Positions 1 to 64,000 of a stretch of 64,000 nt of DNA are shown here, in pieces; within the stretch, counting starts at the first letter, position 1; each line of letters starts with the position of its first letter. The stretch comes from Takakia lepidozioides (taxonomy: Eukaryota; Plantae; Bryophyta). Position numbers and translations under genes: made by a program. The notes beneath the pieces are model-generated. The model saw only the letters and a program-made list of their open reading frames with translations. It was not told the origin of the DNA and ran no database searches. The stretch is from contig CM060733.1 in the NCBI GenBank assembly GCA_030704615.1, positions 72,912,001-72,976,000 of the forward strand, read 5' to 3'.

Positions 1-490
1 CATGATCAAGATCAAGATGATTGGAATCAAATACTATCTGAACACAGGGAAATTTCCTGAAGACTACACCAAAGATGGCAGGAGGAAGCTTTCAATGAAA
101 AACAAGCCAAATGTACAAAAGAGGAATTGACTCCATAATGAGAAGATGTGTAAACAAAGAGCAAGCCAAAACAGTAATGCAAGAACTACACGAAGGAATT
201 GTAGGAGGACACTTCAGTTCGGACCTGCTAGCAAAGAAGATATTATTAGCAGGTTACTGGTGGCCTACTGTATTTGGAGATACTTATGAACACTGTCAAT
301 AGTGTGATGTTTGCCAGAGGATGGGACCAGTAGAACGAACTGGGAAAGGTACTCTACACCCAATACTACCAACAGAACCATTTCAGCGCTAGGGGCTAGA
401 CTTCGTGGGACCCATTAAACCTCCAGCAAGGTACACACAAAACCAATACATCATCATAGCCACTGACTACACTACCAGATGGGTAGCCAT
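1..490 (+). pseudogene. Ty3/Gypsy integrase fragment (HHCC zinc finger and start of catalytic core), disrupted
   Basis: HEGIVGGHFS...GYWWPTVFGDTYEHCQ*CDVCQ, then GLDFVGPI...[12 protein letters not shown]. In-frame TAG at 300-302; truncated at ~490. Confidence 0.85.
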
Positions 491-1785
491 GGCAGCGAGC
501 CTCTGCTCTAGCTGCTGAAGCCGGTTGGCCATGCCTTGGTCAACACCCTGACCTCCGCGTCCTTGGCCATGTTGAATTTGCCCTTGGCCTACACCCCGTG
601 CTTGGCCACCTCGTTCTCTTTGGGCTGCTCCCCTCACCCCCGGCCACCATTGTTCCCTTGGAACTGGCCTGGGCGCAACTTGGGATGCAAACCATAACAC
701 TGGGCCTCTCCATGCCCGTGCTTGCCACAATGCCCACGTTGCAACTGTGCAGGCTGTGCATGTGCCGGCCCTTTGCCTCCCTCTGGACAATTCTTCTTGA
801 CGTGGGGTCCTCCACATGTCCAACACACCATATCCGCCCGTTGTTGGCCTGCAAATGAAGGGAGAGACCCCTACATCTGAGGTCATCTCTGCCCTTCCCT
901 GAGCTTCACCTGAGCCCCCTTGTTGCCTTGAGCTTGTTGAGGTAGTGGTTGGCTAGGAGCACCACTACCCCATGGTGTCTCCTTAGCAAATCCTACCATG
1001 ACCACTCGTTCCTCCACCATGTTGAGCTCTATCTGCTCTGCCAGCAAAAATACATTTGCTAAGGTGGGCTGGGCCGCTTGTAGGAGAGTTGCATCCCGCA
1101 CCCTTCTCCTCAGCTCCTTGTTCAATATCCCATACCAGAATTGGACTGCTTGAGCTTCTGTAACCCATTGGGTTACATTTATCAAGCGCCTCATGCGAGT
1201 GAAAGCCTCCCTCAAGCTCTCAGTAGGCTTCCGTTGGAACTCTTGCAAGCTCCGCAACTTCTCTGTCCTCACCCCTTGGTAGTTCCTTCTCAACTCTTCG
1301 AAGAACTCCACAACAGGGTTGAAGGCAGACACGGGTACTGGTGCTGGTGTGGTAGTGGCTTGGGTGGACGTCGTAGCTACGGTACCACCAGTCCCACTAG
1401 TCCCACTGTTGCTTGCTGAAGCTGCCGGTGCAACGGAAGGTGTTGCCACTGCCCTCGTGACTCTAGTGCCCCTAGTGATGAAGTCATAGTCGGGTGACCA
1501 GTACATCTTCCACTCCTCGATCTCAACCTCATGCCCCCGCCTGAACTCATGGCAATCATCCATAGGCAGCCCCTCAAGGTGCTGAAACAGCCCCTTCCAT
1601 GTCATGAAAGGCGTAAATAGTTGTGGATTGCGCATTTGCTGCAAATCACACCAACTATCAAACTCTTGGATAAAATCATCCAACTCGATGGTGTCCACCG
1701 CCCCAGAGTACCTTCGTGGCCCATTGGTAGCTCCATACATCTCTTCCATTGTGTCCCACAACAATGACAAGGAAACAACTTGCAC
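490..1785 (-). pseudogene. Ty3/Gypsy gag (capsid plus zinc knuckles), frameshifted
   Basis: ORF 883-1785 (LDDFIQEFDSWC...LQEFQRKPTESLREAFTRMRRL...FWYGILNKEL). Knuckle-like motifs CWTCGGPHVKKNC and GHCGKHGHGEAQC in ORF 634-831. Confidence 0.8.
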
Positions 1786-2639
1786 CGCCGGTATGAGTCA
1801 TCCTGATTCACAATCCGAATCAGAACCTTCCGTAGAAGACACAGGAGGTGAAGGTGGCCTAAACCGCACACCTCGTCTCGTGTACCCACTAGTATCGCTA
1901 GTGCTCGAACCGACACTATCCCCAGCAATTAATGGCACCTCCGTATTGACACTTTACCGGTCATGAACATGTCACTAACCTCCTCTCCATAAGGTAACCG
2001 GGTAGAGAACCTGTTGCGGCTTATGGTTTGGAATACTAAGTTCATAATATAGCCTACACCTGTACCTGCATCCGCCGCAAGCACTCCTATGGTTGGCTGG
2101 TCATCACCTCCAATCTCACCACAGGAGAAACAATGATGGTCTGGCTGGTCATCACCCCAGCCTCACCATCGACAGCATGCTCTAGGACTGGCCGGTTATC
2201 AAATCCGGACCAATCACCTATAAAAACAAGCGCCCACACAAAACTAGCATGGCGCACAGTCAAGCATACAGGTATGGAGGGGATCCAAACACAAGAAATC
2301 AGAACGACAACTCCCCCACACCAAAAACAACTCCACGGTGTTGCTCCTGCAATGATATCCCAGCCCAAACCTGGACTGACTCTTGCCTCCACCTACGGAA
2401 AGGTCTTGGCCTAATGAGAGGGTAGAAACTACGAAGAAAAGAAGCTAAAGCAATGCCTAACCCCAGCATGCTCTCATCCCAACACTCTTCCTCTCTTCTC
2501 TTCCCTCACTTGCATGACCATGGGAATATCATGAAGATATTCCTTAAACCGCCCTCCACGAGCTTCAAAATCCACCAGTGTCTCCACGAGTCAGCACAGG
2601 CTGTCCACAGGTCAATATGGGCCACCACAGACCAGCACA

Positions 2640-3040
2640 AGCCCACACAGTTTACTGGTCACAGCCATCACAGCCCCACAGACCGCAGCCTGTCACGGCC
2701 CGTCACAGCCCCAAAGGCCACATGTCACAGCCTGTCACAGCCCATCACAACCCATCACAACCCCAAAGGCCACAGGCACAGCCTGTCACAGCCCTACAAA
2801 GGTCACAGTGTCACAGCCCCTCACAGCCCCATAGGCCACAGGGCACAGCCTGTTACAGCCCGCCACAGCCCGTCACAGCCCCACAGGCCACAGGGCACAG
2901 CCTGTTACAGCCCCTCACAGCCCATCACAACCCCACAGGCCACATGGCACAGCCCACCACAGCCTGTCACAACCCGTCGCAGCCCGTCACAGCCCCACAG
3001 GCCACAGGGCATAGTCTGTTACAGCCCGCCACAGCCTGTC
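2640..3040. repeat. Degenerate short tandem repeat (CACAGCC/GTCACAGCCC units)
   Basis: Dense cacagccc/gtcacagcc units. A similar motif occurs in the LTRs at 18930-19100, 26730-26850 and 39650-39745. Confidence 0.8.
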
Positions 3041-3184
3041 ACTTCAAGAGCCATGCTCTATCTAGGCTTGAGATTGAAACCCCAACTCAGAGCACGCTCT
3101 ACAAGTGTCGGACTGTCACATAAGAACAGATCAACCCCTTCCCTTCTCTTCTAGTTCTCTAAAGCTTGAAAACAAAAGCCCAAT

Positions 3185-3500
3185 GGACTGAAGGCATGCT
3201 CCACACATGCCCCACTCTCACCACCAGAGATCAACCCCTTTGCTTTCTTTCTTGCACCCACCAATCTGAAAATACACGCTTCAGCGGGCTGGAAGCATGC
3301 TCCACACATGCCTTACATGAAAACCAACCCCTTTCTTCCTTTCTTGCACTCCCAAACCTGAAAGTACAAGCCTTCAACAGGCTGAAAGCATGCTCCACAC
3401 ATGCATTGCTCTCTGAAGTCAGCCCTTCCCTCTTCCTTGCTTGCCCTCCAAGCTTGAAAATGGAAGCTTCAATGAGCTGAATACATGCTCCACACATGCA
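3185..3500. repeat. Four ~95-100 bp diverged tandem repeats
   Basis: Core CATGCTCCACACATGC recurs at ~3195, 3296, 3389 and 3484. Confidence 0.75.
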
Positions 3501-5228
3501 ACCTCTTCAAACAAGAGATATCAGCCCCCTATCTTGGCTCCTTAGCTCCTTGATGCTCTCTAAGACAAGACTAAGCACTCCTAAGCCCTTGCCAAGCTCC
3601 TGAAACCCTAAGGCTTACATTTCCAGCCACAAGACACTCTTCTTGTGGTGCAAGAGCTCTTCTTCCAAGCTCTGAAACCCTAGGTGCACATTCCATGGCC
3701 TTGCCGCACCTCTTAGCTCCTGTTCCAGCCCTGCTCTTGCCATGACAAAAGCCCTCTCAATGCTGAAGCTCGAGATTGAAACCCAATCTCAACATACTCC
3801 ACAAAGTGCACTGATTTGCCCCAAGCCAAATCAGCCCTTTCGCTTGGACTTGCAATCCTGCAGCATGGTGCTTTCATCTCTGAAGCTGAAGATCAAATGC
3901 CAAGGTCTACCACCTCGTAACCCACATCGCCTCCGCTTCTAACAACCAAGAGCTTCACGGTGCTCCTTGCATAACAACCTGGTTTCTCTCATTCTCAAGC
4001 AAAAACCACAAGTGCTACAACTAACTCGTATCTGACACTCACAGATACGAGCTCATCTTTCTCGAGTGATAAAGAGGAAGAATACAAGCAAAAGCTCATG
4101 CGAGCTCACAAAGCTGAAGCATAAACTCATGCATATATAACCTCATCACTCAAATACAAGTCAAGCCAAGTGCACCCCACGCAATGGGAAATCCACACTA
4201 CGACGCCATAGCTAGGCGCGGTGAGGCTCAACTCGAGAAAGATGAGCCTCCCGCGCTTGCCGTGAAGATTACCACTCCAGGGCCTAAATCTGCCTTTACC
4301 CTTGGATTGACACTTGGGCCAATCCCAAATGTCAATATGTAAAAACTAACTATTTCCTGGCTAGTTTCACACTAGTGGTAAAATAACTTGACATGGTGTA
4401 TCAGGCCTGTTTGGCTGAATATATAATGATGATTTTGATCTATGCCTTGGAGTCTCATGGTCATGGGAGAATGGGGAGTTTAGACTAAGCTTTGTTATTT
4501 ATTTCTCTCACTATGTACTAGACTGATCTCATAGAATTACTAGGATCTATTTCTTCACTAGCACTAATGATGAGGGCTATTTGTACTTAGAATAATAACA
4601 TCATCAGATTATATGCAAGATGTTTTCAGCATAGATAAATGGATTAACAATTAGCTAGACTAGTATTACATCAACTGATTATTATGGAAGCATAGAGTGG
4701 AGGCCAGAAATATGACATAGAGTATTTGATTTGATCCTAGATTGATGGACTAACTCGTTACTGATATTAAGACCAGAAAATCATATCCAATAGCAATGCC
4801 TAGTGGAGGGAATATGATCCATGAAGCAAGTGAAATTACAAATAGTTTACATACCTCGTACGATTGGTAGAGCTGAAGCTTTCAAGAGATAACTCCCTTG
4901 CCTGTCATGTATTCAGAAATGCATTAGTCCTGACCCAAGCATCAGTAGATGATAACTGATCTCTTCAAGTCAAGACTAACTAAGTGGCACTCATTGAACG
5001 TTCTTCAGCAAATGGAATGCCACGATATTGAAATGCAGGAAACGAGACGACATATGAACTCCAAGGGATGATGTTTCCTACTGCGCTTGGGCAAAATCAA
5101 CACTAGAATACAATAAGTTTCATGCACAAATTTTACTGTCTATTCTTGGTTTTCTCTTCCGCTGCAGCCTAGGATAGACAGCGTACTAACGGTTGATCAA
5201 GGTGATGTCTGGGTAGGTCCCCTCTTTT

Positions 5229-5239
5229 TGGTATCAGAG
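5229..5239 (+). promoter_or_regulatory. Primer-binding site (initiator tRNA-Met) of the downstream Gypsy element
   Basis: TGGTATCAGAG is the canonical plant iMet PBS, ~1 kb upstream of gag. Confidence 0.75.
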
Positions 5240-6290
5240 TAGGTCGTTCGTGGACCAACAAAGCAAATAGGTTGGCTTCTCATCAGCAAATTTCGAGTTC
5301 AACAAGATGGAATGCCAGAGAAAACTATCTGAGTGCATCACCTCAAATGGGTGATCTCGTAATCAGGATTGTTGGATTTGCTAATATAGACTACTAGGAT
5401 TTGACCCGCAGGATCCAAACTACCATCTGCCAGGAGACTTGGCCGTGCGTATAGTGCATACAAGTGATTATACATGGGGAAAAGTGTGGATGCTCAGTCA
5501 AGATAGAGTAACGTGGGCTGCAGTAGATACAGATGGTGCGAGTCACGTAAGTGCAATCACATCACGGACAAAGTGACATGATTATCATAATCACCAAAGG
5601 ATGTCAAAAGGTACGAGAAGTTGTTCACAATGTCAGAAGAGTATAACATGATGCTAGATGATATAGATCCTGAACTAGCTGACCTGCACCAACTTCCCAG
5701 GGCTGGTGATGTGTTTCTTCAAGGAGTGGATAGTGGAAGGTTAGTCTTTAGTTTTTGGATTTCTGGACAAATTGTGGATTTTCAAGTTAGAGATAGATTG
5801 ATCAGTAGAACATCATGGTGCCCTTAGTAGAATGATAATTTGGGAGTTGACAGAGGATAGAGCAAGAAATAGGAGTTGGAGGTGTGTTCACAGAGAGCAT
5901 TTGGATTATCCTCGTAACGTAGAACGTAGGATCAGAAGATACTGAACCATGTCGAGCCTAGATAGGTTGCTCTCACCACCTAATCCAACAATAAGAGATG
6001 TACTGATCACATTTGACTATCGTATTGTACCATTTAGCAATCCACAGCCGAGGTTCTATCAGGTCACAAACCCTGTCAACAACGGTGTATGTGTGTAAGG
6101 GTGACACACGCAGGTAATCGAATGACTATTATCTTGTGGGTGAGAAGAGCTGATAGGTGGTTTCGAGCAGGAACTATATCACGTAGGTTTACACTCAGTG
6201 GTAGAGAAGAGGTTCATGATGGAGAGAGATGGACAGTCGGTGAGAACTGCCACAAATAGTTTCCAAAGCACGTAACGTTCATAGGTTGGA

Positions 6291-8267
6291 AATGACGAGC
6301 CCATCAGGAATAGATGCACCCTTTTATGGTAAAGAGGTAGAAGATGTTGATGACTGGTTAGAAAGTTGCAACTAGTAGGAGATGTGAGAGATCTAACAGA
6401 GGACAAGCTATTCAAAGTAGCTAGGCTTAATTTGCAGGGAAGGGCAGATGAGTGGTACAAACGCCAAAATCCCAAGCCTACTAACTGGGAAGAATTTCAA
6501 GAGTTGGTATTGGCGAAGTATGGACAGGTGGATCCCACGGAGCTCAAGATGAAGCTTGACTCCATAAAGCAAGAAAGCAGGCAGCGCATACAGACCTACT
6601 ACAATCGGCTGTCAAAGTTATTCACAAAGGGTCAGATAATAGATCTGGAGAAAAGGAGAAGATTTCTCAATGAGCTACGCCCAGAAATCATGCGCTTAAT
6701 GCTGGGGACAAGATTTGTTAACATAGATGATGCTGTGGAAACGGCACTGCAAGTGGAACGAGGATTGGGGGGCATAGGTGAGACACCTTTGGAGCCATTA
6801 CATGAAGATGACTCTTATGAAGATCACACGTTGGGAGAAACACCGATGGACGGACGACTAGATGCACTAAATGTCACTTTGAAGAAATATTTCGAGAAAG
6901 GAGCTGGAATCCCTGAGAGTTCAGGAAGTAGAACCTCGCCACATGAGCAAAGATTCTGCAACACATGTCATCAGGAAGGACACACTTCAAACTTTTGTCC
7001 AACAAATAGAACACCTATTACATGTGGAAAATGCCACAGAATGGGTCATAGGACAGAAATATGTGGGGTAAGATGTTCGAACTGTAAGACATTGGGGCAC
7101 TTTGAACATGAATGTCAGGCAAAGCAGGAACCAAGAAAGGGAGGACTACCTACCACGAATCTACTCCAAATGATGTACAGTGACGAAGAAGCTGTCTTGG
7201 CAGAACTCAATGAGATATTCGATCATCATGAGATTAATGAAGTAAGGATGCCGAAAAACAGGGTTCCAATACCAACACCAATGAGTGCACCAGGGATGGA
7301 GCGGTCAATTTCAGGAGAGGCATCTGATGGACCAAATGTAACACCAAAAAGTATCTTGCAACCTCGAGTGAACACACCAAAGTGGCCAGAAACAGGAGGA
7401 GGCAGATCCAAGATCCTTAATCATTTTTACAAAGGTAGGATTTCAATGTCGCCCATGGATTTGATTTTGCAAGTGCCTGGAGAATTTGAGAAACTCAAAG
7501 GTCTAGTTAAAGTGGTGGAAAGGTCAATGTCCAGTGACTCTTCCACAGGAGGAACTCGGACAGCACAGACAGTGCAGGACATTTTGAAAGCCCCAAACAT
7601 AGCATATGCCTACAATGGCAGAGTTCGTGCATTACATGTGTTGGTCACAATCGGTGATTTTCAGATCATGGGACAGGTTGACACTGGAGCTATGATCTCA
7701 GTCATAGCAGCAACTACAGTGAGGGATCTCGGTCTGATGAAATCAGTAGTGGCTGATAAAGAAATGTCTTATAAAGTGGCATCAGGAGCAGTGGAGACTG
7801 CAATGGGAAGACTCGATGACATAAGCGTTACAGTGGGTAAGTTGACAAACAGAGTATCCTTCATGGTTGTCAATACAAATACTTATAACATGCTATTGGG
7901 TCTTGATTTCCTAAAGAAATTTGGAGCTCCCATCGATACTGAGACTGAAACTCTAAGAGTAAGGTATGGGCCCGGGGAGGATGTGGAATTCTTTCCACTA
8001 CACACCATCAACCAAGTCGAGCATTTTCAGGAGTTCTGTGAGCATCTGATTGTTGAAACTGAAGAGGATCAAGGAGAAACACAGGTCAATTCAGTGAATG
8101 TCCAGGAAACAGTAGACATGGAAGCAATGACAACAGTCATACCACAAGATGAGGAATGGGGCAGTCCATCAGAAGAGGATTCTGAAGAAAATTCAGAAGA
8201 AGAAGGTGATCAAGAGCATCAGGAACGTCACATGGGGCCAACTTTGAGGAATTTATTGACAAGCTGA
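6291..8267 (+). CDS. Gag (three CCHC knuckles) plus aspartic protease
   Basis: Gag motif LQGRADEWY...WEEFQELVLAKY. Knuckles CNTCHQEGHTSNFC, CGKCHRMGHRTEIC and CSNCKTLGHFEHEC. Protease VDTGA...MLLGLDFL. Probable frameshifts near 6365 and 8240. Confidence 0.9.
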
Positions 8268-9872
8268 ACTCTGGAGAGGAAGAGCTGGCTGATGATGGAT
8301 CCATGGCACTTATAGAGAAGGAGGCATATGATGCCTTGGCACAAATTCTGGTTAGGGATGCATGCTCTCAAGCATATGAGAATGAGCCAATGGATGAACC
8401 AGATGAGGATGATGATTTTATGGATTGGGAGAAGACAGTCCAACAGCAAGAGGTTGAAACACAAAGGGTCTTCATGGCACAGCAAGGAATTAAGGAGGAG
8501 TCTACATCTGAACCAATAAAAACAGCGCAGGAAGAACGTTGGGAACAGATCAAAAGGCGTTTACAGATCAACCCTGGGCTCACGAGAGAACAACGACAAC
8601 AACTTCTGGAGATAATCGAAGCAAATCAAATGGCTTTCGCCTTGAACAAAGCAGATCTGGGATTTTGTACAGCAGCTGAACATGCTATAGATACCCAAGG
8701 ATTTCCACCCTGCAGGAGTCAGCCTAAGCGATTGTCTGAATGGGAAGAGGATGAAGTACAACGACAAATTGAGGTGCTGATTCAGCAAGAAAAGATGCGA
8801 GAAAGCTCTTCGGAATACTCATGTCCAGTAACTTTACCACCAAAGAAAGACGGCAGCAAACGCTTTTGTGGGGATTTCAGACCCCTCAATCAGCAAACAA
8901 GAAGGGACTGCCCATCATTCAAGATGTACTACGACAGTTGGGGAAATCCCAGTGGTTCTCAGCTTTGGATCTTCAAAGTGGTTTTTGGCAAATCAAAATG
9001 CGTGAAGAGGATATCAAGAAGACTGCAGTCATTACATGGAGAGGCCTTTTTGAATGGACAGTCATGCCATTCGGTCTGAAAAACGCAACTGCTACCTTCC
9101 AGAGAACTATGAACAAGATATTGGCTCAGGAGATTAAGGACCATGTGAAAGTTTTTGTTGATGACATCAACATTCATAGTCCAAAGTGGGACAGTCATCT
9201 GAAACATGTCATGGGTGTTTTGAAGAAGATGCAGGAGTACAATCTCAAGTTAAATCCAGACAAGTGCGAATTTGGAAACCAGGAACTTGTATTCCTGGGT
9301 CATGTGGTTACCAAGGAAGGGATCAAACCAGATCCAAGGAAGGTGATTGCAATACAGAAGTTTCCCATACCAAGGAATGTAACCACTGTAAAAAGCTACC
9401 TGGGGGCCACCAACTACTACAGGTGCTACATGAAGGAGTATGCCCAAGCTGCGAGGCATTGCGACTTAAGCTGATCGAGGCTCCTATCCTGGTATGACCT
9501 GATTTTCTTAAACCTTTCATTCTTGATGTTGATTGGTCAAAGAAAGGGGTAGGTGCTGTTTTATCACAAAAAGAAGGACGAAGAGAACACGTGATTGCTT
9601 ATGCTAGTAAGGCATTGTCCGAAGCTCAAAGGAACTATCACCCTATAGAGGGAGAATGTTACGCTCTTGTTTGGGGAATCCTACACTTTCGCCAATATCT
9701 TTATGGCACATCATTTGTTGTTCGAACGGATCATAAGCCATTGGAATGGCTGGCTACAGTTAGCGACGCCTATGGAAGAAGAGGTAGGTGGATCATGATG
9801 CTACAGGATTTTGATTTCAAGATACAACACAGACCAGGGATGAAGCATGGGAATGTTGATGCTTTTAAGTAG
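8240..9872 (+). pseudogene. Reverse transcriptase and RNase H, copy 1 (frameshifts, deletion, stop)
   Basis: KKDGSKRFCGDFRPLN, LDLQSGFWQI, MPFGLKNA, FVDDINI; RH LDVDWS...YASK...ECYALVWG...RTDHKPL. Spread over ORFs 8303, 8821, 9186 and 9591. Confidence 0.9.
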
Positions 9873-12837
9873 GTTTCTAGTAGAGACTGAACCAGACAGA
9901 AGAGACCCTGAGATACTGAGCACAGAAATCACAAGGCAAGGAAAGGAAGAGAGTGCCACTCAGCTTTTATTGGAGTTGTCTCTTGAGGAAGATGTTGCAC
10001 ATGCCATCTTGATAGACCTACATCAGACTGACAGCACAGTGTTAGGAGTGAGACAGCGAAGGTTGAAAGAAGTGAAGACTCATGAAATAGATGAAATTCA
10101 CTACTACTTGTTGGCCTGGGCCATTTGGCAGTTCAAAGACTACTTACATAAGCTGCCTTTTGTGGTAAAAACTGACCTACAACCTCTCAAATGGCAGGAA
10201 GCAGGAAAAGTCAGAGGGACAGACTTGACTGATGGATTTATCTTTACTGTGGTGAGTCACCAAGCAGCTCCTGAACAGCAACAAACTGCGAGTGAAGAAA
10301 GCTGTAGTCAGTCCCCTGCAGTTACCAAAACAGCCTACCATAGAGGGGTCGAGAGTAGAATGAGATATGCAAGCAGTACGTCAGCAGGTAATGTCTTAAC
10401 CCTGACGTCAGATGAACAGTACCTAGGCTTGTGGGAGAAGAAAAGAAAACCAGAGGAAGAATATGAGGACACGGAGGAAGCATCCTCAGGTTCTGACACC
10501 TCTAAATCTGATAAAGATGAGGAGATGGGAGGCTCTGAGGAGAGTAAGGAGGTAGAAACAGCACTGAGGGATGTTGAGGAAATAATAGACGATGTCAACC
10601 TAGGGGAGGACTTGTTCGAGGACCAAGGGATGTCTGAACTCCTTCAGGAAGAGACCCATAAGAGCATGGCTGCTGCCATAATACAGGAAGCTTACCAGAA
10701 AGCTTGGAATGGTGAACTAGGGAACAACAACCTAGAAATAGAGGATGACTTCCATGATTGGAATCAGGTTGTCAAACAAGAGGAAGGACAGAGAATGGCT
10801 AACTCTGTAAGCCAGGTGGAGGGAAAGAATTGGGAACCCAGTCAAGAGGAAGAAATGGAGAGTCGTTGGAGAAGTCTGAAATCCAGACTGCACATCAACC
10901 CAGAACTGGCCCCAGAACATAGGATAGAGCTGGAGCAAGAGCTGAAAGCAAACCAGGAATGCTTTGCTCTTAGCAAGGCTGACTTGGGATACTGCAATGA
11001 GGTAGAACACACAATTGACACACAAGGTTTTCCCCCTTGCAGAAGTCGTCCCAGCCGCCTATCAGAATGGGAGGAAGACGAGGTCCAAGGACAAATTGAG
11101 ACTTTGATCTCACAAGGCAAGATGAGAGAGAGTAGTTCAGAATGGTCGTGTCCAGTTACCCTTCCACCAAAAAAGGATGGATCCAAGCGGTTTTGTGGTG
11201 ATTTTAGGCCAGTAAACCGTTTAACCAGAAGGGACTCTTACCCTATGCCATTAATTCAGGATGTTTTAAACCGGTTGGGGAAAGCCAAGTGGTTTTCTGC
11301 GCTGGATTTACAATCTGGTTTTTGGCAGATCAAAATGGACGACCGAGACATAGGCAAAATAGCAGTGATCACAAAGAAGGGATTGTATGAATGGCTAGTC
11401 ATGCCATTCGGGCTAAAAAATGCCACTGCTACCTTTCAGAGAACAATGAATAGAGTGCTCAAGGAAGAAATCAAAGATTGCGCTAAGGTTTTTGTAGATG
11501 ACGTCAATATCCATAGCAAGGACTGGGGAGATCACGTGGGACATATAAAGAGAGTATTGAGCAAGGTTAGAAAGGCCAATCTTAGGCTCAATCCGGACAA
11601 GTGTTACTTTGCCAACTTACAGTTGGTATTCCTTGGGCATGTGATCTCTGAAGAGGGAACGTGGCCTGATCCAGATAAGATAGCTGCTATTGAAAGGTTT
11701 CCCTTGCCCAAAAACCACACTGCTCTCAAAAGCTACTTAGGCATGACAGGGTACTATAGGCCCTATGTCAAAGGATATGCTGGAGTGGCAGTACCCTTGT
11801 TCACTCTAACCAAGAAGGATGTGAAGTTTATCTGGGGTGCAAAGGCACAAAACGCCTTTTCTGCCTTACAGGTGAAGTTGGTAACTGCTCCCATCCTGGC
11901 AAGACCAGATTTCTCAAGACCGTTCGTCTTGGATGTTGACTGGTCCATCAAAGGAGTAGGGGCAGTCTTGTCACAAAAGGAGTATAAAAAGGAGAGGGTC
12001 ATTGCATACGCCAGTAAGGTACTATCTGATGCTCAGCGCAAATATCACCCTATGGAAGGTGAATGCTATGCCCTGGTGTGGGGAGTATTACACTTTCGGC
12101 AGTACCTGTATGGAACCCCTTTTGTAATCAGGACTGATCACAAACCACTGGAGTGGTTGGCAACGGTAAGTGACGCATATGGACGCAGGGGTAGATGGAT
12201 CATGATGTTACAAGATTTTGAGTTTAAAATTGTTCACAGAGCAGGTGCTAGGCATGCTAACGTAGATGCACTAAGCAGGTATCCAGTGGGACCAGCTGAG
12301 GAAACCGAGGAAATCGAGGTATACTCTACTTCTCTGTACAGTCAGAAAAGAGAAGGGAGAAAGAGGGATGGAGCTTATCTTCTTAAGCTAGCTTGGGATA
12401 GGGGTGCCATCAATGCTTCGTTATTTCAATTTAAGGAGGGGAAGGAGGAGTTGAGAGAAGAAGCTCATAGGCAAGTAGGGTATAGCAGTGAAAAAGGGGA
12501 GATGATTTGCAAAAGAGAAGAGTACTATGCATGTGTATGGGGCCTTTGGCACTTCAAGAAAATACTATTGGGAAGTCATTTTTCTTTGGAAACAGATCTA
12601 GATCCATATTGGTGGCTATACTCAGAGCATCACATAGGCATAGACTTACTTGGTGACTTTTCATTTGAGTTCGTTCCGGGCATAGTAAGATCTTCCACAG
12701 GTGGAATGTTGACCAAGGATCATGGCATATTGAAGGGAGAACTGAAACCAGGCATAATGCCAGATGGAGAAGGAAAGAGGGTGACTTTTGCTGCACAGAC
12801 TTTTGCTACAAAAAAAAAAACAAGGAAAGGGTATTGA
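9847..12837 (+). CDS. Linker plus reverse transcriptase and RNase H, copy 2 (open frame)
   Basis: 996-aa ORF with LDLQSGFWQI, MPFGLKNA, FVDDVNI, FLGH, and RH LDVDWS/RTDHKPL/NVDALSR. Confidence 0.92.
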   Translation: MGMLMLLSRFLVETEPDRRDPEILSTEITRQGKEESATQLLLELSLEEDVAHAILIDLHQTDSTVLGVRQRRLKEVKTHEIDEIHYYLLAWAIWQFKDYLHKLPFVVKTDLQPLKWQEAGKVRGTDLTDGFIFTVVSHQAAPEQQQTASEESCSQSPAVTKTAYHRGVESRMRYASSTSAGNVLTLTSDEQYLGLWEKKRKPEEEYEDTEEASSGSDTSKSDKDEEMGGSEESKEVETALRDVEEIIDDVNLGEDLFEDQGMSELLQEETHKSMAAAIIQEAYQKAWNGELGNNNLEIEDDFHDWNQVVKQEEGQRMANSVSQVEGKNWEPSQEEEMESRWRSLKSRLHINPELAPEHRIELEQELKANQECFALSKADLGYCNEVEHTIDTQGFPPCRSRPSRLSEWEEDEVQGQIETLISQGKMRESSSEWSCPVTLPPKKDGSKRFCGDFRPVNRLTRRDSYPMPLIQDVLNRLGKAKWFSALDLQSGFWQIKMDDRDIGKIAVITKKGLYEWLVMPFGLKNATATFQRTMNRVLKEEIKDCAKVFVDDVNIHSKDWGDHVGHIKRVLSKVRKANLRLNPDKCYFANLQLVFLGHVISEEGTWPDPDKIAAIERFPLPKNHTALKSYLGMTGYYRPYVKGYAGVAVPLFTLTKKDVKFIWGAKAQNAFSALQVKLVTAPILARPDFSRPFVLDVDWSIKGVGAVLSQKEYKKERVIAYASKVLSDAQRKYHPMEGECYALVWGVLHFRQYLYGTPFVIRTDHKPLEWLATVSDAYGRRGRWIMMLQDFEFKIVHRAGARHANVDALSRYPVGPAEETEEIEVYSTSLYSQKREGRKRDGAYLLKLAWDRGAINASLFQFKEGKEELREEAHRQVGYSSEKGEMICKREEYYACVWGLWHFKKILLGSHFSLETDLDPYWWLYSEHHIGIDLLGDFSFEFVPGIVRSSTGGMLTKDHGILKGELKPGIMPDGEGKRVTFAAQTFATKKKTRKGY

Positions 12838-14701
12838 TCAATCAAGCTCTGTCAATCTGGTGAGGGAGGGTATTTGGGAGGATAAGGGTGCAGGAAGGAT
12901 AGAGGCTACTGCAATCAGCAACAAGGAAAGGGAGCATCTGATGCCCTCTTGTCCCACCATCCATGTGATTACCCGAGGATCTCGTGCTCGTGATAAGGAG
13001 CTAAGCGAGGTACATCCAGCCTGTGAACTTGTGGAAGAGAGATCGAACAATGAAAAGGGAAGCTTGCAAGAGACACCATTCCTTCAACACTTGACAAGCA
13101 CTCCAACAACAAGAAGAACGCGGGTGACTTCCTCATCAGAATGCCCAGCCAAGGAAAACATGGGGGGTGAGTGTTCCACCAAGACGTTTTGTTCTTCAGA
13201 CAGTGATGGAACAAGTGGTTCAGAACAAGACACTTCTTCTTGCAACAAGATTGATGAAGGGGACTGGGTACCATGGACCGCACCCACCAAAGCTACTCAG
13301 ATGTCATTATTACGTGAGGCTGAAAGATGGGGGAAAAGCTCTCTCATCAACTCTGACCATCATACAACAGCTGTTAAGGAGGAAAGGCAACCTGATGTGC
13401 TTGATGATGTGGAAGTCATGCACCTCTTATGTTTTGGAGAAGTCAATGACTACCTGACAAAAGAGGAGAGCAAGAGAACCAAGAGGCGGGCAAGGCAGTA
13501 CTCCTATCTCAAAGGTGAGGTCTACTTTGATGGAAGGGTAGTTCCACCAAGAACTGACAGAGGGGCAATAATCACTGAAGTACATGAAGCCACTGGCCAC
13601 TTTGGAGTTAGAAGAACACAAGAGGAGATATGCCAACGTTATTTCTGGCATGATAGAACAAAACTCATCAGGCAAGTACTCAAGGGCTGTGGTAAATGTC
13701 AGATGGCCAAACAGAACGGAGTGTTGCGCTCAGGTAGCTCAAAACTTCACAGCATTCCAGTAGTGGATCTGTTTTTCAGAGTTGCAATTGACACGGCAGG
13801 ACCATTACCTATAACCAGCAGGGGCAATCAGTACTTTCTGGTGGCAATCGATCACTTCTCAAAATGGATAGAAGCTGCACCAGTGGCAGATCATACAGCA
13901 GCCCTTGCTGCCCGCTTTCTTGAGGAAGAAGTAATTGACAGGTATAGCTGCCCACATACGTTGCTCACTGACAATGGCACAGAGTGGGGAGGTGAGTTTG
14001 AAGATACATGCCACGAATACGGTATAAAGAGGGAGCATAGCGCCCCCTACTGGCCTCAGTGTAACGGTATGGTGGAAAGGGTCATTAAGTCTCTCAAACA
14101 GAGCATCACCACCCTAGGAGTTGGAAACGACACTGAGTGGGATCAGAATCTCTATAAGGCCCTGTTTGGTTACAGAATGGGTGTCCATGCTTCCACTGGA
14201 TTCTCACCTTTTCAGGTACTTACTGGTAGAATTCCCAGGCTGGGAATTGACAACAGGTTGCATTTTCTTACAACACCAGTAAATTATGATGGATCTGTAG
14301 CAGAGGTCACACTTATGATGCAGCAGAAAATCCAGCTTCTCACAGAGATGAAGGCAAAGCTACGAAAGAGTGTGAAGAAAGGGCAGCGTCAACAGGCAAG
14401 AGATTATGAAAGAAGGCATCAAACAGGGCATCCCTACTGCACGTTGATGGAGAACAGCAAGGTAATGATGTTGAGGCCTGGAAAGAGGTCTTCCATGACA
14501 TCTCCATGGGAGGGACCCTATGACTTTTTGGGATACAAGGATGCAGGAAGCACAACCAAGACTGGAGAAGCTGCACGAAGATGCAGGTTGAGAGATGGAG
14601 CAGACAAGGAATGGGTAAGAAGTAGGAGGGATTTAAAACCCTTCATACCACCAATAGGTGTTCAGCCGTTAAAGGTGGTCAGTGAGGACCCTGACACTTA
14701 A
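12788..14701 (+). CDS. Gypsy integrase (HHCC, DDE, GPY); no recognisable chromodomain
   Basis: HEATGHFG...CGKCQ; AIDTAGP, TDNGTEW, NGMVER; WEGPY. Frame change at the A-run 12810-12820. Confidence 0.92.
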   Translation: MLHRLLLQKKKQGKGIDQSSSVNLVREGIWEDKGAGRIEATAISNKEREHLMPSCPTIHVITRGSRARDKELSEVHPACELVEERSNNEKGSLQETPFLQHLTSTPTTRRTRVTSSSECPAKENMGGECSTKTFCSSDSDGTSGSEQDTSSCNKIDEGDWVPWTAPTKATQMSLLREAERWGKSSLINSDHHTTAVKEERQPDVLDDVEVMHLLCFGEVNDYLTKEESKRTKRRARQYSYLKGEVYFDGRVVPPRTDRGAIITEVHEATGHFGVRRTQEEICQRYFWHDRTKLIRQVLKGCGKCQMAKQNGVLRSGSSKLHSIPVVDLFFRVAIDTAGPLPITSRGNQYFLVAIDHFSKWIEAAPVADHTAALAARFLEEEVIDRYSCPHTLLTDNGTEWGGEFEDTCHEYGIKREHSAPYWPQCNGMVERVIKSLKQSITTLGVGNDTEWDQNLYKALFGYRMGVHASTGFSPFQVLTGRIPRLGIDNRLHFLTTPVNYDGSVAEVTLMMQQKIQLLTEMKAKLRKSVKKGQRQQARDYERRHQTGHPYCTLMENSKVMMLRPGKRSSMTSPWEGPYDFLGYKDAGSTTKTGEAARRCRLRDGADKEWVRSRRDLKPFIPPIGVQPLKVVSEDPDT

Positions 14702-14979
14702 AAAAAGGAGACACACTACATATGTAGTGTGAATGCAGGGGGTAAAAATTCAAGTTTTTGTTTGGCATCAGGTTTCGGCACTACTACAAAGGGAGTGCCC
14801 TTCGTGCTAATGAAGGGGAGGAATTGTCCATAACTTGAGGTAATTCCATGGAAAGACTATGCTATTGATCTGCCAAGAACAAAATATGGCTAAGTTATGA
14901 CATGCACCTTTTTCATCCCTAGGATGAATGATTTTCATCCATGATGTTGAACCCTAGAAGCAGGATGTGAAATTCGAAG

Positions 14980-15525
14980 GGGAAGAGTGCGTGTATCTTT
15001 TCGCAGCTGCTGCAGTGGTGTTGGCAGCACATGATATCTGAGAAAGTTCCACCTACGCAAAGGGTATCAGCTTGTTTTTAAGAGAAACGTTAAGAGCTCC
15101 TGCTTGGCTTTCTGTGCAAGAAGAAGCGGTGCCGCCTTCTTCGTAAGCAATGATCAAACCTGAGGGATCAGGTTTGTGATAAGGGCGGTGCACCACTGCT
15201 GTCGCCATTGTCTTGATGAGCACATTAATGAGAAGATGGAGCGGCTCAGCAGGTGTTGGGGGATGAGAAATGCAGGCTGGTGTGTATAGCGCCTCAGGTT
15301 GTCTGTGATCAAATCTTGTAGCTGCTGTCTGTTTTTGAGCTTTAGGACCAGATCACTTTGTAAGGGAAGAGTGTAAGCATCTTTTCGCAGCTGCTGCAGT
15401 GGTGTTGGCAGTACAGCATATCTTAGGAAGTTCCACCTGCGCAAAGGGAATCAGCTTGCCTTAAAGAGCGACGTTAAGGGATCTGGCTTGGCATTCTGTG
15501 CAAGAGGAAGCGGTGCCGCCTTCTG
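14980..15525. repeat. Two ~160-bp direct repeats downstream of the PPT
   Basis: ATCTTTTCGCAGCTGCTGCAGTGGTGTTGGCAG...GAAGCGGTGCCGCCTTCT at ~14980-15140 and ~15365-15525. Confidence 0.85.
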
Positions 15526-16799
15526 GTGTGTATGGCGCTTAAGCTATCTATAATTAAGTTTTGTATCTGCTCTCTGTCTTAAGGGCTGTAGGACCAGATC
15601 ACTTCATAGGGAAGAAATGCACATGTAGAAGGATAGGGTAGAGGTTGGCAGGCACAAGGATGTGCCAGCAGCTGAAGCAGAGCCGTCATGCCTTAATGAG
15701 GACTGGAATCACGATAAGAAGAAACGTCGGAAATGGCTGACGAGGGAGAGGACAAGGTGCCTTCTTGACAGGCAGACCCACCGCTTCAATGAGTATAAGA
15801 CAGATAAGTTTGAAGAGTGGCCCCCCTTTTTGGTGACTTAGAAATCGCTTTGTGAAGTTTGGACTGTCTCTTGTATGTAGTAAGAGACACTGACATGTGA
15901 GGAAGAAAAAGAGCTTTGGAAATGGAATGAAGACACTGGACTTCAAACCAGGATGGACTGGAGATGGATGCACCTGCTGTTACATTGTACAGTAGGAAAA
16001 ATGAATGGAAACAGGGTTGACTCGTTGCTGGGACAGAATGGTTGCTGTTGTTGTATTCTTGTTCTTTGTTTCAGCGTCATGAGCTTGTACAAACAATCTA
16101 GCCTGGGATGTTGACACATTGCAGTCAATGTGGAACTAGCTTAGTAGGTAGAGGAAACCAGTGAGGGTTAGATAGAACTGTTTGGAAACAACAAGAAGGG
16201 ATGATGTGGATGGGGCAGAAAAACCAACATCTGTTTGGGTTTGGATCTGATTCTCAGAGTGCTCTCAGCATGTGAACCACTGAGGTTCACAGTTGATGGG
16301 AAAAAGAGAGCTGTCAGGGTGTGTAAATTGAGACCTGTAGAAGGGTTGAGAGCTGTCTTGGGCAAATGGCTACACCTGGGAAAAGTGGAGTGTGAAGCAT
16401 CTGTCATTGGCAAGAGAGGGACTGATAAAAGGGCTGATTATATCTTGTGTGACCAAGGTTGATTCCAATGCTGGGTGCACTGGATGCTTGGCTGAATGCG
16501 CATTGCATTGCATCATAGACATGCTACAGTGGAAAGAGTGAGGAACCTACTCACCCTGAAGGAAAGAGAGGCGGAGAGAGAAAAGGACATAAGGGAGAGA
16601 GCTGACCAGCAAGAGGGGATGGTGAGGAATGGATGATTGGGGAGGTAAGATAAAGAAAGCCTGAACCCATGAAGGGCCAAACTGGTGGGCCTGCAACTCA
16701 TGGCAGATCTGAGTTGCCTCCTTCTAAATCGTGATCTTATTACAAAGGGGCTTCCACGTGTTGCTGACCAAGGGAGCTGCCCACAAGGGCAGTGGTCAT

Positions 16800-18257
16800 C
16801 ACTGACGTAGGGCTGGTTGCATCACTGAAGACAGCATGGTAACATGGCTGGTGCAGTGTACCAGGGAGAGGATGTCGTGTAGAAGTAGAACCACGGGTGA
16901 AAACAATACAGACTCCCCATCCATGTCTTCTCTTCCGCTGCGGCGTGGATGAGGATTGTGTGAACTCTGATCATGAAGGACCTGAGGGAAACCCACACCG
17001 AGTGACGATGGTTGGATCACTGAGAGGAGAGCTCCTTTCCTTCCCTCCGATTGACCTGGGGAGGAGCACAACTAGACTTGCACAGAAGGGGATTCACGCC
17101 CCTTCTTTTCACACTACACAGGTCCATCGGGTTGGGATGTCCTGGTTGTAGTCTCAACCTCAGCTGTTGGGTCTACTTCTTCATACTTTTCCTCTTCCAA
17201 TTTCTTCTCTCTGTTTTCATCCTCCAAGTTCTTCTTCTTCACTCATGTAACTCAACTGCAATGGTGTTGGAGAGTCTGAACTCTCCGTTGGCTCTGCCAC
17301 ATCCTCTCCTCCTTCTTCACCTTCCGCTTCAGAAACTGGAGTTCATGCTTTTGGTGTTCCATGCCAACTCTTATCAAAGATTTCTGTCAAATCTTTTATC
17401 CAGGGATGTACCTCAGATCTTTCACCTCGTGATTGATCTTCTTCCCGTACCAATTCCCTGAATCTTTCTTGCAAAGAAACAGAAGGAGTGGCATCCAACT
17501 CTAGTTCTTCCGGTATGGGTGATGTACTCTTTGATCTTAATGGTGTGAGAGGTCCAGATGATTCCCCTATGTCTATTCCTCTCTCCCAAAGATATGGATA
17601 ATTAGCTTTCAGATAGCTTTCTCTTTTTGCTGAATATCTTTGGCGTCTAGCTTCTCTTTCATCACTCATGTCCCATGTCTTTCATTTCTTTTTAATGTGG
17701 CAATAACCAAAACTCTCTTCTGTAATATCTCTCGTATATGCCTGGGTTTCTTTCAAGCTTCAATGCACCCTTGGCTATACTTGAAGTCTCCGTTACCATA
17801 TAACCATATGGCAAACAAGTCTGGAAAGCTGTTCTTGGTGTGAGTTTGATCCACAAAATATCCTTTGGAATCCAATTCTTTACCAGTACAAGCTCTTCAT
17901 GCATATGAGTATAAACATTCACCTTTCTTTCCTCCCAGCCTTCAAACTCTACTCGCTTAATGGATAGTAAGGCTATCACATAAACCAATGTTGGTAACCA
18001 CCGTGCTCTTCCTCTATAGGCTACCTAATAAATCTTTATCACTCCTTTCTCCAGACCCCATTCCGGATCAGCATCATGCACTCGCTTAAGAATATTTTCT
18101 TACAACCGTCTGGCAATTCCAAGAACCTTTGAAAGAATTGTTTGGACAATCTTTCTTCCTTCATTCCACAGGGAATTTGATTCACTTCAAATTCTTTAAT
18201 GGTCCAACCACCATGATCCCACCAGATGCCTGTCACATCTGGTTGTTCATGACTCAG
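16800..18257 (-). pseudogene. Degraded 5' internal region/ORF of the LTR element at 18279-19219
   Basis: Lies immediately downstream of the PBS. Protein-like fragment MSDEREARRQRYSAKRESYLKANYPYLWERG (17669-17343); no domain recognised. Confidence 0.4.
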
Positions 18258-18276
18258 TTCCCCAGTATGGTCGCCA
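18258..18276 (-). promoter_or_regulatory. Primer-binding site (TGGCGAC type, probably tRNA-Arg)
   Basis: Minus strand TGGCGACCATACTGGGGAA begins 2 nt after the LTR-terminal CA. Confidence 0.7.
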
Positions 18277-18278
18277 AA

Positions 18279-19219
18279 TGTCGCGCGGCTTTAATTCACC
18301 CATCCCTTCGCTATCCGAGGCGGAAACTCCAATAGAAGAGTTGGAAATCTCTAAGTACTCAGCCCGCTCAGAACAATCAGTCATGACCTACAGCTAGTGT
18401 ATCATGGGGGTGTTTCCTATTTGTTTTCCTTTCCGCATTCATGTTAGCTAGCTACCTTACTATTGATAATTAAGTATCAGTTTGCTTCATCAATCTATTG
18501 GATTCCATCAACTCATCCATTCATTCCACAGCTTCACTCAGATCTCTCTACACAGTGTGAGTATGAAGTGTGTATCAGATTAATATCTATCAAGTATCAG
18601 GCTGAAGCCATGGTGTCTCTAATCTACTCTACATTACAATTCTATAGCTTGCATTCATCAAGTAACAACAGATCGTCACTTCTCCTACTCCGTGCTCTTC
18701 ATCTTTCCCCTCAGAGATGTGCTCTTCCCCCTATTTCCAAGCCCTGATGCCAGAAGTCCCCCACCCCGAAGTGATCTCCTGCCGCCTCCTTTCAGTCCTT
18801 GCTCCTAGTTTTATCTTCCTACCCGTTGTTCTAACCGCTTCCCTCACTAACCGTCGTCCGTGAACTAACATGTTCCCATTCGCAGGTGTTGTTCCCACAG
18901 TCGTTCCCTGTCCTGCTATCCGTTCCCTATGGTCGTGACAGCTGTGTGAAACTGTGACTGGCTGTGACCGGCTGGTCGGGCTGTGACTCTGTGCGACTGT
19001 GTTTGTTTGTGTCGGGCTTTGTGGCTGTGTCGGCTGTGACGGGCTGTGTCGGCTGTGCGAAGCTGTGACGGGCTGTGTTGGCTGTGACGGGCTGTGTAAC
19101 CCCCTTCTAAAGTGCGCTGCTGTCACCCCTAAAGCTCATGTTGGTCTCAGTCTGTGCAAAAATTAAGGGTACCCTACAGATCCCGTATAAGTGTCTAAGT
19201 CCCAGACAGTCCTCTAACA
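18279..19219 (-). mobile_element. 5' LTR (family A), TG...CA
   Basis: Minus strand starts TGTTAGAGGACTG and ends CGCGACA. Homologous to 39021-39866 and 26606-26847. Followed by the PBS. Confidence 0.88.
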
Positions 19220-19521
19220 AAATGCTGTACAACATTTCATTTCCTGACATGGCATTACCATACTTCGAATTTAAAATGGGGCGCCGCATTTCCATATTCG
19301 ACCTTGAACTATCCAAGCATGTCCAGTCGCTAATGCTTGTCCATGTCCATACTTGAAATGCGGCACCGCATTTCCATGTCCGTCATCGAAATTTCGTACC
19401 GGACAATGAAATGCGGCACAGCATTTCCGGAGAGCACAATGGAATGCGGTGCCGCATTTCCGTCGAAGGGTCTGGAATTGGACAAACAACGATGGAAGTT
19501 CTGGAAATGCGGCACCGCATT
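19219..19521. repeat. Array of 20-bp palindromes GAAATGCGG-CA-CCGCATTTC with variable spacers
   Basis: Copies at ~19219 (degenerate), 19273, 19355, 19408, 19441 and 19504; runs into the gap. Confidence 0.85.
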
Positions 19522-20021
19522 NNNNNNNNNNNNNNNNNNNNNNNNNNNNNNNNNNNNNNNNNNNNNNNNNNNNNNNNNNNNNNNNNNNNNNNNNNNNNNN
19601 NNNNNNNNNNNNNNNNNNNNNNNNNNNNNNNNNNNNNNNNNNNNNNNNNNNNNNNNNNNNNNNNNNNNNNNNNNNNNNNNNNNNNNNNNNNNNNNNNNNN
19701 NNNNNNNNNNNNNNNNNNNNNNNNNNNNNNNNNNNNNNNNNNNNNNNNNNNNNNNNNNNNNNNNNNNNNNNNNNNNNNNNNNNNNNNNNNNNNNNNNNNN
19801 NNNNNNNNNNNNNNNNNNNNNNNNNNNNNNNNNNNNNNNNNNNNNNNNNNNNNNNNNNNNNNNNNNNNNNNNNNNNNNNNNNNNNNNNNNNNNNNNNNNN
19901 NNNNNNNNNNNNNNNNNNNNNNNNNNNNNNNNNNNNNNNNNNNNNNNNNNNNNNNNNNNNNNNNNNNNNNNNNNNNNNNNNNNNNNNNNNNNNNNNNNNN
20001 NNNNNNNNNNNNNNNNNNNNN
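19522..20021. other. Assembly gap (500 N)
   Basis: Run of N. Confidence 1.
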
Positions 20022-23000
20022 GATCCGTGAACACAACAATTTCGATCGAACGAGATGGAAACAACGATCTGACCATACACCTGACGATAACGACCCCGAA
20101 ACACCTTCGAAACGTTTCAAGTCGAAAGATCCAAACAGAACGACAAGTTTGATATGTATAATTTCCACATTGACTACCAAAGCAGGCCACACAAGTTCGG
20201 GAAATGTCACCTTACGAGTTTTGCAGCAAATCGGGCAAGGTGAAAACCCATACTACTACAGATCATGCATGAACATCCGCAAAGTGACACCCACATGTAT
20301 ACGAATCCCAGGGTAACCAAAGTACCGGTAATTACAAGGTTACAAAATATCTTCGAAAAAAAATGATGCGGCAACGTACGCTCACACTATTTGTATTCTG
20401 TTCATGCCATGGAGATCTATCCACGACTTAAAGCCAAGATCACAACAAAGTTGGGAAGACACTTTCGACGAACTAATAATCCAATATGTTCGGAATCAAC
20501 AGAAAAATCATCACAAATATCGACATGCTCCACGAATGCAAAGAATCACAAAATAGACTCCACAGACTGTTACTGAAGAACGAAAATAAAAATCCAGATG
20601 ATGAGAGAATCCAGAAGACATCAACATGACCCCTTATACAATGAGATGCCAGAAGACGAAATGCACGATGACGATGACAACACTATATATATACACATTC
20701 AGCATCGCAACAACATACAGACAGACATAGTCACAAAAGGTCAGAAATTACAAATCGAATATCTCATATGCAATACAAGCGAAAATCAATATGTGAATCA
20801 GTACATTCTTCTTGGCGTGCCTCCTCTGCGGCGCATCTGGTGGAAATCCTCACTGCCACAATGGAGTACATTGTCAGGTCAATTATGCAGCAATGCAGGT
20901 AACAACGAGTTTTTGAAAGGGAAACAGTGGGAAACAGTGGGGCTTGGGGCCGGACAGGCAGGAAATGCTGATGCTTCTGCCGGCCAGATCGAAGAATCCT
21001 CGGAAGTGGGCGTCAGCCTTGTGAGAGGGCCTTCAAGACACGCCATTGCGTTCGAAGTGGCCAACACTTGAAGGAGATGTTCACACCCCGTCTAGTGAGA
21101 CGAAGACTTGACGGAGGCAACCCTGGCGGAGTAATGATTCCTGGCAAGCTACAAGAAATTCGCACGCTCCCTCGTGGTCCCGTAATGTTGCCCGAGGAGG
21201 TCTCGTCGAGCACCACAAGCCCTGCACGTTCAAGATCGCCATCTCCTTTGAGCACGGGGCACGTGCCCGAGGAGACATAACGAGCCATCTGTAGTAACGT
21301 AGTGCAACATACCCATTATGGAGACAAGAGTGTCGGAGTCACAGTGGAGAATTGCAAAGACATTGCTGGCATTTTGAGGGAAGTGCTGTTCCCATCGGGA
21401 TGGATACGAGAGCAACTTTGGTGAGATGATTCGGAGGAACCCACACGGTTGTTGTACCTTCACCTTGTTTCAGCAGCAGATTTTTTACTCCCAGATTTTC
21501 TCACGCCACAACGCAGATGTTTTGGTTCTGTAGGCACGACATAATGACTTGGGGAATGATCCAAACTGCAACAAAAAAATCAAATATAACCCAAATCAAT
21601 AAATGGTTGAAAACATTACGCGAATCCAAAAATTCGCCCACCGGCATTGACGACGACTTGTACGAGTTTGCAAATGCAACTCAGTCATCCAAAAACATTA
21701 ACCTCAATACAAAAATCCAAAATTGAGAGAAAATTCCAAAACCGAATCAATGGATGTCACAGTTGACAACAATTACGATGTAGATCCTGATATCGTTCAT
21801 AATGGAGATCAACATCAAATAGCTAAATATCGTTTCATAGATCCACAAAATCACCATCTCATTCGATGGGAAAAAAACAAACATTAATGTATGTGGGAGG
21901 TGCTGCCGGAACTGGAAAGACAGAAATAATTAAAGCAATCCAAACGTACTTCCTAAAAACCAAGAGACCCCAATACTGAAAATCGGTGCTACACAAGCAA
22001 ACGCCGCAACCTCATAGGAGGATCACCATCCACGCTCGGGTGGGCGACTAAAATCTAAGTCAGGAGGACACTAAGAAGTTCGTCAACACGAATGTCAACG
22101 ACATCACACTAAAGTCCATAAAACGATTCGTCTGGGCAGAATACGCATATTTGGCTGGTGGGGCTCCTTCTCGAATGCACTAACTGATTTCGCCTCCTCC
22201 TATCCACTGTAGTGACATGGTCTGTCAACTTACTGTTCCCTTCGCTGTGCTCTCTAGCTATGTTCATGGAGTCGCCGCTCAACTGTTTCCAAGCGTCATG
22301 ACCAGTTGCGTTCTATCCATGAACTTCACACCCATAGTCACATTCCCCACGAAATAGTACACGATTTTTGTTTCGGCGTGAGAACTATGCGAGCGGATAC
22401 GCCGTGGCTCGTGTCTGTACGACTCAGTTGCTGCTGTAAAACAGCTCAAGAGTATCTGAGGTACATAGACCACGACTCTCTCATGGCGCGGAAATGTAGC
22501 TCTCGCTAAGCACATCCACGTCCTGAAAGTGCTACCACAAAGGGAGCTCGAAGGATGAAAGTGCAAAGATTCAGGTCGAACCATCATCACGCCCCCTCGA
22601 GATTCACACATCACCCATCAATGACAAAAGACACATTGGGGAGACAAATGGCGCTCAGCGTACAAACCGTTAGTTCGATACCAGATGGATATAACGAGTG
22701 TCAATCACACACGGCACATTGAGACATCAGGAACCAACGATCACACACAACAGTCTCAACTCACGCCAACACGCACATTCAACACCACTAACGTGTCACA
22801 CACACTTCTACAAATCGGTCTTCCAGCAACACATGCAGTACTCCAGCAACGTACACGCTACAAGTACAATGAACACCTCTTACACACACTCCATAAAAAA
22901 AGAAAAAAACAAAAAACGTGTTTTCCACATACACAAGTGTAGAATTCCGTACACCAAATAATGCACACACACACAACCTAAACTAAACACCTCCTATGAA

Positions 23001-23650
23001 GTACCACAAACAGACAACTACAAAAAACACCACGCCGCGACGAGTTCCAAGCGAACCGACATAACCGTGCCGGGGTGGAACCACACCACACCGGCTGTCA
23101 TGTTTGAGATTGTACAAAGGAATGACAGTCCTGGCTAACCGAAGAATAGAGGGCTTGTATGTAACAGTCGGACAAATAGGGAAGGATTTCAACAACGACA
23201 TTGGTTGGACGGGAAATAAGTGGAGCACCGGCCAAATCACAAATGAATCGACGGCGGGTATCAGTCAGTCAACACCAACATTGAGCAACATAGATTAGAA
23301 ACTCCCAAAACGTATGCCCATCACACCGCGTTTCAATAACATGCGAGTCACCACACGGAGGATGAACTGAAAAACCAAGATTCAAAAGCAACAGACATCA
23401 ATTGCTCATGATACCCGCCGGCCAATGACTACAAGCCAAGCAAAACTTGCGACAGGAAAAATCGACTTACAAAAACCACCAGAGAACACCCCTTACATCC
23501 ATAGACAATTCACGTCACATGGGCCTACGATTTTAGGACGGTGTCCCTTACAAGAACCTTGCACGCATGCGCCAACACCTTACCTCGAACGCTTACTCCG
23601 CCGAGGAATAGTGATAGGTCGGGAAATTAACCGTCACGAAGACAAGCTGT
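20022..23650 (+). mobile_element. Degenerate Helitron2/Helentron-like RepHel (Pif1-type helicase) relic with internal insertions
   Basis: HEHPQSDTH...KVPV...ILFMPWRSIHDLK...SWEDTF (~20270-20470). Walker A LMYVGGAAGTGKTEIIKAI (~21885-21940). C-terminal LRLYKGMTVL and QLLMIPA...IDLQKPP remnants (~23100-23480). Confidence 0.7.
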
Positions 23651-24399
23651 GTGCGAATCAAAACAGTCGGCCACAGGCGCACAATATTCATGGCTCCACA
23701 AGCCGATTGTAATGTCCCAAAACAAAAATCACACAAGACCACGAACACAGCAAGCACGGTGAATACAAACCTTGCCGCCCAACAAAAGCCGCTCCAACCC
23801 CGACACACAGACAACGTACGGAGAATAAAAATCAGCCACAAATTCTGAAGCCGAACAACACCACACCACACCGATACAATGAATATGAAAACCAAACTTG
23901 CTCATACAGAATTATCTCTCCACACACCGCTCGAAATCAAGAAACGACGAAGACGAAAGTCGAAAAACGACACAAAAAACACCTCACGGATTTCTCGTCG
24001 CACGGTCATTCATATCTCATCTGAGCGGATCTAAAAAAACCAGTGCGGATTAGTTAGCACTTGCGCACTCCATCCCTTACTGCCCGTGCATACCATCTGA
24101 TACCTCGAGCGGAGCGTTAACTTCCAAAAACGGCACAGGTCAAATATATAAACACTAGTATTTAATACTTATCTGTATCATCGATCACCTGTCCTTCCTA
24201 AACGTGTGCATCCTTCCAAGTTCTCCTGAGGGAAATCCTCTACTTGTCTTGATGTCCGTCGTGTCTTAACACGCTTTGTTCTCATTCTCAGACTAGGACT
24301 CTCGGCTCCCCACTCTGTGGTCGTCAATGCTCGCGACAGAAGTAGTTAAACCTGCAGCTTCGAGGAAACATCACCGACATAAGGCCGCACTAGAAATGA

Positions 24400-26567
24400 G
24401 GTGATCGGTGACAGAAGAGTACATGGCTCAGAGCTTACAGACAAGGGCGCAGAAGCTGACAACAGGAACTGTAACACATGGTCTGTTGGAAAAGGAAAAG
24501 CGTAGAAGGCAACTGAGGGGAAGAAAGGAGAGGAGCAGCAGGGACCCAAGGGATGAGGAAGAAGGGCAAAGAGCAGGGACAAGGCGAGAAGACCAGGGAA
24601 GGAAGAAATAAGCAAAGGAGACAAAGCAGGGGAAGCCAGGAGGGCAAGTGGAGAAAGAAGGATGTAACGTACATAACAAATAGAGTTGGAGAGGGCAGTA
24701 CATCAGAGAGAAAGGACTGACAATGAGCGACACTGACAAAAGAGCTACTCACAACTGCTCTAGAGGCCACTGCATTAGAAGTTAAGATCACAGGGAAGAG
24801 ATGTATGAGGGCAGAAGCTGAGATAATAGAGCAAGCGAAACTCTTGTTGATATGAAGAATACAACAGTCGCAATGAGAGTACTTTCAAACAATACAGACA
24901 GTTGAGGCTGACTAGGAGAGGTACATCCTGGAGTGGCAACCAAACAGTCATGGTTAATAGAAATGACTCTCTGTGGCTTGGAAGGAAGCCAATAATCTGG
25001 CTGCTGCCTATGCGGCCCGGTTTGAACCTCATGCGAAGCGCATGGAGGCTTTACAGCAGCAGTTAGATGTGTACAGACTCACGGAGGAGCAGACTCTCAG
25101 GGGTGCTACACAGGACTTGGTGATAACCACCTTATGCAGGTCTGTGAGCACAAGGGCCGGTAGAAGGCAAAGCAACCACGAAAGCTCACCCAGGGCAAAT
25201 GAACGAGCTCAGATTGCAGGTGCAGAACATTGTTGCCACAACTACTATATATAATGTCTATAGTAGGATAGCGGAGCTACAACATGAGATGTGGAAGCCT
25301 GCAGACCCCTGGATGACCTGAGTTCAAATATTGTCAGAGAGTCTTTGTTCCTGAGGAGCAGCTATGGCTACTTATTTACATGCAGGACTCTAATTTTCAG
25401 TCTTCTCGGCAGGAGATGCCAGTGGTAGAAGGGCCAGTGGTACCATACCCCAGCAGATGGCCTTGCATGTAGTGACCCTGTTGTTACTACAGCTACAGCC
25501 AACCACAAGCCTGAGGTATGGGGGGATGCTGCTTTTAACCCACCTAGACTCCTGCTGCACGGGAGTACAGTCGGGCTATGATTATGCCCTTCAACCAAAT
25601 TCCCATGGTGCTGTATTGGCTTGGAAGGAATTAGTCCTCCGCAATCGTTGGCACATTACTACCAGATCATGCGCATTTGGTTGCCGGTGCAACTCGACTA
25701 AGTTTTCTTCCGAACAATCGACCCATTGAGGATCAATCACTTTTCGAGGATGGTTCTGAGAACAGGTACCATGCTGAAGGAATTAATTGCCTTCCAGGTT
25801 GTACATGGGTACATTTATACCAAGACCAAGGAGGTATATATGTATTGTCATGGGCTGTGGATTATACTATGCTGCTTGTTTCTTGCACGTTATCACATTG
25901 ACAGCAGAGGAGGCATCACACGATTTTGAGTTATCCAGTGGGGATCCATTGGGTCTTACCTTCAATGCCACCTCATATGTACTATATGATGCAAAGTTAT
26001 GATGCAGAAGAATTCCCAACTTCGTTCATGTTTAATTCGGCTTGGAACAATTTGACAACACAGAAATTCGGCCTGAGGATATTTTCTTTAAGGGACATGA
26101 AGCCTGGAAATACTACACTGTTCCAAAGTCATGGCATACCTCTCACTATACGGATAGGAGTTCAGGTGTTCACTAATTTTGTCTGCAAGCGCTTACAGCA
26201 AGTTATACAGTTTAAACTTCCAGACATGGTGGGACAACATTGTATGCCCCAGAGAATTCCAGTTAGAGTTCGACCGTTAAAACACCTCAGGGGGGACGAG
26301 GATTCTGATACAACTGTTTCTTCAGCGGACTCTTTTGACATGGCAGAGGACTATGCAATTCAGATGGCAGAGAAGAAGCGACGGGGGTCTCCTATGCCTG
26401 AAAGATTACCTCGATATCAGCCTCCAGAGGGACTGACATATCCAGGTAGTGTTCAATCATCTCCGTCAACCAGTGACAGACCTCGGGCTCGCACACAGAG
26501 TCCTTCACGAGACTCTCAACGTCAGAAGGGTGCTCGCTCACAAAGGTTTGCTAATCCCAAACAGTAA
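24400..26567 (+). pseudogene. Extra 3' ORF of LTR family A (unknown function), degraded
   Basis: Fragments (WGDAAFNPP, MLKELIAFQVVHGYIYTKTKEV, FKLPDMVG...FDMAEDYA...RFANPKQ) end just before the PPT. Homologous to 39898-40897 (-) and 44030-44450 (+). Confidence 0.7.
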
Positions 26568-26584
26568 ACCGTGAGGACACGGCT

Positions 26585-26847
26585 TTTTGAGAGGGGAAGG
26601 GGTAATGTTAGAGGACTGCTTGGGACTTAGACGCTTTTACGGGATCTGTGGGGTACCCTTAATTTTTACACAAACTGAGACCAACAGAAGCCTTAGGGGT
26701 GACAACAATAGGCTTTAGGGGGGAGAGACACAGCCAACACAGCCCGTCACAGCCACACAGCCAGTCACAGCCCGACACAGCCCGACACAACCCAACACAG
26801 TCGCACAACCAATCACAGCCCGACACAGCCCGTCACAGCTCGACACA
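26585..26847 (+). mobile_element. PPT plus truncated 3' LTR (family A)
   Basis: GAGAGGGGAAGGGGTAA, then TGTTAGAGGACTG at 26606, matching the start of LTR 18279-19219. Confidence 0.85.
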
Positions 26848-26877
26848 GTCGCGCGGCTTTTACTCACCCATCCCTTC

Positions 26878-28200
26878 GGGGGTGAAGCCCAACCATATCA
26901 GATTTGTTTGTGTTTGCAATGCGTGTGCAAGCTTGGCAGCCCTGGAAAAGGGCAAAGAGGTGCATGGTTGCATTACCAAAGCTGGAATTGTACCAGATGT
27001 GATTCTGAACAATACCCTCGTAGACATGTATGCCAAATGTGGGAGCATCGAGGATGTGGAGGTAGTGTTCAACAATATGGCTGAACGAGATTTGGTGTCA
27101 TGGAACGCCATGCTTGTAGGATATGCACAGTAGGGGTGCGGGATGGAGGCCTGGGGGAAGGGGTGAAGCCCGACCACATCACGTTTGTGTGCGTTTGCAA
27201 TGCGTGTGCAAGCCTGGCAGCCCTGCAAAAGGGCAAAGAGGTTCATGTGGACATCATCAAAGCTGGAATTGTACCAAATGTCATTCTGGACACTGTCCTG
27301 GTTCACTTGTATGCGAAATGTGACTGCAATGAGGATGCAAAGGGAGTATTTAACAATATGGCTGAATAAAATGTGGTGTCGTGGAATGCGATGATCGCAG
27401 GATATGCCCAGCATGGTTGTCATAGGGAGGTCCTGCAACTATTTGAAGGAATGCAAAAGAAAGGCTTGAAGCCGGACAATATCACCTTTATATGTGTTCT
27501 CTCTGCCTGCAGCCACACTGACGCTACTTCGATTCCTTGAGTGAAGATCATGGTATCAATCTGACAGTAAAGCACTTTGGCTGCATGGTGGACCTTCTTG
27601 GACGTGCAACTGGATGAGGCAGTGGACCTGATTAATAAAATGCCAATCAATCCAGATGTTGTGGTGTGGAAGGCCTTGCTTGGTGCCTGCAGAATCCATG
27701 GCAATGTGGAGATGGCTGAATGTGTGGCAACATCTATCCTCAAGTGGGATGAACAAGATGCCAAGACTTATGTGGTGCTATATCAAACATCCATGCTGCA
27801 GCTGGCAGGTGGGATGATACTGCAAAGGTGAGAAGAATGATGAAGGTCAGAGGGGTTAGAAAGGAGCCAGATGACAAGTTGCATCCCATAATTAAGGAAA
27901 TCCATGCTAAACTGAGAAGATTGTCTGGGCAAATGAAGGAGGCGGGGTATGTGCCTGACACACGCTTTTTATTGCATGATGTGGAGGAAAAGAATTTTCT
28001 CTTAGCCACCACAGTGAGAAGCTGGCCATTGGTTTTGGGCTGATCGGCACGACTCATCAAGAATCTTCGAGTGTGTGGAGACTGCCACAGCTCCACCAAA
28101 TTCATCTCAAAGATTGTTGCCCGAGCAATTGTTGTATGGGATGCTAACTACTTTCCACCACTTTGAAGATGGGATTTGTTCTTGTGGTGATTACTGGTGA
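26878..28200 (+). pseudogene. PLS-class PPR-E-DYW RNA-editing factor pseudogene (5'-truncated)
   Basis: GVKPDHITFVCVCNACAS, LVDMYAKCGS, VSWNAM; E domain VVWKALLGACRIHGN; [24 protein letters not shown] ending at 28200. Several stops, frameshifts and deletions. Confidence 0.93.
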
Positions 28201-28903
28201 AAGGATGTTTTCTTGGAAAGATGCTAGTGTCTTGCTTCATTCATTGATCTGTATAGCTACTCAGACCATCCACCATTTCCTGATAGCGGGGTTTACCCGG
28301 CATACGTAGGAAGTCAGCCCACAATTGCACTTGACTGAAGGGGTGATTTGTGACTGATTCTGATGACAGTGGATGGAAATCAGAGTGCTGTCCTAATTCT
28401 AGGTTTGGGTGGTGGAGCTTCTCCAAAGCTTGAAGATGGAAGAGAATACGAATTTTAATGAGCTTGATGAGAGGGGCAGCCCTGTGCACAAGTTTGTACA
28501 GCATCTTAAATTTGGACATGTTTGTTTGTTTCTCGTGGTGTGGCTTTGGATGGAGCCCTTGATGAACTCACATGAATATTGTCAAAAGCTAGCATTAACC
28601 TACCAAGATCCAATCCCACGGTGGATGCTTGAAAGTTCATATAGTGAATGGAAAGGTATTTGGGTATGTTGATATTGATTGATGCGACTTGTAAAAATTG
28701 AACATTGAAATGCAGATCCACCATTTTTCTTCCAAAAAAAAACAAAACATGGGATCTCAGCATGTAACAGAGTGGGGATGACCCACCCTTTTTTTTGTGA
28801 AAAATTGATCGTAGTTCTCAGAATTCGTCGCTAGTAGTGCGGAGCAACGCGAAGCCCTAGTGACTTTAAATACAAAACATGACACGGTCTGCATGAAATA
28901 ACA

Positions 28904-28970
28904 TGGGTAGTGTAGTGGTTAGGAGTAGTCTTTGTGGCCCCATGAGGCAGGGGTCAAATTCCTTTTCCCG
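28904..28970 (+). repeat. tRNA-like head (SINE or tRNA relic)
   Basis: A-box-like GTAGTGTAGTGGTTA and B-box-like GGTCAAATTCC; no intact cloverleaf. Confidence 0.35.
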
Positions 28971-30589
28971 CTCTCCCCCTCACAGCTATTACTTTGTTTT
29001 TTTGTTTTTTTTTTTAAATCTCTCTACTACATCCACACACCGTGTTTTCTAGTTTCTACCTGTGTGTGCCTTATCTTGAATTTGGCATTCACTGGAGCTA
29101 TAGGCAATGGCAAGAGAGAGGCTCGAATTCCCACCACACTTTTTCGTGAAGTACACACTTGCAAATATACATATAAGCCCCCCCACCTCCCCTTCCTGCT
29201 CCCTCTCTCTCTCTAGAGAAACTGAGATTGAGGGTGACTGAGCGGGATAGGCACATGGAAACCAAGAGACTGAGAGGCTGAAACAAATATGCAGAAAAGA
29301 GACCCTACCACACCACTCTGGTTGTACCCATATTCACCCTATTCCCAACAACTGAATCGTGATCCCCATCAGCCATTCATGAATAGCAGCCTTGTCTTCA
29401 ATCGAATGGCTTTATACTAATGAAACATCACAATCTACTGTCCGTATATGGCGAACCCCCACATCTGAAGCCATACCCAAATATGACACCGAAGCAGGAC
29501 TATAGGTTAGTTTTCCCACTATCTACTCATGGTTTAAAACTGAAAACAAATGCAGTAAGCAAGAATTTGATAAGGACATGAGCTGCCGCTGCTCATAGAC
29601 AACGATCATTCATCACTCAAATACCAATTGCTACCTATGATAGCTTTCCTGAGCTAGAGCTCGAGTCAGCCGTGTAATCTCCCAAATCCCAATGCCAAAA
29701 CCATGCAGCCAGTGCCCTAATGTCAACTGGAAATTAGTTTCACCATCTTGGCTCGTAATCAATCACTACAGGCTGCCGCAGCAACTAAGTATCAAGGATG
29801 AAAAGAACAGCTGCCTCACTAGATGGAAACCCATCTTCAAGGAATCAAAACATAACCCATGGATCAGTCTCCCTTGCTTCAGTTCATAGTTAATTGCTGC
29901 AGACCAACCAGCCCATCTACCGAGAGTATAGCCGCACCAAGGATGATTGACCTAAAGTGGAGATGCCAAATTAGTGACTACGATAATACCCATGGAATCG
30001 ACCAGACATCAGCCACAAGTTGCAGCACTTAGACCTGAATGCCCATCATCATCAGTTACCCCAAACAACCACCTTCATCTTCCTTCAATAACAATTACCA
30101 TCTCAGGTTCACACCGCTCCATGGAGCCTCCTTCTCACCATCAAATCGACTACGTCCTCCGAACCTCTCTCTCAACTATCTTATCTTCCACTACAATGCC
30201 AAAGAAAAAAAGTCTAGATTGCCTGAAGCACCAGGCTTAAATCCTATTCAACATCTACCCTGCTGCCGCCAATGTTTCCCGCCATGCCTGGGATTCTTCG
30301 CCTCCATATCTAGAAAGCTGCAGAAGCTGCGAAGAATCAAACTTATCTCATAACTCAGCCGAAACTACATAAAAGCTACGAGCTGCCAGGCATCAATTGC
30401 GTACCAGTCCATTGCTTACATCATACCTGGATTTTGTTGCATGTCACCCCAGTCCCCCTTTCCAATAAGACAGGCCCTGCAGCAAATGATGACCTGAGAA
30501 GCAAAGCTGCTTGTTGGTACAATTGTGTGAACCAACAATGCAGCTGCACCCAAGTGGGACCTAGTGCGTCTGCTATGTCGAGGCCCATC

Positions 30590-31045
30590 TAAGCCCAAGT
30601 GCAATCTTCTATTTACGTATCCAAGTGCATCTCCCATGTAGAGGCCCAAGTGTCCACTGTCATGTAACTTGCCCATGTGCAATATCCTATGTATCCAAGT
30701 GCGTCTCCCATGTCAAGGCTCAATTTATTTTTTTCCATTAATTTATTGAGTAGTAATATATCCATTCATTATTGATATATCTCCTGTCGAGGCTCCCTAG
30801 GTAAGCCCACTTTGCTATTTTTTACGAATTTCCAACGACCAAAAGCACTTGAAATGCCACATCTCTCACACTGTAGGTCCAAAAATCATGAGACCAAGCC
30901 GGTGCACCCCTCCTCCTCGAGGGCTTTCCAACGGTACCAAGCACCAGGGCTGGGGCCTTGCGGTTTAGGACATCTCAACGCTACAAAACAAAACAAAACA
31001 AAACAAAACAAAAAAAACAAACTGCTTCCTTCATATATTGATAAG
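30590..31045. repeat. Interspersed repeat family, copy 1
   Basis: GCCCACTTTGCTATTTTT...AATTTCCA.CGACCAAAAG.ACTTGAAAT.CCACATCTC and GGCCCAAGTGTCCA.TGTCAT are shared with 61915-62280. Confidence 0.7.
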
Positions 31046-31134
31046 ATAAAGTTTCTTTACCGTCCGGTGAATTTACAGAGCCTATTGCTCAACACACATG
31101 CCATCAAGGGCCCAATGGATGGTTTGAAGACACA

Positions 31135-31213
31135 TGTTGAAGGATTGAACCCAGGATCACCCAGGTTATGCACAAGCAAGGCACAAACACCCAACCACTG
31201 GGCTACCTGCTCA
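31135..31213 (-). repeat. tRNA-derived SINE-like head
   Basis: GTAGCCCAGTGGTTG A box and GGGTTCAATCC B box; related copy at ~61490-61550 (+). Confidence 0.55.
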
Positions 31214-31567
31214 AGTGCAATAGCATTGTAACTGGGTAGACAGAGCATCTCATGTAGGTAAGCTCCTAGGGAAGAAAGATTTGTTGGCCTAATGACAACA
31301 GGCTTCGGGTCACAAATCTCAGCGCAGTTAAGAGGCAACAATGAGCAACGAACTAGACTCTTAGGTGCAGAAATTTTGATCCAAACAACAGCTGTAAACT
31401 TCACATATGTGGGTATGCTGTGATTTGGTCCAACAAAGTACAATCACCTTTGAGGTCTCTCCATCGACCATCATATAGATAATCATATTAAACAAAATTT
31501 AACCCTTTCCTTCCAAAGACTACCAAAGTTGTATACCGGGTCATGTTGGATGAGTAAAGCAAAATCC

Positions 31568-34500
31568 TTAGGTCTTCACCATGTATTTAGCCATGACAAC
31601 ACGCATTATCTCATTGGTTCCTTCCAACAAGGTATGAACTCGCAGGTCCCGAACATATCTTTCCACCTGTGAAAAAGAGACAGTTCAGATCAGCAGAGTT
31701 TCATAATGGTTCTTCAAGTGCTCAAACCCTTGATTATCCCTACACTTACGTTCATAGAACTTTTAGAATCTAACGAGGAGAGATAGACAGAACCAGTTTG
31801 CTCTTTGCACTTTGAAAACTCGTCTTATGTACTGGGCCGTATATGACAATCCACTTGTGGGTCCGTGGAGGTCCAGCAAGTGCTGAACAAAGGAATTGCT
31901 TCACCACCTGGCTTCCAGAAATGTCATAAAAAAGGACTGCCAATTCGGAAAGAAAAGAAAGGCATATCCAGGTGCGACAATGAGAAATGGGAAGGTCCAG
32001 CAAATTTACAACAGACAATGAACCACGTCCAAGGAAAAAAAAGTAAGTCTTTGCAAGTCCAAATATGACAGAACAGAGCAGATAAAGAAATACTGTCCAG
32101 AGAACACCAAACAAATAACGACCCATCACACCTACAGCCTTGCAAAGGAATGTACCCTGTAGTCTTTCAAATAGCCATAGCCACCATGAAGCTGTAGCGC
32201 ATCATTGCACACATCATAACAAGCATCTGTTGCAAATCTGCAAGATTGGGAATTAAACTGTTGAATATAATGAGCTGCTCATCACCCATGAACAAATAAG
32301 TCTCACTTTAGCTCTGGGGGTCATCAGCACGGACAATGCTGGTTGCTGGTTGAGGCCCAGAAAGATTAAGAGAAAACCACTGAATCTTTAGTCACTCTTT
32401 GCAACACATCCTGCACGCAGTTAGAGCAGAGCAGAGCAGAGCAGAGAAAAGCACCATAGTACATTGACAGAGTTCATTAGGTAGCTTTTGGCCACCTCTT
32501 TGCCATGGCTGCAGAAGGAGTAGCCCATGGGGATTTGGAGTCAAGGGCCAAAGCTGCACTGGCGACCAGCAAGCGGGATGCCTGAACAGATGTCATCATG
32601 TCTGCTAACTTGAACTGTGTGTTCTGAAAATCGATAATTGCCTTGCCAAACTGCAACCCATAACATTTACCTCATCAGACAGCAATGCAACTAGTAGAAA
32701 ACATAGGAACCTACACACACGTATTCATTTGCACTGAGACTCCATGTTTTAATAGAACCTGCTTTGCGACCTCTTTGAGGATCTCCCTACCAGTCGCCTT
32801 TTTATCTGCTCCTGTAACTAACATTGTTTATCATGACAAAAACGGTGATTTGATGATGATCTCCTACAGCTTCAATGTGGGTTGAATCCGATAGAAAAGC
32901 CACGCTCCGGTGGAGAGTTATTCATAATTATCTAATCACTCTAGACCTTAGATAAGGTCCTAGGAGATGTGGTTAACTGCCATTTACATATTAGATCAAG
33001 GAGCCTAATGTATCCAGAAGAAGACTAGCTGAGGAAGAGTAGGTGCAATCACTATATAGAGGAGAACACAGCAGAAGGCCTTACTTGCTTGCGAGATGAC
33101 ACGTATTCTTGTGCAGCGTCCAAGCAGAACTGAGCGCCACCGACACTGCCACACATCCCACCAGAATCCATTGGCTGCCATTACCAGCTATCTCCATCAT
33201 AGATGGTTGAGAAGGTTAAGACAGCACTGAACGCTTCATTAGTGGATACCCGGTCTCATGTATCTCTAGCTAGGAAATCAGTTCCAGTAAGTTGAATACC
33301 CAAAGTGCAGAAGCCTGCCTCATTGTAATCAAATCTGCTGGAATGTTTCCATGAACTGAGTTCAATAAACATCTAGAGGCATGCACTGGGCCACTTAATC
33401 GAGCGTGCAGACCATTGTGATGTATCACCCTCATATAAACTAGGAATCATACTATCAAACTCACATTTGTTTGTCCTTCTGACAGTAATTCTAAGAAGAG
33501 TGGTAAGCACTAAGTAAAGGCAGAGGAACTTTTCTACCTGCAAGAGGCAATGTTGATGCGACCCCCATCAAGGCCTGCCATAGCTATGCTGAAACCTTGG
33601 CCCTCTTTCCCTATTAAGTTCCTTTCAGGCACTCGCACATCTTCCAAAACAACCTGACACCTCCACTCCCCCATTGTCACCAGATAACCTTGGATTAAAA
33701 CGTTGAAACCTAGCACATGCACATGGATTCTGTGTTACACAGGACAGGTGCCTAGGTGGATCTCAAGTCTCAAGCAACGTCCTATGAAAGCCCAGGAATA
33801 AGAGTGAATTCGACTTTGGAAAGCTCAACTAAAAGGATAGGCCACCAGAGATAAGAGAGTCCAGCAGATTGCATGTTTGATCCTCACATACATTCGACTG
33901 CTGGGCACTTCAACAGAAATTGCAAGACTTTGATGTGAAACTTAGATGAAAACAAATTGTTGCATAGGAAGAATGAGAGTTTAACGAACAGCTGCAGTGG
34001 GTTGAGATCGCCACCCAAGCTTGTCCTCCTGTCGGCCAAATGATAGACCCTTGGTATCCTGCATGCCAACACATCAATGTTTCTATGCCATGAATTTGAC
34101 TCACCATGAAGTTCATCAAGTGGAAATGCACTAAAATTTGATTCAATGCAGTAAACTTTCCCTCTAGTCATAAACAAGCATAAAACAACATGAGACAGAG
34201 AACTGCACCTTTTCTACTAGGAAGCAGGAAATGCCCTTGGGGCCAGGAACACCCGTGCGAGCCATCACCAAGTAGACATCACTCACACCCCCTCCACTTA
34301 TAAATGCCTGTCACACCCTCCCATTTTACCCTCTCATCAGTTCTCCTGGAACCTATGGTGGACAAAATACATACCCTCAGCTTGCATACAAGCTCCAGCA
34401 ATGTCTGATTCGTGGACCCTTTTATGAAATGACATTCAAATCTCAGCTCTCAGACACAAGAATGAGATTCATGTCGAAAAGAAAGCGTGGTTGGAAACTC

Positions 34501-37500
34501 AAGGAAAATATCGCCCTTATTGTGCCTGCAAGATTAGAGGTTGACCTTCTCTCCTTTGAGTATGAAGTCAGTGCTTCCTGCCTCCTGTCTTGCTGTAGTC
34601 TGCCCACAGCCACAAAGGTATCAGTTCCTAAACGGAACATTAAGTGATGTAAAAAAAAGAAATGGTAAAAAAGTAAGAAAATAAAATAAAATGTTAGTAA
34701 CTTCCTTTCGTAGAGCTGTCAATGGGACATCACTTTCTCCCTCGGTGCCAACTGGGAGCGACCCATGGCAGTTACAAAGCCCATATCTGAACCGGAAGCA
34801 CCTCAATCACAGAGGGTCCAACATCCAAAGTTTCTAAAAGGACTTCATTACCGTCAGCGGTTAGCCCATTTAGTGCACACTGTGCCACTTAGATTATCAT
34901 GCCTCAAATCCTCGCCACCGCATTTGACCAGTTGGGTAGCACTTCTTGCATTGTTACTCAGCTCGTATGTCTCTTAGCCTGGTGTTTGTAGGCTCATGTC
35001 CCATAGAAGAAAGGGGTTATTTCCTGCTTACTGCAACAATGCGTCCATGCAATGCACCCCCCTTCCCCCACCTATTGACCAGTATACATGGCAAACGTCA
35101 GACTACAACCAGTAGTACATCACCTGAAGAGAGGCTGCGTCACTCCCACTGGACGGCTCTGTGAGGCAATAGGACGCCAACAGCTCCTGCAACCATTGTA
35201 AAGCAGACAAGCATCAGTGTTGCCGAGGGCTTTTCAGCTCAGGTTAACCGGATCAAGTTGAAAGGGAGAACCTGCTATTAGTTTAGGCAGACTATGTAAT
35301 GCACAAGAAGTAAGTCCCTTTCCCTCCTTAATCAGCTGGAACTTACGAATCATAAGCTACAGATATGCACAACACAGTCTTAGATCTCCTTGCATTTGGT
35401 CCGAAATTCCAGCTTTGAATACTGGTCACTACGCTGCTTTCCGTACTTTTCTAAAATTTCAACATGTGATTTGACCTGGGTTGAAAGCAAGAACCCCCTT
35501 TTCTGCCAATAAAGTGCCATTGTGGCTTCAGCCATATAGCTAAATTTACCTTATGTAGTTGTGTCCATGATGCACTAAAGCTCTTACCATGGACTGACAT
35601 GATTTAGCACATGTTTTGAAGAAACACAGTGAAAATGAGGAATCGCAGTCCCCAAAGCCTTGTATTAGGAAGAGACTTCTGGGGAAAAACATGGACATCA
35701 GGAATAGCACTCAAGAAGAGGCAACAAAGGAAGAAGCTCACCATGGATGTTAGCTCTGGAAGCCATTCCTGTCGCTGCTCCTCTGTGCCATATCTGCCAC
35801 ATAGTCTCAAACCAGGATCCTCTTATTTATATCATTCAAGAGCATCTACTTTGGGTAAATAACATTTGATAGTGCCAGCGACAATCAGAAGGTATGTGAG
35901 AGCATGTCTAGAGAAAGCAAAGGAAGAATTGAAGACATGCAGAGAGAAAAACAGGAGGCCAAAGGAGTCACTCACTGGTCGATAATGGAGGCGCACATGT
36001 TGTGGATTGTGAGAAACGCGGTAGTACTCACATCACCATACGCCAACGCCTCAAATATCAAGGCCCCATCCATCCGACGTAACCTGCCACATTGAACACT
36101 CTTAGACTCTAAAACCAAGACCCCAGACACACCCATACATCACCCCACACCCCGTCCCTTGTTTCCCAGAATTTGCAAAACTCTATCTTCTGAAGTGCCT
36201 CATGTACATCCTGTGTGGTGTAAAGAGTCGACAATAAAGATACTCAACAAATGGGTTTACTACTACCTGTGTCACTTAGTGGTTCCACGTAATTGCAGGA
36301 TAAGACATGCACACATGAAGGAGGAAAAGATGCACACTGTGGAAGAAAAGAAAGACAAAAAGAAGAAAAAGAAATGTATTAAATCTCCGGAAAAAGAAAC
36401 ACAGGGGAGAGACACACATGGAGAGAAACACAGAACTATAAAGAAAGAAATCTATAATGTATGTGGGAGGCCCACAGCAGAAAGGGGCTAGAGCAAGACA
36501 TACCCAGTCCCGCCAACATCATGGCCACAAAAGATCGCTCCAAAACCCAGCCGTGCTGCATTGCGCAGAACCTCCACAGGAAAATGCTTGTGTTCATCCC
36601 ACTCTGCCGCAAATGGCATAAGCTCCTTCCTTGCAAACTCCTGCCACCAATGGTATTGACAATCCAGTCAATCCGTGCAGGTAAAACCCCACTTGGCAAA
36701 GTATGAAATATTTCCTCTTTCTCTCTCTCCCATATATATTTATATTTTCTGGTTTTCTGTGGGTTTGTCTGCATGCACTCGCAACCCTGTGCTTATAGTG
36801 TGATGCTGGTGAGTGAGGAGTACCATCCAGTATTGCCAGCTCCTTCTATGTAAAGTTTTGCTTAGTACGTCTTTCACCGAGAAAACAGCAACAGGAGAAA
36901 AGTCATCACGTGGTCCTTGAGTAAGACTGACTCATGGTGGTTAGGATTTGAACCAGTATCGAACTGACTATGGCAAGTTCTTGGAAGCAAGTAATGTGAT
37001 TCAGGTCTGTGTAAGATGTCTGTGTAAGATATTAAATAAGGAAGTACAGGATATACATATAACAAAATCAGTTATCAATGGAAGATCACACTTCATAGTA
37101 TATGTGAAGTCTGGTCTTTTTTCTCTCACCAGGGCGGAGCACAAGTCATCAGGGCACGGCATATGCTAAGCTCATGTATAGCGCGGCACACAGAAATAAC
37201 ACGACCTATAGACCCAGAAATTCCGCTCACGTGTTCATCAGGAGGGGCATCGATGAGAGATCAAAAGGATGGAAAGGGAATGACAGATAAATCCCAAGCA
37301 TGCGACGAGGTGTGAATTGCTGTGAACCTAGGGAACAGCTCAAGGTGACTTACAGAGGCAAGGTCACGGAACTGTAATTGGTCAGACGTAAGGCGGTGGT
37401 CGTCCCATGTACGTAATTTCCCGCTCGTCGCACTCACATTCGTGGCCGAATGATCTGAGGCCGAAGCTGACGAGCATAATCGATAGGCTAGGGGGAAGGG

Positions 37501-37569
37501 CTTAGGTGAGAAAACGGCCTGTAATTGCGACAGACGTCGCAGTGCGGGAGATGCATGGGATGCAGTCAT
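31568..37569 (-). CDS. ACAD8: Mitochondrial acyl-CoA dehydrogenase, isobutyryl-CoA dehydrogenase (ACAD8/IBD)-like; 13 exons, 436 aa
   Basis: GT-AG exons 37569-37354, 36640-36504, 36083-35976, 35793-35742, 35186-35124, 34599-34546, 34307-34209, 34058-33990, 33653-33538, 33145-33085, 32650-32496, 32237-32156 and 31666-31568 sum to 1311 nt in one frame. Motifs: [84 protein letters not shown]. Arg/Ser-rich presequence. Confidence 0.93.
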
Positions 37570-39020
37570 GGTGATTTACCGGGATTCCTGATAGAAATCT
37601 CCCTTCGAAGTCCAGAGAGGAAGGATTATATGACAAGTAAACTTGCTATTCAGAACATTCAAGTCGATCTAAGTGGTGAACGGATTAACTTAGGTTGAAT
37701 CTGGTAGGATATTCACTGGAATTTTATTCCACGCAAGACATTGGAACGCAATCAACTGATTGTGCGTCAGCTGTGGGAATTCGGAGGAATAAACTGAGTA
37801 CTCCGGCCAAATAGCTATCTGACATGAACTGATCATTGTCAAAATCCAGGGCTGATATCAGCACATACGCAATCCCTCAAACTTTCGAAAGTTTCTTCTT
37901 AAGCAATCCACGCATGCAGCAACAGGTGTAGGTGAGGACACCGAAGCCCCACGATTCTCTGGCGGGAAAAGAAGCGCAACATGAATTCACAACGCTACGT
38001 AGAGCAGAAACTTGCGCCTACTCAATCTTTAAACCGAAACACACGTCTGACGATCCACACTTCCGACAACAGATTTCAACGTTTCTCAGAAGATAGATGA
38101 TTGAGAAGCTCGTGTGGGTACCACGACAGGGCTCTTGTGGGTGGCGTGTCCAGGTCCAGGGATCGGATGGATGCCGACTCTTTGACTTTCATACATCCAT
38201 TCCCTTTGTCATCTAAGTCTGCGATTCCCCACACGAGGTTGCCGAAGCCTACTGAGTAAATTCTGGTCGGGCATAGAGACAGTCTTTTCTTAGCGGGGAC
38301 GGGCCACGGAGCCCGTCGCCGTGGACGGTGATGGATGATGACTTATGTGGTCGTGAAGGGAATGCTATTTGGGCGGGGACAGAGACGGCTCATGCCACCA
38401 TCAATGGTGGCAGGCAAAGCATTATTCTCGGGCCATACACCCAACCATCCCTTAAAGCTTATCTCTGCTGCTGAACCCGCGTGGTAAACCGCCCCTGCCA
38501 CGTGGCGGGGCGTGGTTCCGCACGGTGCGGTCCACGATGTGGCCCTCTGGTCACTACGCCGGTCAATGCCGGCGACCGCCGGTCCACGGGCCAACGTTTT
38601 ATCCATCAGGTATTCACCCGCCCTTTATGCACGCTTGTACGCCTCGTGTCCCTGGACCACGCAGCCCTTGTACTTGCTCTCTGGTACGATAGAAAGGCAG
38701 CGCTGGCCCATGCAGCCCGTGCGCCGTGGTGCCAGCCCACGGCTGGCTCCCGCGTGTGGTTTTTTGAGTCGGCGCACATTAGAAAAGGCCCAGGAGTTTA
38801 ATGCGACCCCTTCGGTCCTGCCTGCGTGGCACCCCCCGCCACCCCAGCCGCACCCCTTCGCTGGCTCCTGCGCGGCTCGCGGTCGCTGCGCCCCCTCACC
38901 CCCGCGCCACCCCACCCCTTCCGCCACGCCCCCATCCTCCTGCCCGCCAACACCCCCCCGGCCCGCCCGCCGTCACCACACCACATGAACTCTGTGGCAC
39001 ATGACACCTGTCACCACCCC

Positions 39021-39890
39021 TGTCGAACGACTTTTACTTACCCATCCCTTCGCTATCCGAGGTGGAAACTCCAAGATAGAAGAGTTGGATATCTCTAAAC
39101 ACTCAGCCCGCTCAGAACAATCAGTCATGACCTACAACAAGTGTATCATGGAAGTGTTTCTTGTTTGTAATCCTTCTTGCCTTCATGTCAGCAAGTTACC
39201 TTATTTTAAGTATCAGATTGCTTCAGCAATCCACCAGGTTCCATTCACTCTTCCATTCATTCCACAGCTTCCCTCAAATCTTTCTACACAATGTGAGTAT
39301 GGAATATGTATCAGATTAAGTTATATCAAGTAACAGGCCGAAGCCATGGTGTCTCTAATTTGCTCTACAGTATCACCCTACAGCTTTGCATGTATCAAAC
39401 ATCTACAGATCGTCTCTCCTCCTTCACCGTGCTCTCCATCATTGCTCCCGTTCGTGCTCTCCGCCTGATCTCCTCTACTCCCGACCAAGAAGTGCTCTCT
39501 CCCAGAAGTGTCCTCCATGTTGCTGCTCTGCCTAATTTATCTGTAAACTGTTCTAACCACCTAACTAACTAATTGTCACCCAGGAAGTAAGCACGTTCCC
39601 TCTGCAAGTGTCGTTCCCTGCCAATGATAACCGTTCCCTATATATGCTGTGCCAAGCTGTGTCGGGCTGTGATTGTGACTGGTTGTGTCGGACTGTGTCG
39701 GGCTGTGACAAGCTGTGTCAAACTGTGTCAAACTGTGACTGACTATGTAAGCCTGTCTACCATCCCCAAGGCCTGTGCTAGTCCAAGTCTACCATACGTA
39801 AGTCTGTGATTAAGGGTACCCCACAAAACCCATAAAAGTGTCTAAGTCCCAGACAACCCTCTAGCATTATCCATCCCCCTCTCAAAAAAC
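39021..39890 (-). mobile_element. 3' LTR (family A, 39021-39866) with PPT (39867-39890)
   Basis: Minus strand GAGAGGGGGATGGATAA, then TGCTAGAGG...TCGACA; homologous to 18279-19219. Confidence 0.88.
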
Positions 39891-39897
39891 CGTGTCC

Positions 39898-40897
39898 TCA
39901 CGGTTTCCTGTTTAGGATTAGCAAATCTCTATGAACGAGGACCTTTCTGTCAGTGAGAGTCCCGTGGAGAGCTCTGTGTGCGAGCTCGAGCCCTGTCACT
40001 GGCTGGTGGAGAGGACTGATCACCAAATGGAAATGTCTGTCCCTCTTTTGGTTGATAAGGAGGTAACTTCTCAGGCATAGGAGATCCCCGTCGTTCCTTC
40101 TCTGCCATCTGTAGTGCATAGTCCTCTGCCATGTCAAAAGATTCCTCCATAGAACCAGTTGTATCTGAATCATCGTCCCCCCTGTTGCCTTTTGGTGCTC
40201 TGATCTTATGGGGCTTCTCGGGAATCCTGCGTGGCAACACAGTGTTTGCCCACCATATCTGGAAGCTTAAACTTTAGAACTTGCATCAATATCTTGCGAG
40301 CAAAATTAGTATACTCCCGAAGCTCCTTGTCCGTATAGGTGAGAAGTGTGTCAATGACCTTAGAACAGTGTAAGTATTTACAGGCTTCATGTCCCTTATA
40401 AAAAATATCGTCAAAGTCAAATTTTTCCTTGGCCAAACTGTCCAAAGCAAAATGAAACCAAGAACGAAGTTGAGGATCCTTCTGCAACATGACCTTCACA
40501 TCATACAGATATGTATGGGGTAGGAACTGAAGGTAAGATCCAATGATCCGCCAGTGGAATAACTCAGAAATCTGGACTGCATCTTCTGCTGCTCAATGTG
40601 ATAACGTGCAATGAAACAAGTAGCATAGTATAATCCACAACCCATGACCAAACTAGGTACCTCCTTGGTCTTGGTGTAGATGTACCCATGCACAATCTGG
40701 AAGACAATTAATTCCTTCAGCATAGTGCCTACCTCAGACCAGTACCTTGCAAAATGATGATCCTCCACATCAATCGATTGTGGCCTTTGGATAGGCATGA
40801 CGTGCAAACCCGAAACAATTACGCAGAGTCCAGGTCTTGCACGAACGATCATTTCCAGCATAGGGCGAATGAGGTGCATTGCACATTGTGGGGTCAA
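39898..40897 (-). pseudogene. Extra 3' ORF of LTR family A, second copy
   Basis: MLKELIVFQIVHGYIYTKTKEV...FKLPDMVGKHC...FDMAEDYALQMAEKERRGSPMPE, directly upstream of the PPT. Confidence 0.75.
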
Positions 40898-40899
40898 CC

Positions 40900-42582
40900 T
40901 CTCTTAAAGGGTCAAATCCCGTACACCTTGGCAGTCATGTTGTACGTGGAGGTCATACTCTTGCGTCCAGTGAATTGACAAACTGCTAGTAGGAGGAACG
41001 CAAGGTTGTTATACGATTTGGAGTACATCCCAGACACGTTCGGAATACAACCGGCTGCAACGTTAGAGGAACAACTGGCGGAAAGAGACCAGCGAATCAG
41101 GACCGACTAGACTGACAAACACTGCGCATAGCCGAGTTGGAAGCTACATTGCAAGACATGCCTCCAAACAATGAAGGCACTGTTGTCCACAATGAGGATC
41201 GAACAAACGTCGTGGACATGGACGCGGAGTTTGCGATGCCCGATCGCAGTCTCATCATTCAGGAAGTTACGGATGTCCTTGACCCTGTGGCCGATGAAAC
41301 CATGGTCGAGGAACAACGAATTGCGGATGAGAGAAGGAGGAAAAGAAAAGAACCAGTACTGGACACCGGGGAATGCTCGAGGGTCGCCATTCAAGCGGAG
41401 ATGAACTCGATATTAGATGTCGACCGCGTTACAAAGGAGCAGGACATTGTCATGGCAACTGCATGACGCTTGTCCAAAACGCTGGAGATTCAGGCATGGG
41501 TCCCATTGAATGGCGATTGGGAGAATTGGGTACAATGGGCGACCCATTTGGCCTCCAAAGAAGCACGGATAGAGCAGGCACTGTCAGGCTTGCAACGTGT
41601 CGCACGCATGTCGAATCGTAGCGTGGATAACATTTATGCCAACATGCAAAGGTATAATGATCTCCGCATCACATCAAGCGTGTTCGCCGGGTATACCAAC
41701 GCTTGCCTAGAATGCCGTACACCAATCCATTGCCGTTTCTATGAGCTGGTGGGCTTGGAGGATCGGATGCCCATAGGTTTTGAATACAATCGACACAACC
41801 TCCCATTGGATGGGCTACCATACACATTTCTGAATTGTGTGCATTGGGGCAAGAACTTGGTATGGGATGCAGACAGAGAGATGCATGACATACATGCCGG
41901 AAACCCGACATATATCAAAGATCCCCATTATTTCTGGATCACATCTGATTGGGAGATAACCATACGTGCGGGAGGTATTCGAGATTGGTGGGAGAGAGAG
42001 CAGTTTTGCCGCAATCTGGGTAGGCATTGGAGTCAAAGAAGGTCCAGGTTTATCCGGCTCCCATAGGTTCCATGGGTGCCGGAGGAGAACGAATTGTATG
42101 ACCGACAACCGATTGGGAGACATTTGTTACTGTCCAAACTGGAAGATGCTATAATATGTCAACGCCGAATGAATGATGAATACGAGGCGGCTTATCGACG
42201 AAACGACACAATGATTAGGGACAGGGCCCGCGAGAGGCAGTTGAAAAGTTTCAAAAGTACCATCAAGGCAGTTGTAGAGAAATGGAGGCGATTATGGACA
42301 GACCGTTATCATCGTGTTTCGGGGGCTGTATTGCTGGATGTGGATAGCCTCGTTGCTGATTTGCATGCAGCCCGAGCACTTGTTCTCGATCCACCTCCGC
42401 CACATCGTGAGAGTGAAGAAAAAAGTCAACTTTCGTCGCGAAGTAGGCGGATGCAGACCAGAATTGATCACATGTCATTGGGCCCCTCATTGACCACGAG
42501 ATCACGGTCGCAAGCTCTGGCAATTGGCAATGCAAATCAAGCCACAGCATCAAATTCCACATCCTCGGACAGTGACGACTAG
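40900..42582 (+). pseudogene. Unknown TE-associated protein; one frame 41137-42582 with two internal stops
   Basis: ORFs 41137, 41470 and 42076 share a frame and are separated only by TGA (41464) and TAG (42064). An upstream fragment LAVMLYVEVILLRPVN* is probably part of it. Confidence 0.5.
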
Positions 42583-43019
42583 GGCAGCATAGTACATATA
42601 CAATATGCATTTTTGTTGTACCTTGAATATTGTTGAAAAACACAGTGATGGTATTCCGCCAAGTTTGTATATCACCAATTTTGTTAATACACAATGCACA
42701 TGTGCGGCACCTGCCAATTTCAATTCCATGAACAGCGTTTTCTTCACATTTATACTCGTGTGATGGGGAAGAAGTAGTTCACCCTGTAAACAAATTTACA
42801 ATGGTGTCATATTTGATCATGACGTATATATGGGTATTTGCAATGAACTCCGAAAGCTGGAGAACAAGGAAAATTGATGTTAACAAATAAGTTATAACGA
42901 GTTACGAACGGTCCTCTTCCAAACAAATTTCGCCTGGTCCCTGCGTATTTCATAATCATTTCGCAAAATCTATGATCTTTCTACGAACGTACCCACAAAG
43001 TTCTCAAAACACAAAATAA

Positions 43020-43378
43020 TTTCGATTGATCTCACATTACACTGGGACGTATCAGAGGGTACATTGAACACACTGGCCAAGTTTCAAAGCAAACGAAAAT
43101 CATTTGGATGGGCAACCATCCGTTGGCCCATTGAACGAATTTCGATTGATCTCATATTACTCTGGGGCCTCTTACATGGCACACTAAACATAGTGGCCAA
43201 GTCTCAAAGCGAACCAAAATCATTTCGATGGCCAACCATCCATTGAGCCATTGAATGAATTTTGATTGATCTGATATTAGTCCGGGACCTGTGAGAGGGT
43301 GTCTGGAACTTGCTGGCAAAGTTTGGAAGCTAACAAAAATGATTTGGATGGGCAACCATCCGTTCACCCGTTGAATGT
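43020..43378. repeat. Three ~120-bp tandem repeats
   Basis: TTT.GATTGATCT...AAAAT.ATTT.GATGG.CAACCATCC.TT...TTGAA starting at 43020, 43140 and 43260. Confidence 0.85.
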
Positions 43379-44029
43379 ATTCTGTTGGAGCTACTATTGC
43401 TTTGGGATCTGTTGGACTGTGTTTCGCGTGCTCACGGTTTTTTTTTTTCATTTTGTTTTTGAATGGGGTGTGTAATGTAGCCATATGCAACGTGCATGCC
43501 AAATTTGGGAGCGATCAAAATTCATTTGGACCCAAAACGACAGTTTCTTCCCTGTTTTGCACTCCAAACTAGATTTGTGTTCTATTTCATGCACTCTTCA
43601 TAGAGAGTTCTGCAATAGTGAGCGAAGACAACTTCTTGAAGAACTCTGGGGACAAGTCTCGGTGCAAGTTCCAGTTGTGAGAGCTCCTGTAGAGTACGCA
43701 TAATCTGCAACACAATGATAGGATTGAGATAGTGGTAGTCACTAGGAGCTAATTCTTGATATGTATATATATATTTGGACTGTTTTTGTGATACATAGAT
43801 GTATTGTAGATTTGTTGGTTAGTGTGCAGTGTCTTAGAAATGTTATAATGTGGAGGTCCTAGGTTCAAATAGCGACGTTCCGGGAGCGACGTCTCTGTGA
43901 CTTCCCGACGTCGCAAAATGCCCCTGGCGCACCCTGGGCGCCATAGAGTATTTCCGTCACTAATCGCGACGGTTGGAGGTCGCTGGGGCATTGCTAACCC
44001 CCCCCCCCCCCCCCAACGTAGCAATGCAT

Positions 44030-44450
44030 TGACAAAAGAGCCTTTGTTCCGGAGGAACAGCTGGTGGCTACTTATTTGCACACGATGACTCTGATTTTCC
44101 AATCTTCATCACAGGAGGTGCAGGACTTGCCAACAACAGAAGGGACAGTGGCGGCCATATCACAACAATCACAACAGGTCGACACTGTTGATATCATGGC
44201 CTTGCAGCAATCTGCGGTTTGGGGGGATGCTGCTTTTAACCCACCTAAGACTCCTGCTGCACTTGAGTACAATCGAGCTATGATTATGTCCTTCAACCAA
44301 ATTCCCATTGTGATGGATTTGGCTTGGAAGGAATTCAGTCCTCCAGAGTCTTTGGCACAAATATCTATCAATGGCCTAAGTTTTGCAAAGCTGCATTGCA
44401 ACTTATTGTTGGACAATGGCTATAGTCTCAGGATGTCAAGCCCATTATGC
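44030..44450 (+). pseudogene. Third fragment of the family-A extra ORF, embedded in GC-rich repeats
   Basis: AVWGDAAFNPPKTPAALEY...FNQIPIVMDLAWKE matches 25340-25700. Confidence 0.7.
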
Positions 44451-44540
44451 TCTATAATCTACTTCCAGAATCAATTTTCTGCGATGCCCCCAGGACGCCG
44501 GGGAATCGCAAAAAAAAAAAAAAACAAAACAAAACAAAAC

Positions 44541-44577
<37 letters not shown>

Positions 44578-47500
44578 CCCCGGGCATTCCGATTCCCCGC
44601 CGTCGCTGGGCTGCGGCGCTGCGACGCCTCGTTGCGATTCCCTGACGTCCCTGCATCCCGGGGGCATCGCAGCAAATTGTTGCGACGTCAGGGCGTCGCA
44701 ACCCCCAGTGCGTTGGCAGGGGAGTGGGGTCAGGCTCCTTTCCGGTGACGGCATGACATTGCAAGATGCCACAACGTCGTCCGAGCGTCGGCGTTACGAC
44801 GCCCCGACGTTGCAAGTCCTGAGTTGGGCGTCTGTGCGACGCTGCAGTCGCAGGGGGGTCGGCGCGTCCGGCGCGCCCGGGGTCCTGGCGTTGCTAACCC
44901 CCCTAAACGCGGTCGCAGGGGATCCTCGGTTCAAGGGAGCACCACGTGGCGGCCGATGGCTAGAGGGGGACCAGTGACCAAATTGGACGGGGGATCAAAT
45001 GAGGGGGGGGGGGTACCGGCGATGGCACGGGGGATCGCGCCTCCGATGGGATGAGGGGATCGACGGCGGGGGGAGCGCCACGTGGCGGGCGATTAGGGGT
45101 GGGGGATCACTGCGGGTCCGGAGTGGGGATCAAGCCCAGGTCCGGGGAGCGGCGACGTGTCGAGGGATCGCGCCGTGGATGGAAAGAGGGGATCGGCGGC
45201 GGGGGAGCGCCACGTGCCGTCCGATGGGTGGAGGGGGATCAGTCACCGCATTGGACGGGGATCAACGGAGGGGGGGGTCGGCGACGTGTCGGGAGATCGG
45301 GCCGTCGATGGGAAGAGGGGATCGATGGCGGGGGCAGCGGGAGGATGGCGGGGGGATGAGGGGCGGATGACACACAACATCCACTGTTTGTGAGGTCCGA
45401 TGGATGCGCAGGGGATCGACAGTCCGGGGAGCCGCACGTGGCGGGCGATTGGGGTTGGGGGATCACTCCCGGTCCGGAAGGGGATCAAGGCGCGTCGGGG
45501 GGGAGCGGCGACATCTCGGGGGAGCGCGCCGTGGATGGGAGGAGGGGATCGACGACGGCGGGAGCGCCACGTGGCGATGGGCGCGTCATCAGGGATGCCT
45601 CGGCGTGAGCCTGGTCACGTGAGCGCGTGAGCGCGACTGCGCTCACGCCACGTCACCTTGCGCAAATGCCACGTCACGGGGCTCAGTCCACGTCATCACA
45701 TGTGGAGGCCGAGTCACCACGCACCCAGAAAGAAGTGGAGTGTATTCCCGCGGATTGGCACCCTTTACCGCGGAAACAAGCTGGACGACATAATAAAAGG
45801 CATTGAATAAAGGATGGATGAATGTACAGTTGGATGATAAACAGATGGATGAGTGTGAAAAATGTATGTATGGATGAATGACGGTTGGATAAGAGTAAAA
45901 TGGATGAATGTATAATGGATGTTGAGCAATGACAAAAATTCATGACAGGAAGATGCATGACCAAATCTTTTGACGAATGCACAAAGTATATGAAATGAGT
46001 GTGGAAGGTTTGTGGGGTGGATTAAAGAGTACAGAGGATGAATGTACAATGGATGTTGTACAAAGGAAGCTTTCATGAATGGAGCACGCATGAATACAGT
46101 GTAGATGAATGCACAATGGATATGAGAAGAGTCAGGAAGGTTTGTGAGATGGATTCATACATATAGCAATTTAAACGAAAGTTGATTCTGTGATTATTAT
46201 TTGTTCTAAAGGAACAACTACGGTAGAGGAAGGGGATTCAACGTTTTCCAGATAATATGAAAATGAATATTAAAAGAATACAGTTCAGTCTGACTCAGAG
46301 TCAGTACAATGTATCCCCTCTTCCTCTGCATCTAAGTCTAAGTATTTTAGAACACCGGATCCACGCTGGATACACCTACGGCTGGCCACTAAAAAGTCAG
46401 GGGATAGGGACTCGGCGCGTGAAGTGCCATTGCTTGGCATAAACAGGGAGCAGAAAATTGGAAAGGGGGCTGTCGAAAACAGACTCGCCAGAAATGACTG
46501 TATCTCCTGAAGATCCACCGCTGGCTTTCCTGAAAGACAGCCTGAAAAAGTTATTACTGTAACTTTGATGTTATCGAGAAATTGAGTATGACTCCCAAAG
46601 AGGGTTTAGCACTTATTCACATGAAAAGTCGTTGTCGACCTGCTTATCTTCGGGATCGTCATCATTTGAATTTGAATCCGATCAGTCTGTGTGCCTGAAG
46701 TGGAGCCAGACAAAAGGGGGAGGAGCACGGTGTTGTAGAGGTCAGAATCACCCTCCATGCCAAAAAGGCTTCTTCCGCCTGCCTTGCATGCGTGGTAAGT
46801 TGCTCCTGCACCAGACATGAGAACATAAACAGTTTGGAGGAGGGGATTTAAGCAGATGAAACTGTTGAAAGGAAACCAATTCGGAAGGGAGAAAACGAAC
46901 CTGTGGACACAGAAAGATCGACCACCCGTGCAGAGCGGTGGCTGCATGACTCCAGCAGTATTTGCATGAATGCTGGTGACTTTTCCTTTGCACCTCTCCA
47001 GGGAGTGCCATCTGGTCTCTTCAGAGTCTGACTGGACTGCATGAAGTTGTACAAAATGTCATCGACATGGGGCTCATAGGGGGGGTTGAAGAAACAACCC
47101 TGGTCAGAAATCTCAAAGCTGCGGATGGAGGATGGTGTCTTTGATGTGCGAATCCTCCGCAGGCAGATCGCCTCGAACATCCTCGTCTGCCAAAGATAGC
47201 AGGTTAGTGTGGTAAACACAATCTAAAGTGGAAGTGTGTACATCGGCTATTCAGAACTCTGACACAAAAAAACCATGAATCGTTGATGATCGGTGTCGAT
47301 CATAAAACATTCTACTAGAGTGGAGCTGCAGAGAAAATTGAAACTCATGATCAAAGCACAAGCAGAAGGCAGACGGCATACCAGCTGACCACGGAAACCC
47401 CCTTTCACAAGGTAGAGGCTGTTCACACAATTCCATGTGCGCAAAACTTCAAACCCTGAAGACTTGAGGTATGATGCCAATGCCCGACGACTATCATTGT

Positions 47501-48626
47501 CACATGACTGAAAAAGCAGAAGTGTCCCTGCATCAGAGAGGAAATTGTTACAGAACCCGAATACCCAACTCCAGTAGTTGTCCTCGAATTTGTTCCAGCC
47601 TGGCGTCTTGCCCTTTGGAAGAACTTCTGGCACAGCCTGGCCATCCGGGATGTCGAGAATGACAATGTCGGCCGCATAAGTTTTCTGCACACCGCACACG
47701 AAGGTGGGACCTGTGCTCACCTGCAACAGACATGTTTTTTATAAGAACGATGGCAAGAATGTTTTCAAAGAACAAGACTGAAATACTGCCAACGAAACAT
47801 TCAGAGAAAAAGGAAAGAAACTGGAATTCTCACCAGATTGAGGAATGAGATTATATTGTCCCAGGTAGGGGATGGCACCCCAGTGTATCCTCTCTTTCGA
47901 CTCTGCATCATCGAAAGCCAACCCTCATTAACAATTTTCATCTCTCCTGCTGAATCAGAACGGGAAGGGTGTGGCTTGGCATCGAACACGCACTGAAGAG
48001 TGCGGGTATATCTTCCAGCACTAAAGTCCTGCCCACTCTCCATCTCCTTTTCATTCTCCTTCCCCTTGTCCTTTTCCTTCTCTTTGGACTTGTCTTTGTC
48101 CTTTGGCTTTGCTGGTGAGATGGCTATGACATCAACAGCCTTGTCTTTTGGTTTGCGGCCCGCCTTCTTTCCCTTCTGCGGCGTTCCCTGAGCATCAGGC
48201 TCCTTGGCAGCCAAGGTTGCTATGTTTCGTTGATACTCTTCGTCAGTCAAAGGCGCCAGCATCTCAGCGTTATTGTTCAAGTATTTCATATGCTGTTCTT
48301 GAAAGGTCGTGTGCTCAGGTGGGCAGTCAAGGTACCACCCACAGTCTCTGAAGTGAGAAGGACTCCAGTCCTTCAATATCCCTGCAGTATACATGGTTGG
48401 ATCGTTTGCAGGGTCCGACCACATGTCAAGATAGTCGGGAATTCCGCTCAGGTGATTTCCTTCCATAAGCACATATTTCGTGTACCTGAAAAAAGGAGAT
48501 GAATCCCAACCCACAAAAGCGCTCAGTGAGTAAGATGCAAGTAGAACAGAAAGAATAAAACATGGATTGAAATGGCTCTGACAACTGCTCCAAGGACCTT
48601 TCAGGACCACACTACTGCTCCAGATA

Positions 48627-49349
48627 TGAATGTCGTCAACGCCATTCAGAACATTCCATTCCATGACACTGTAAATACATCCTAATCCAGGTGAATGCAA
48701 ATAATCGATTAGAAATGACACAGACATAGAAGTGAATGTCGTCAACGACATTCAAGAATGAGGCCAAATTATTACTGAAATGAAGCAAAATCACAGGATG
48801 GAAATAAAAAAATTGAGTATGGAACCATCCAGGAAAACTCAATGCACATTCATAACGAACCTATCACTGAGGACCTCACAACATCACTGTATGTGAATGG
48901 CGTCAACGCCATTCACAAAAATACAAAAAAGAAACCAATTACTTAGCTCCCAATCCATGAAAATTGAATTTGTCGCTTTTGAATAATACAGACACAGCTG
49001 TGAATGTCGTCAACGACATTCACTTTGGATTTCTTAAAACAGAGCTTATCAAGCCTCCATATTCATCGCAAGAGGAAAAAACAATGCAGAACAACTGAAT
49101 GTCTGCATTGACATTCAGCAAAATGAAGTGAGGAACCCTCATTGTAACCTCTATGGACATTACAAAAATTTAAATAACCTTGAGGACCTCTCAACAACTC
49201 CGTATGTGAATGTCGTCAACGCCATTCAAGGACATTATCAATTCTAATCAGGGACAATATAATTGCACCCTTAGATCCTAACCAGGTGAATTCATATACT
49301 CGCTTAAGAATGACTCAGACAAAGAAGTGAATGTCGTCAACGACATTCA
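48627..49349. repeat. Intronic array of seven 22-bp palindromes TGAATG(T/G)CGT-CA-ACG(A/C)CATTCA
   Basis: Copies start at 48627, 48733, 48894, 49001, 49096 (variant centre), 49207 and 49328. Confidence 0.92.
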
Positions 49350-51220
49350 ATCTGGATCTAAGATTGCAATCCATATGAAGCCACATTTTTTCCCAAAAAA
49401 ACAGTAGAGTTTCAAGTATGACATTGCACTTGTACACAACTCGCATCATGGCCCACTCTCCTCCAACCTGACTGTCAAAGTCGTTGGACCGTAAAATGTT
49501 ACCATCTTTGGAGAACTCCCGGAAAAAACAGTATCTCCAGGTGAGACCTCTCCACTTCCTTATGTATGCCTCCAATGACATTTGGGGAGGGGAAACAATC
49601 GCAATGTTCAGGTCCTTCAAAGTCTGATCCAGCACAATGACGGCGCGCTTTTCGAGCTGCAAATAGTATATTTGTCAGAATTGCAAAAAAGATACACATC
49701 ACATACTTGAAGAGAAGAAACAGCATGTTTGAATACACACCTGACTCCAAAATGTAGCCTTGTGGAGCCAGTTATCAAACACCAAATCACTGATTCCTTC
49801 CACCTTTGTGCCAGGCTGTATGGTGCTCTTTGGGAACTGATTCAAGTCCTTTACTGTTTGATCTGAGTTCCATATCTCCAGCCACCTTATTTTTGTTTGT
49901 GGGTCGACCATCGATATGGCCAGCCGGTGCAATTTCTCCTGCTGCATCTCCGGATGCACATGCTTGTCATAGTGTGTTTTGATCTGCTGAAGGAACTCAG
50001 GACCAAGTCCAGGATCTACTATTCTAAGCTGCTTTCCGAAGGCTGACATCAATTTGGTTCTTCGCATCTCAAACTCCTTCTTTATTGCAGCTTCCACACC
50101 CTTTGATGTCCTTAGTTCCTCTGGTGTAGTGCGGTAATATTCGGATTTTCCCTTCTCAGCTGCCTCTGCCAGTTCTTGCTGCATTCATTCAAGTAGTGAT
50201 TAGCTCCGAAGGGACTCTAAACATGTATTCGAAAATAAACAGATTACAGACTCGGGCTTACCGCATACATGTACTCCAGAAACGCCTCTCGTGTCAAAGA
50301 ATACCAAGTGCCTGCAGCTCTTCATGTTTCGCACTTCTTGATGATATTGGGTGGTAGTACTGTCCGAAAATCATCCAGCTTCATCAGACCAATCCTCTGA
50401 ATTCGGAATAGGGTGTGAACCAAGCTTGTTGTCACATGCGATTTCTCTGTCGATCTGCAAAAACATTGGAAACATTGCATTCCTTAACACTGTTTTTTGA
50501 GGATTAACAAGACACTACAGAGGGAATCAAATCTCCTGGATGACTTACTTGTTCACGTCGTGCATAGCTGTAAGAAGCCTAGCGATGTCGTTTCCTGGAT
50601 CCAAAACCATTGCCTCCACAGCAACATGCTTGTCTTTGTCTTTCGAATGGTGTTTCTGAATGTATCCCATCCATGCCAGCAATCGGTGGTTGCCGTCCCA
50701 GACGTAGAACATGTGGTTGCAAAATTGCTGGGTGTTCTTTCCCATCATGAGGCCCAGCTCGAACTCCTCATTGGCATCTTTCCAGCACTCATCCCAGTTA
50801 TCACTGATCTCTGGAGAAACTAATGTGCTTTTCCCATTTATATCCGTCAGTGACACATAAAAAACTTGTGCACCAAGTCTATATCCATGCACAAAATCAC
50901 TCTCCAATTTTGTTATGTCATGGGAAAGAGGTGGACGCACAACAGGCATTGATATCATCCGGCACAGAGGTATGTCCAGACGCCCTCCAGATACGAGCAT
51001 GTCCCTTATAACCTCCTGAGAGTTTACCTTCTGGAATGACATGAGTTCTTTCACCTTGTCAAGGTAGTGCACTTCGGATTCATCTGCTTCATCTGTATTC
51101 TCTGAGCTTTTTGCGGACTCGTCCCCATCTCCAGATCCTTTCCCCTCTGATCCTGTAGGCTTCGACCTCACAGTTTTCTGCACGATGCCATTCAGTTCTG
51201 ACTAAGCGATTTGCAAATAG

Positions 51221-51539
51221 TGAATGGCGGTAACGACAATCACTCTGTATCAAGGAAACTCACCATGAATGGTGTGAAAGAATTCAGCACAATCTACACA
51301 TGCAAAGCCGAGACTGCCGTATTCAAAACAAAAGCGAGAGCGATAGCGAACGGCGTTAACGACAATCACAAAAGATAACAACCTGTCGGATCGGTGTTGT
51401 GTAATGACATATATGTGCAACTGATTGGCGGCAACGACATTCAGTGTAGTTTAGGGAGAATAGTAAGTGGAGACTCTCTCTTCAAACACATAGGTACATA
51501 AATCTCATGAGCATAATCGAATGGCGTTAACGACGCTCG
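51221..51539. repeat. Second intronic cluster of the same 22-bp palindrome (four degenerate copies)
   Basis: TGAATGGCGGTAACGACAATCA (51221), CGAACGGCGTTAACGACAATCA (51347), TGATTGGCGGCAACGACATTCA (51422), CGAATGGCGTTAACGACGCTCG (51518). Confidence 0.75.
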
Positions 51540-52772
51540 CGATTCAGTAGTTCCTTCTAAAGAATGGAAGAGGAAGGACTCCTTGAAAGGCAATCAGACA
51601 GACTTTATGATAAAACTTACTGGCACCTTCTTAGGTTTTGAAATTTGATCCCCTTCTGCAGCTTTCCTCTTCCCTCTCACATCTGCTGGAGTTTCTGTCT
51701 GCGCAAGGGTTTCTTGACCTTCTTCAGGTTCGGCGTTCCGCGTGCTTCCACCTTCTTCAGTGTCCTTGCGATTCATCTCTGCCTCCACAGGCTGGCGCAC
51801 TCTTATCGCCGACTGTGTCGCAGCCGCTGCCTCAGTCTCCGTCTGCTCTTGTGAATCAGTCTCCGCGTTCACCTGCTGCCTTGGCCCTGTGTTCTCCAAC
51901 AAACGACGCCTCGTCATTTTCTCTCTTGCTCTGCGTCTCTCTCTAAGGGAAGTAAAATAAAGAGACTTTCTTCTCTTTCGTATTCTAGAAGGAACCCTCT
52001 CCAGCTTGACTACCACTCTCCCTCTAAGCACGAAAAGTAGAAAAACGCAGTGACTCCCGATTTCTTGCGGGATTGCCTGTGTTCTTGCGTGTCTCTAGAA
52101 GCATCGGATTCCCTCCCGCGTGACCGTTACACATAGTCATTTCCTTATTAGTGCACATGCCAGCAATTGGTGTACAGCTGTTCGTATTCAGTTATGGATG
52201 TCTGACGTGTGCCGCCCAAAACAAAACGGCGTGTTCTAAATTATAACGGGTTCAATATTTAAAAAGAACAGCGAATCCCAGAAATTGATGCGCAGTCTTA
52301 AACAAATAAATATAAATGAACGAGAGTTTGATGACAAATTTTGGAATATCATACACGGTCATCCTTGTTATCCAAACCCCACATTCGTTGCACATTTGGA
52401 ACTTTCCAGGTGCGCATGATCATTGGTAGTAGTATATAGATACATTTACTTAATCTGCAATCCCATTCTCGGATCCTGTGGCATGCTTCCAGGAAGTCGG
52501 CTTTGTTATTGGGTTTATTGATGAGGTTCTGATTAACGGTTTAACAGTTGCCGACACTGTCCCTATGGATTCTCTGACCACTGGGCCCACAAGAAAAGTA
52601 ATTAAAATGGACGGCTGCATATCTGGAATAAATAACAGAATATGCACAGTCGTTATCTGAGCTTCCTCCGCCATATGCTCTGCTCATTCTTCAACTGTGT
52701 TCTGGAGACAGCAGTAAACCGATTTACACTAGATCTGCGATAGCAAGGTACAAACATACTCGAGGAAGGAAG

Positions 52773-55700
52773 ATGGCTTCCTCTGAAGCGGAGTTCTTCT
52801 CAGACGACAAACCAGTGCCGTTCTCCCAGGAAGTCCTTGACAATGGATTTGCAATTGTTCTGGAACATGTCTTGGCTACCCGTTTTCAGCTGCAGAATGG
52901 CTCCATCTTTTTGGAGAAAGAGGTTTACGATCTGAAAGGGAAGTTGGTGAAATATTCTTTCCAAAACCGTGATGAGACGGCTCATATCAGCCAGTGGAGA
53001 GTGCTTCCTGGTCGATACAGAGTACTTGGAGAGCCTCGGCGAAAGTCCCTTGGGTCATATGTGACGCCCGGGACTGCTGCTTCGGTCGTTGAAGACAAGA
53101 GGGAGGTGGTGGTGAAAAAAGAACAGACTTCCTCCACTCCAATCGTTGAGCTTTCGGATTCTTCCGATGATGACATAAGTGAAATTCCAAATCCAGTCCT
53201 TCCTACTGTGGTTGCAGAAGCTGATGAAGAAGAGATTTGTAGTGTCATTCCAAAATTGCGGGCGATGGGAGGAATGGCTGGATTCAAAAGTGAGTTGCGG
53301 GGAATTGATTGGGAATCTTTGAAGCAGGTGCCTGTGAAGTTCTTGCCGGAGACTTTTGATGGCGATATCCTATTCGAGCTGCCTCCTCCTCCGCGAGTTG
53401 GAGGTGTAACAATCATGATGCATGGAATGGACAAGAAACACGACGGGCACCCGTGGTGCAGAACAAAAACATCCAATATTCAGAATGATGACAAGCTTGT
53501 TTTCAGGAGGACAGTTTGCAATGGACACCTTAGGTGTGATAATTTGAATTGCAGACACTTTCTTCAGTCTGGAGTTCATAATCAAAGCGAATGGGAGGGT
53601 CTGGCGGAGAATCCATTTCAGCCTGGGACTGCCCCTCCACCGGCAAACACTTTCGTCTGCAAATTCTGCAAACTTGTGCCATCCTGCTTGGCGCTCTGCG
53701 GAGCAAGAATGTACTATGTTGTCCACCGTTTGAATACAATGACGAGAGCTTGTGTGCATTTTGGATTCCATAACCATCCTGTCTCGAAGGGGGATTACAG
53801 GGAGAGTGTTGAGACAGTATCGAGGTTGATCAAACAGGAGTTCGGGAGAAACCCATCCGCAACAACATCTGCAATTGCTCTTGGCGCAAGCAAGTCCTTC
53901 TTGGAAAGCCATATTTTGAGTGAAGGAGATTCTGTGGGGACTAAACTTGACGGTGCAGCATTGGACCTGGTCATGGATCATTTCTCCACTTTAAGTTCAC
54001 CTAACATTCGGCATCAGATCAATGCATTGAGAATGGGCTCTGGGATCAGAGGCTACATAGACAATATTTTGGAATTGAAACGACTGAGCAAGTACGATTA
54101 CATCCAGGACAATGTATTCCCAGGTCAAGGTGCCATCAAAGTTTTTCTTTTCAAAATGTCGACTGTTGGGGAGGGCAGTGGGGTTAGCCTCGTGAAGCGG
54201 ATGCAGAAGACTGGGGACTTGCAGAACTGTTTTCTTATGTTTGATCATGTGAAACGAGTGAAGGATTGGACGACAATGGCTTGTCATGTCTACGATCCAG
54301 TGTACCAACGAGTTATGACAATTGCAGTTTGTGACATGCAATCCGAGGATACGGAATCCCAGAAGCTCATGTGGAATTCCCTGATACGTCATCATGGGCT
54401 GCCATCTCCAAATTTCGCAGGTTTCATGGCGGATAGTGCTCAAGCAAATTTCAATGCTATTCGTATTGTCTTCGGATCGGGCGACCCAAAAGTGCCTATG
54501 CCAGGAAGAGAGCGTACATGTCTATTCCATTGGACACAATCTCTGGAAAAACATACAAAGTCGGACATCAAACCAGAGATGCAGACTCAGCACCGTAAAT
54601 TGTGCAAAGAGTACAAAGATGCTAGAACAATGAAGGAGGCGGACACTTTGTTCCAGACAATTCGTGCCTGGTGGTTCTCTTCTGGAGCTGCATCACTTGA
54701 GAGTATGAGAGCATTGGAAGATTGGCTGGCGTTTTGGCACTTCCGGTATAGACAGTGGGGAGCAGCCATGACAATGGTACGAGGCTTCTATTTCATGCTT
54801 TATTCATACATTTGCTTTCCATATTTTTGACTCATTGCTTTCTTTATGTTGTTTCCTGTGCACTCTTCTGAAGTGTGGTTATCCTCTTTGCAGAACATGT
54901 CCATTGAGGAAATGGCGGACATGCCATCTTGCAATTTGGCAGAAACTGTGCACAATGCATGGTTGCAGCAGTCTGGGAAACGAGGTCGGGATTTGTATGT
55001 GGCAACAACAGATGATTTGATACGTGCCTTGCAACAACAAACCCGATACCGTGATTTCTTACGAGGTGGGGTTGGTGGCAAGGGTCCGGACAAATCGGAG
55101 TTGATGTTGCGTGCTGCAAACAGATCTGGGGATCCAATCAAGATAGCACGGGCGGTGAGCATGTATGCCCAGGGAACGCCACTTGTTTCTAGAGTTCCAC
55201 ATCTTGAAGGGGAGGAGAGATTCGGCTCCTGTAAGAGGAAATTGAACACTCCACCTGGTTCGGATTCAGATTCCCACAGGGCAGACCGTGATAACTTCTC
55301 GAAGCCTCGTGTTCCCCTGCATGACAGCTCCATGTCCGGAACCTCCATTGTGGAGGAACCTCCAACACGACGGCAAGCTCCAGCATCAAACCGTGCCACT
55401 GAAATGGTGCAGGAGAGAAACAACCCCCTTGATGTGCTTGAGTCCGCATGCCCCGACCACGTTTGGCACATAGAACGCACAAGTGTCGGGTCTCGTGTGA
55501 AATGTACAGCGATCAGGGCAACTAATTTCGAGAAGTGCACTTCATCTATATCCAGAGGTGGTGCCCGAACTCCTGCTCCGACTTTCACGGGCTTGATGCG
55601 TCCATACGGTCAACCAGAAGCCAAGAACCACAAGTTCTGGTTCTGCGCAGATGATTGTGCCAGATGTGTGCATGGAACTGTGCGTCCTTCCGTAGTGATG

Positions 55701-56278
55701 AAGCCATCTCCTCCAACCGTTTGGCCCGTGAAGGTGGGAACACATCTCAGCTTTCAGGAGATTGAAATGCTGGAGGAGGCAGGTTTTTCCCTTGCGAGAC
55801 AACCCAACTCCATGCATGTGCTACTACTCCTGCGTCTCCCCGGGTCCCCCCGGCAAATCCTGACTTGTGGCCAACCAAACGAGATGGAAAGCTCGTTCGG
55901 CGTTTCCCTCCAACCGCTGAACACTTTGGCAAAGTGGAGTCCGCAAGAATGCTCCAAGCTCGTGTCGGAAGCACCACGGAAGTACCCGATCCAGGATATG
56001 GTCGGGTATTCACAATCATCACTTCCACATCTGCTGTTCATGACAGGACCTACGACATCACGGTTTCCAATTTCCCCAATTGCACATGTCCTGATTTTGT
56101 GAATATGCTATCAACCAGTTTGGGCAAGAGAGGTAAATTCATACCCTGCAAACATTTGTATTTCATATTTTTGAGGAGGATGGTTTGCGATCCCAAACGT
56201 GACAACTTCATTCACCAGGCCACTATGAGTTTCAACGAGGTCGATACTCTTTTGCAGCGGGATACAACACATGGGTAG
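52773..56278 (+). CDS. MULE-family DDE transposase with GCM-like N-terminal Zn domain and C-terminal SWIM finger; 2 exons, frameshift near 55800
   Basis: Exon 1 52773-54776, phase-0 intron, exon 2 from 54894. Motifs LMFDH, FMADSAQANFNAIRIVF, TCLFHW (CxxH), SCNLAETVHNAW. SWIM YDITVSNFPNCTCPDF...PCKHLY. N-terminal DGHPW...CNGHLRC...CKFC...GFHNHP. Confidence 0.82.
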
Positions 56279-57566
56279 CATGAACTATGTAATGTGGTAT
56301 GTGGATGACCATGATTTGAAATGTGTAATTCACATCAATTCGTCGGCTGTGCAATGATATGGCCTCCAACTATACGGAGTGAGGTCTGAGTGACAACTTT
56401 TAGGTAGTGCACATTTGTCATTGCACCGTTCGAAGTCTACATGTCTTGCTGTCGCTATGCACTACAATCATCTTTTGAAGATGATCATAACTCTCATTGT
56501 TATTTGAGGAGGGAGGAAGTCTTCTCGTGGCAGCCTTTATGGCGCACACTTTGTGAGGATATTTTGTCGTCTTCGTAATTGTAAAAGTGAAACAAGCATT
56601 TGTAATTGCACAATGTTGGATGCTGCAATTGTAGGCCTCAACGCTCATCTTGATTCTATTTAGGCAAGATTCCCTGCATTAATTCCACGGTAATAGGACC
56701 ATCCACGGTTATAGGCGGCGCATGTTAATGCTGACGTGGCAGTTGACGGACAGTGCCACGTCATCATTTGCCGCCACATCAGCATGCCGACATGACGCTC
56801 ACGCCACGTCAGCGTGTGTGCAGGCTCACGCCCACGCCACGTCACTCCTGCGTGAGCGTACGCTCGCGCGCTCACGTGCAACGCTCACGCCATTGCGTCG
56901 TTGGGCGCGTCATGGGACCTTCAACTGGCCGTCATCCATTCAATTGAGGTTGGATGGATGGGGAGGGGATCGACGGTTCGGGGTAGTAGCCACGTGGCTG
57001 GGGATGGGGGTGGGGGGTCACTCCGGCACTGAAAGGGGGATCAACCCAGTGAGGGGATCCACAGCGGGGGGCCGCCATGTGCTTGAGATCGGGGGTGGGA
57101 GATGGGCGCCGCGCGGCCAGCGGTGGGGCGGGGGTCAGGGGTCCCGGGCGGGCGGGCGGGGGCGGGGGCGGGCAACGGGCGGAGGGGTGGGGATGATTTG
57201 ACATGGGGCGTCCAGCTCGCCGACGAGGCTGCCGGAGCGGGGGTTCCCCGCTCCCCCCCCCGCCTCGGTTGATGCCCCGTCCAAACCTGGAATTGATCCC
57301 CCTCTCTTCTTCTACCACCACGTGGCGGTCTCCGTAGCCATCGATCCCCTCGTCCCATCCAAGACCCGATCCCCCGAGCCACCGCTCCCCCCGCCTCTGG
57401 TTGATCCCCCCGCCGCCATGCCACGTGTCTTCCACCCTTGACCCCCCGCGCGTCAACGACGGAACAGGTGATCGTTCCCCCCATGCGTCCCCTCCGTTGA
57501 TCACCACGGACTGATCCATTTCCGCTTCCCCCCCCCCCCCCACCCCCACCCCTGATCCCCCCATCC

Positions 57567-57617
<51 letters not shown>

Positions 57618-57909
57618 GAGCAATCCCCCTTCCACGTGTCAAATGTCAAGGCTGTTTGCACGTGGCTATCATTCTGTTCATCTATGTCGTCCTCCCCCAT
57701 CCAATGGCCATGCACGTCCCCCGCCATTTTGGTCTGTCACATGAACGGTGTGGATGTATTGAAATTTAGGGTTTCCGGCTGCTCGCAAATTTGATCCTCT
57801 TTGCGCGCGTGTATGCTGCACTTGCGCATGTAGTTTGCTGCTGTGTACTGTTTCCGCAGGACGCGTGTGGTCTGCGGATGTGTACTGTTCCTGCAGGGGT
57901 GCCGGGCAT

Positions 57910-58160
57910 CATGACTGGATCTTCGGAGTTGCGCACATCATTCCTTCTATCACAGCTGCGTGCCCCCCGGATGGTTCCTTCAACCAAAGGTCGCTTATAT
58001 GGACTCCAACTATTTCAAGTGGAGGTGGACATCGTGTATATACGGATGTTGCGGTCATTCCTTGGAGCAGGATCGACGATTTTGTGAGAAGGGAGGAAGA
58101 AAGGGCAGAACCAGTTTGGGAGCTAGGCGCGCATATCAAAGCGAGTAACTATGACTTGAA
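57910..58160 (+). pseudogene. N-terminal fragment of a second plant SWIM/MULE-derived protein
   Basis: PPDGSFNQRSLIW...DVAVIPWSRIDDFVRREE resembles, from memory, the N-terminus of plant SWIM zinc-finger proteins; truncated. Confidence 0.45.
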
Positions 58161-58610
58161 GGGAAATTTACTAAAGTGAGGTGCGCGACAGTCTGCTAGG
58201 GTCTCCTAAGGTCTGTCGGGTCTGGCCTGCTCTGCAACGGCAACCGCGTTAAAGACCCAATTATTCAAAAATGAGAGGCTATATACACTCGATCGGTAGT
58301 GCCTGGGTCCACATATATAGGCCATTAAAAAGATGTACACTTTTCTATGAAGAAAGATTCAGATCTCCCAAGAAATCAGCCTAGAATACCAAGGAGTCAA
58401 TAGCACTACAAAACCCCAAAAAGAAAAAAAAACCAAAATGCTATAAAGAGTTCTCCAACTCGGGTTTGGCAAAACTATACCCTAAACCTCCATCTTTTAG
58501 CCTATGCCATAATTGACTGACCACTGGGCCCTAAACTTTTTCGATCAGGGCTTCGAAGAGTTGAATGATAGCTGCCTATTAGTGCTTTGGGAGCACTCAT
58601 TGTAAGACAG

Positions 58611-60612
58611 ATGAGGGCGAGGATGATGGGCCTCAGAGTGCAAGGTTTTTCTTCTAAGATTGTCTCTAGATTCTCACAATTATTTGTCCCTCAGTCCTCT
58701 CTGTCTCATCGTTCCATTGCGCGCGGTCCTGGATCTGGGGTTTCCGCTCATACTGATTTCAGTGTATGGAGCACGAGCTTTGAGCTGCAGCATCAGCACA
58801 ACTACCACGTAGGGTTCTGGGCTGGCAATCCAAGTGAAGCACTTGGTACCTTCTCTAGCACCTGAATTCCTCTATCCTGGAGCATTTCAAGAATCTATGT
58901 TCTGTCTCCGTGAGTACTTGATATGCCAACAAGGGATAATGGGTGAGTTGATGGGGAACTAGTGTAGTACTTGACTGTGCTTGCCAGATTCGATGTGCTT
59001 GGTCAATACTAAGCGGGTTGGTGGATGGTCAATAAACGTCTCTTGTTCGTGTGCTCTCGATGAGAATCTCCATTTGGAAGTTTGTCCTCCCGCCATCACT
59101 TCATATCTTTAGGATATCATCTGGACTCAGGCGTTGCAACGAAATTGGTTTATGATAGACAACATTTCGTTGGACGACCTAGTGTTTAGGGTTTCAGATA
59201 GTCGATGCCATTTTACTGCAATTTTTCGTCATAAATTTGAAGCTATGCAGGTTCGATCAATGCCTACATAGGCGGGAAGTCTCCCTCGGGTTGGCTTTGA
59301 GCTTACCCCTAGAACTGTATTCACATATTCAGTTAACTAGTGTTGATTTCCGGAGGTTTAGAATATGGAGAGTCAAGCCATGGCTGCAACTGAAGGATGA
59401 CTGGTCAAACAGCTTGTCTTGTTCATATGACCAAAGGAAGACGAAGCTTAAAACTGGGGAACATAGAGAGTGTACTCACAATTTTCCAAGTGTTTCCCTC
59501 ACATTACTCCCCAAGGACCTTTGTAATTTACCTGTCTTAGATTGTGACTAATCCTCTAAATCTGATGTTTTGGGGCAGAAAAACCAAGTGCAGATACTGG
59601 AACTGGGTATTTTCGACAGTGGCAAGACAATCTCTATGGGCAATTGTCTTATGTTGAAGGATACCCAAACATAGGGCTGGAATATGGGAAAAATGGAGAC
59701 CCTGGGATTGGCTGTAGTGGTCATGTCAACTCCATCAATAATCTCTTTGTCAATATCGGGTCACCGGCACATCAGGGTGCTCCTATTAGTGCTTCTTATG
59801 GTCAAGACCTCTGTACAAGAGTGGCAATCCAAGATGGAGCTGTTGAAATCTCCAGTGCTGGTCTTGCCACTAAAATTGCTGGTGTGATTCGAAATGAAAA
59901 ACCACTAGAATTGTTGAGTGACATTATGACCATGAAAAGGGGTGCAAAAAAGTTGGTTCATGCCAAACCTCACAGACTTGTCACTAAGCTCCCACAAAAT
60001 GGTTGGCATCTTTTGTCTCAACAACGAAGCTTGATGACAAACACACCTGCATCAAGCCTACCGGACAATTCTCAGGGCCTTGAACACAGGCCTTCCTTGC
60101 AAGATAAGAAAGAAGAGGAATTGAAGGAGGGCACTCGGAAGTCACTGGATGACTTTCAACATGAGGAGATAGTGGGTCCCACAGTGGACCGAGACACATC
60201 ACCTGTTGCTGATGAGTTACGGGAGTCTCTTGAACTCCTTAAGAGTTCTATATTGCACTTCAGAAAGTCTTTGGTTGTGATGGGAGCACTCCAAGTACTG
60301 GCCGCTTGTTGGAGCAATTTCTTCTGGCAAGCATCTAACCCCACGTGGCAGTTTGTCCCTTCCATCCTGGTGTCATTTGCCCTTGCCTACCTCGTCAGAG
60401 ATGCCTTGGAGCCCATGACATTTTTTGCTAAACTTGAGGAAAGGAGCCGATTGCGAATTGCCACCCTGTCTCTTATGGTCACCAAGGGGCTTTCATATTT
60501 CTTTCAGCGTGCAAACCTAGTTCTGAGAGTAGCAACCATAGGAATATTTCTTGGTTTTCTTATGAACATCTTGCCTCTTTTGATAGCTCTGCTTGGCTTG
60601 AATAGAGGGTAG
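58611..60612 (+). CDS. Uncharacterised plant membrane protein, probably organelle-targeted; 2 exons (58611-58845, 59579-60612), ~420 aa
   Basis: A phase-1 GT-AG intron joins a presequence-like exon (MRARMMGLRVQGFSSKIVSRFSQ) to a long ORF with SLDDFQHEEIVGPTVDRD and three hydrophobic segments. Confidence 0.7.
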
Positions 60613-61914
60613 TGTTGAACATTACAGACTGTTTATCCCAGTTTAGGAATTGCCAGCATGCCAGATATCATCTGCTGCTAGCACCTGTGCATTTTTGGCC
60701 TCTCATTAATAGAGAGAGGATGTACATCCTTCACTCTTCCATCAGCACTTACGATCTGAGTAAGTCTAATTCTAGCCTCAGGAATTTGGGGTTCCAATAG
60801 TTGACGAAGTCTTCCTTCTTCATGGAATGATGTTCAGAACTTCCTTTTCCGCTCAAGATGCCACTTGTGAGTGGGTCAAACATGTCACTCTTAAGGATAT
60901 GATCCTTATATTGTACTACGGCATATTAGCTGGTCGCAAGCATTCTACAGAGGCCCATTCTATTCTTAAGACCGCTGAAGTAGTATATTTGGGGAATGCT
61001 GTTATTCAGCGTCAGGAGACCCCAGGGTCTGGCATGAGAGCATATTGCTCACATGGTGACGTGGTCACTGGACTTCTGCCTGAGCATAGTGCCCAACTGG
61101 CGTGCGGTTCATCGTAGGCTGGATAATGGCCTCGGAGGGGACATTACGTGAAATCTCGGGCCAGGCCACTGTCCCTGACCCTCTTTCACATAATGCCCCC
61201 TACTCAGCCATTATCCTATACATAACAGAGACAGGGTGCATGTCAGAGACAAACTCTACACCTGCAAAGCAAGAGGAACTAAGCAAACAAAATACAAGCC
61301 GCCCCTGTGTGTTGTTACATCAGTCCTGAAGGAGTCGGCTCTATGTGAATGATGTATACTCCATCCACCTAAGATGCCAATTGCTTCAAGTGCACAGCTA
61401 TGGGATAATATCTGCCAACAGGAAACTGACAATTGTCAATTGCAAAGCTGCCGGTGTTGGCTTGAATTTCATGCTAAGTATGCTAGTAGCCAACCCACTA
61501 GTTGGGTGTTTGTGCTCCATCTGTGCATAACCAGGTTGTCCTGAGTTCTCCTCTCAGTAAAGAGACATCTGTCCATTGACTCCTTGAATTGACCCCTCCA
61601 CAACTTTACACTTTCTGAAAATGCCTAGTGTGCAGATACTACAAATCACAAACAGCCGAGACGTTCCATTGATGGGCTAGAGAAGGTTCCTTCTATTGGG
61701 TGCCTTTTTCCAATAACATTTCACGTGTATCAAATCAATTGATTGTGCACCAAAGCTGACCCACTGTAATTCAGGGCAAAAAATTGTAACTTGGAAGGTT
61801 ACCGACTGGTTAACAGCAAAATTGAACATCTGACATCCTTTGCTCACAAGATAATCTATTCTATGTAGTCGTGTATTATTCTTCTGAATCATCATAAGAA
61901 CTAGGGTAGCCTGT

Positions 61915-62280
61915 GCCGTTGGCCCAAGTGTCCAATGTCATCTAAGGTCCAAGTGCATCAATATATGAAGCAAGCCAATATCTAATCATTTCTTTTCTCC
62001 AGAGCCTACGAACAGATTTGAACCGGAGACCTTTCCCTGATATCTCTCATGTCGAGGCTTCCAACGACCAAAAGTACTTGAAATTCGTTTTAGCCATATC
62101 TCATCATTTTTCTTCCACAGAGCCTACGACCAAATTTGAATCGGAGACCTTTCCCTTGATATCTCTCTTGTCGAGGCTCCAACCACAGTCCCACGAATGC
62201 CCACTTTGCTATTTTTCGTGAATTTCCAGCGACCAAAAGTACTTGAAATTCCACATCTCCCACACCGTAGGTCCAAATGC
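61915..62280. repeat. Interspersed repeat family, copy 2 (with internal duplication)
   Basis: Shared with 30590-31045; TTTGAA.CGGAGACCTTTCC.TGATATCTCTC.TGTCGAGGCT occurs twice. Confidence 0.7.
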
Positions 62281-63299
62281 AACAGTCTCCGTACTAGATG
62301 AAACGGAAATATTCTCAAAAAACTCAAACCTAACATTATCATCCGAAATGTTACTTGTAACTCTACTTGATGATCTTGATGTCGTTGAAGCCTCCCGGAA
62401 CTTCTGCCATTCTTCCCAATCACGGAACTCTTCTTTCTCTTTTCGAATTTGATTCTTGTATATTATTGAGGTAAAGCAATTCATATGCCAAATGTTAGGC
62501 CGAATCCAGAAGATTTGTAGAATCAAAATATGTTAAGGTAAAACTGCAAGTGTAAGACAATTTCAACATCAAATCCTCGAATAAATAATTAGTGGCATAA
62601 ATACATATCAACGTAATCAGGTTATTTTTGTTGTGGGATCCAAACACGAGGATCAACATATCTTCCATACCAAGCCCAGTAGGCGTGGTCGCGACCAATA
62701 GCCTTATGAGAACACTTTGCATGGTTCTCACTGACGTAATCAACAACTGTTGAAGCTCCAACCATCTCCGTTATATATGGCCACACTTCACCCAGCCTCC
62801 TCCATTTTAGAAAAACGCCAAAAATACGCCCCACTCATCCTAGCCATCTGCCACCATGGCTGGTCCACCGGCCCCCTAACAGCCATTATTGCGGGCACTA
62901 GAGGTGGTATCCACAATGCCAGTATCTTTGCCCTCCACAATAGTTTCAAAATTCCCTTTTCCTCTATACACAAATGCTTCAAAACTATCCACCTGACTGC
63001 GCTACGCTCCCTCACCGCTATTATTACCAATAAAAGGCAGCTTGAATCACATACTTCTCTGGCCCCTTTATACCCCACATACCCCAGGGGTTCCCTCCAG
63101 ATCCACCTGCCCATGGTTTACGGGGTGCCCTCCGGGCACCCACCAGCTTTTTATAGGGCCCACCCCCGAAAGGGGGCAGTAGCCGCAAGACGAAGTGGCT
63201 CTTAGTTACGCCGGCTTCGGTCGGAGTCATCTCTCTCTCTGACCACACTGCTTTTGTCATATCAGCCTAGTCACCCAAGCCCTTTAGTGATTGCTTGAA

Positions 63300-63740
63300 T
63301 GAGAAAAAGAACTATCCAGTATTTAGTGGGTTTCGGAGGCCCTTTGATGGCTCATCATCCACAAAGAGTATTGCCCCTGCCTCGCAAACGGTCTAGCAGG
63401 GAACTTGGCAAGAACACTGCGAATATCCTTAACGAGATATTTCATCCCGGGTTTGATGTAACCAGTGGTATCCTTGCAATCCTCAGCTGACTAGCTAAAG
63501 TAAAACTTCTTCGCAATTTCCGGCGGAACGAAACACTCCAACATCCTACGAACAACACCTTGTTCAACGCATGACCAAATCGCCACATGCATATGCGTCA
63601 ATGCAAGCTTTAGAAACTCCAACACTCCGGGCCGATGAACCACCAAAGTTCTGTCGGGAACTTGAATTGTAACATTCCTCGATATTCCTCTCTTGGGGGA
63701 CGCGATGGGAGGGCGGAGCGCCAGTCTCCCGCTCAACTCT
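63300..63740 (-). pseudogene. FCP1/NIF-type HAD phosphatase domain relic
   Basis: VVHRPGVLEFLK...VAIWSC; after a stop YLVKDIRSV, then in a shifted frame ILFVDDEPSKGLRNPLNTG. DxDxT motif not found. Confidence 0.6.
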
Positions 63741-64000
63741 CTGCTAACTCTTCCGCTAAACTGTTATTTTTAGGGTTATGCTATTTTTATCTCTAATCCC
63801 CGTGTTTTCTTTCACCCATGTTAGCAACACCCCCTGTTTAATGCCCACTAGCGATTGTAGCTATGCTCGCCGCCATAGCTTAAGTCCAAGCTTCTTTTGA
63901 TGCTGCGCACTGGGAGCATAGCTCAACCCCTTCGTAGTCCTTTCTTTTTACCTTCATCTTTCTGAGGCGCTTCTTGCATGTCATTTCTTGCAGGTTTCCA

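What the first reader, a model, noticed from the sequence alone, without database searches (positions are those of the whole stretch)
8240..12837. Gypsy retrotransposon with two tandem, long-diverged RT-RNase H units
Seen: gag-PR-[linker-RT-RH]-[linker-RT-RH]-INT with no LTR, gag or integrase between the units. Both keep LDL/FVDD and RH acidic motifs. Amino acids are strongly conserved while codons differ extensively (LQSG has Ser AGT in one copy and TCT in the other). The RH1-to-RT2 junction lies in one open 996-aa frame. Established: Ty3 RT works as an asymmetric dimer. Inference: either a lineage encoding a heterodimeric or tethered RT with specialised subunits, or an in-frame recombinant of two sister families.
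Basis: partly seen in the sequence, partly recalled or inferred. Interest (0 to 1): 0.8.

Follow-up and report, generated by a model that had tools for sequence, protein, structure and literature searches.

The report
Two gypsy retrotransposons fused into one
The two reverse-transcriptase units are real, but they most likely come from two related, separately inserted jumping genes that a deletion later joined, and the front unit is broken, so this is an ordinary genome fossil and not a two-enzyme element.

Summary
The tandem arrangement is real. After gag-protease come two in-register modules of about 2.3-2.4 kb, each holding linker, RT, RNase H and a degenerate second RNase H-like piece. No LTR, gag or integrase lies between them. 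The modules are 61-80% identical in protein, and their synonymous sites are fully randomised.

The dual-enzyme reading does not hold:
- Unit 1 is a pseudogene, with two deletions that shift the frame, one in-frame stop and a frameshift at the end of RH1. RH1 is therefore not in the 996-aa frame.
- The two ends of the locus do not match. A conserved U5 end plus PBS lies at 5229-5239. A PPT plus LTR start lies at 14700/14723. The sequence upstream of the PBS does not align with the 3' LTR (14723-~17109). A single-RT relative has a 755-nt LTR pair at about 97%.
- Reverse transcription always makes two identical LTRs, so this locus never transposed as one unit.
- Disabling lesions are lopsided: 5-6 in the 5' half and one, at an A11 run, in the 3' half.
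- All nearest relatives carry one RT, and no second copy of the junction was found.

Best reading: a DNA-level fusion of the 5' part of element A with the 3' part of a younger sister-family element B.

The parts
5149..5228 (+). 3' end of the 5' LTR (element A); its start was not found
   Evidence: It ends in the clade-conserved U5 motif GTCCCCTCTTTTT directly before the PBS. The relatives L001 and L004 have the same arrangement. It does not align with 14723-17109 except for a 27-nt box.
5229..5239 (+). Primer binding site TGGTATCAGAG (initiator tRNA-Met type)
   Evidence: Read directly from the sequence. The same 11-mer sits about 0.9 kb upstream of gag in L001 and L004.
6292..8264 (+). gag-protease of element A, with a frameshift near 6360-6372
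   Evidence: Pfam finds Retrotrans_gag and aspartyl protease. The ATG and the first ~23 codons are in frame 1 and the rest in frame 0. The relatives' gag aligns across the break.
8240..8908 (+). Unit 1 linker and N-terminal part of RT1 (frame 2)
   Evidence: tblastn with unit 2 gives 51% identity over 224 aa. It follows protease, as in the single-RT relatives.
8908..9453 (+). RT1 core (frame 1), bounded by two frame-shifting deletions
   Evidence: Pfam RVT_1 E=8.5e-31. It is 65% identical to RT2. Compared with unit 2 and the relatives, 3 aa are missing at 8908 and about 24 aa at 9453-9456.
9456..9866 (+). RH1 (frame 0) with an in-frame stop at 9495-9497 and a frameshift at its end
   Evidence: Pfam RT_RNaseH E=8.1e-25. 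It is 80% identical to RH2, and the stop is visible in the alignment. The frame change falls in a T run at about 9860-9866.
10027..10290 (+). rh'1: degenerate second RNase H-like piece of unit 1
   Evidence: BLASTP to RH2 gives E about 4e-9. The Pfam RT_RNaseH hit is below threshold at 17.8 bits. Catalytic carboxylates are lost.
10291..10569 (+). Interval that holds the A/B junction
   Evidence: No homology to the post-rh'2 region was detected, and only an acidic-composition resemblance to the pre-linker-1 region.
10570..11244 (+). Unit 2 linker and N-terminal part of RT2 (element B)
   Evidence: It lies inside the open frame 9844-12834.
11245..12273 (+). RT2-RH2, intact
   Evidence: Pfam RVT_1 2.3e-29, RT_RNaseH_2 2.4e-35 and RT_RNaseH 9.6e-44. 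It is 60-66% identical to the best database relatives.
12364..12735 (+). rh'2: degenerate second RNase H-like piece of unit 2
   Evidence: BLASTP to RH2 gives E about 4e-10. Pfam RT_RNaseH scores 21.2 bits. See the alignment.
12810..12820 (+). A11 homopolymer run where the frame changes from 1 to 2
   Evidence: This is the only frame break in the 3' half.
12785..14698 (+). Pre-integrase spacer and integrase (element B)
   Evidence: Pfam Integrase_H2C2 and rve. The relatives' integrase aligns at 13289-14383.
14700..14712 (+). Polypurine tract
   Evidence: The sequence is AAAAAAAGGAGAC, directly after the integrase stop. It resembles the PPT of L004.
14723..17109 (+). 3' LTR (element B), with internal tandem repeats at 14973-15615
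   Evidence: The start TGTAGTGTGAATG resembles the LTR start of L004. The end CACGCCCCTTCTTTT resembles the clade's U5 end. Repeats were seen. There is no second copy in the window.

Best explanation
The locus is a fossil chimera of two Ty3/gypsy elements from two long-diverged sister families of the same genome.

- Element A contributes the end of its 5' LTR, the PBS, gag, protease, linker, RT1, RH1 and rh'1.
- Element B contributes linker, RT2, RH2, rh'2, integrase, the PPT and the 3' LTR.
- The two were inserted separately, in the same orientation, next to each other.
- A later deletion or illegitimate recombination at the DNA level removed A's integrase and 3' LTR together with B's 5' LTR, gag and protease.
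- The break lies within about 10291-10569 and happens to be in frame.
- A was already older and decaying. B was young and is almost intact.

Shown: the anatomy, the broken state of unit 1, the non-matching LTRs, the deep divergence under purifying selection, and the single-RT relatives. Inferred: the order of events and the deletion mechanism. The element does not function as a dual-RT unit.
For: 1. Ends that are not a pair. A clade-typical U5 end plus PBS sits at 5229-5239, and a PPT plus LTR start at 14700/14723. The best local alignment between 4000-5238 and 14699-17200 is a 27-nt box with score 32. The same scoring gives 1390 for the 755-nt LTR pair of the relative L004. Neither LTR has a mate elsewhere in the window. 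Reverse transcription, even with recombination between two RNAs, yields two identical LTRs (PMC6894440).
2. Lopsided lesions. The 5' half has five clear lesions plus one ambiguous one. The clear ones are the gag frameshift (~6360-6372), 8908, 9453-9456, the stop at 9495 and 9866. The frame change at ~8225 is ambiguous. The 3' half has only the A11 run at 12810-12820.
3. Two old lineages. RT1 and RT2 have saturated synonymous sites and dN of 0.13-0.36. They are equally distant from the outgroups. In the careful ML tree their branches are 0.18 and 0.19, in an unresolved three-way split with the relatives' clade.
4. Single-RT relatives. All nearest relatives read gag-PR-linker-RT-RH-INT.
5. No second junction. 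None was found in 5.8 billion proteins, in metagenome contigs or by exact look-up.
6. Known process. Deletion by illegitimate recombination is a known route of LTR-retrotransposon decay in plants (PMC1940013).
Against: - The host genome could not be searched. Parental single-RT families A and B, and the absence of other dual copies, are therefore predicted and not shown.
- The start of the 5' LTR was not located.
- The in-frame junction is a 1-in-3 coincidence under this model.
- Five of the seven lesions cluster in unit 1 itself, while 1.9 kb of gag-protease has only one. This is somewhat uneven for simple ageing of element A.
- The lesion asymmetry is only marginally significant. My own binomial estimate is about 0.05 for 6 of 7 lesions in 48% of the length.
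- No reads were available to exclude a chimeric assembly join.
Confidence: 0.68

Rival explanations
1. A recombinant or duplicated element was made during reverse transcription, by a template switch between co-packaged RNAs of two sister families. It inserted as one unit and may have founded a small dual-RT family. This copy later lost or exchanged one LTR and decayed.
For: The units are exactly colinear and the junction is in frame. Template switching is known to build complex LTR-retrotransposon structures (PMC1950507; PMC6894440).
Against: Such a product would carry two identical LTRs at insertion, and none is present although both termini are recognisable. The uneven lesion load of the two halves is not expected for a single insertion. 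No other copy of the junction was found.
Confidence: 0.13
2. This is an old gypsy lineage that encodes two specialised RT-RH subunits (a heterodimeric or tethered RT), both kept by selection. This copy is a dead member of it.
For: Both units show strong purifying selection over a divergence that saturates synonymous sites, and they have equal protein branch lengths. Motifs are retained in both.
Against: The same signature is produced by two independent families. Unit 1 is broken, which blocks translation of everything downstream. The LTRs do not match. A dual lineage that old should be visible in relatives, yet none of the 120 or so closest public proteins or their loci has two RTs. Public multi-RT gene models from other clades are mostly concatenated neighbouring elements.
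Confidence: 0.05
3. This is an assembly artefact, in which two separate elements were joined wrongly by the assembler.
For: The scaffold has an N gap at 19522-20021. No read-level check was possible.
Against: The units are only 58-71% identical in DNA, far too low for a false overlap. The junction interval has no repeat elsewhere in the window.
Confidence: 0.08
4. A tandem duplication arose in place at this locus, and the two copies then diverged here.
For: The arrangement is head to tail with a period of about 2.3-2.4 kb.
Against: Divergence in a dead insertion is neutral. Here third positions are randomised while 61-80% of residues are kept. That pattern requires long selection on both copies as working genes.
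Confidence: 0.01

Closest known systems
Rearranged or truncated LTR retrotransposons produced by illegitimate recombination and deletion in plant genomes (PMC1940013; Devos et al. 2002, as cited there)
   Same: Parts of elements are removed at the DNA level. What remains are internal-region fragments and LTRs without mates.
   Different: Here the deletion spans the boundary between two neighbouring sister-family elements. It happens to keep both RT-RH regions colinear and in frame, which mimics a dual-RT element.
Complex LTR-retrotransposon insertions made by template switching (Sabot and Schulman 2007, PMC1950507)
   Same: Two internal domains lie head to tail in one locus.
   Different: Those complexes share an LTR between the internal domains and arise during reverse transcription. 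Here no LTR lies between the units and the outer LTRs differ.
Single-RT Ty3/gypsy clade found on JGI/ENA metagenome contigs (for example loci L001 and L004; proteins P0001-P0029)
   Same: The gene order is gag-PR-acidic linker-RT-RH-spacer-INT. They share the tRNA-Met-type PBS, the conserved U5 end and the PPT/LTR-start motifs. RT-RH identity is 57-66%.
   Different: They have one RT-RH and no rh' piece. Their RH-INT spacer carries other conserved motifs. L004 has matched 755-nt LTRs.
Dual RNase H architectures of retroviruses, Tat/Athila and Odin elements (PMC9040795)
   Same: There are two RNase H-like domains in tandem, one of them catalytically degenerate.
   Different: Here the downstream copy is the degenerate one and is a diverged duplicate of the element's own RH. 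It is not an acquired second RNase H.

Membership tests
Ty3/gypsy (Metaviridae) LTR retrotransposon | Domain order gag-PR-RT-RH-INT with Ty3-type RT and RNase H | tested here: met
   Pfam hits in that order. Both RTs sit in a 100/100-supported clade with gypsy relatives.
Ty3/gypsy (Metaviridae) LTR retrotransposon | PBS next to the 5' LTR and PPT next to the 3' LTR | tested here: met
   PBS at 5229-5239, PPT at 14700-14712, with motifs shared with L001 and L004.
Single intact insertion of one LTR retrotransposon | Two LTRs that are near-identical direct repeats | tested here: not met
   The best local alignment is 27 nt (score 32, shuffled maximum 27). The L004 control pair scores 1390.
Single intact insertion of one LTR retrotransposon | Matching target-site duplications at both ends | not tested
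   The start of the 5' LTR could not be located.
Element encoding a two-subunit (heterodimeric or tethered) RT | Both RT-RH units translatable in the same polyprotein | tested here: not met
   Unit 1 has three internal frame changes and one stop.
Element encoding a two-subunit (heterodimeric or tethered) RT | The architecture recurs in other copies or in relatives | tested here: inconclusive
   It is absent from the public protein and metagenome collections and from the relatives. The host genome itself could not be searched.
Template-switch complex insertion (LTR-internal-LTR-internal-LTR) | A shared LTR between the two internal domains | tested here: not met
   No LTR or non-coding block lies between the units. 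One open frame runs from 9844 to 12834.
Dual RNase H of the Tat or retrovirus type | An added, catalytically competent second RNase H downstream of a degenerate original one | tested here: not met
   The upstream RH keeps the carboxylates. The downstream rh' has lost at least two of them and is most similar to the element's own RH.

The most novel reading that the evidence does not exclude
A true dual-RT gypsy family exists in this genome, with two anciently diverged RT-RH modules kept by selection (for example as specialised subunits of the Ty3-like asymmetric RT dimer). The present locus would then be a decayed member that later lost its matching LTR.
Probability: 0.05. Interest if true: 0.7.

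Novelty: new member of a known kind. Interest (0 to 1): 0.15.

Why it matters
As read here it matters little. It is one more example of how deletions in TE-rich plant DNA can join parts of neighbouring elements.

It is also a useful warning. A colinear, in-frame RT-RH-RT-RH arrangement with strong amino-acid conservation and scrambled codons is exactly what two sister families look like when fused. Checking the LTR pair tells the cases apart.

One small point of biological interest is that both parental families carry a catalytically dead second RNase H-like domain that their nearest relatives lack.

If a genome-wide search nevertheless found many copies with matched LTRs, a natural two-RT retrotransposon would be of real interest for how Ty3-type RT dimers work.

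Tried and rejected
- **Reads:** No run ids were available, read laying was not used, and the junction is not confirmed by reads.
- **Earlier notes of this scan:** searches by place, words and sequence found no other dual-RT note in this genome.
- **Protein searches:**
  - The whole 996-aa ORF found no hit covering more than 63% of it.
  - The junction query found no hit spanning rh'1 into linker 2.
  - RT2-RH2 alone found nothing above 66% identity.
  - Families A and B are therefore not in the public protein collection.
- **Other look-ups:** the exact look-up of the 996-aa product is not on record.
- **Metagenome contigs:**
  - The junction query found nothing.
  - The RT2-RH2 query returned only relatives at 34-47% identity, which were not informative.
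  - I set aside one contig labelled as from a human-skin metagenome (L071) and did not analyse it on its own.
- **Representative search for proteins with two RT stretches:**
  - Many exist, but most read RT-RH-IN-RT-RH-IN or have protease or gag between the RTs. These are concatenated neighbours in gene models.
  - Others are 93-100% identical recent duplicates.
  - None belongs to this clade.
- **LTR pair search:** repeats, blastn at word sizes 11 and 7, k-mer diagonals and Smith-Waterman all found no pair.
- **CpG depletion as an age marker:** the A and B halves do not differ usefully (0.35 against 0.29).
- **Sister-group test:** the topology test of RT1+RT2 as a clade did not finish, so their relationship stays unresolved.
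- **Frame change near 8225:** I first counted it as a lesion. It is ambiguous, because L001 and L004 also have protease in frame 0 and RT in frame -1, while other relatives have both in one ORF.
- **Handling of RT1:** for the tree it was read through only with X at each break.
Full report
**1. What is there**

On the + strand the window holds one gypsy-type coding array.
- Pfam finds Retrotrans_gag and aspartyl protease in 6366-8264.
- RVT_1 is in 8821-9471 and RT_RNaseH in 9591-9869.
- A second RVT_1 plus RT_RNaseH_2 and RT_RNaseH lies in the 996-aa ORF 9847-12837.
- Integrase (H2C2 and rve) is in 12788-14698.

A tblastn of the 997-codon frame against 8000-10400 shows that 8240-9866 is colinear with 10570-12273. 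The whole linker is 51% identical over 224 aa, RT 65% over 182 aa, and RH 80% over 137 aa. tblastx offsets are 2327, 2337, 2407 and 2421 nt. Nothing resembling an LTR, gag or integrase lies between the two sets.

**2. An extra layer: the rh' domain**

Each RH is followed, about 30 residues later, by a second and much more diverged RNase H-like piece, which I call rh'. It lies at 10027-10290 and at 12364-12735.
- Each rh' matches RH2 by BLASTP (E about 1e-9 to 1e-10 in the small local search).
- Each matches Pfam RT_RNaseH below threshold, at the same profile positions (17.8 and 21.2 bits).
- In the alignment both have lost at least two of the four catalytic carboxylates, while keeping a core Y..W....F...L....F..TD..P..W pattern.
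- The nearest relatives have no rh'. Their RH-to-integrase spacer carries other conserved motifs.

The repeated module is therefore linker-RT-RH-rh'.

**3. State of the two units**

Unit 2 lies wholly in one open frame (9844-12834). Unit 1 does not.
- Its linker is in frame 2 (8240-8908), RT1 in frame 1 (8908-9453) and RH1 in frame 0 (9456-9866).
- Compared with unit 2 and with outgroup proteins, unit 1 lacks 3 residues plus a frame at 8908.
- It lacks about 24 residues plus a frame at 9453-9456.
- It has an in-frame stop at 9495-9497.
- It changes frame again inside the last motif of RH1, in a T run.

Outside unit 1:
- gag has a frameshift near 6360-6372. The ATG at 6292 and about 23 codons are in frame 1 and the rest in frame 0. 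The relatives' gag aligns across the break.
- The frame change between protease and linker 1 (~8225) may be a lesion or a clade feature. L001 and L004 show the same 0 to -1 relation, while other relatives have protease and RT in one ORF.
- The only break downstream of 9866 is at an 11-A homopolymer run, 12810-12820.

**4. How the units diverged**

- DNA identity is 58-71% and third positions differ at 55-64% of codons.
- Nei-Gojobori dS is undefined (saturated), while dN is 0.36, 0.28 and 0.135 for linker, RT and RH.
- At 108 four-fold sites under identical residues, 29% share the base, against 27% expected at full randomisation.
- RT1 and RT2 are equally far from all outgroup proteins.
- In a careful ML tree their terminal branches are 0.18 and 0.19. 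They form an unresolved three-way split with a 100/100-supported clade of 19 relatives (stem 0.43), all inside a 100/100 clade (quick tree).

Both RTs therefore spent nearly all of their separate history under purifying selection. The damage to RT1 is recent. This rules out divergence in place after a local duplication. It does not say whether the two evolved inside one element or in two families.

**5. Relatives**

- The best public proteins are 57-66% identical. Their loci read gag-PR-linker-RT-RH-INT with one RT.
- No protein covers the rh'1-to-linker-2 junction.
- No metagenome contig encodes the junction.
- The exact ORF product is not on record.

A HMMER scan of 1.84 billion representatives with RT2-RH2 brought many proteins with 2-5 RT-RH stretches to the top. 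Mapping their domains showed three kinds.
- Most read RT-RH-IN-RT-RH-IN.
- Some have protease or gag between the RTs.
- Others are 93-100% identical duplicates.

These are gene models that run through neighbouring or freshly duplicated elements. None is from this clade.

**6. The ends decide the matter**

The relative L004 has a 755-nt LTR pair at about 97% identity. Its 5' LTR runs straight into TGGTATCAGAG, and its 3' LTR starts just after a purine tract behind the integrase.

The window has the same landmarks.
- A U5-type end (GTCCCCTCTTTTT) plus TGGTATCAGAG sits at 5229-5239, about 1 kb before the gag ATG.
- After the integrase stop comes AAAAAAAGGAGAC (14700-14712), then an LTR start TGTAGTGTGAATG at 14723.
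- A U5-type end CACGCCCCTTCTTTT lies near 17109.

Yet the sequence upstream of the PBS and the 3' LTR do not align. Smith-Waterman finds only a 27-nt box (5149-5175 against 16925-16950; score 32, shuffled maximum 27). The L004 pair scores 1390 under the same scoring. The last 80 nt before each U5 end are plainly different. Neither LTR has a mate elsewhere in the 64 kb.

Reverse transcription creates two identical LTRs even when it recombines two RNAs (PMC6894440). With so few lesions in the coding part, a true pair would still be about 95% or more identical. The 5' and 3' ends of this locus therefore belong to two different elements.

**7. Reading**

The simplest account of all this is as follows.
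- An older element A (5' LTR end, PBS, gag, PR, linker, RT1, RH1, rh'1) and a younger sister-family element B (linker, RT2, RH2, rh'2, INT, PPT, 3' LTR) lay head to tail.
- A deletion removed everything from behind rh'1 of A to just before the linker of B.
- The break lies in 10291-10569, where homology to either parental context fades.

This account explains five things:
- the non-matching LTRs;
- the lesion load of 5-6 in about 4 kb of A against one (a homopolymer) in about 4.4 kb of B;
- the signature of two independently selected RT lineages;
- the shared rh' (a trait of both families);
- the absence of any other dual copy.

Deletion by illegitimate recombination is a well-documented fate of plant LTR retrotransposons (PMC1940013). 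The in-frame join is then a 1-in-3 accident.

**8. What remains open**

- I could not search the host genome, so the predicted parental single-RT families were not seen.
- Lesions cluster in unit 1 more tightly than simple ageing of A predicts (five of seven in about 19% of the coding length). I have no firm explanation for this.
- A dual-RT family that later lost an LTR at this copy is not excluded, but it needs extra events and has no support from relatives.

**9. Verdict**

The heterodimeric-RT idea is not supported. The "two sister families" idea is right in substance, but the product is a dead DNA-level fusion and not a working recombinant. It is an ordinary kind of TE fossil, with new gypsy families as its parts.

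Noticed in passing
window 10027-10290 and 12364-12735: Both RT-RH units are followed by a catalytically degenerate duplicate of the RNase H domain (rh'). The nearest single-RT relatives lack it, so it looks like a trait of both parental families. It is a mirror image of the retroviral connection domain, with the active copy first and the dead copy second.
   Followed up: partly
window 12810-12820: An 11-A homopolymer run sits exactly where the reading frame passes from the RT2-RH2-rh'2 frame to the integrase frame. It could be a length error, a slippage mutation or a slippage site.
   Followed up: no
window 159-497 (+): An integrase-like fragment, 26-30% identical to the relatives' integrase. 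It is a remnant of another gypsy element upstream.
   Followed up: no
window 2626-3058, also 26738-26848: A C-rich tandem array with a 10-nt sub-period (CAGCCC/GTCACAGCC-like units), with a related patch about 24 kb downstream.
   Followed up: no
window 14973-15615: Tandem repeats inside the 3' LTR: 168-nt copies at 85% identity with 384-nt spacing, plus a second pair.
   Followed up: no
window 19522-20021: An assembly gap of 500 N, 2.4 kb beyond the 3' LTR.
   Followed up: no
window 25728-26839 vs 40765-39646; 18279-18706 vs 39021-39443; 25338-25655 vs 44037-44359: Copies of another dispersed repeat family at 75-82% identity, one pair inverted. They are unrelated to the gypsy locus.
   Followed up: no
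loci L001, L004 and proteins P0001-P0029, P0290-P0405: An abundant clade of single-RT gypsy elements on JGI/ENA metagenome contigs that also carry intron-split eukaryotic genes. The spacer between RH and integrase is conserved (EWLG, CCFGINH and YYD.RQQLELVLAAQ motifs). The source organism is unknown.
   Followed up: partly
proteins P0214, P0230, P0247, P0254, P0203, P0268 (public gene models): Predicted proteins with two RT-RH sets that are 93-100% identical and only 300-560 residues apart. These may be recent internal tandem duplications or assembly artefacts in other genomes.
   Followed up: partly
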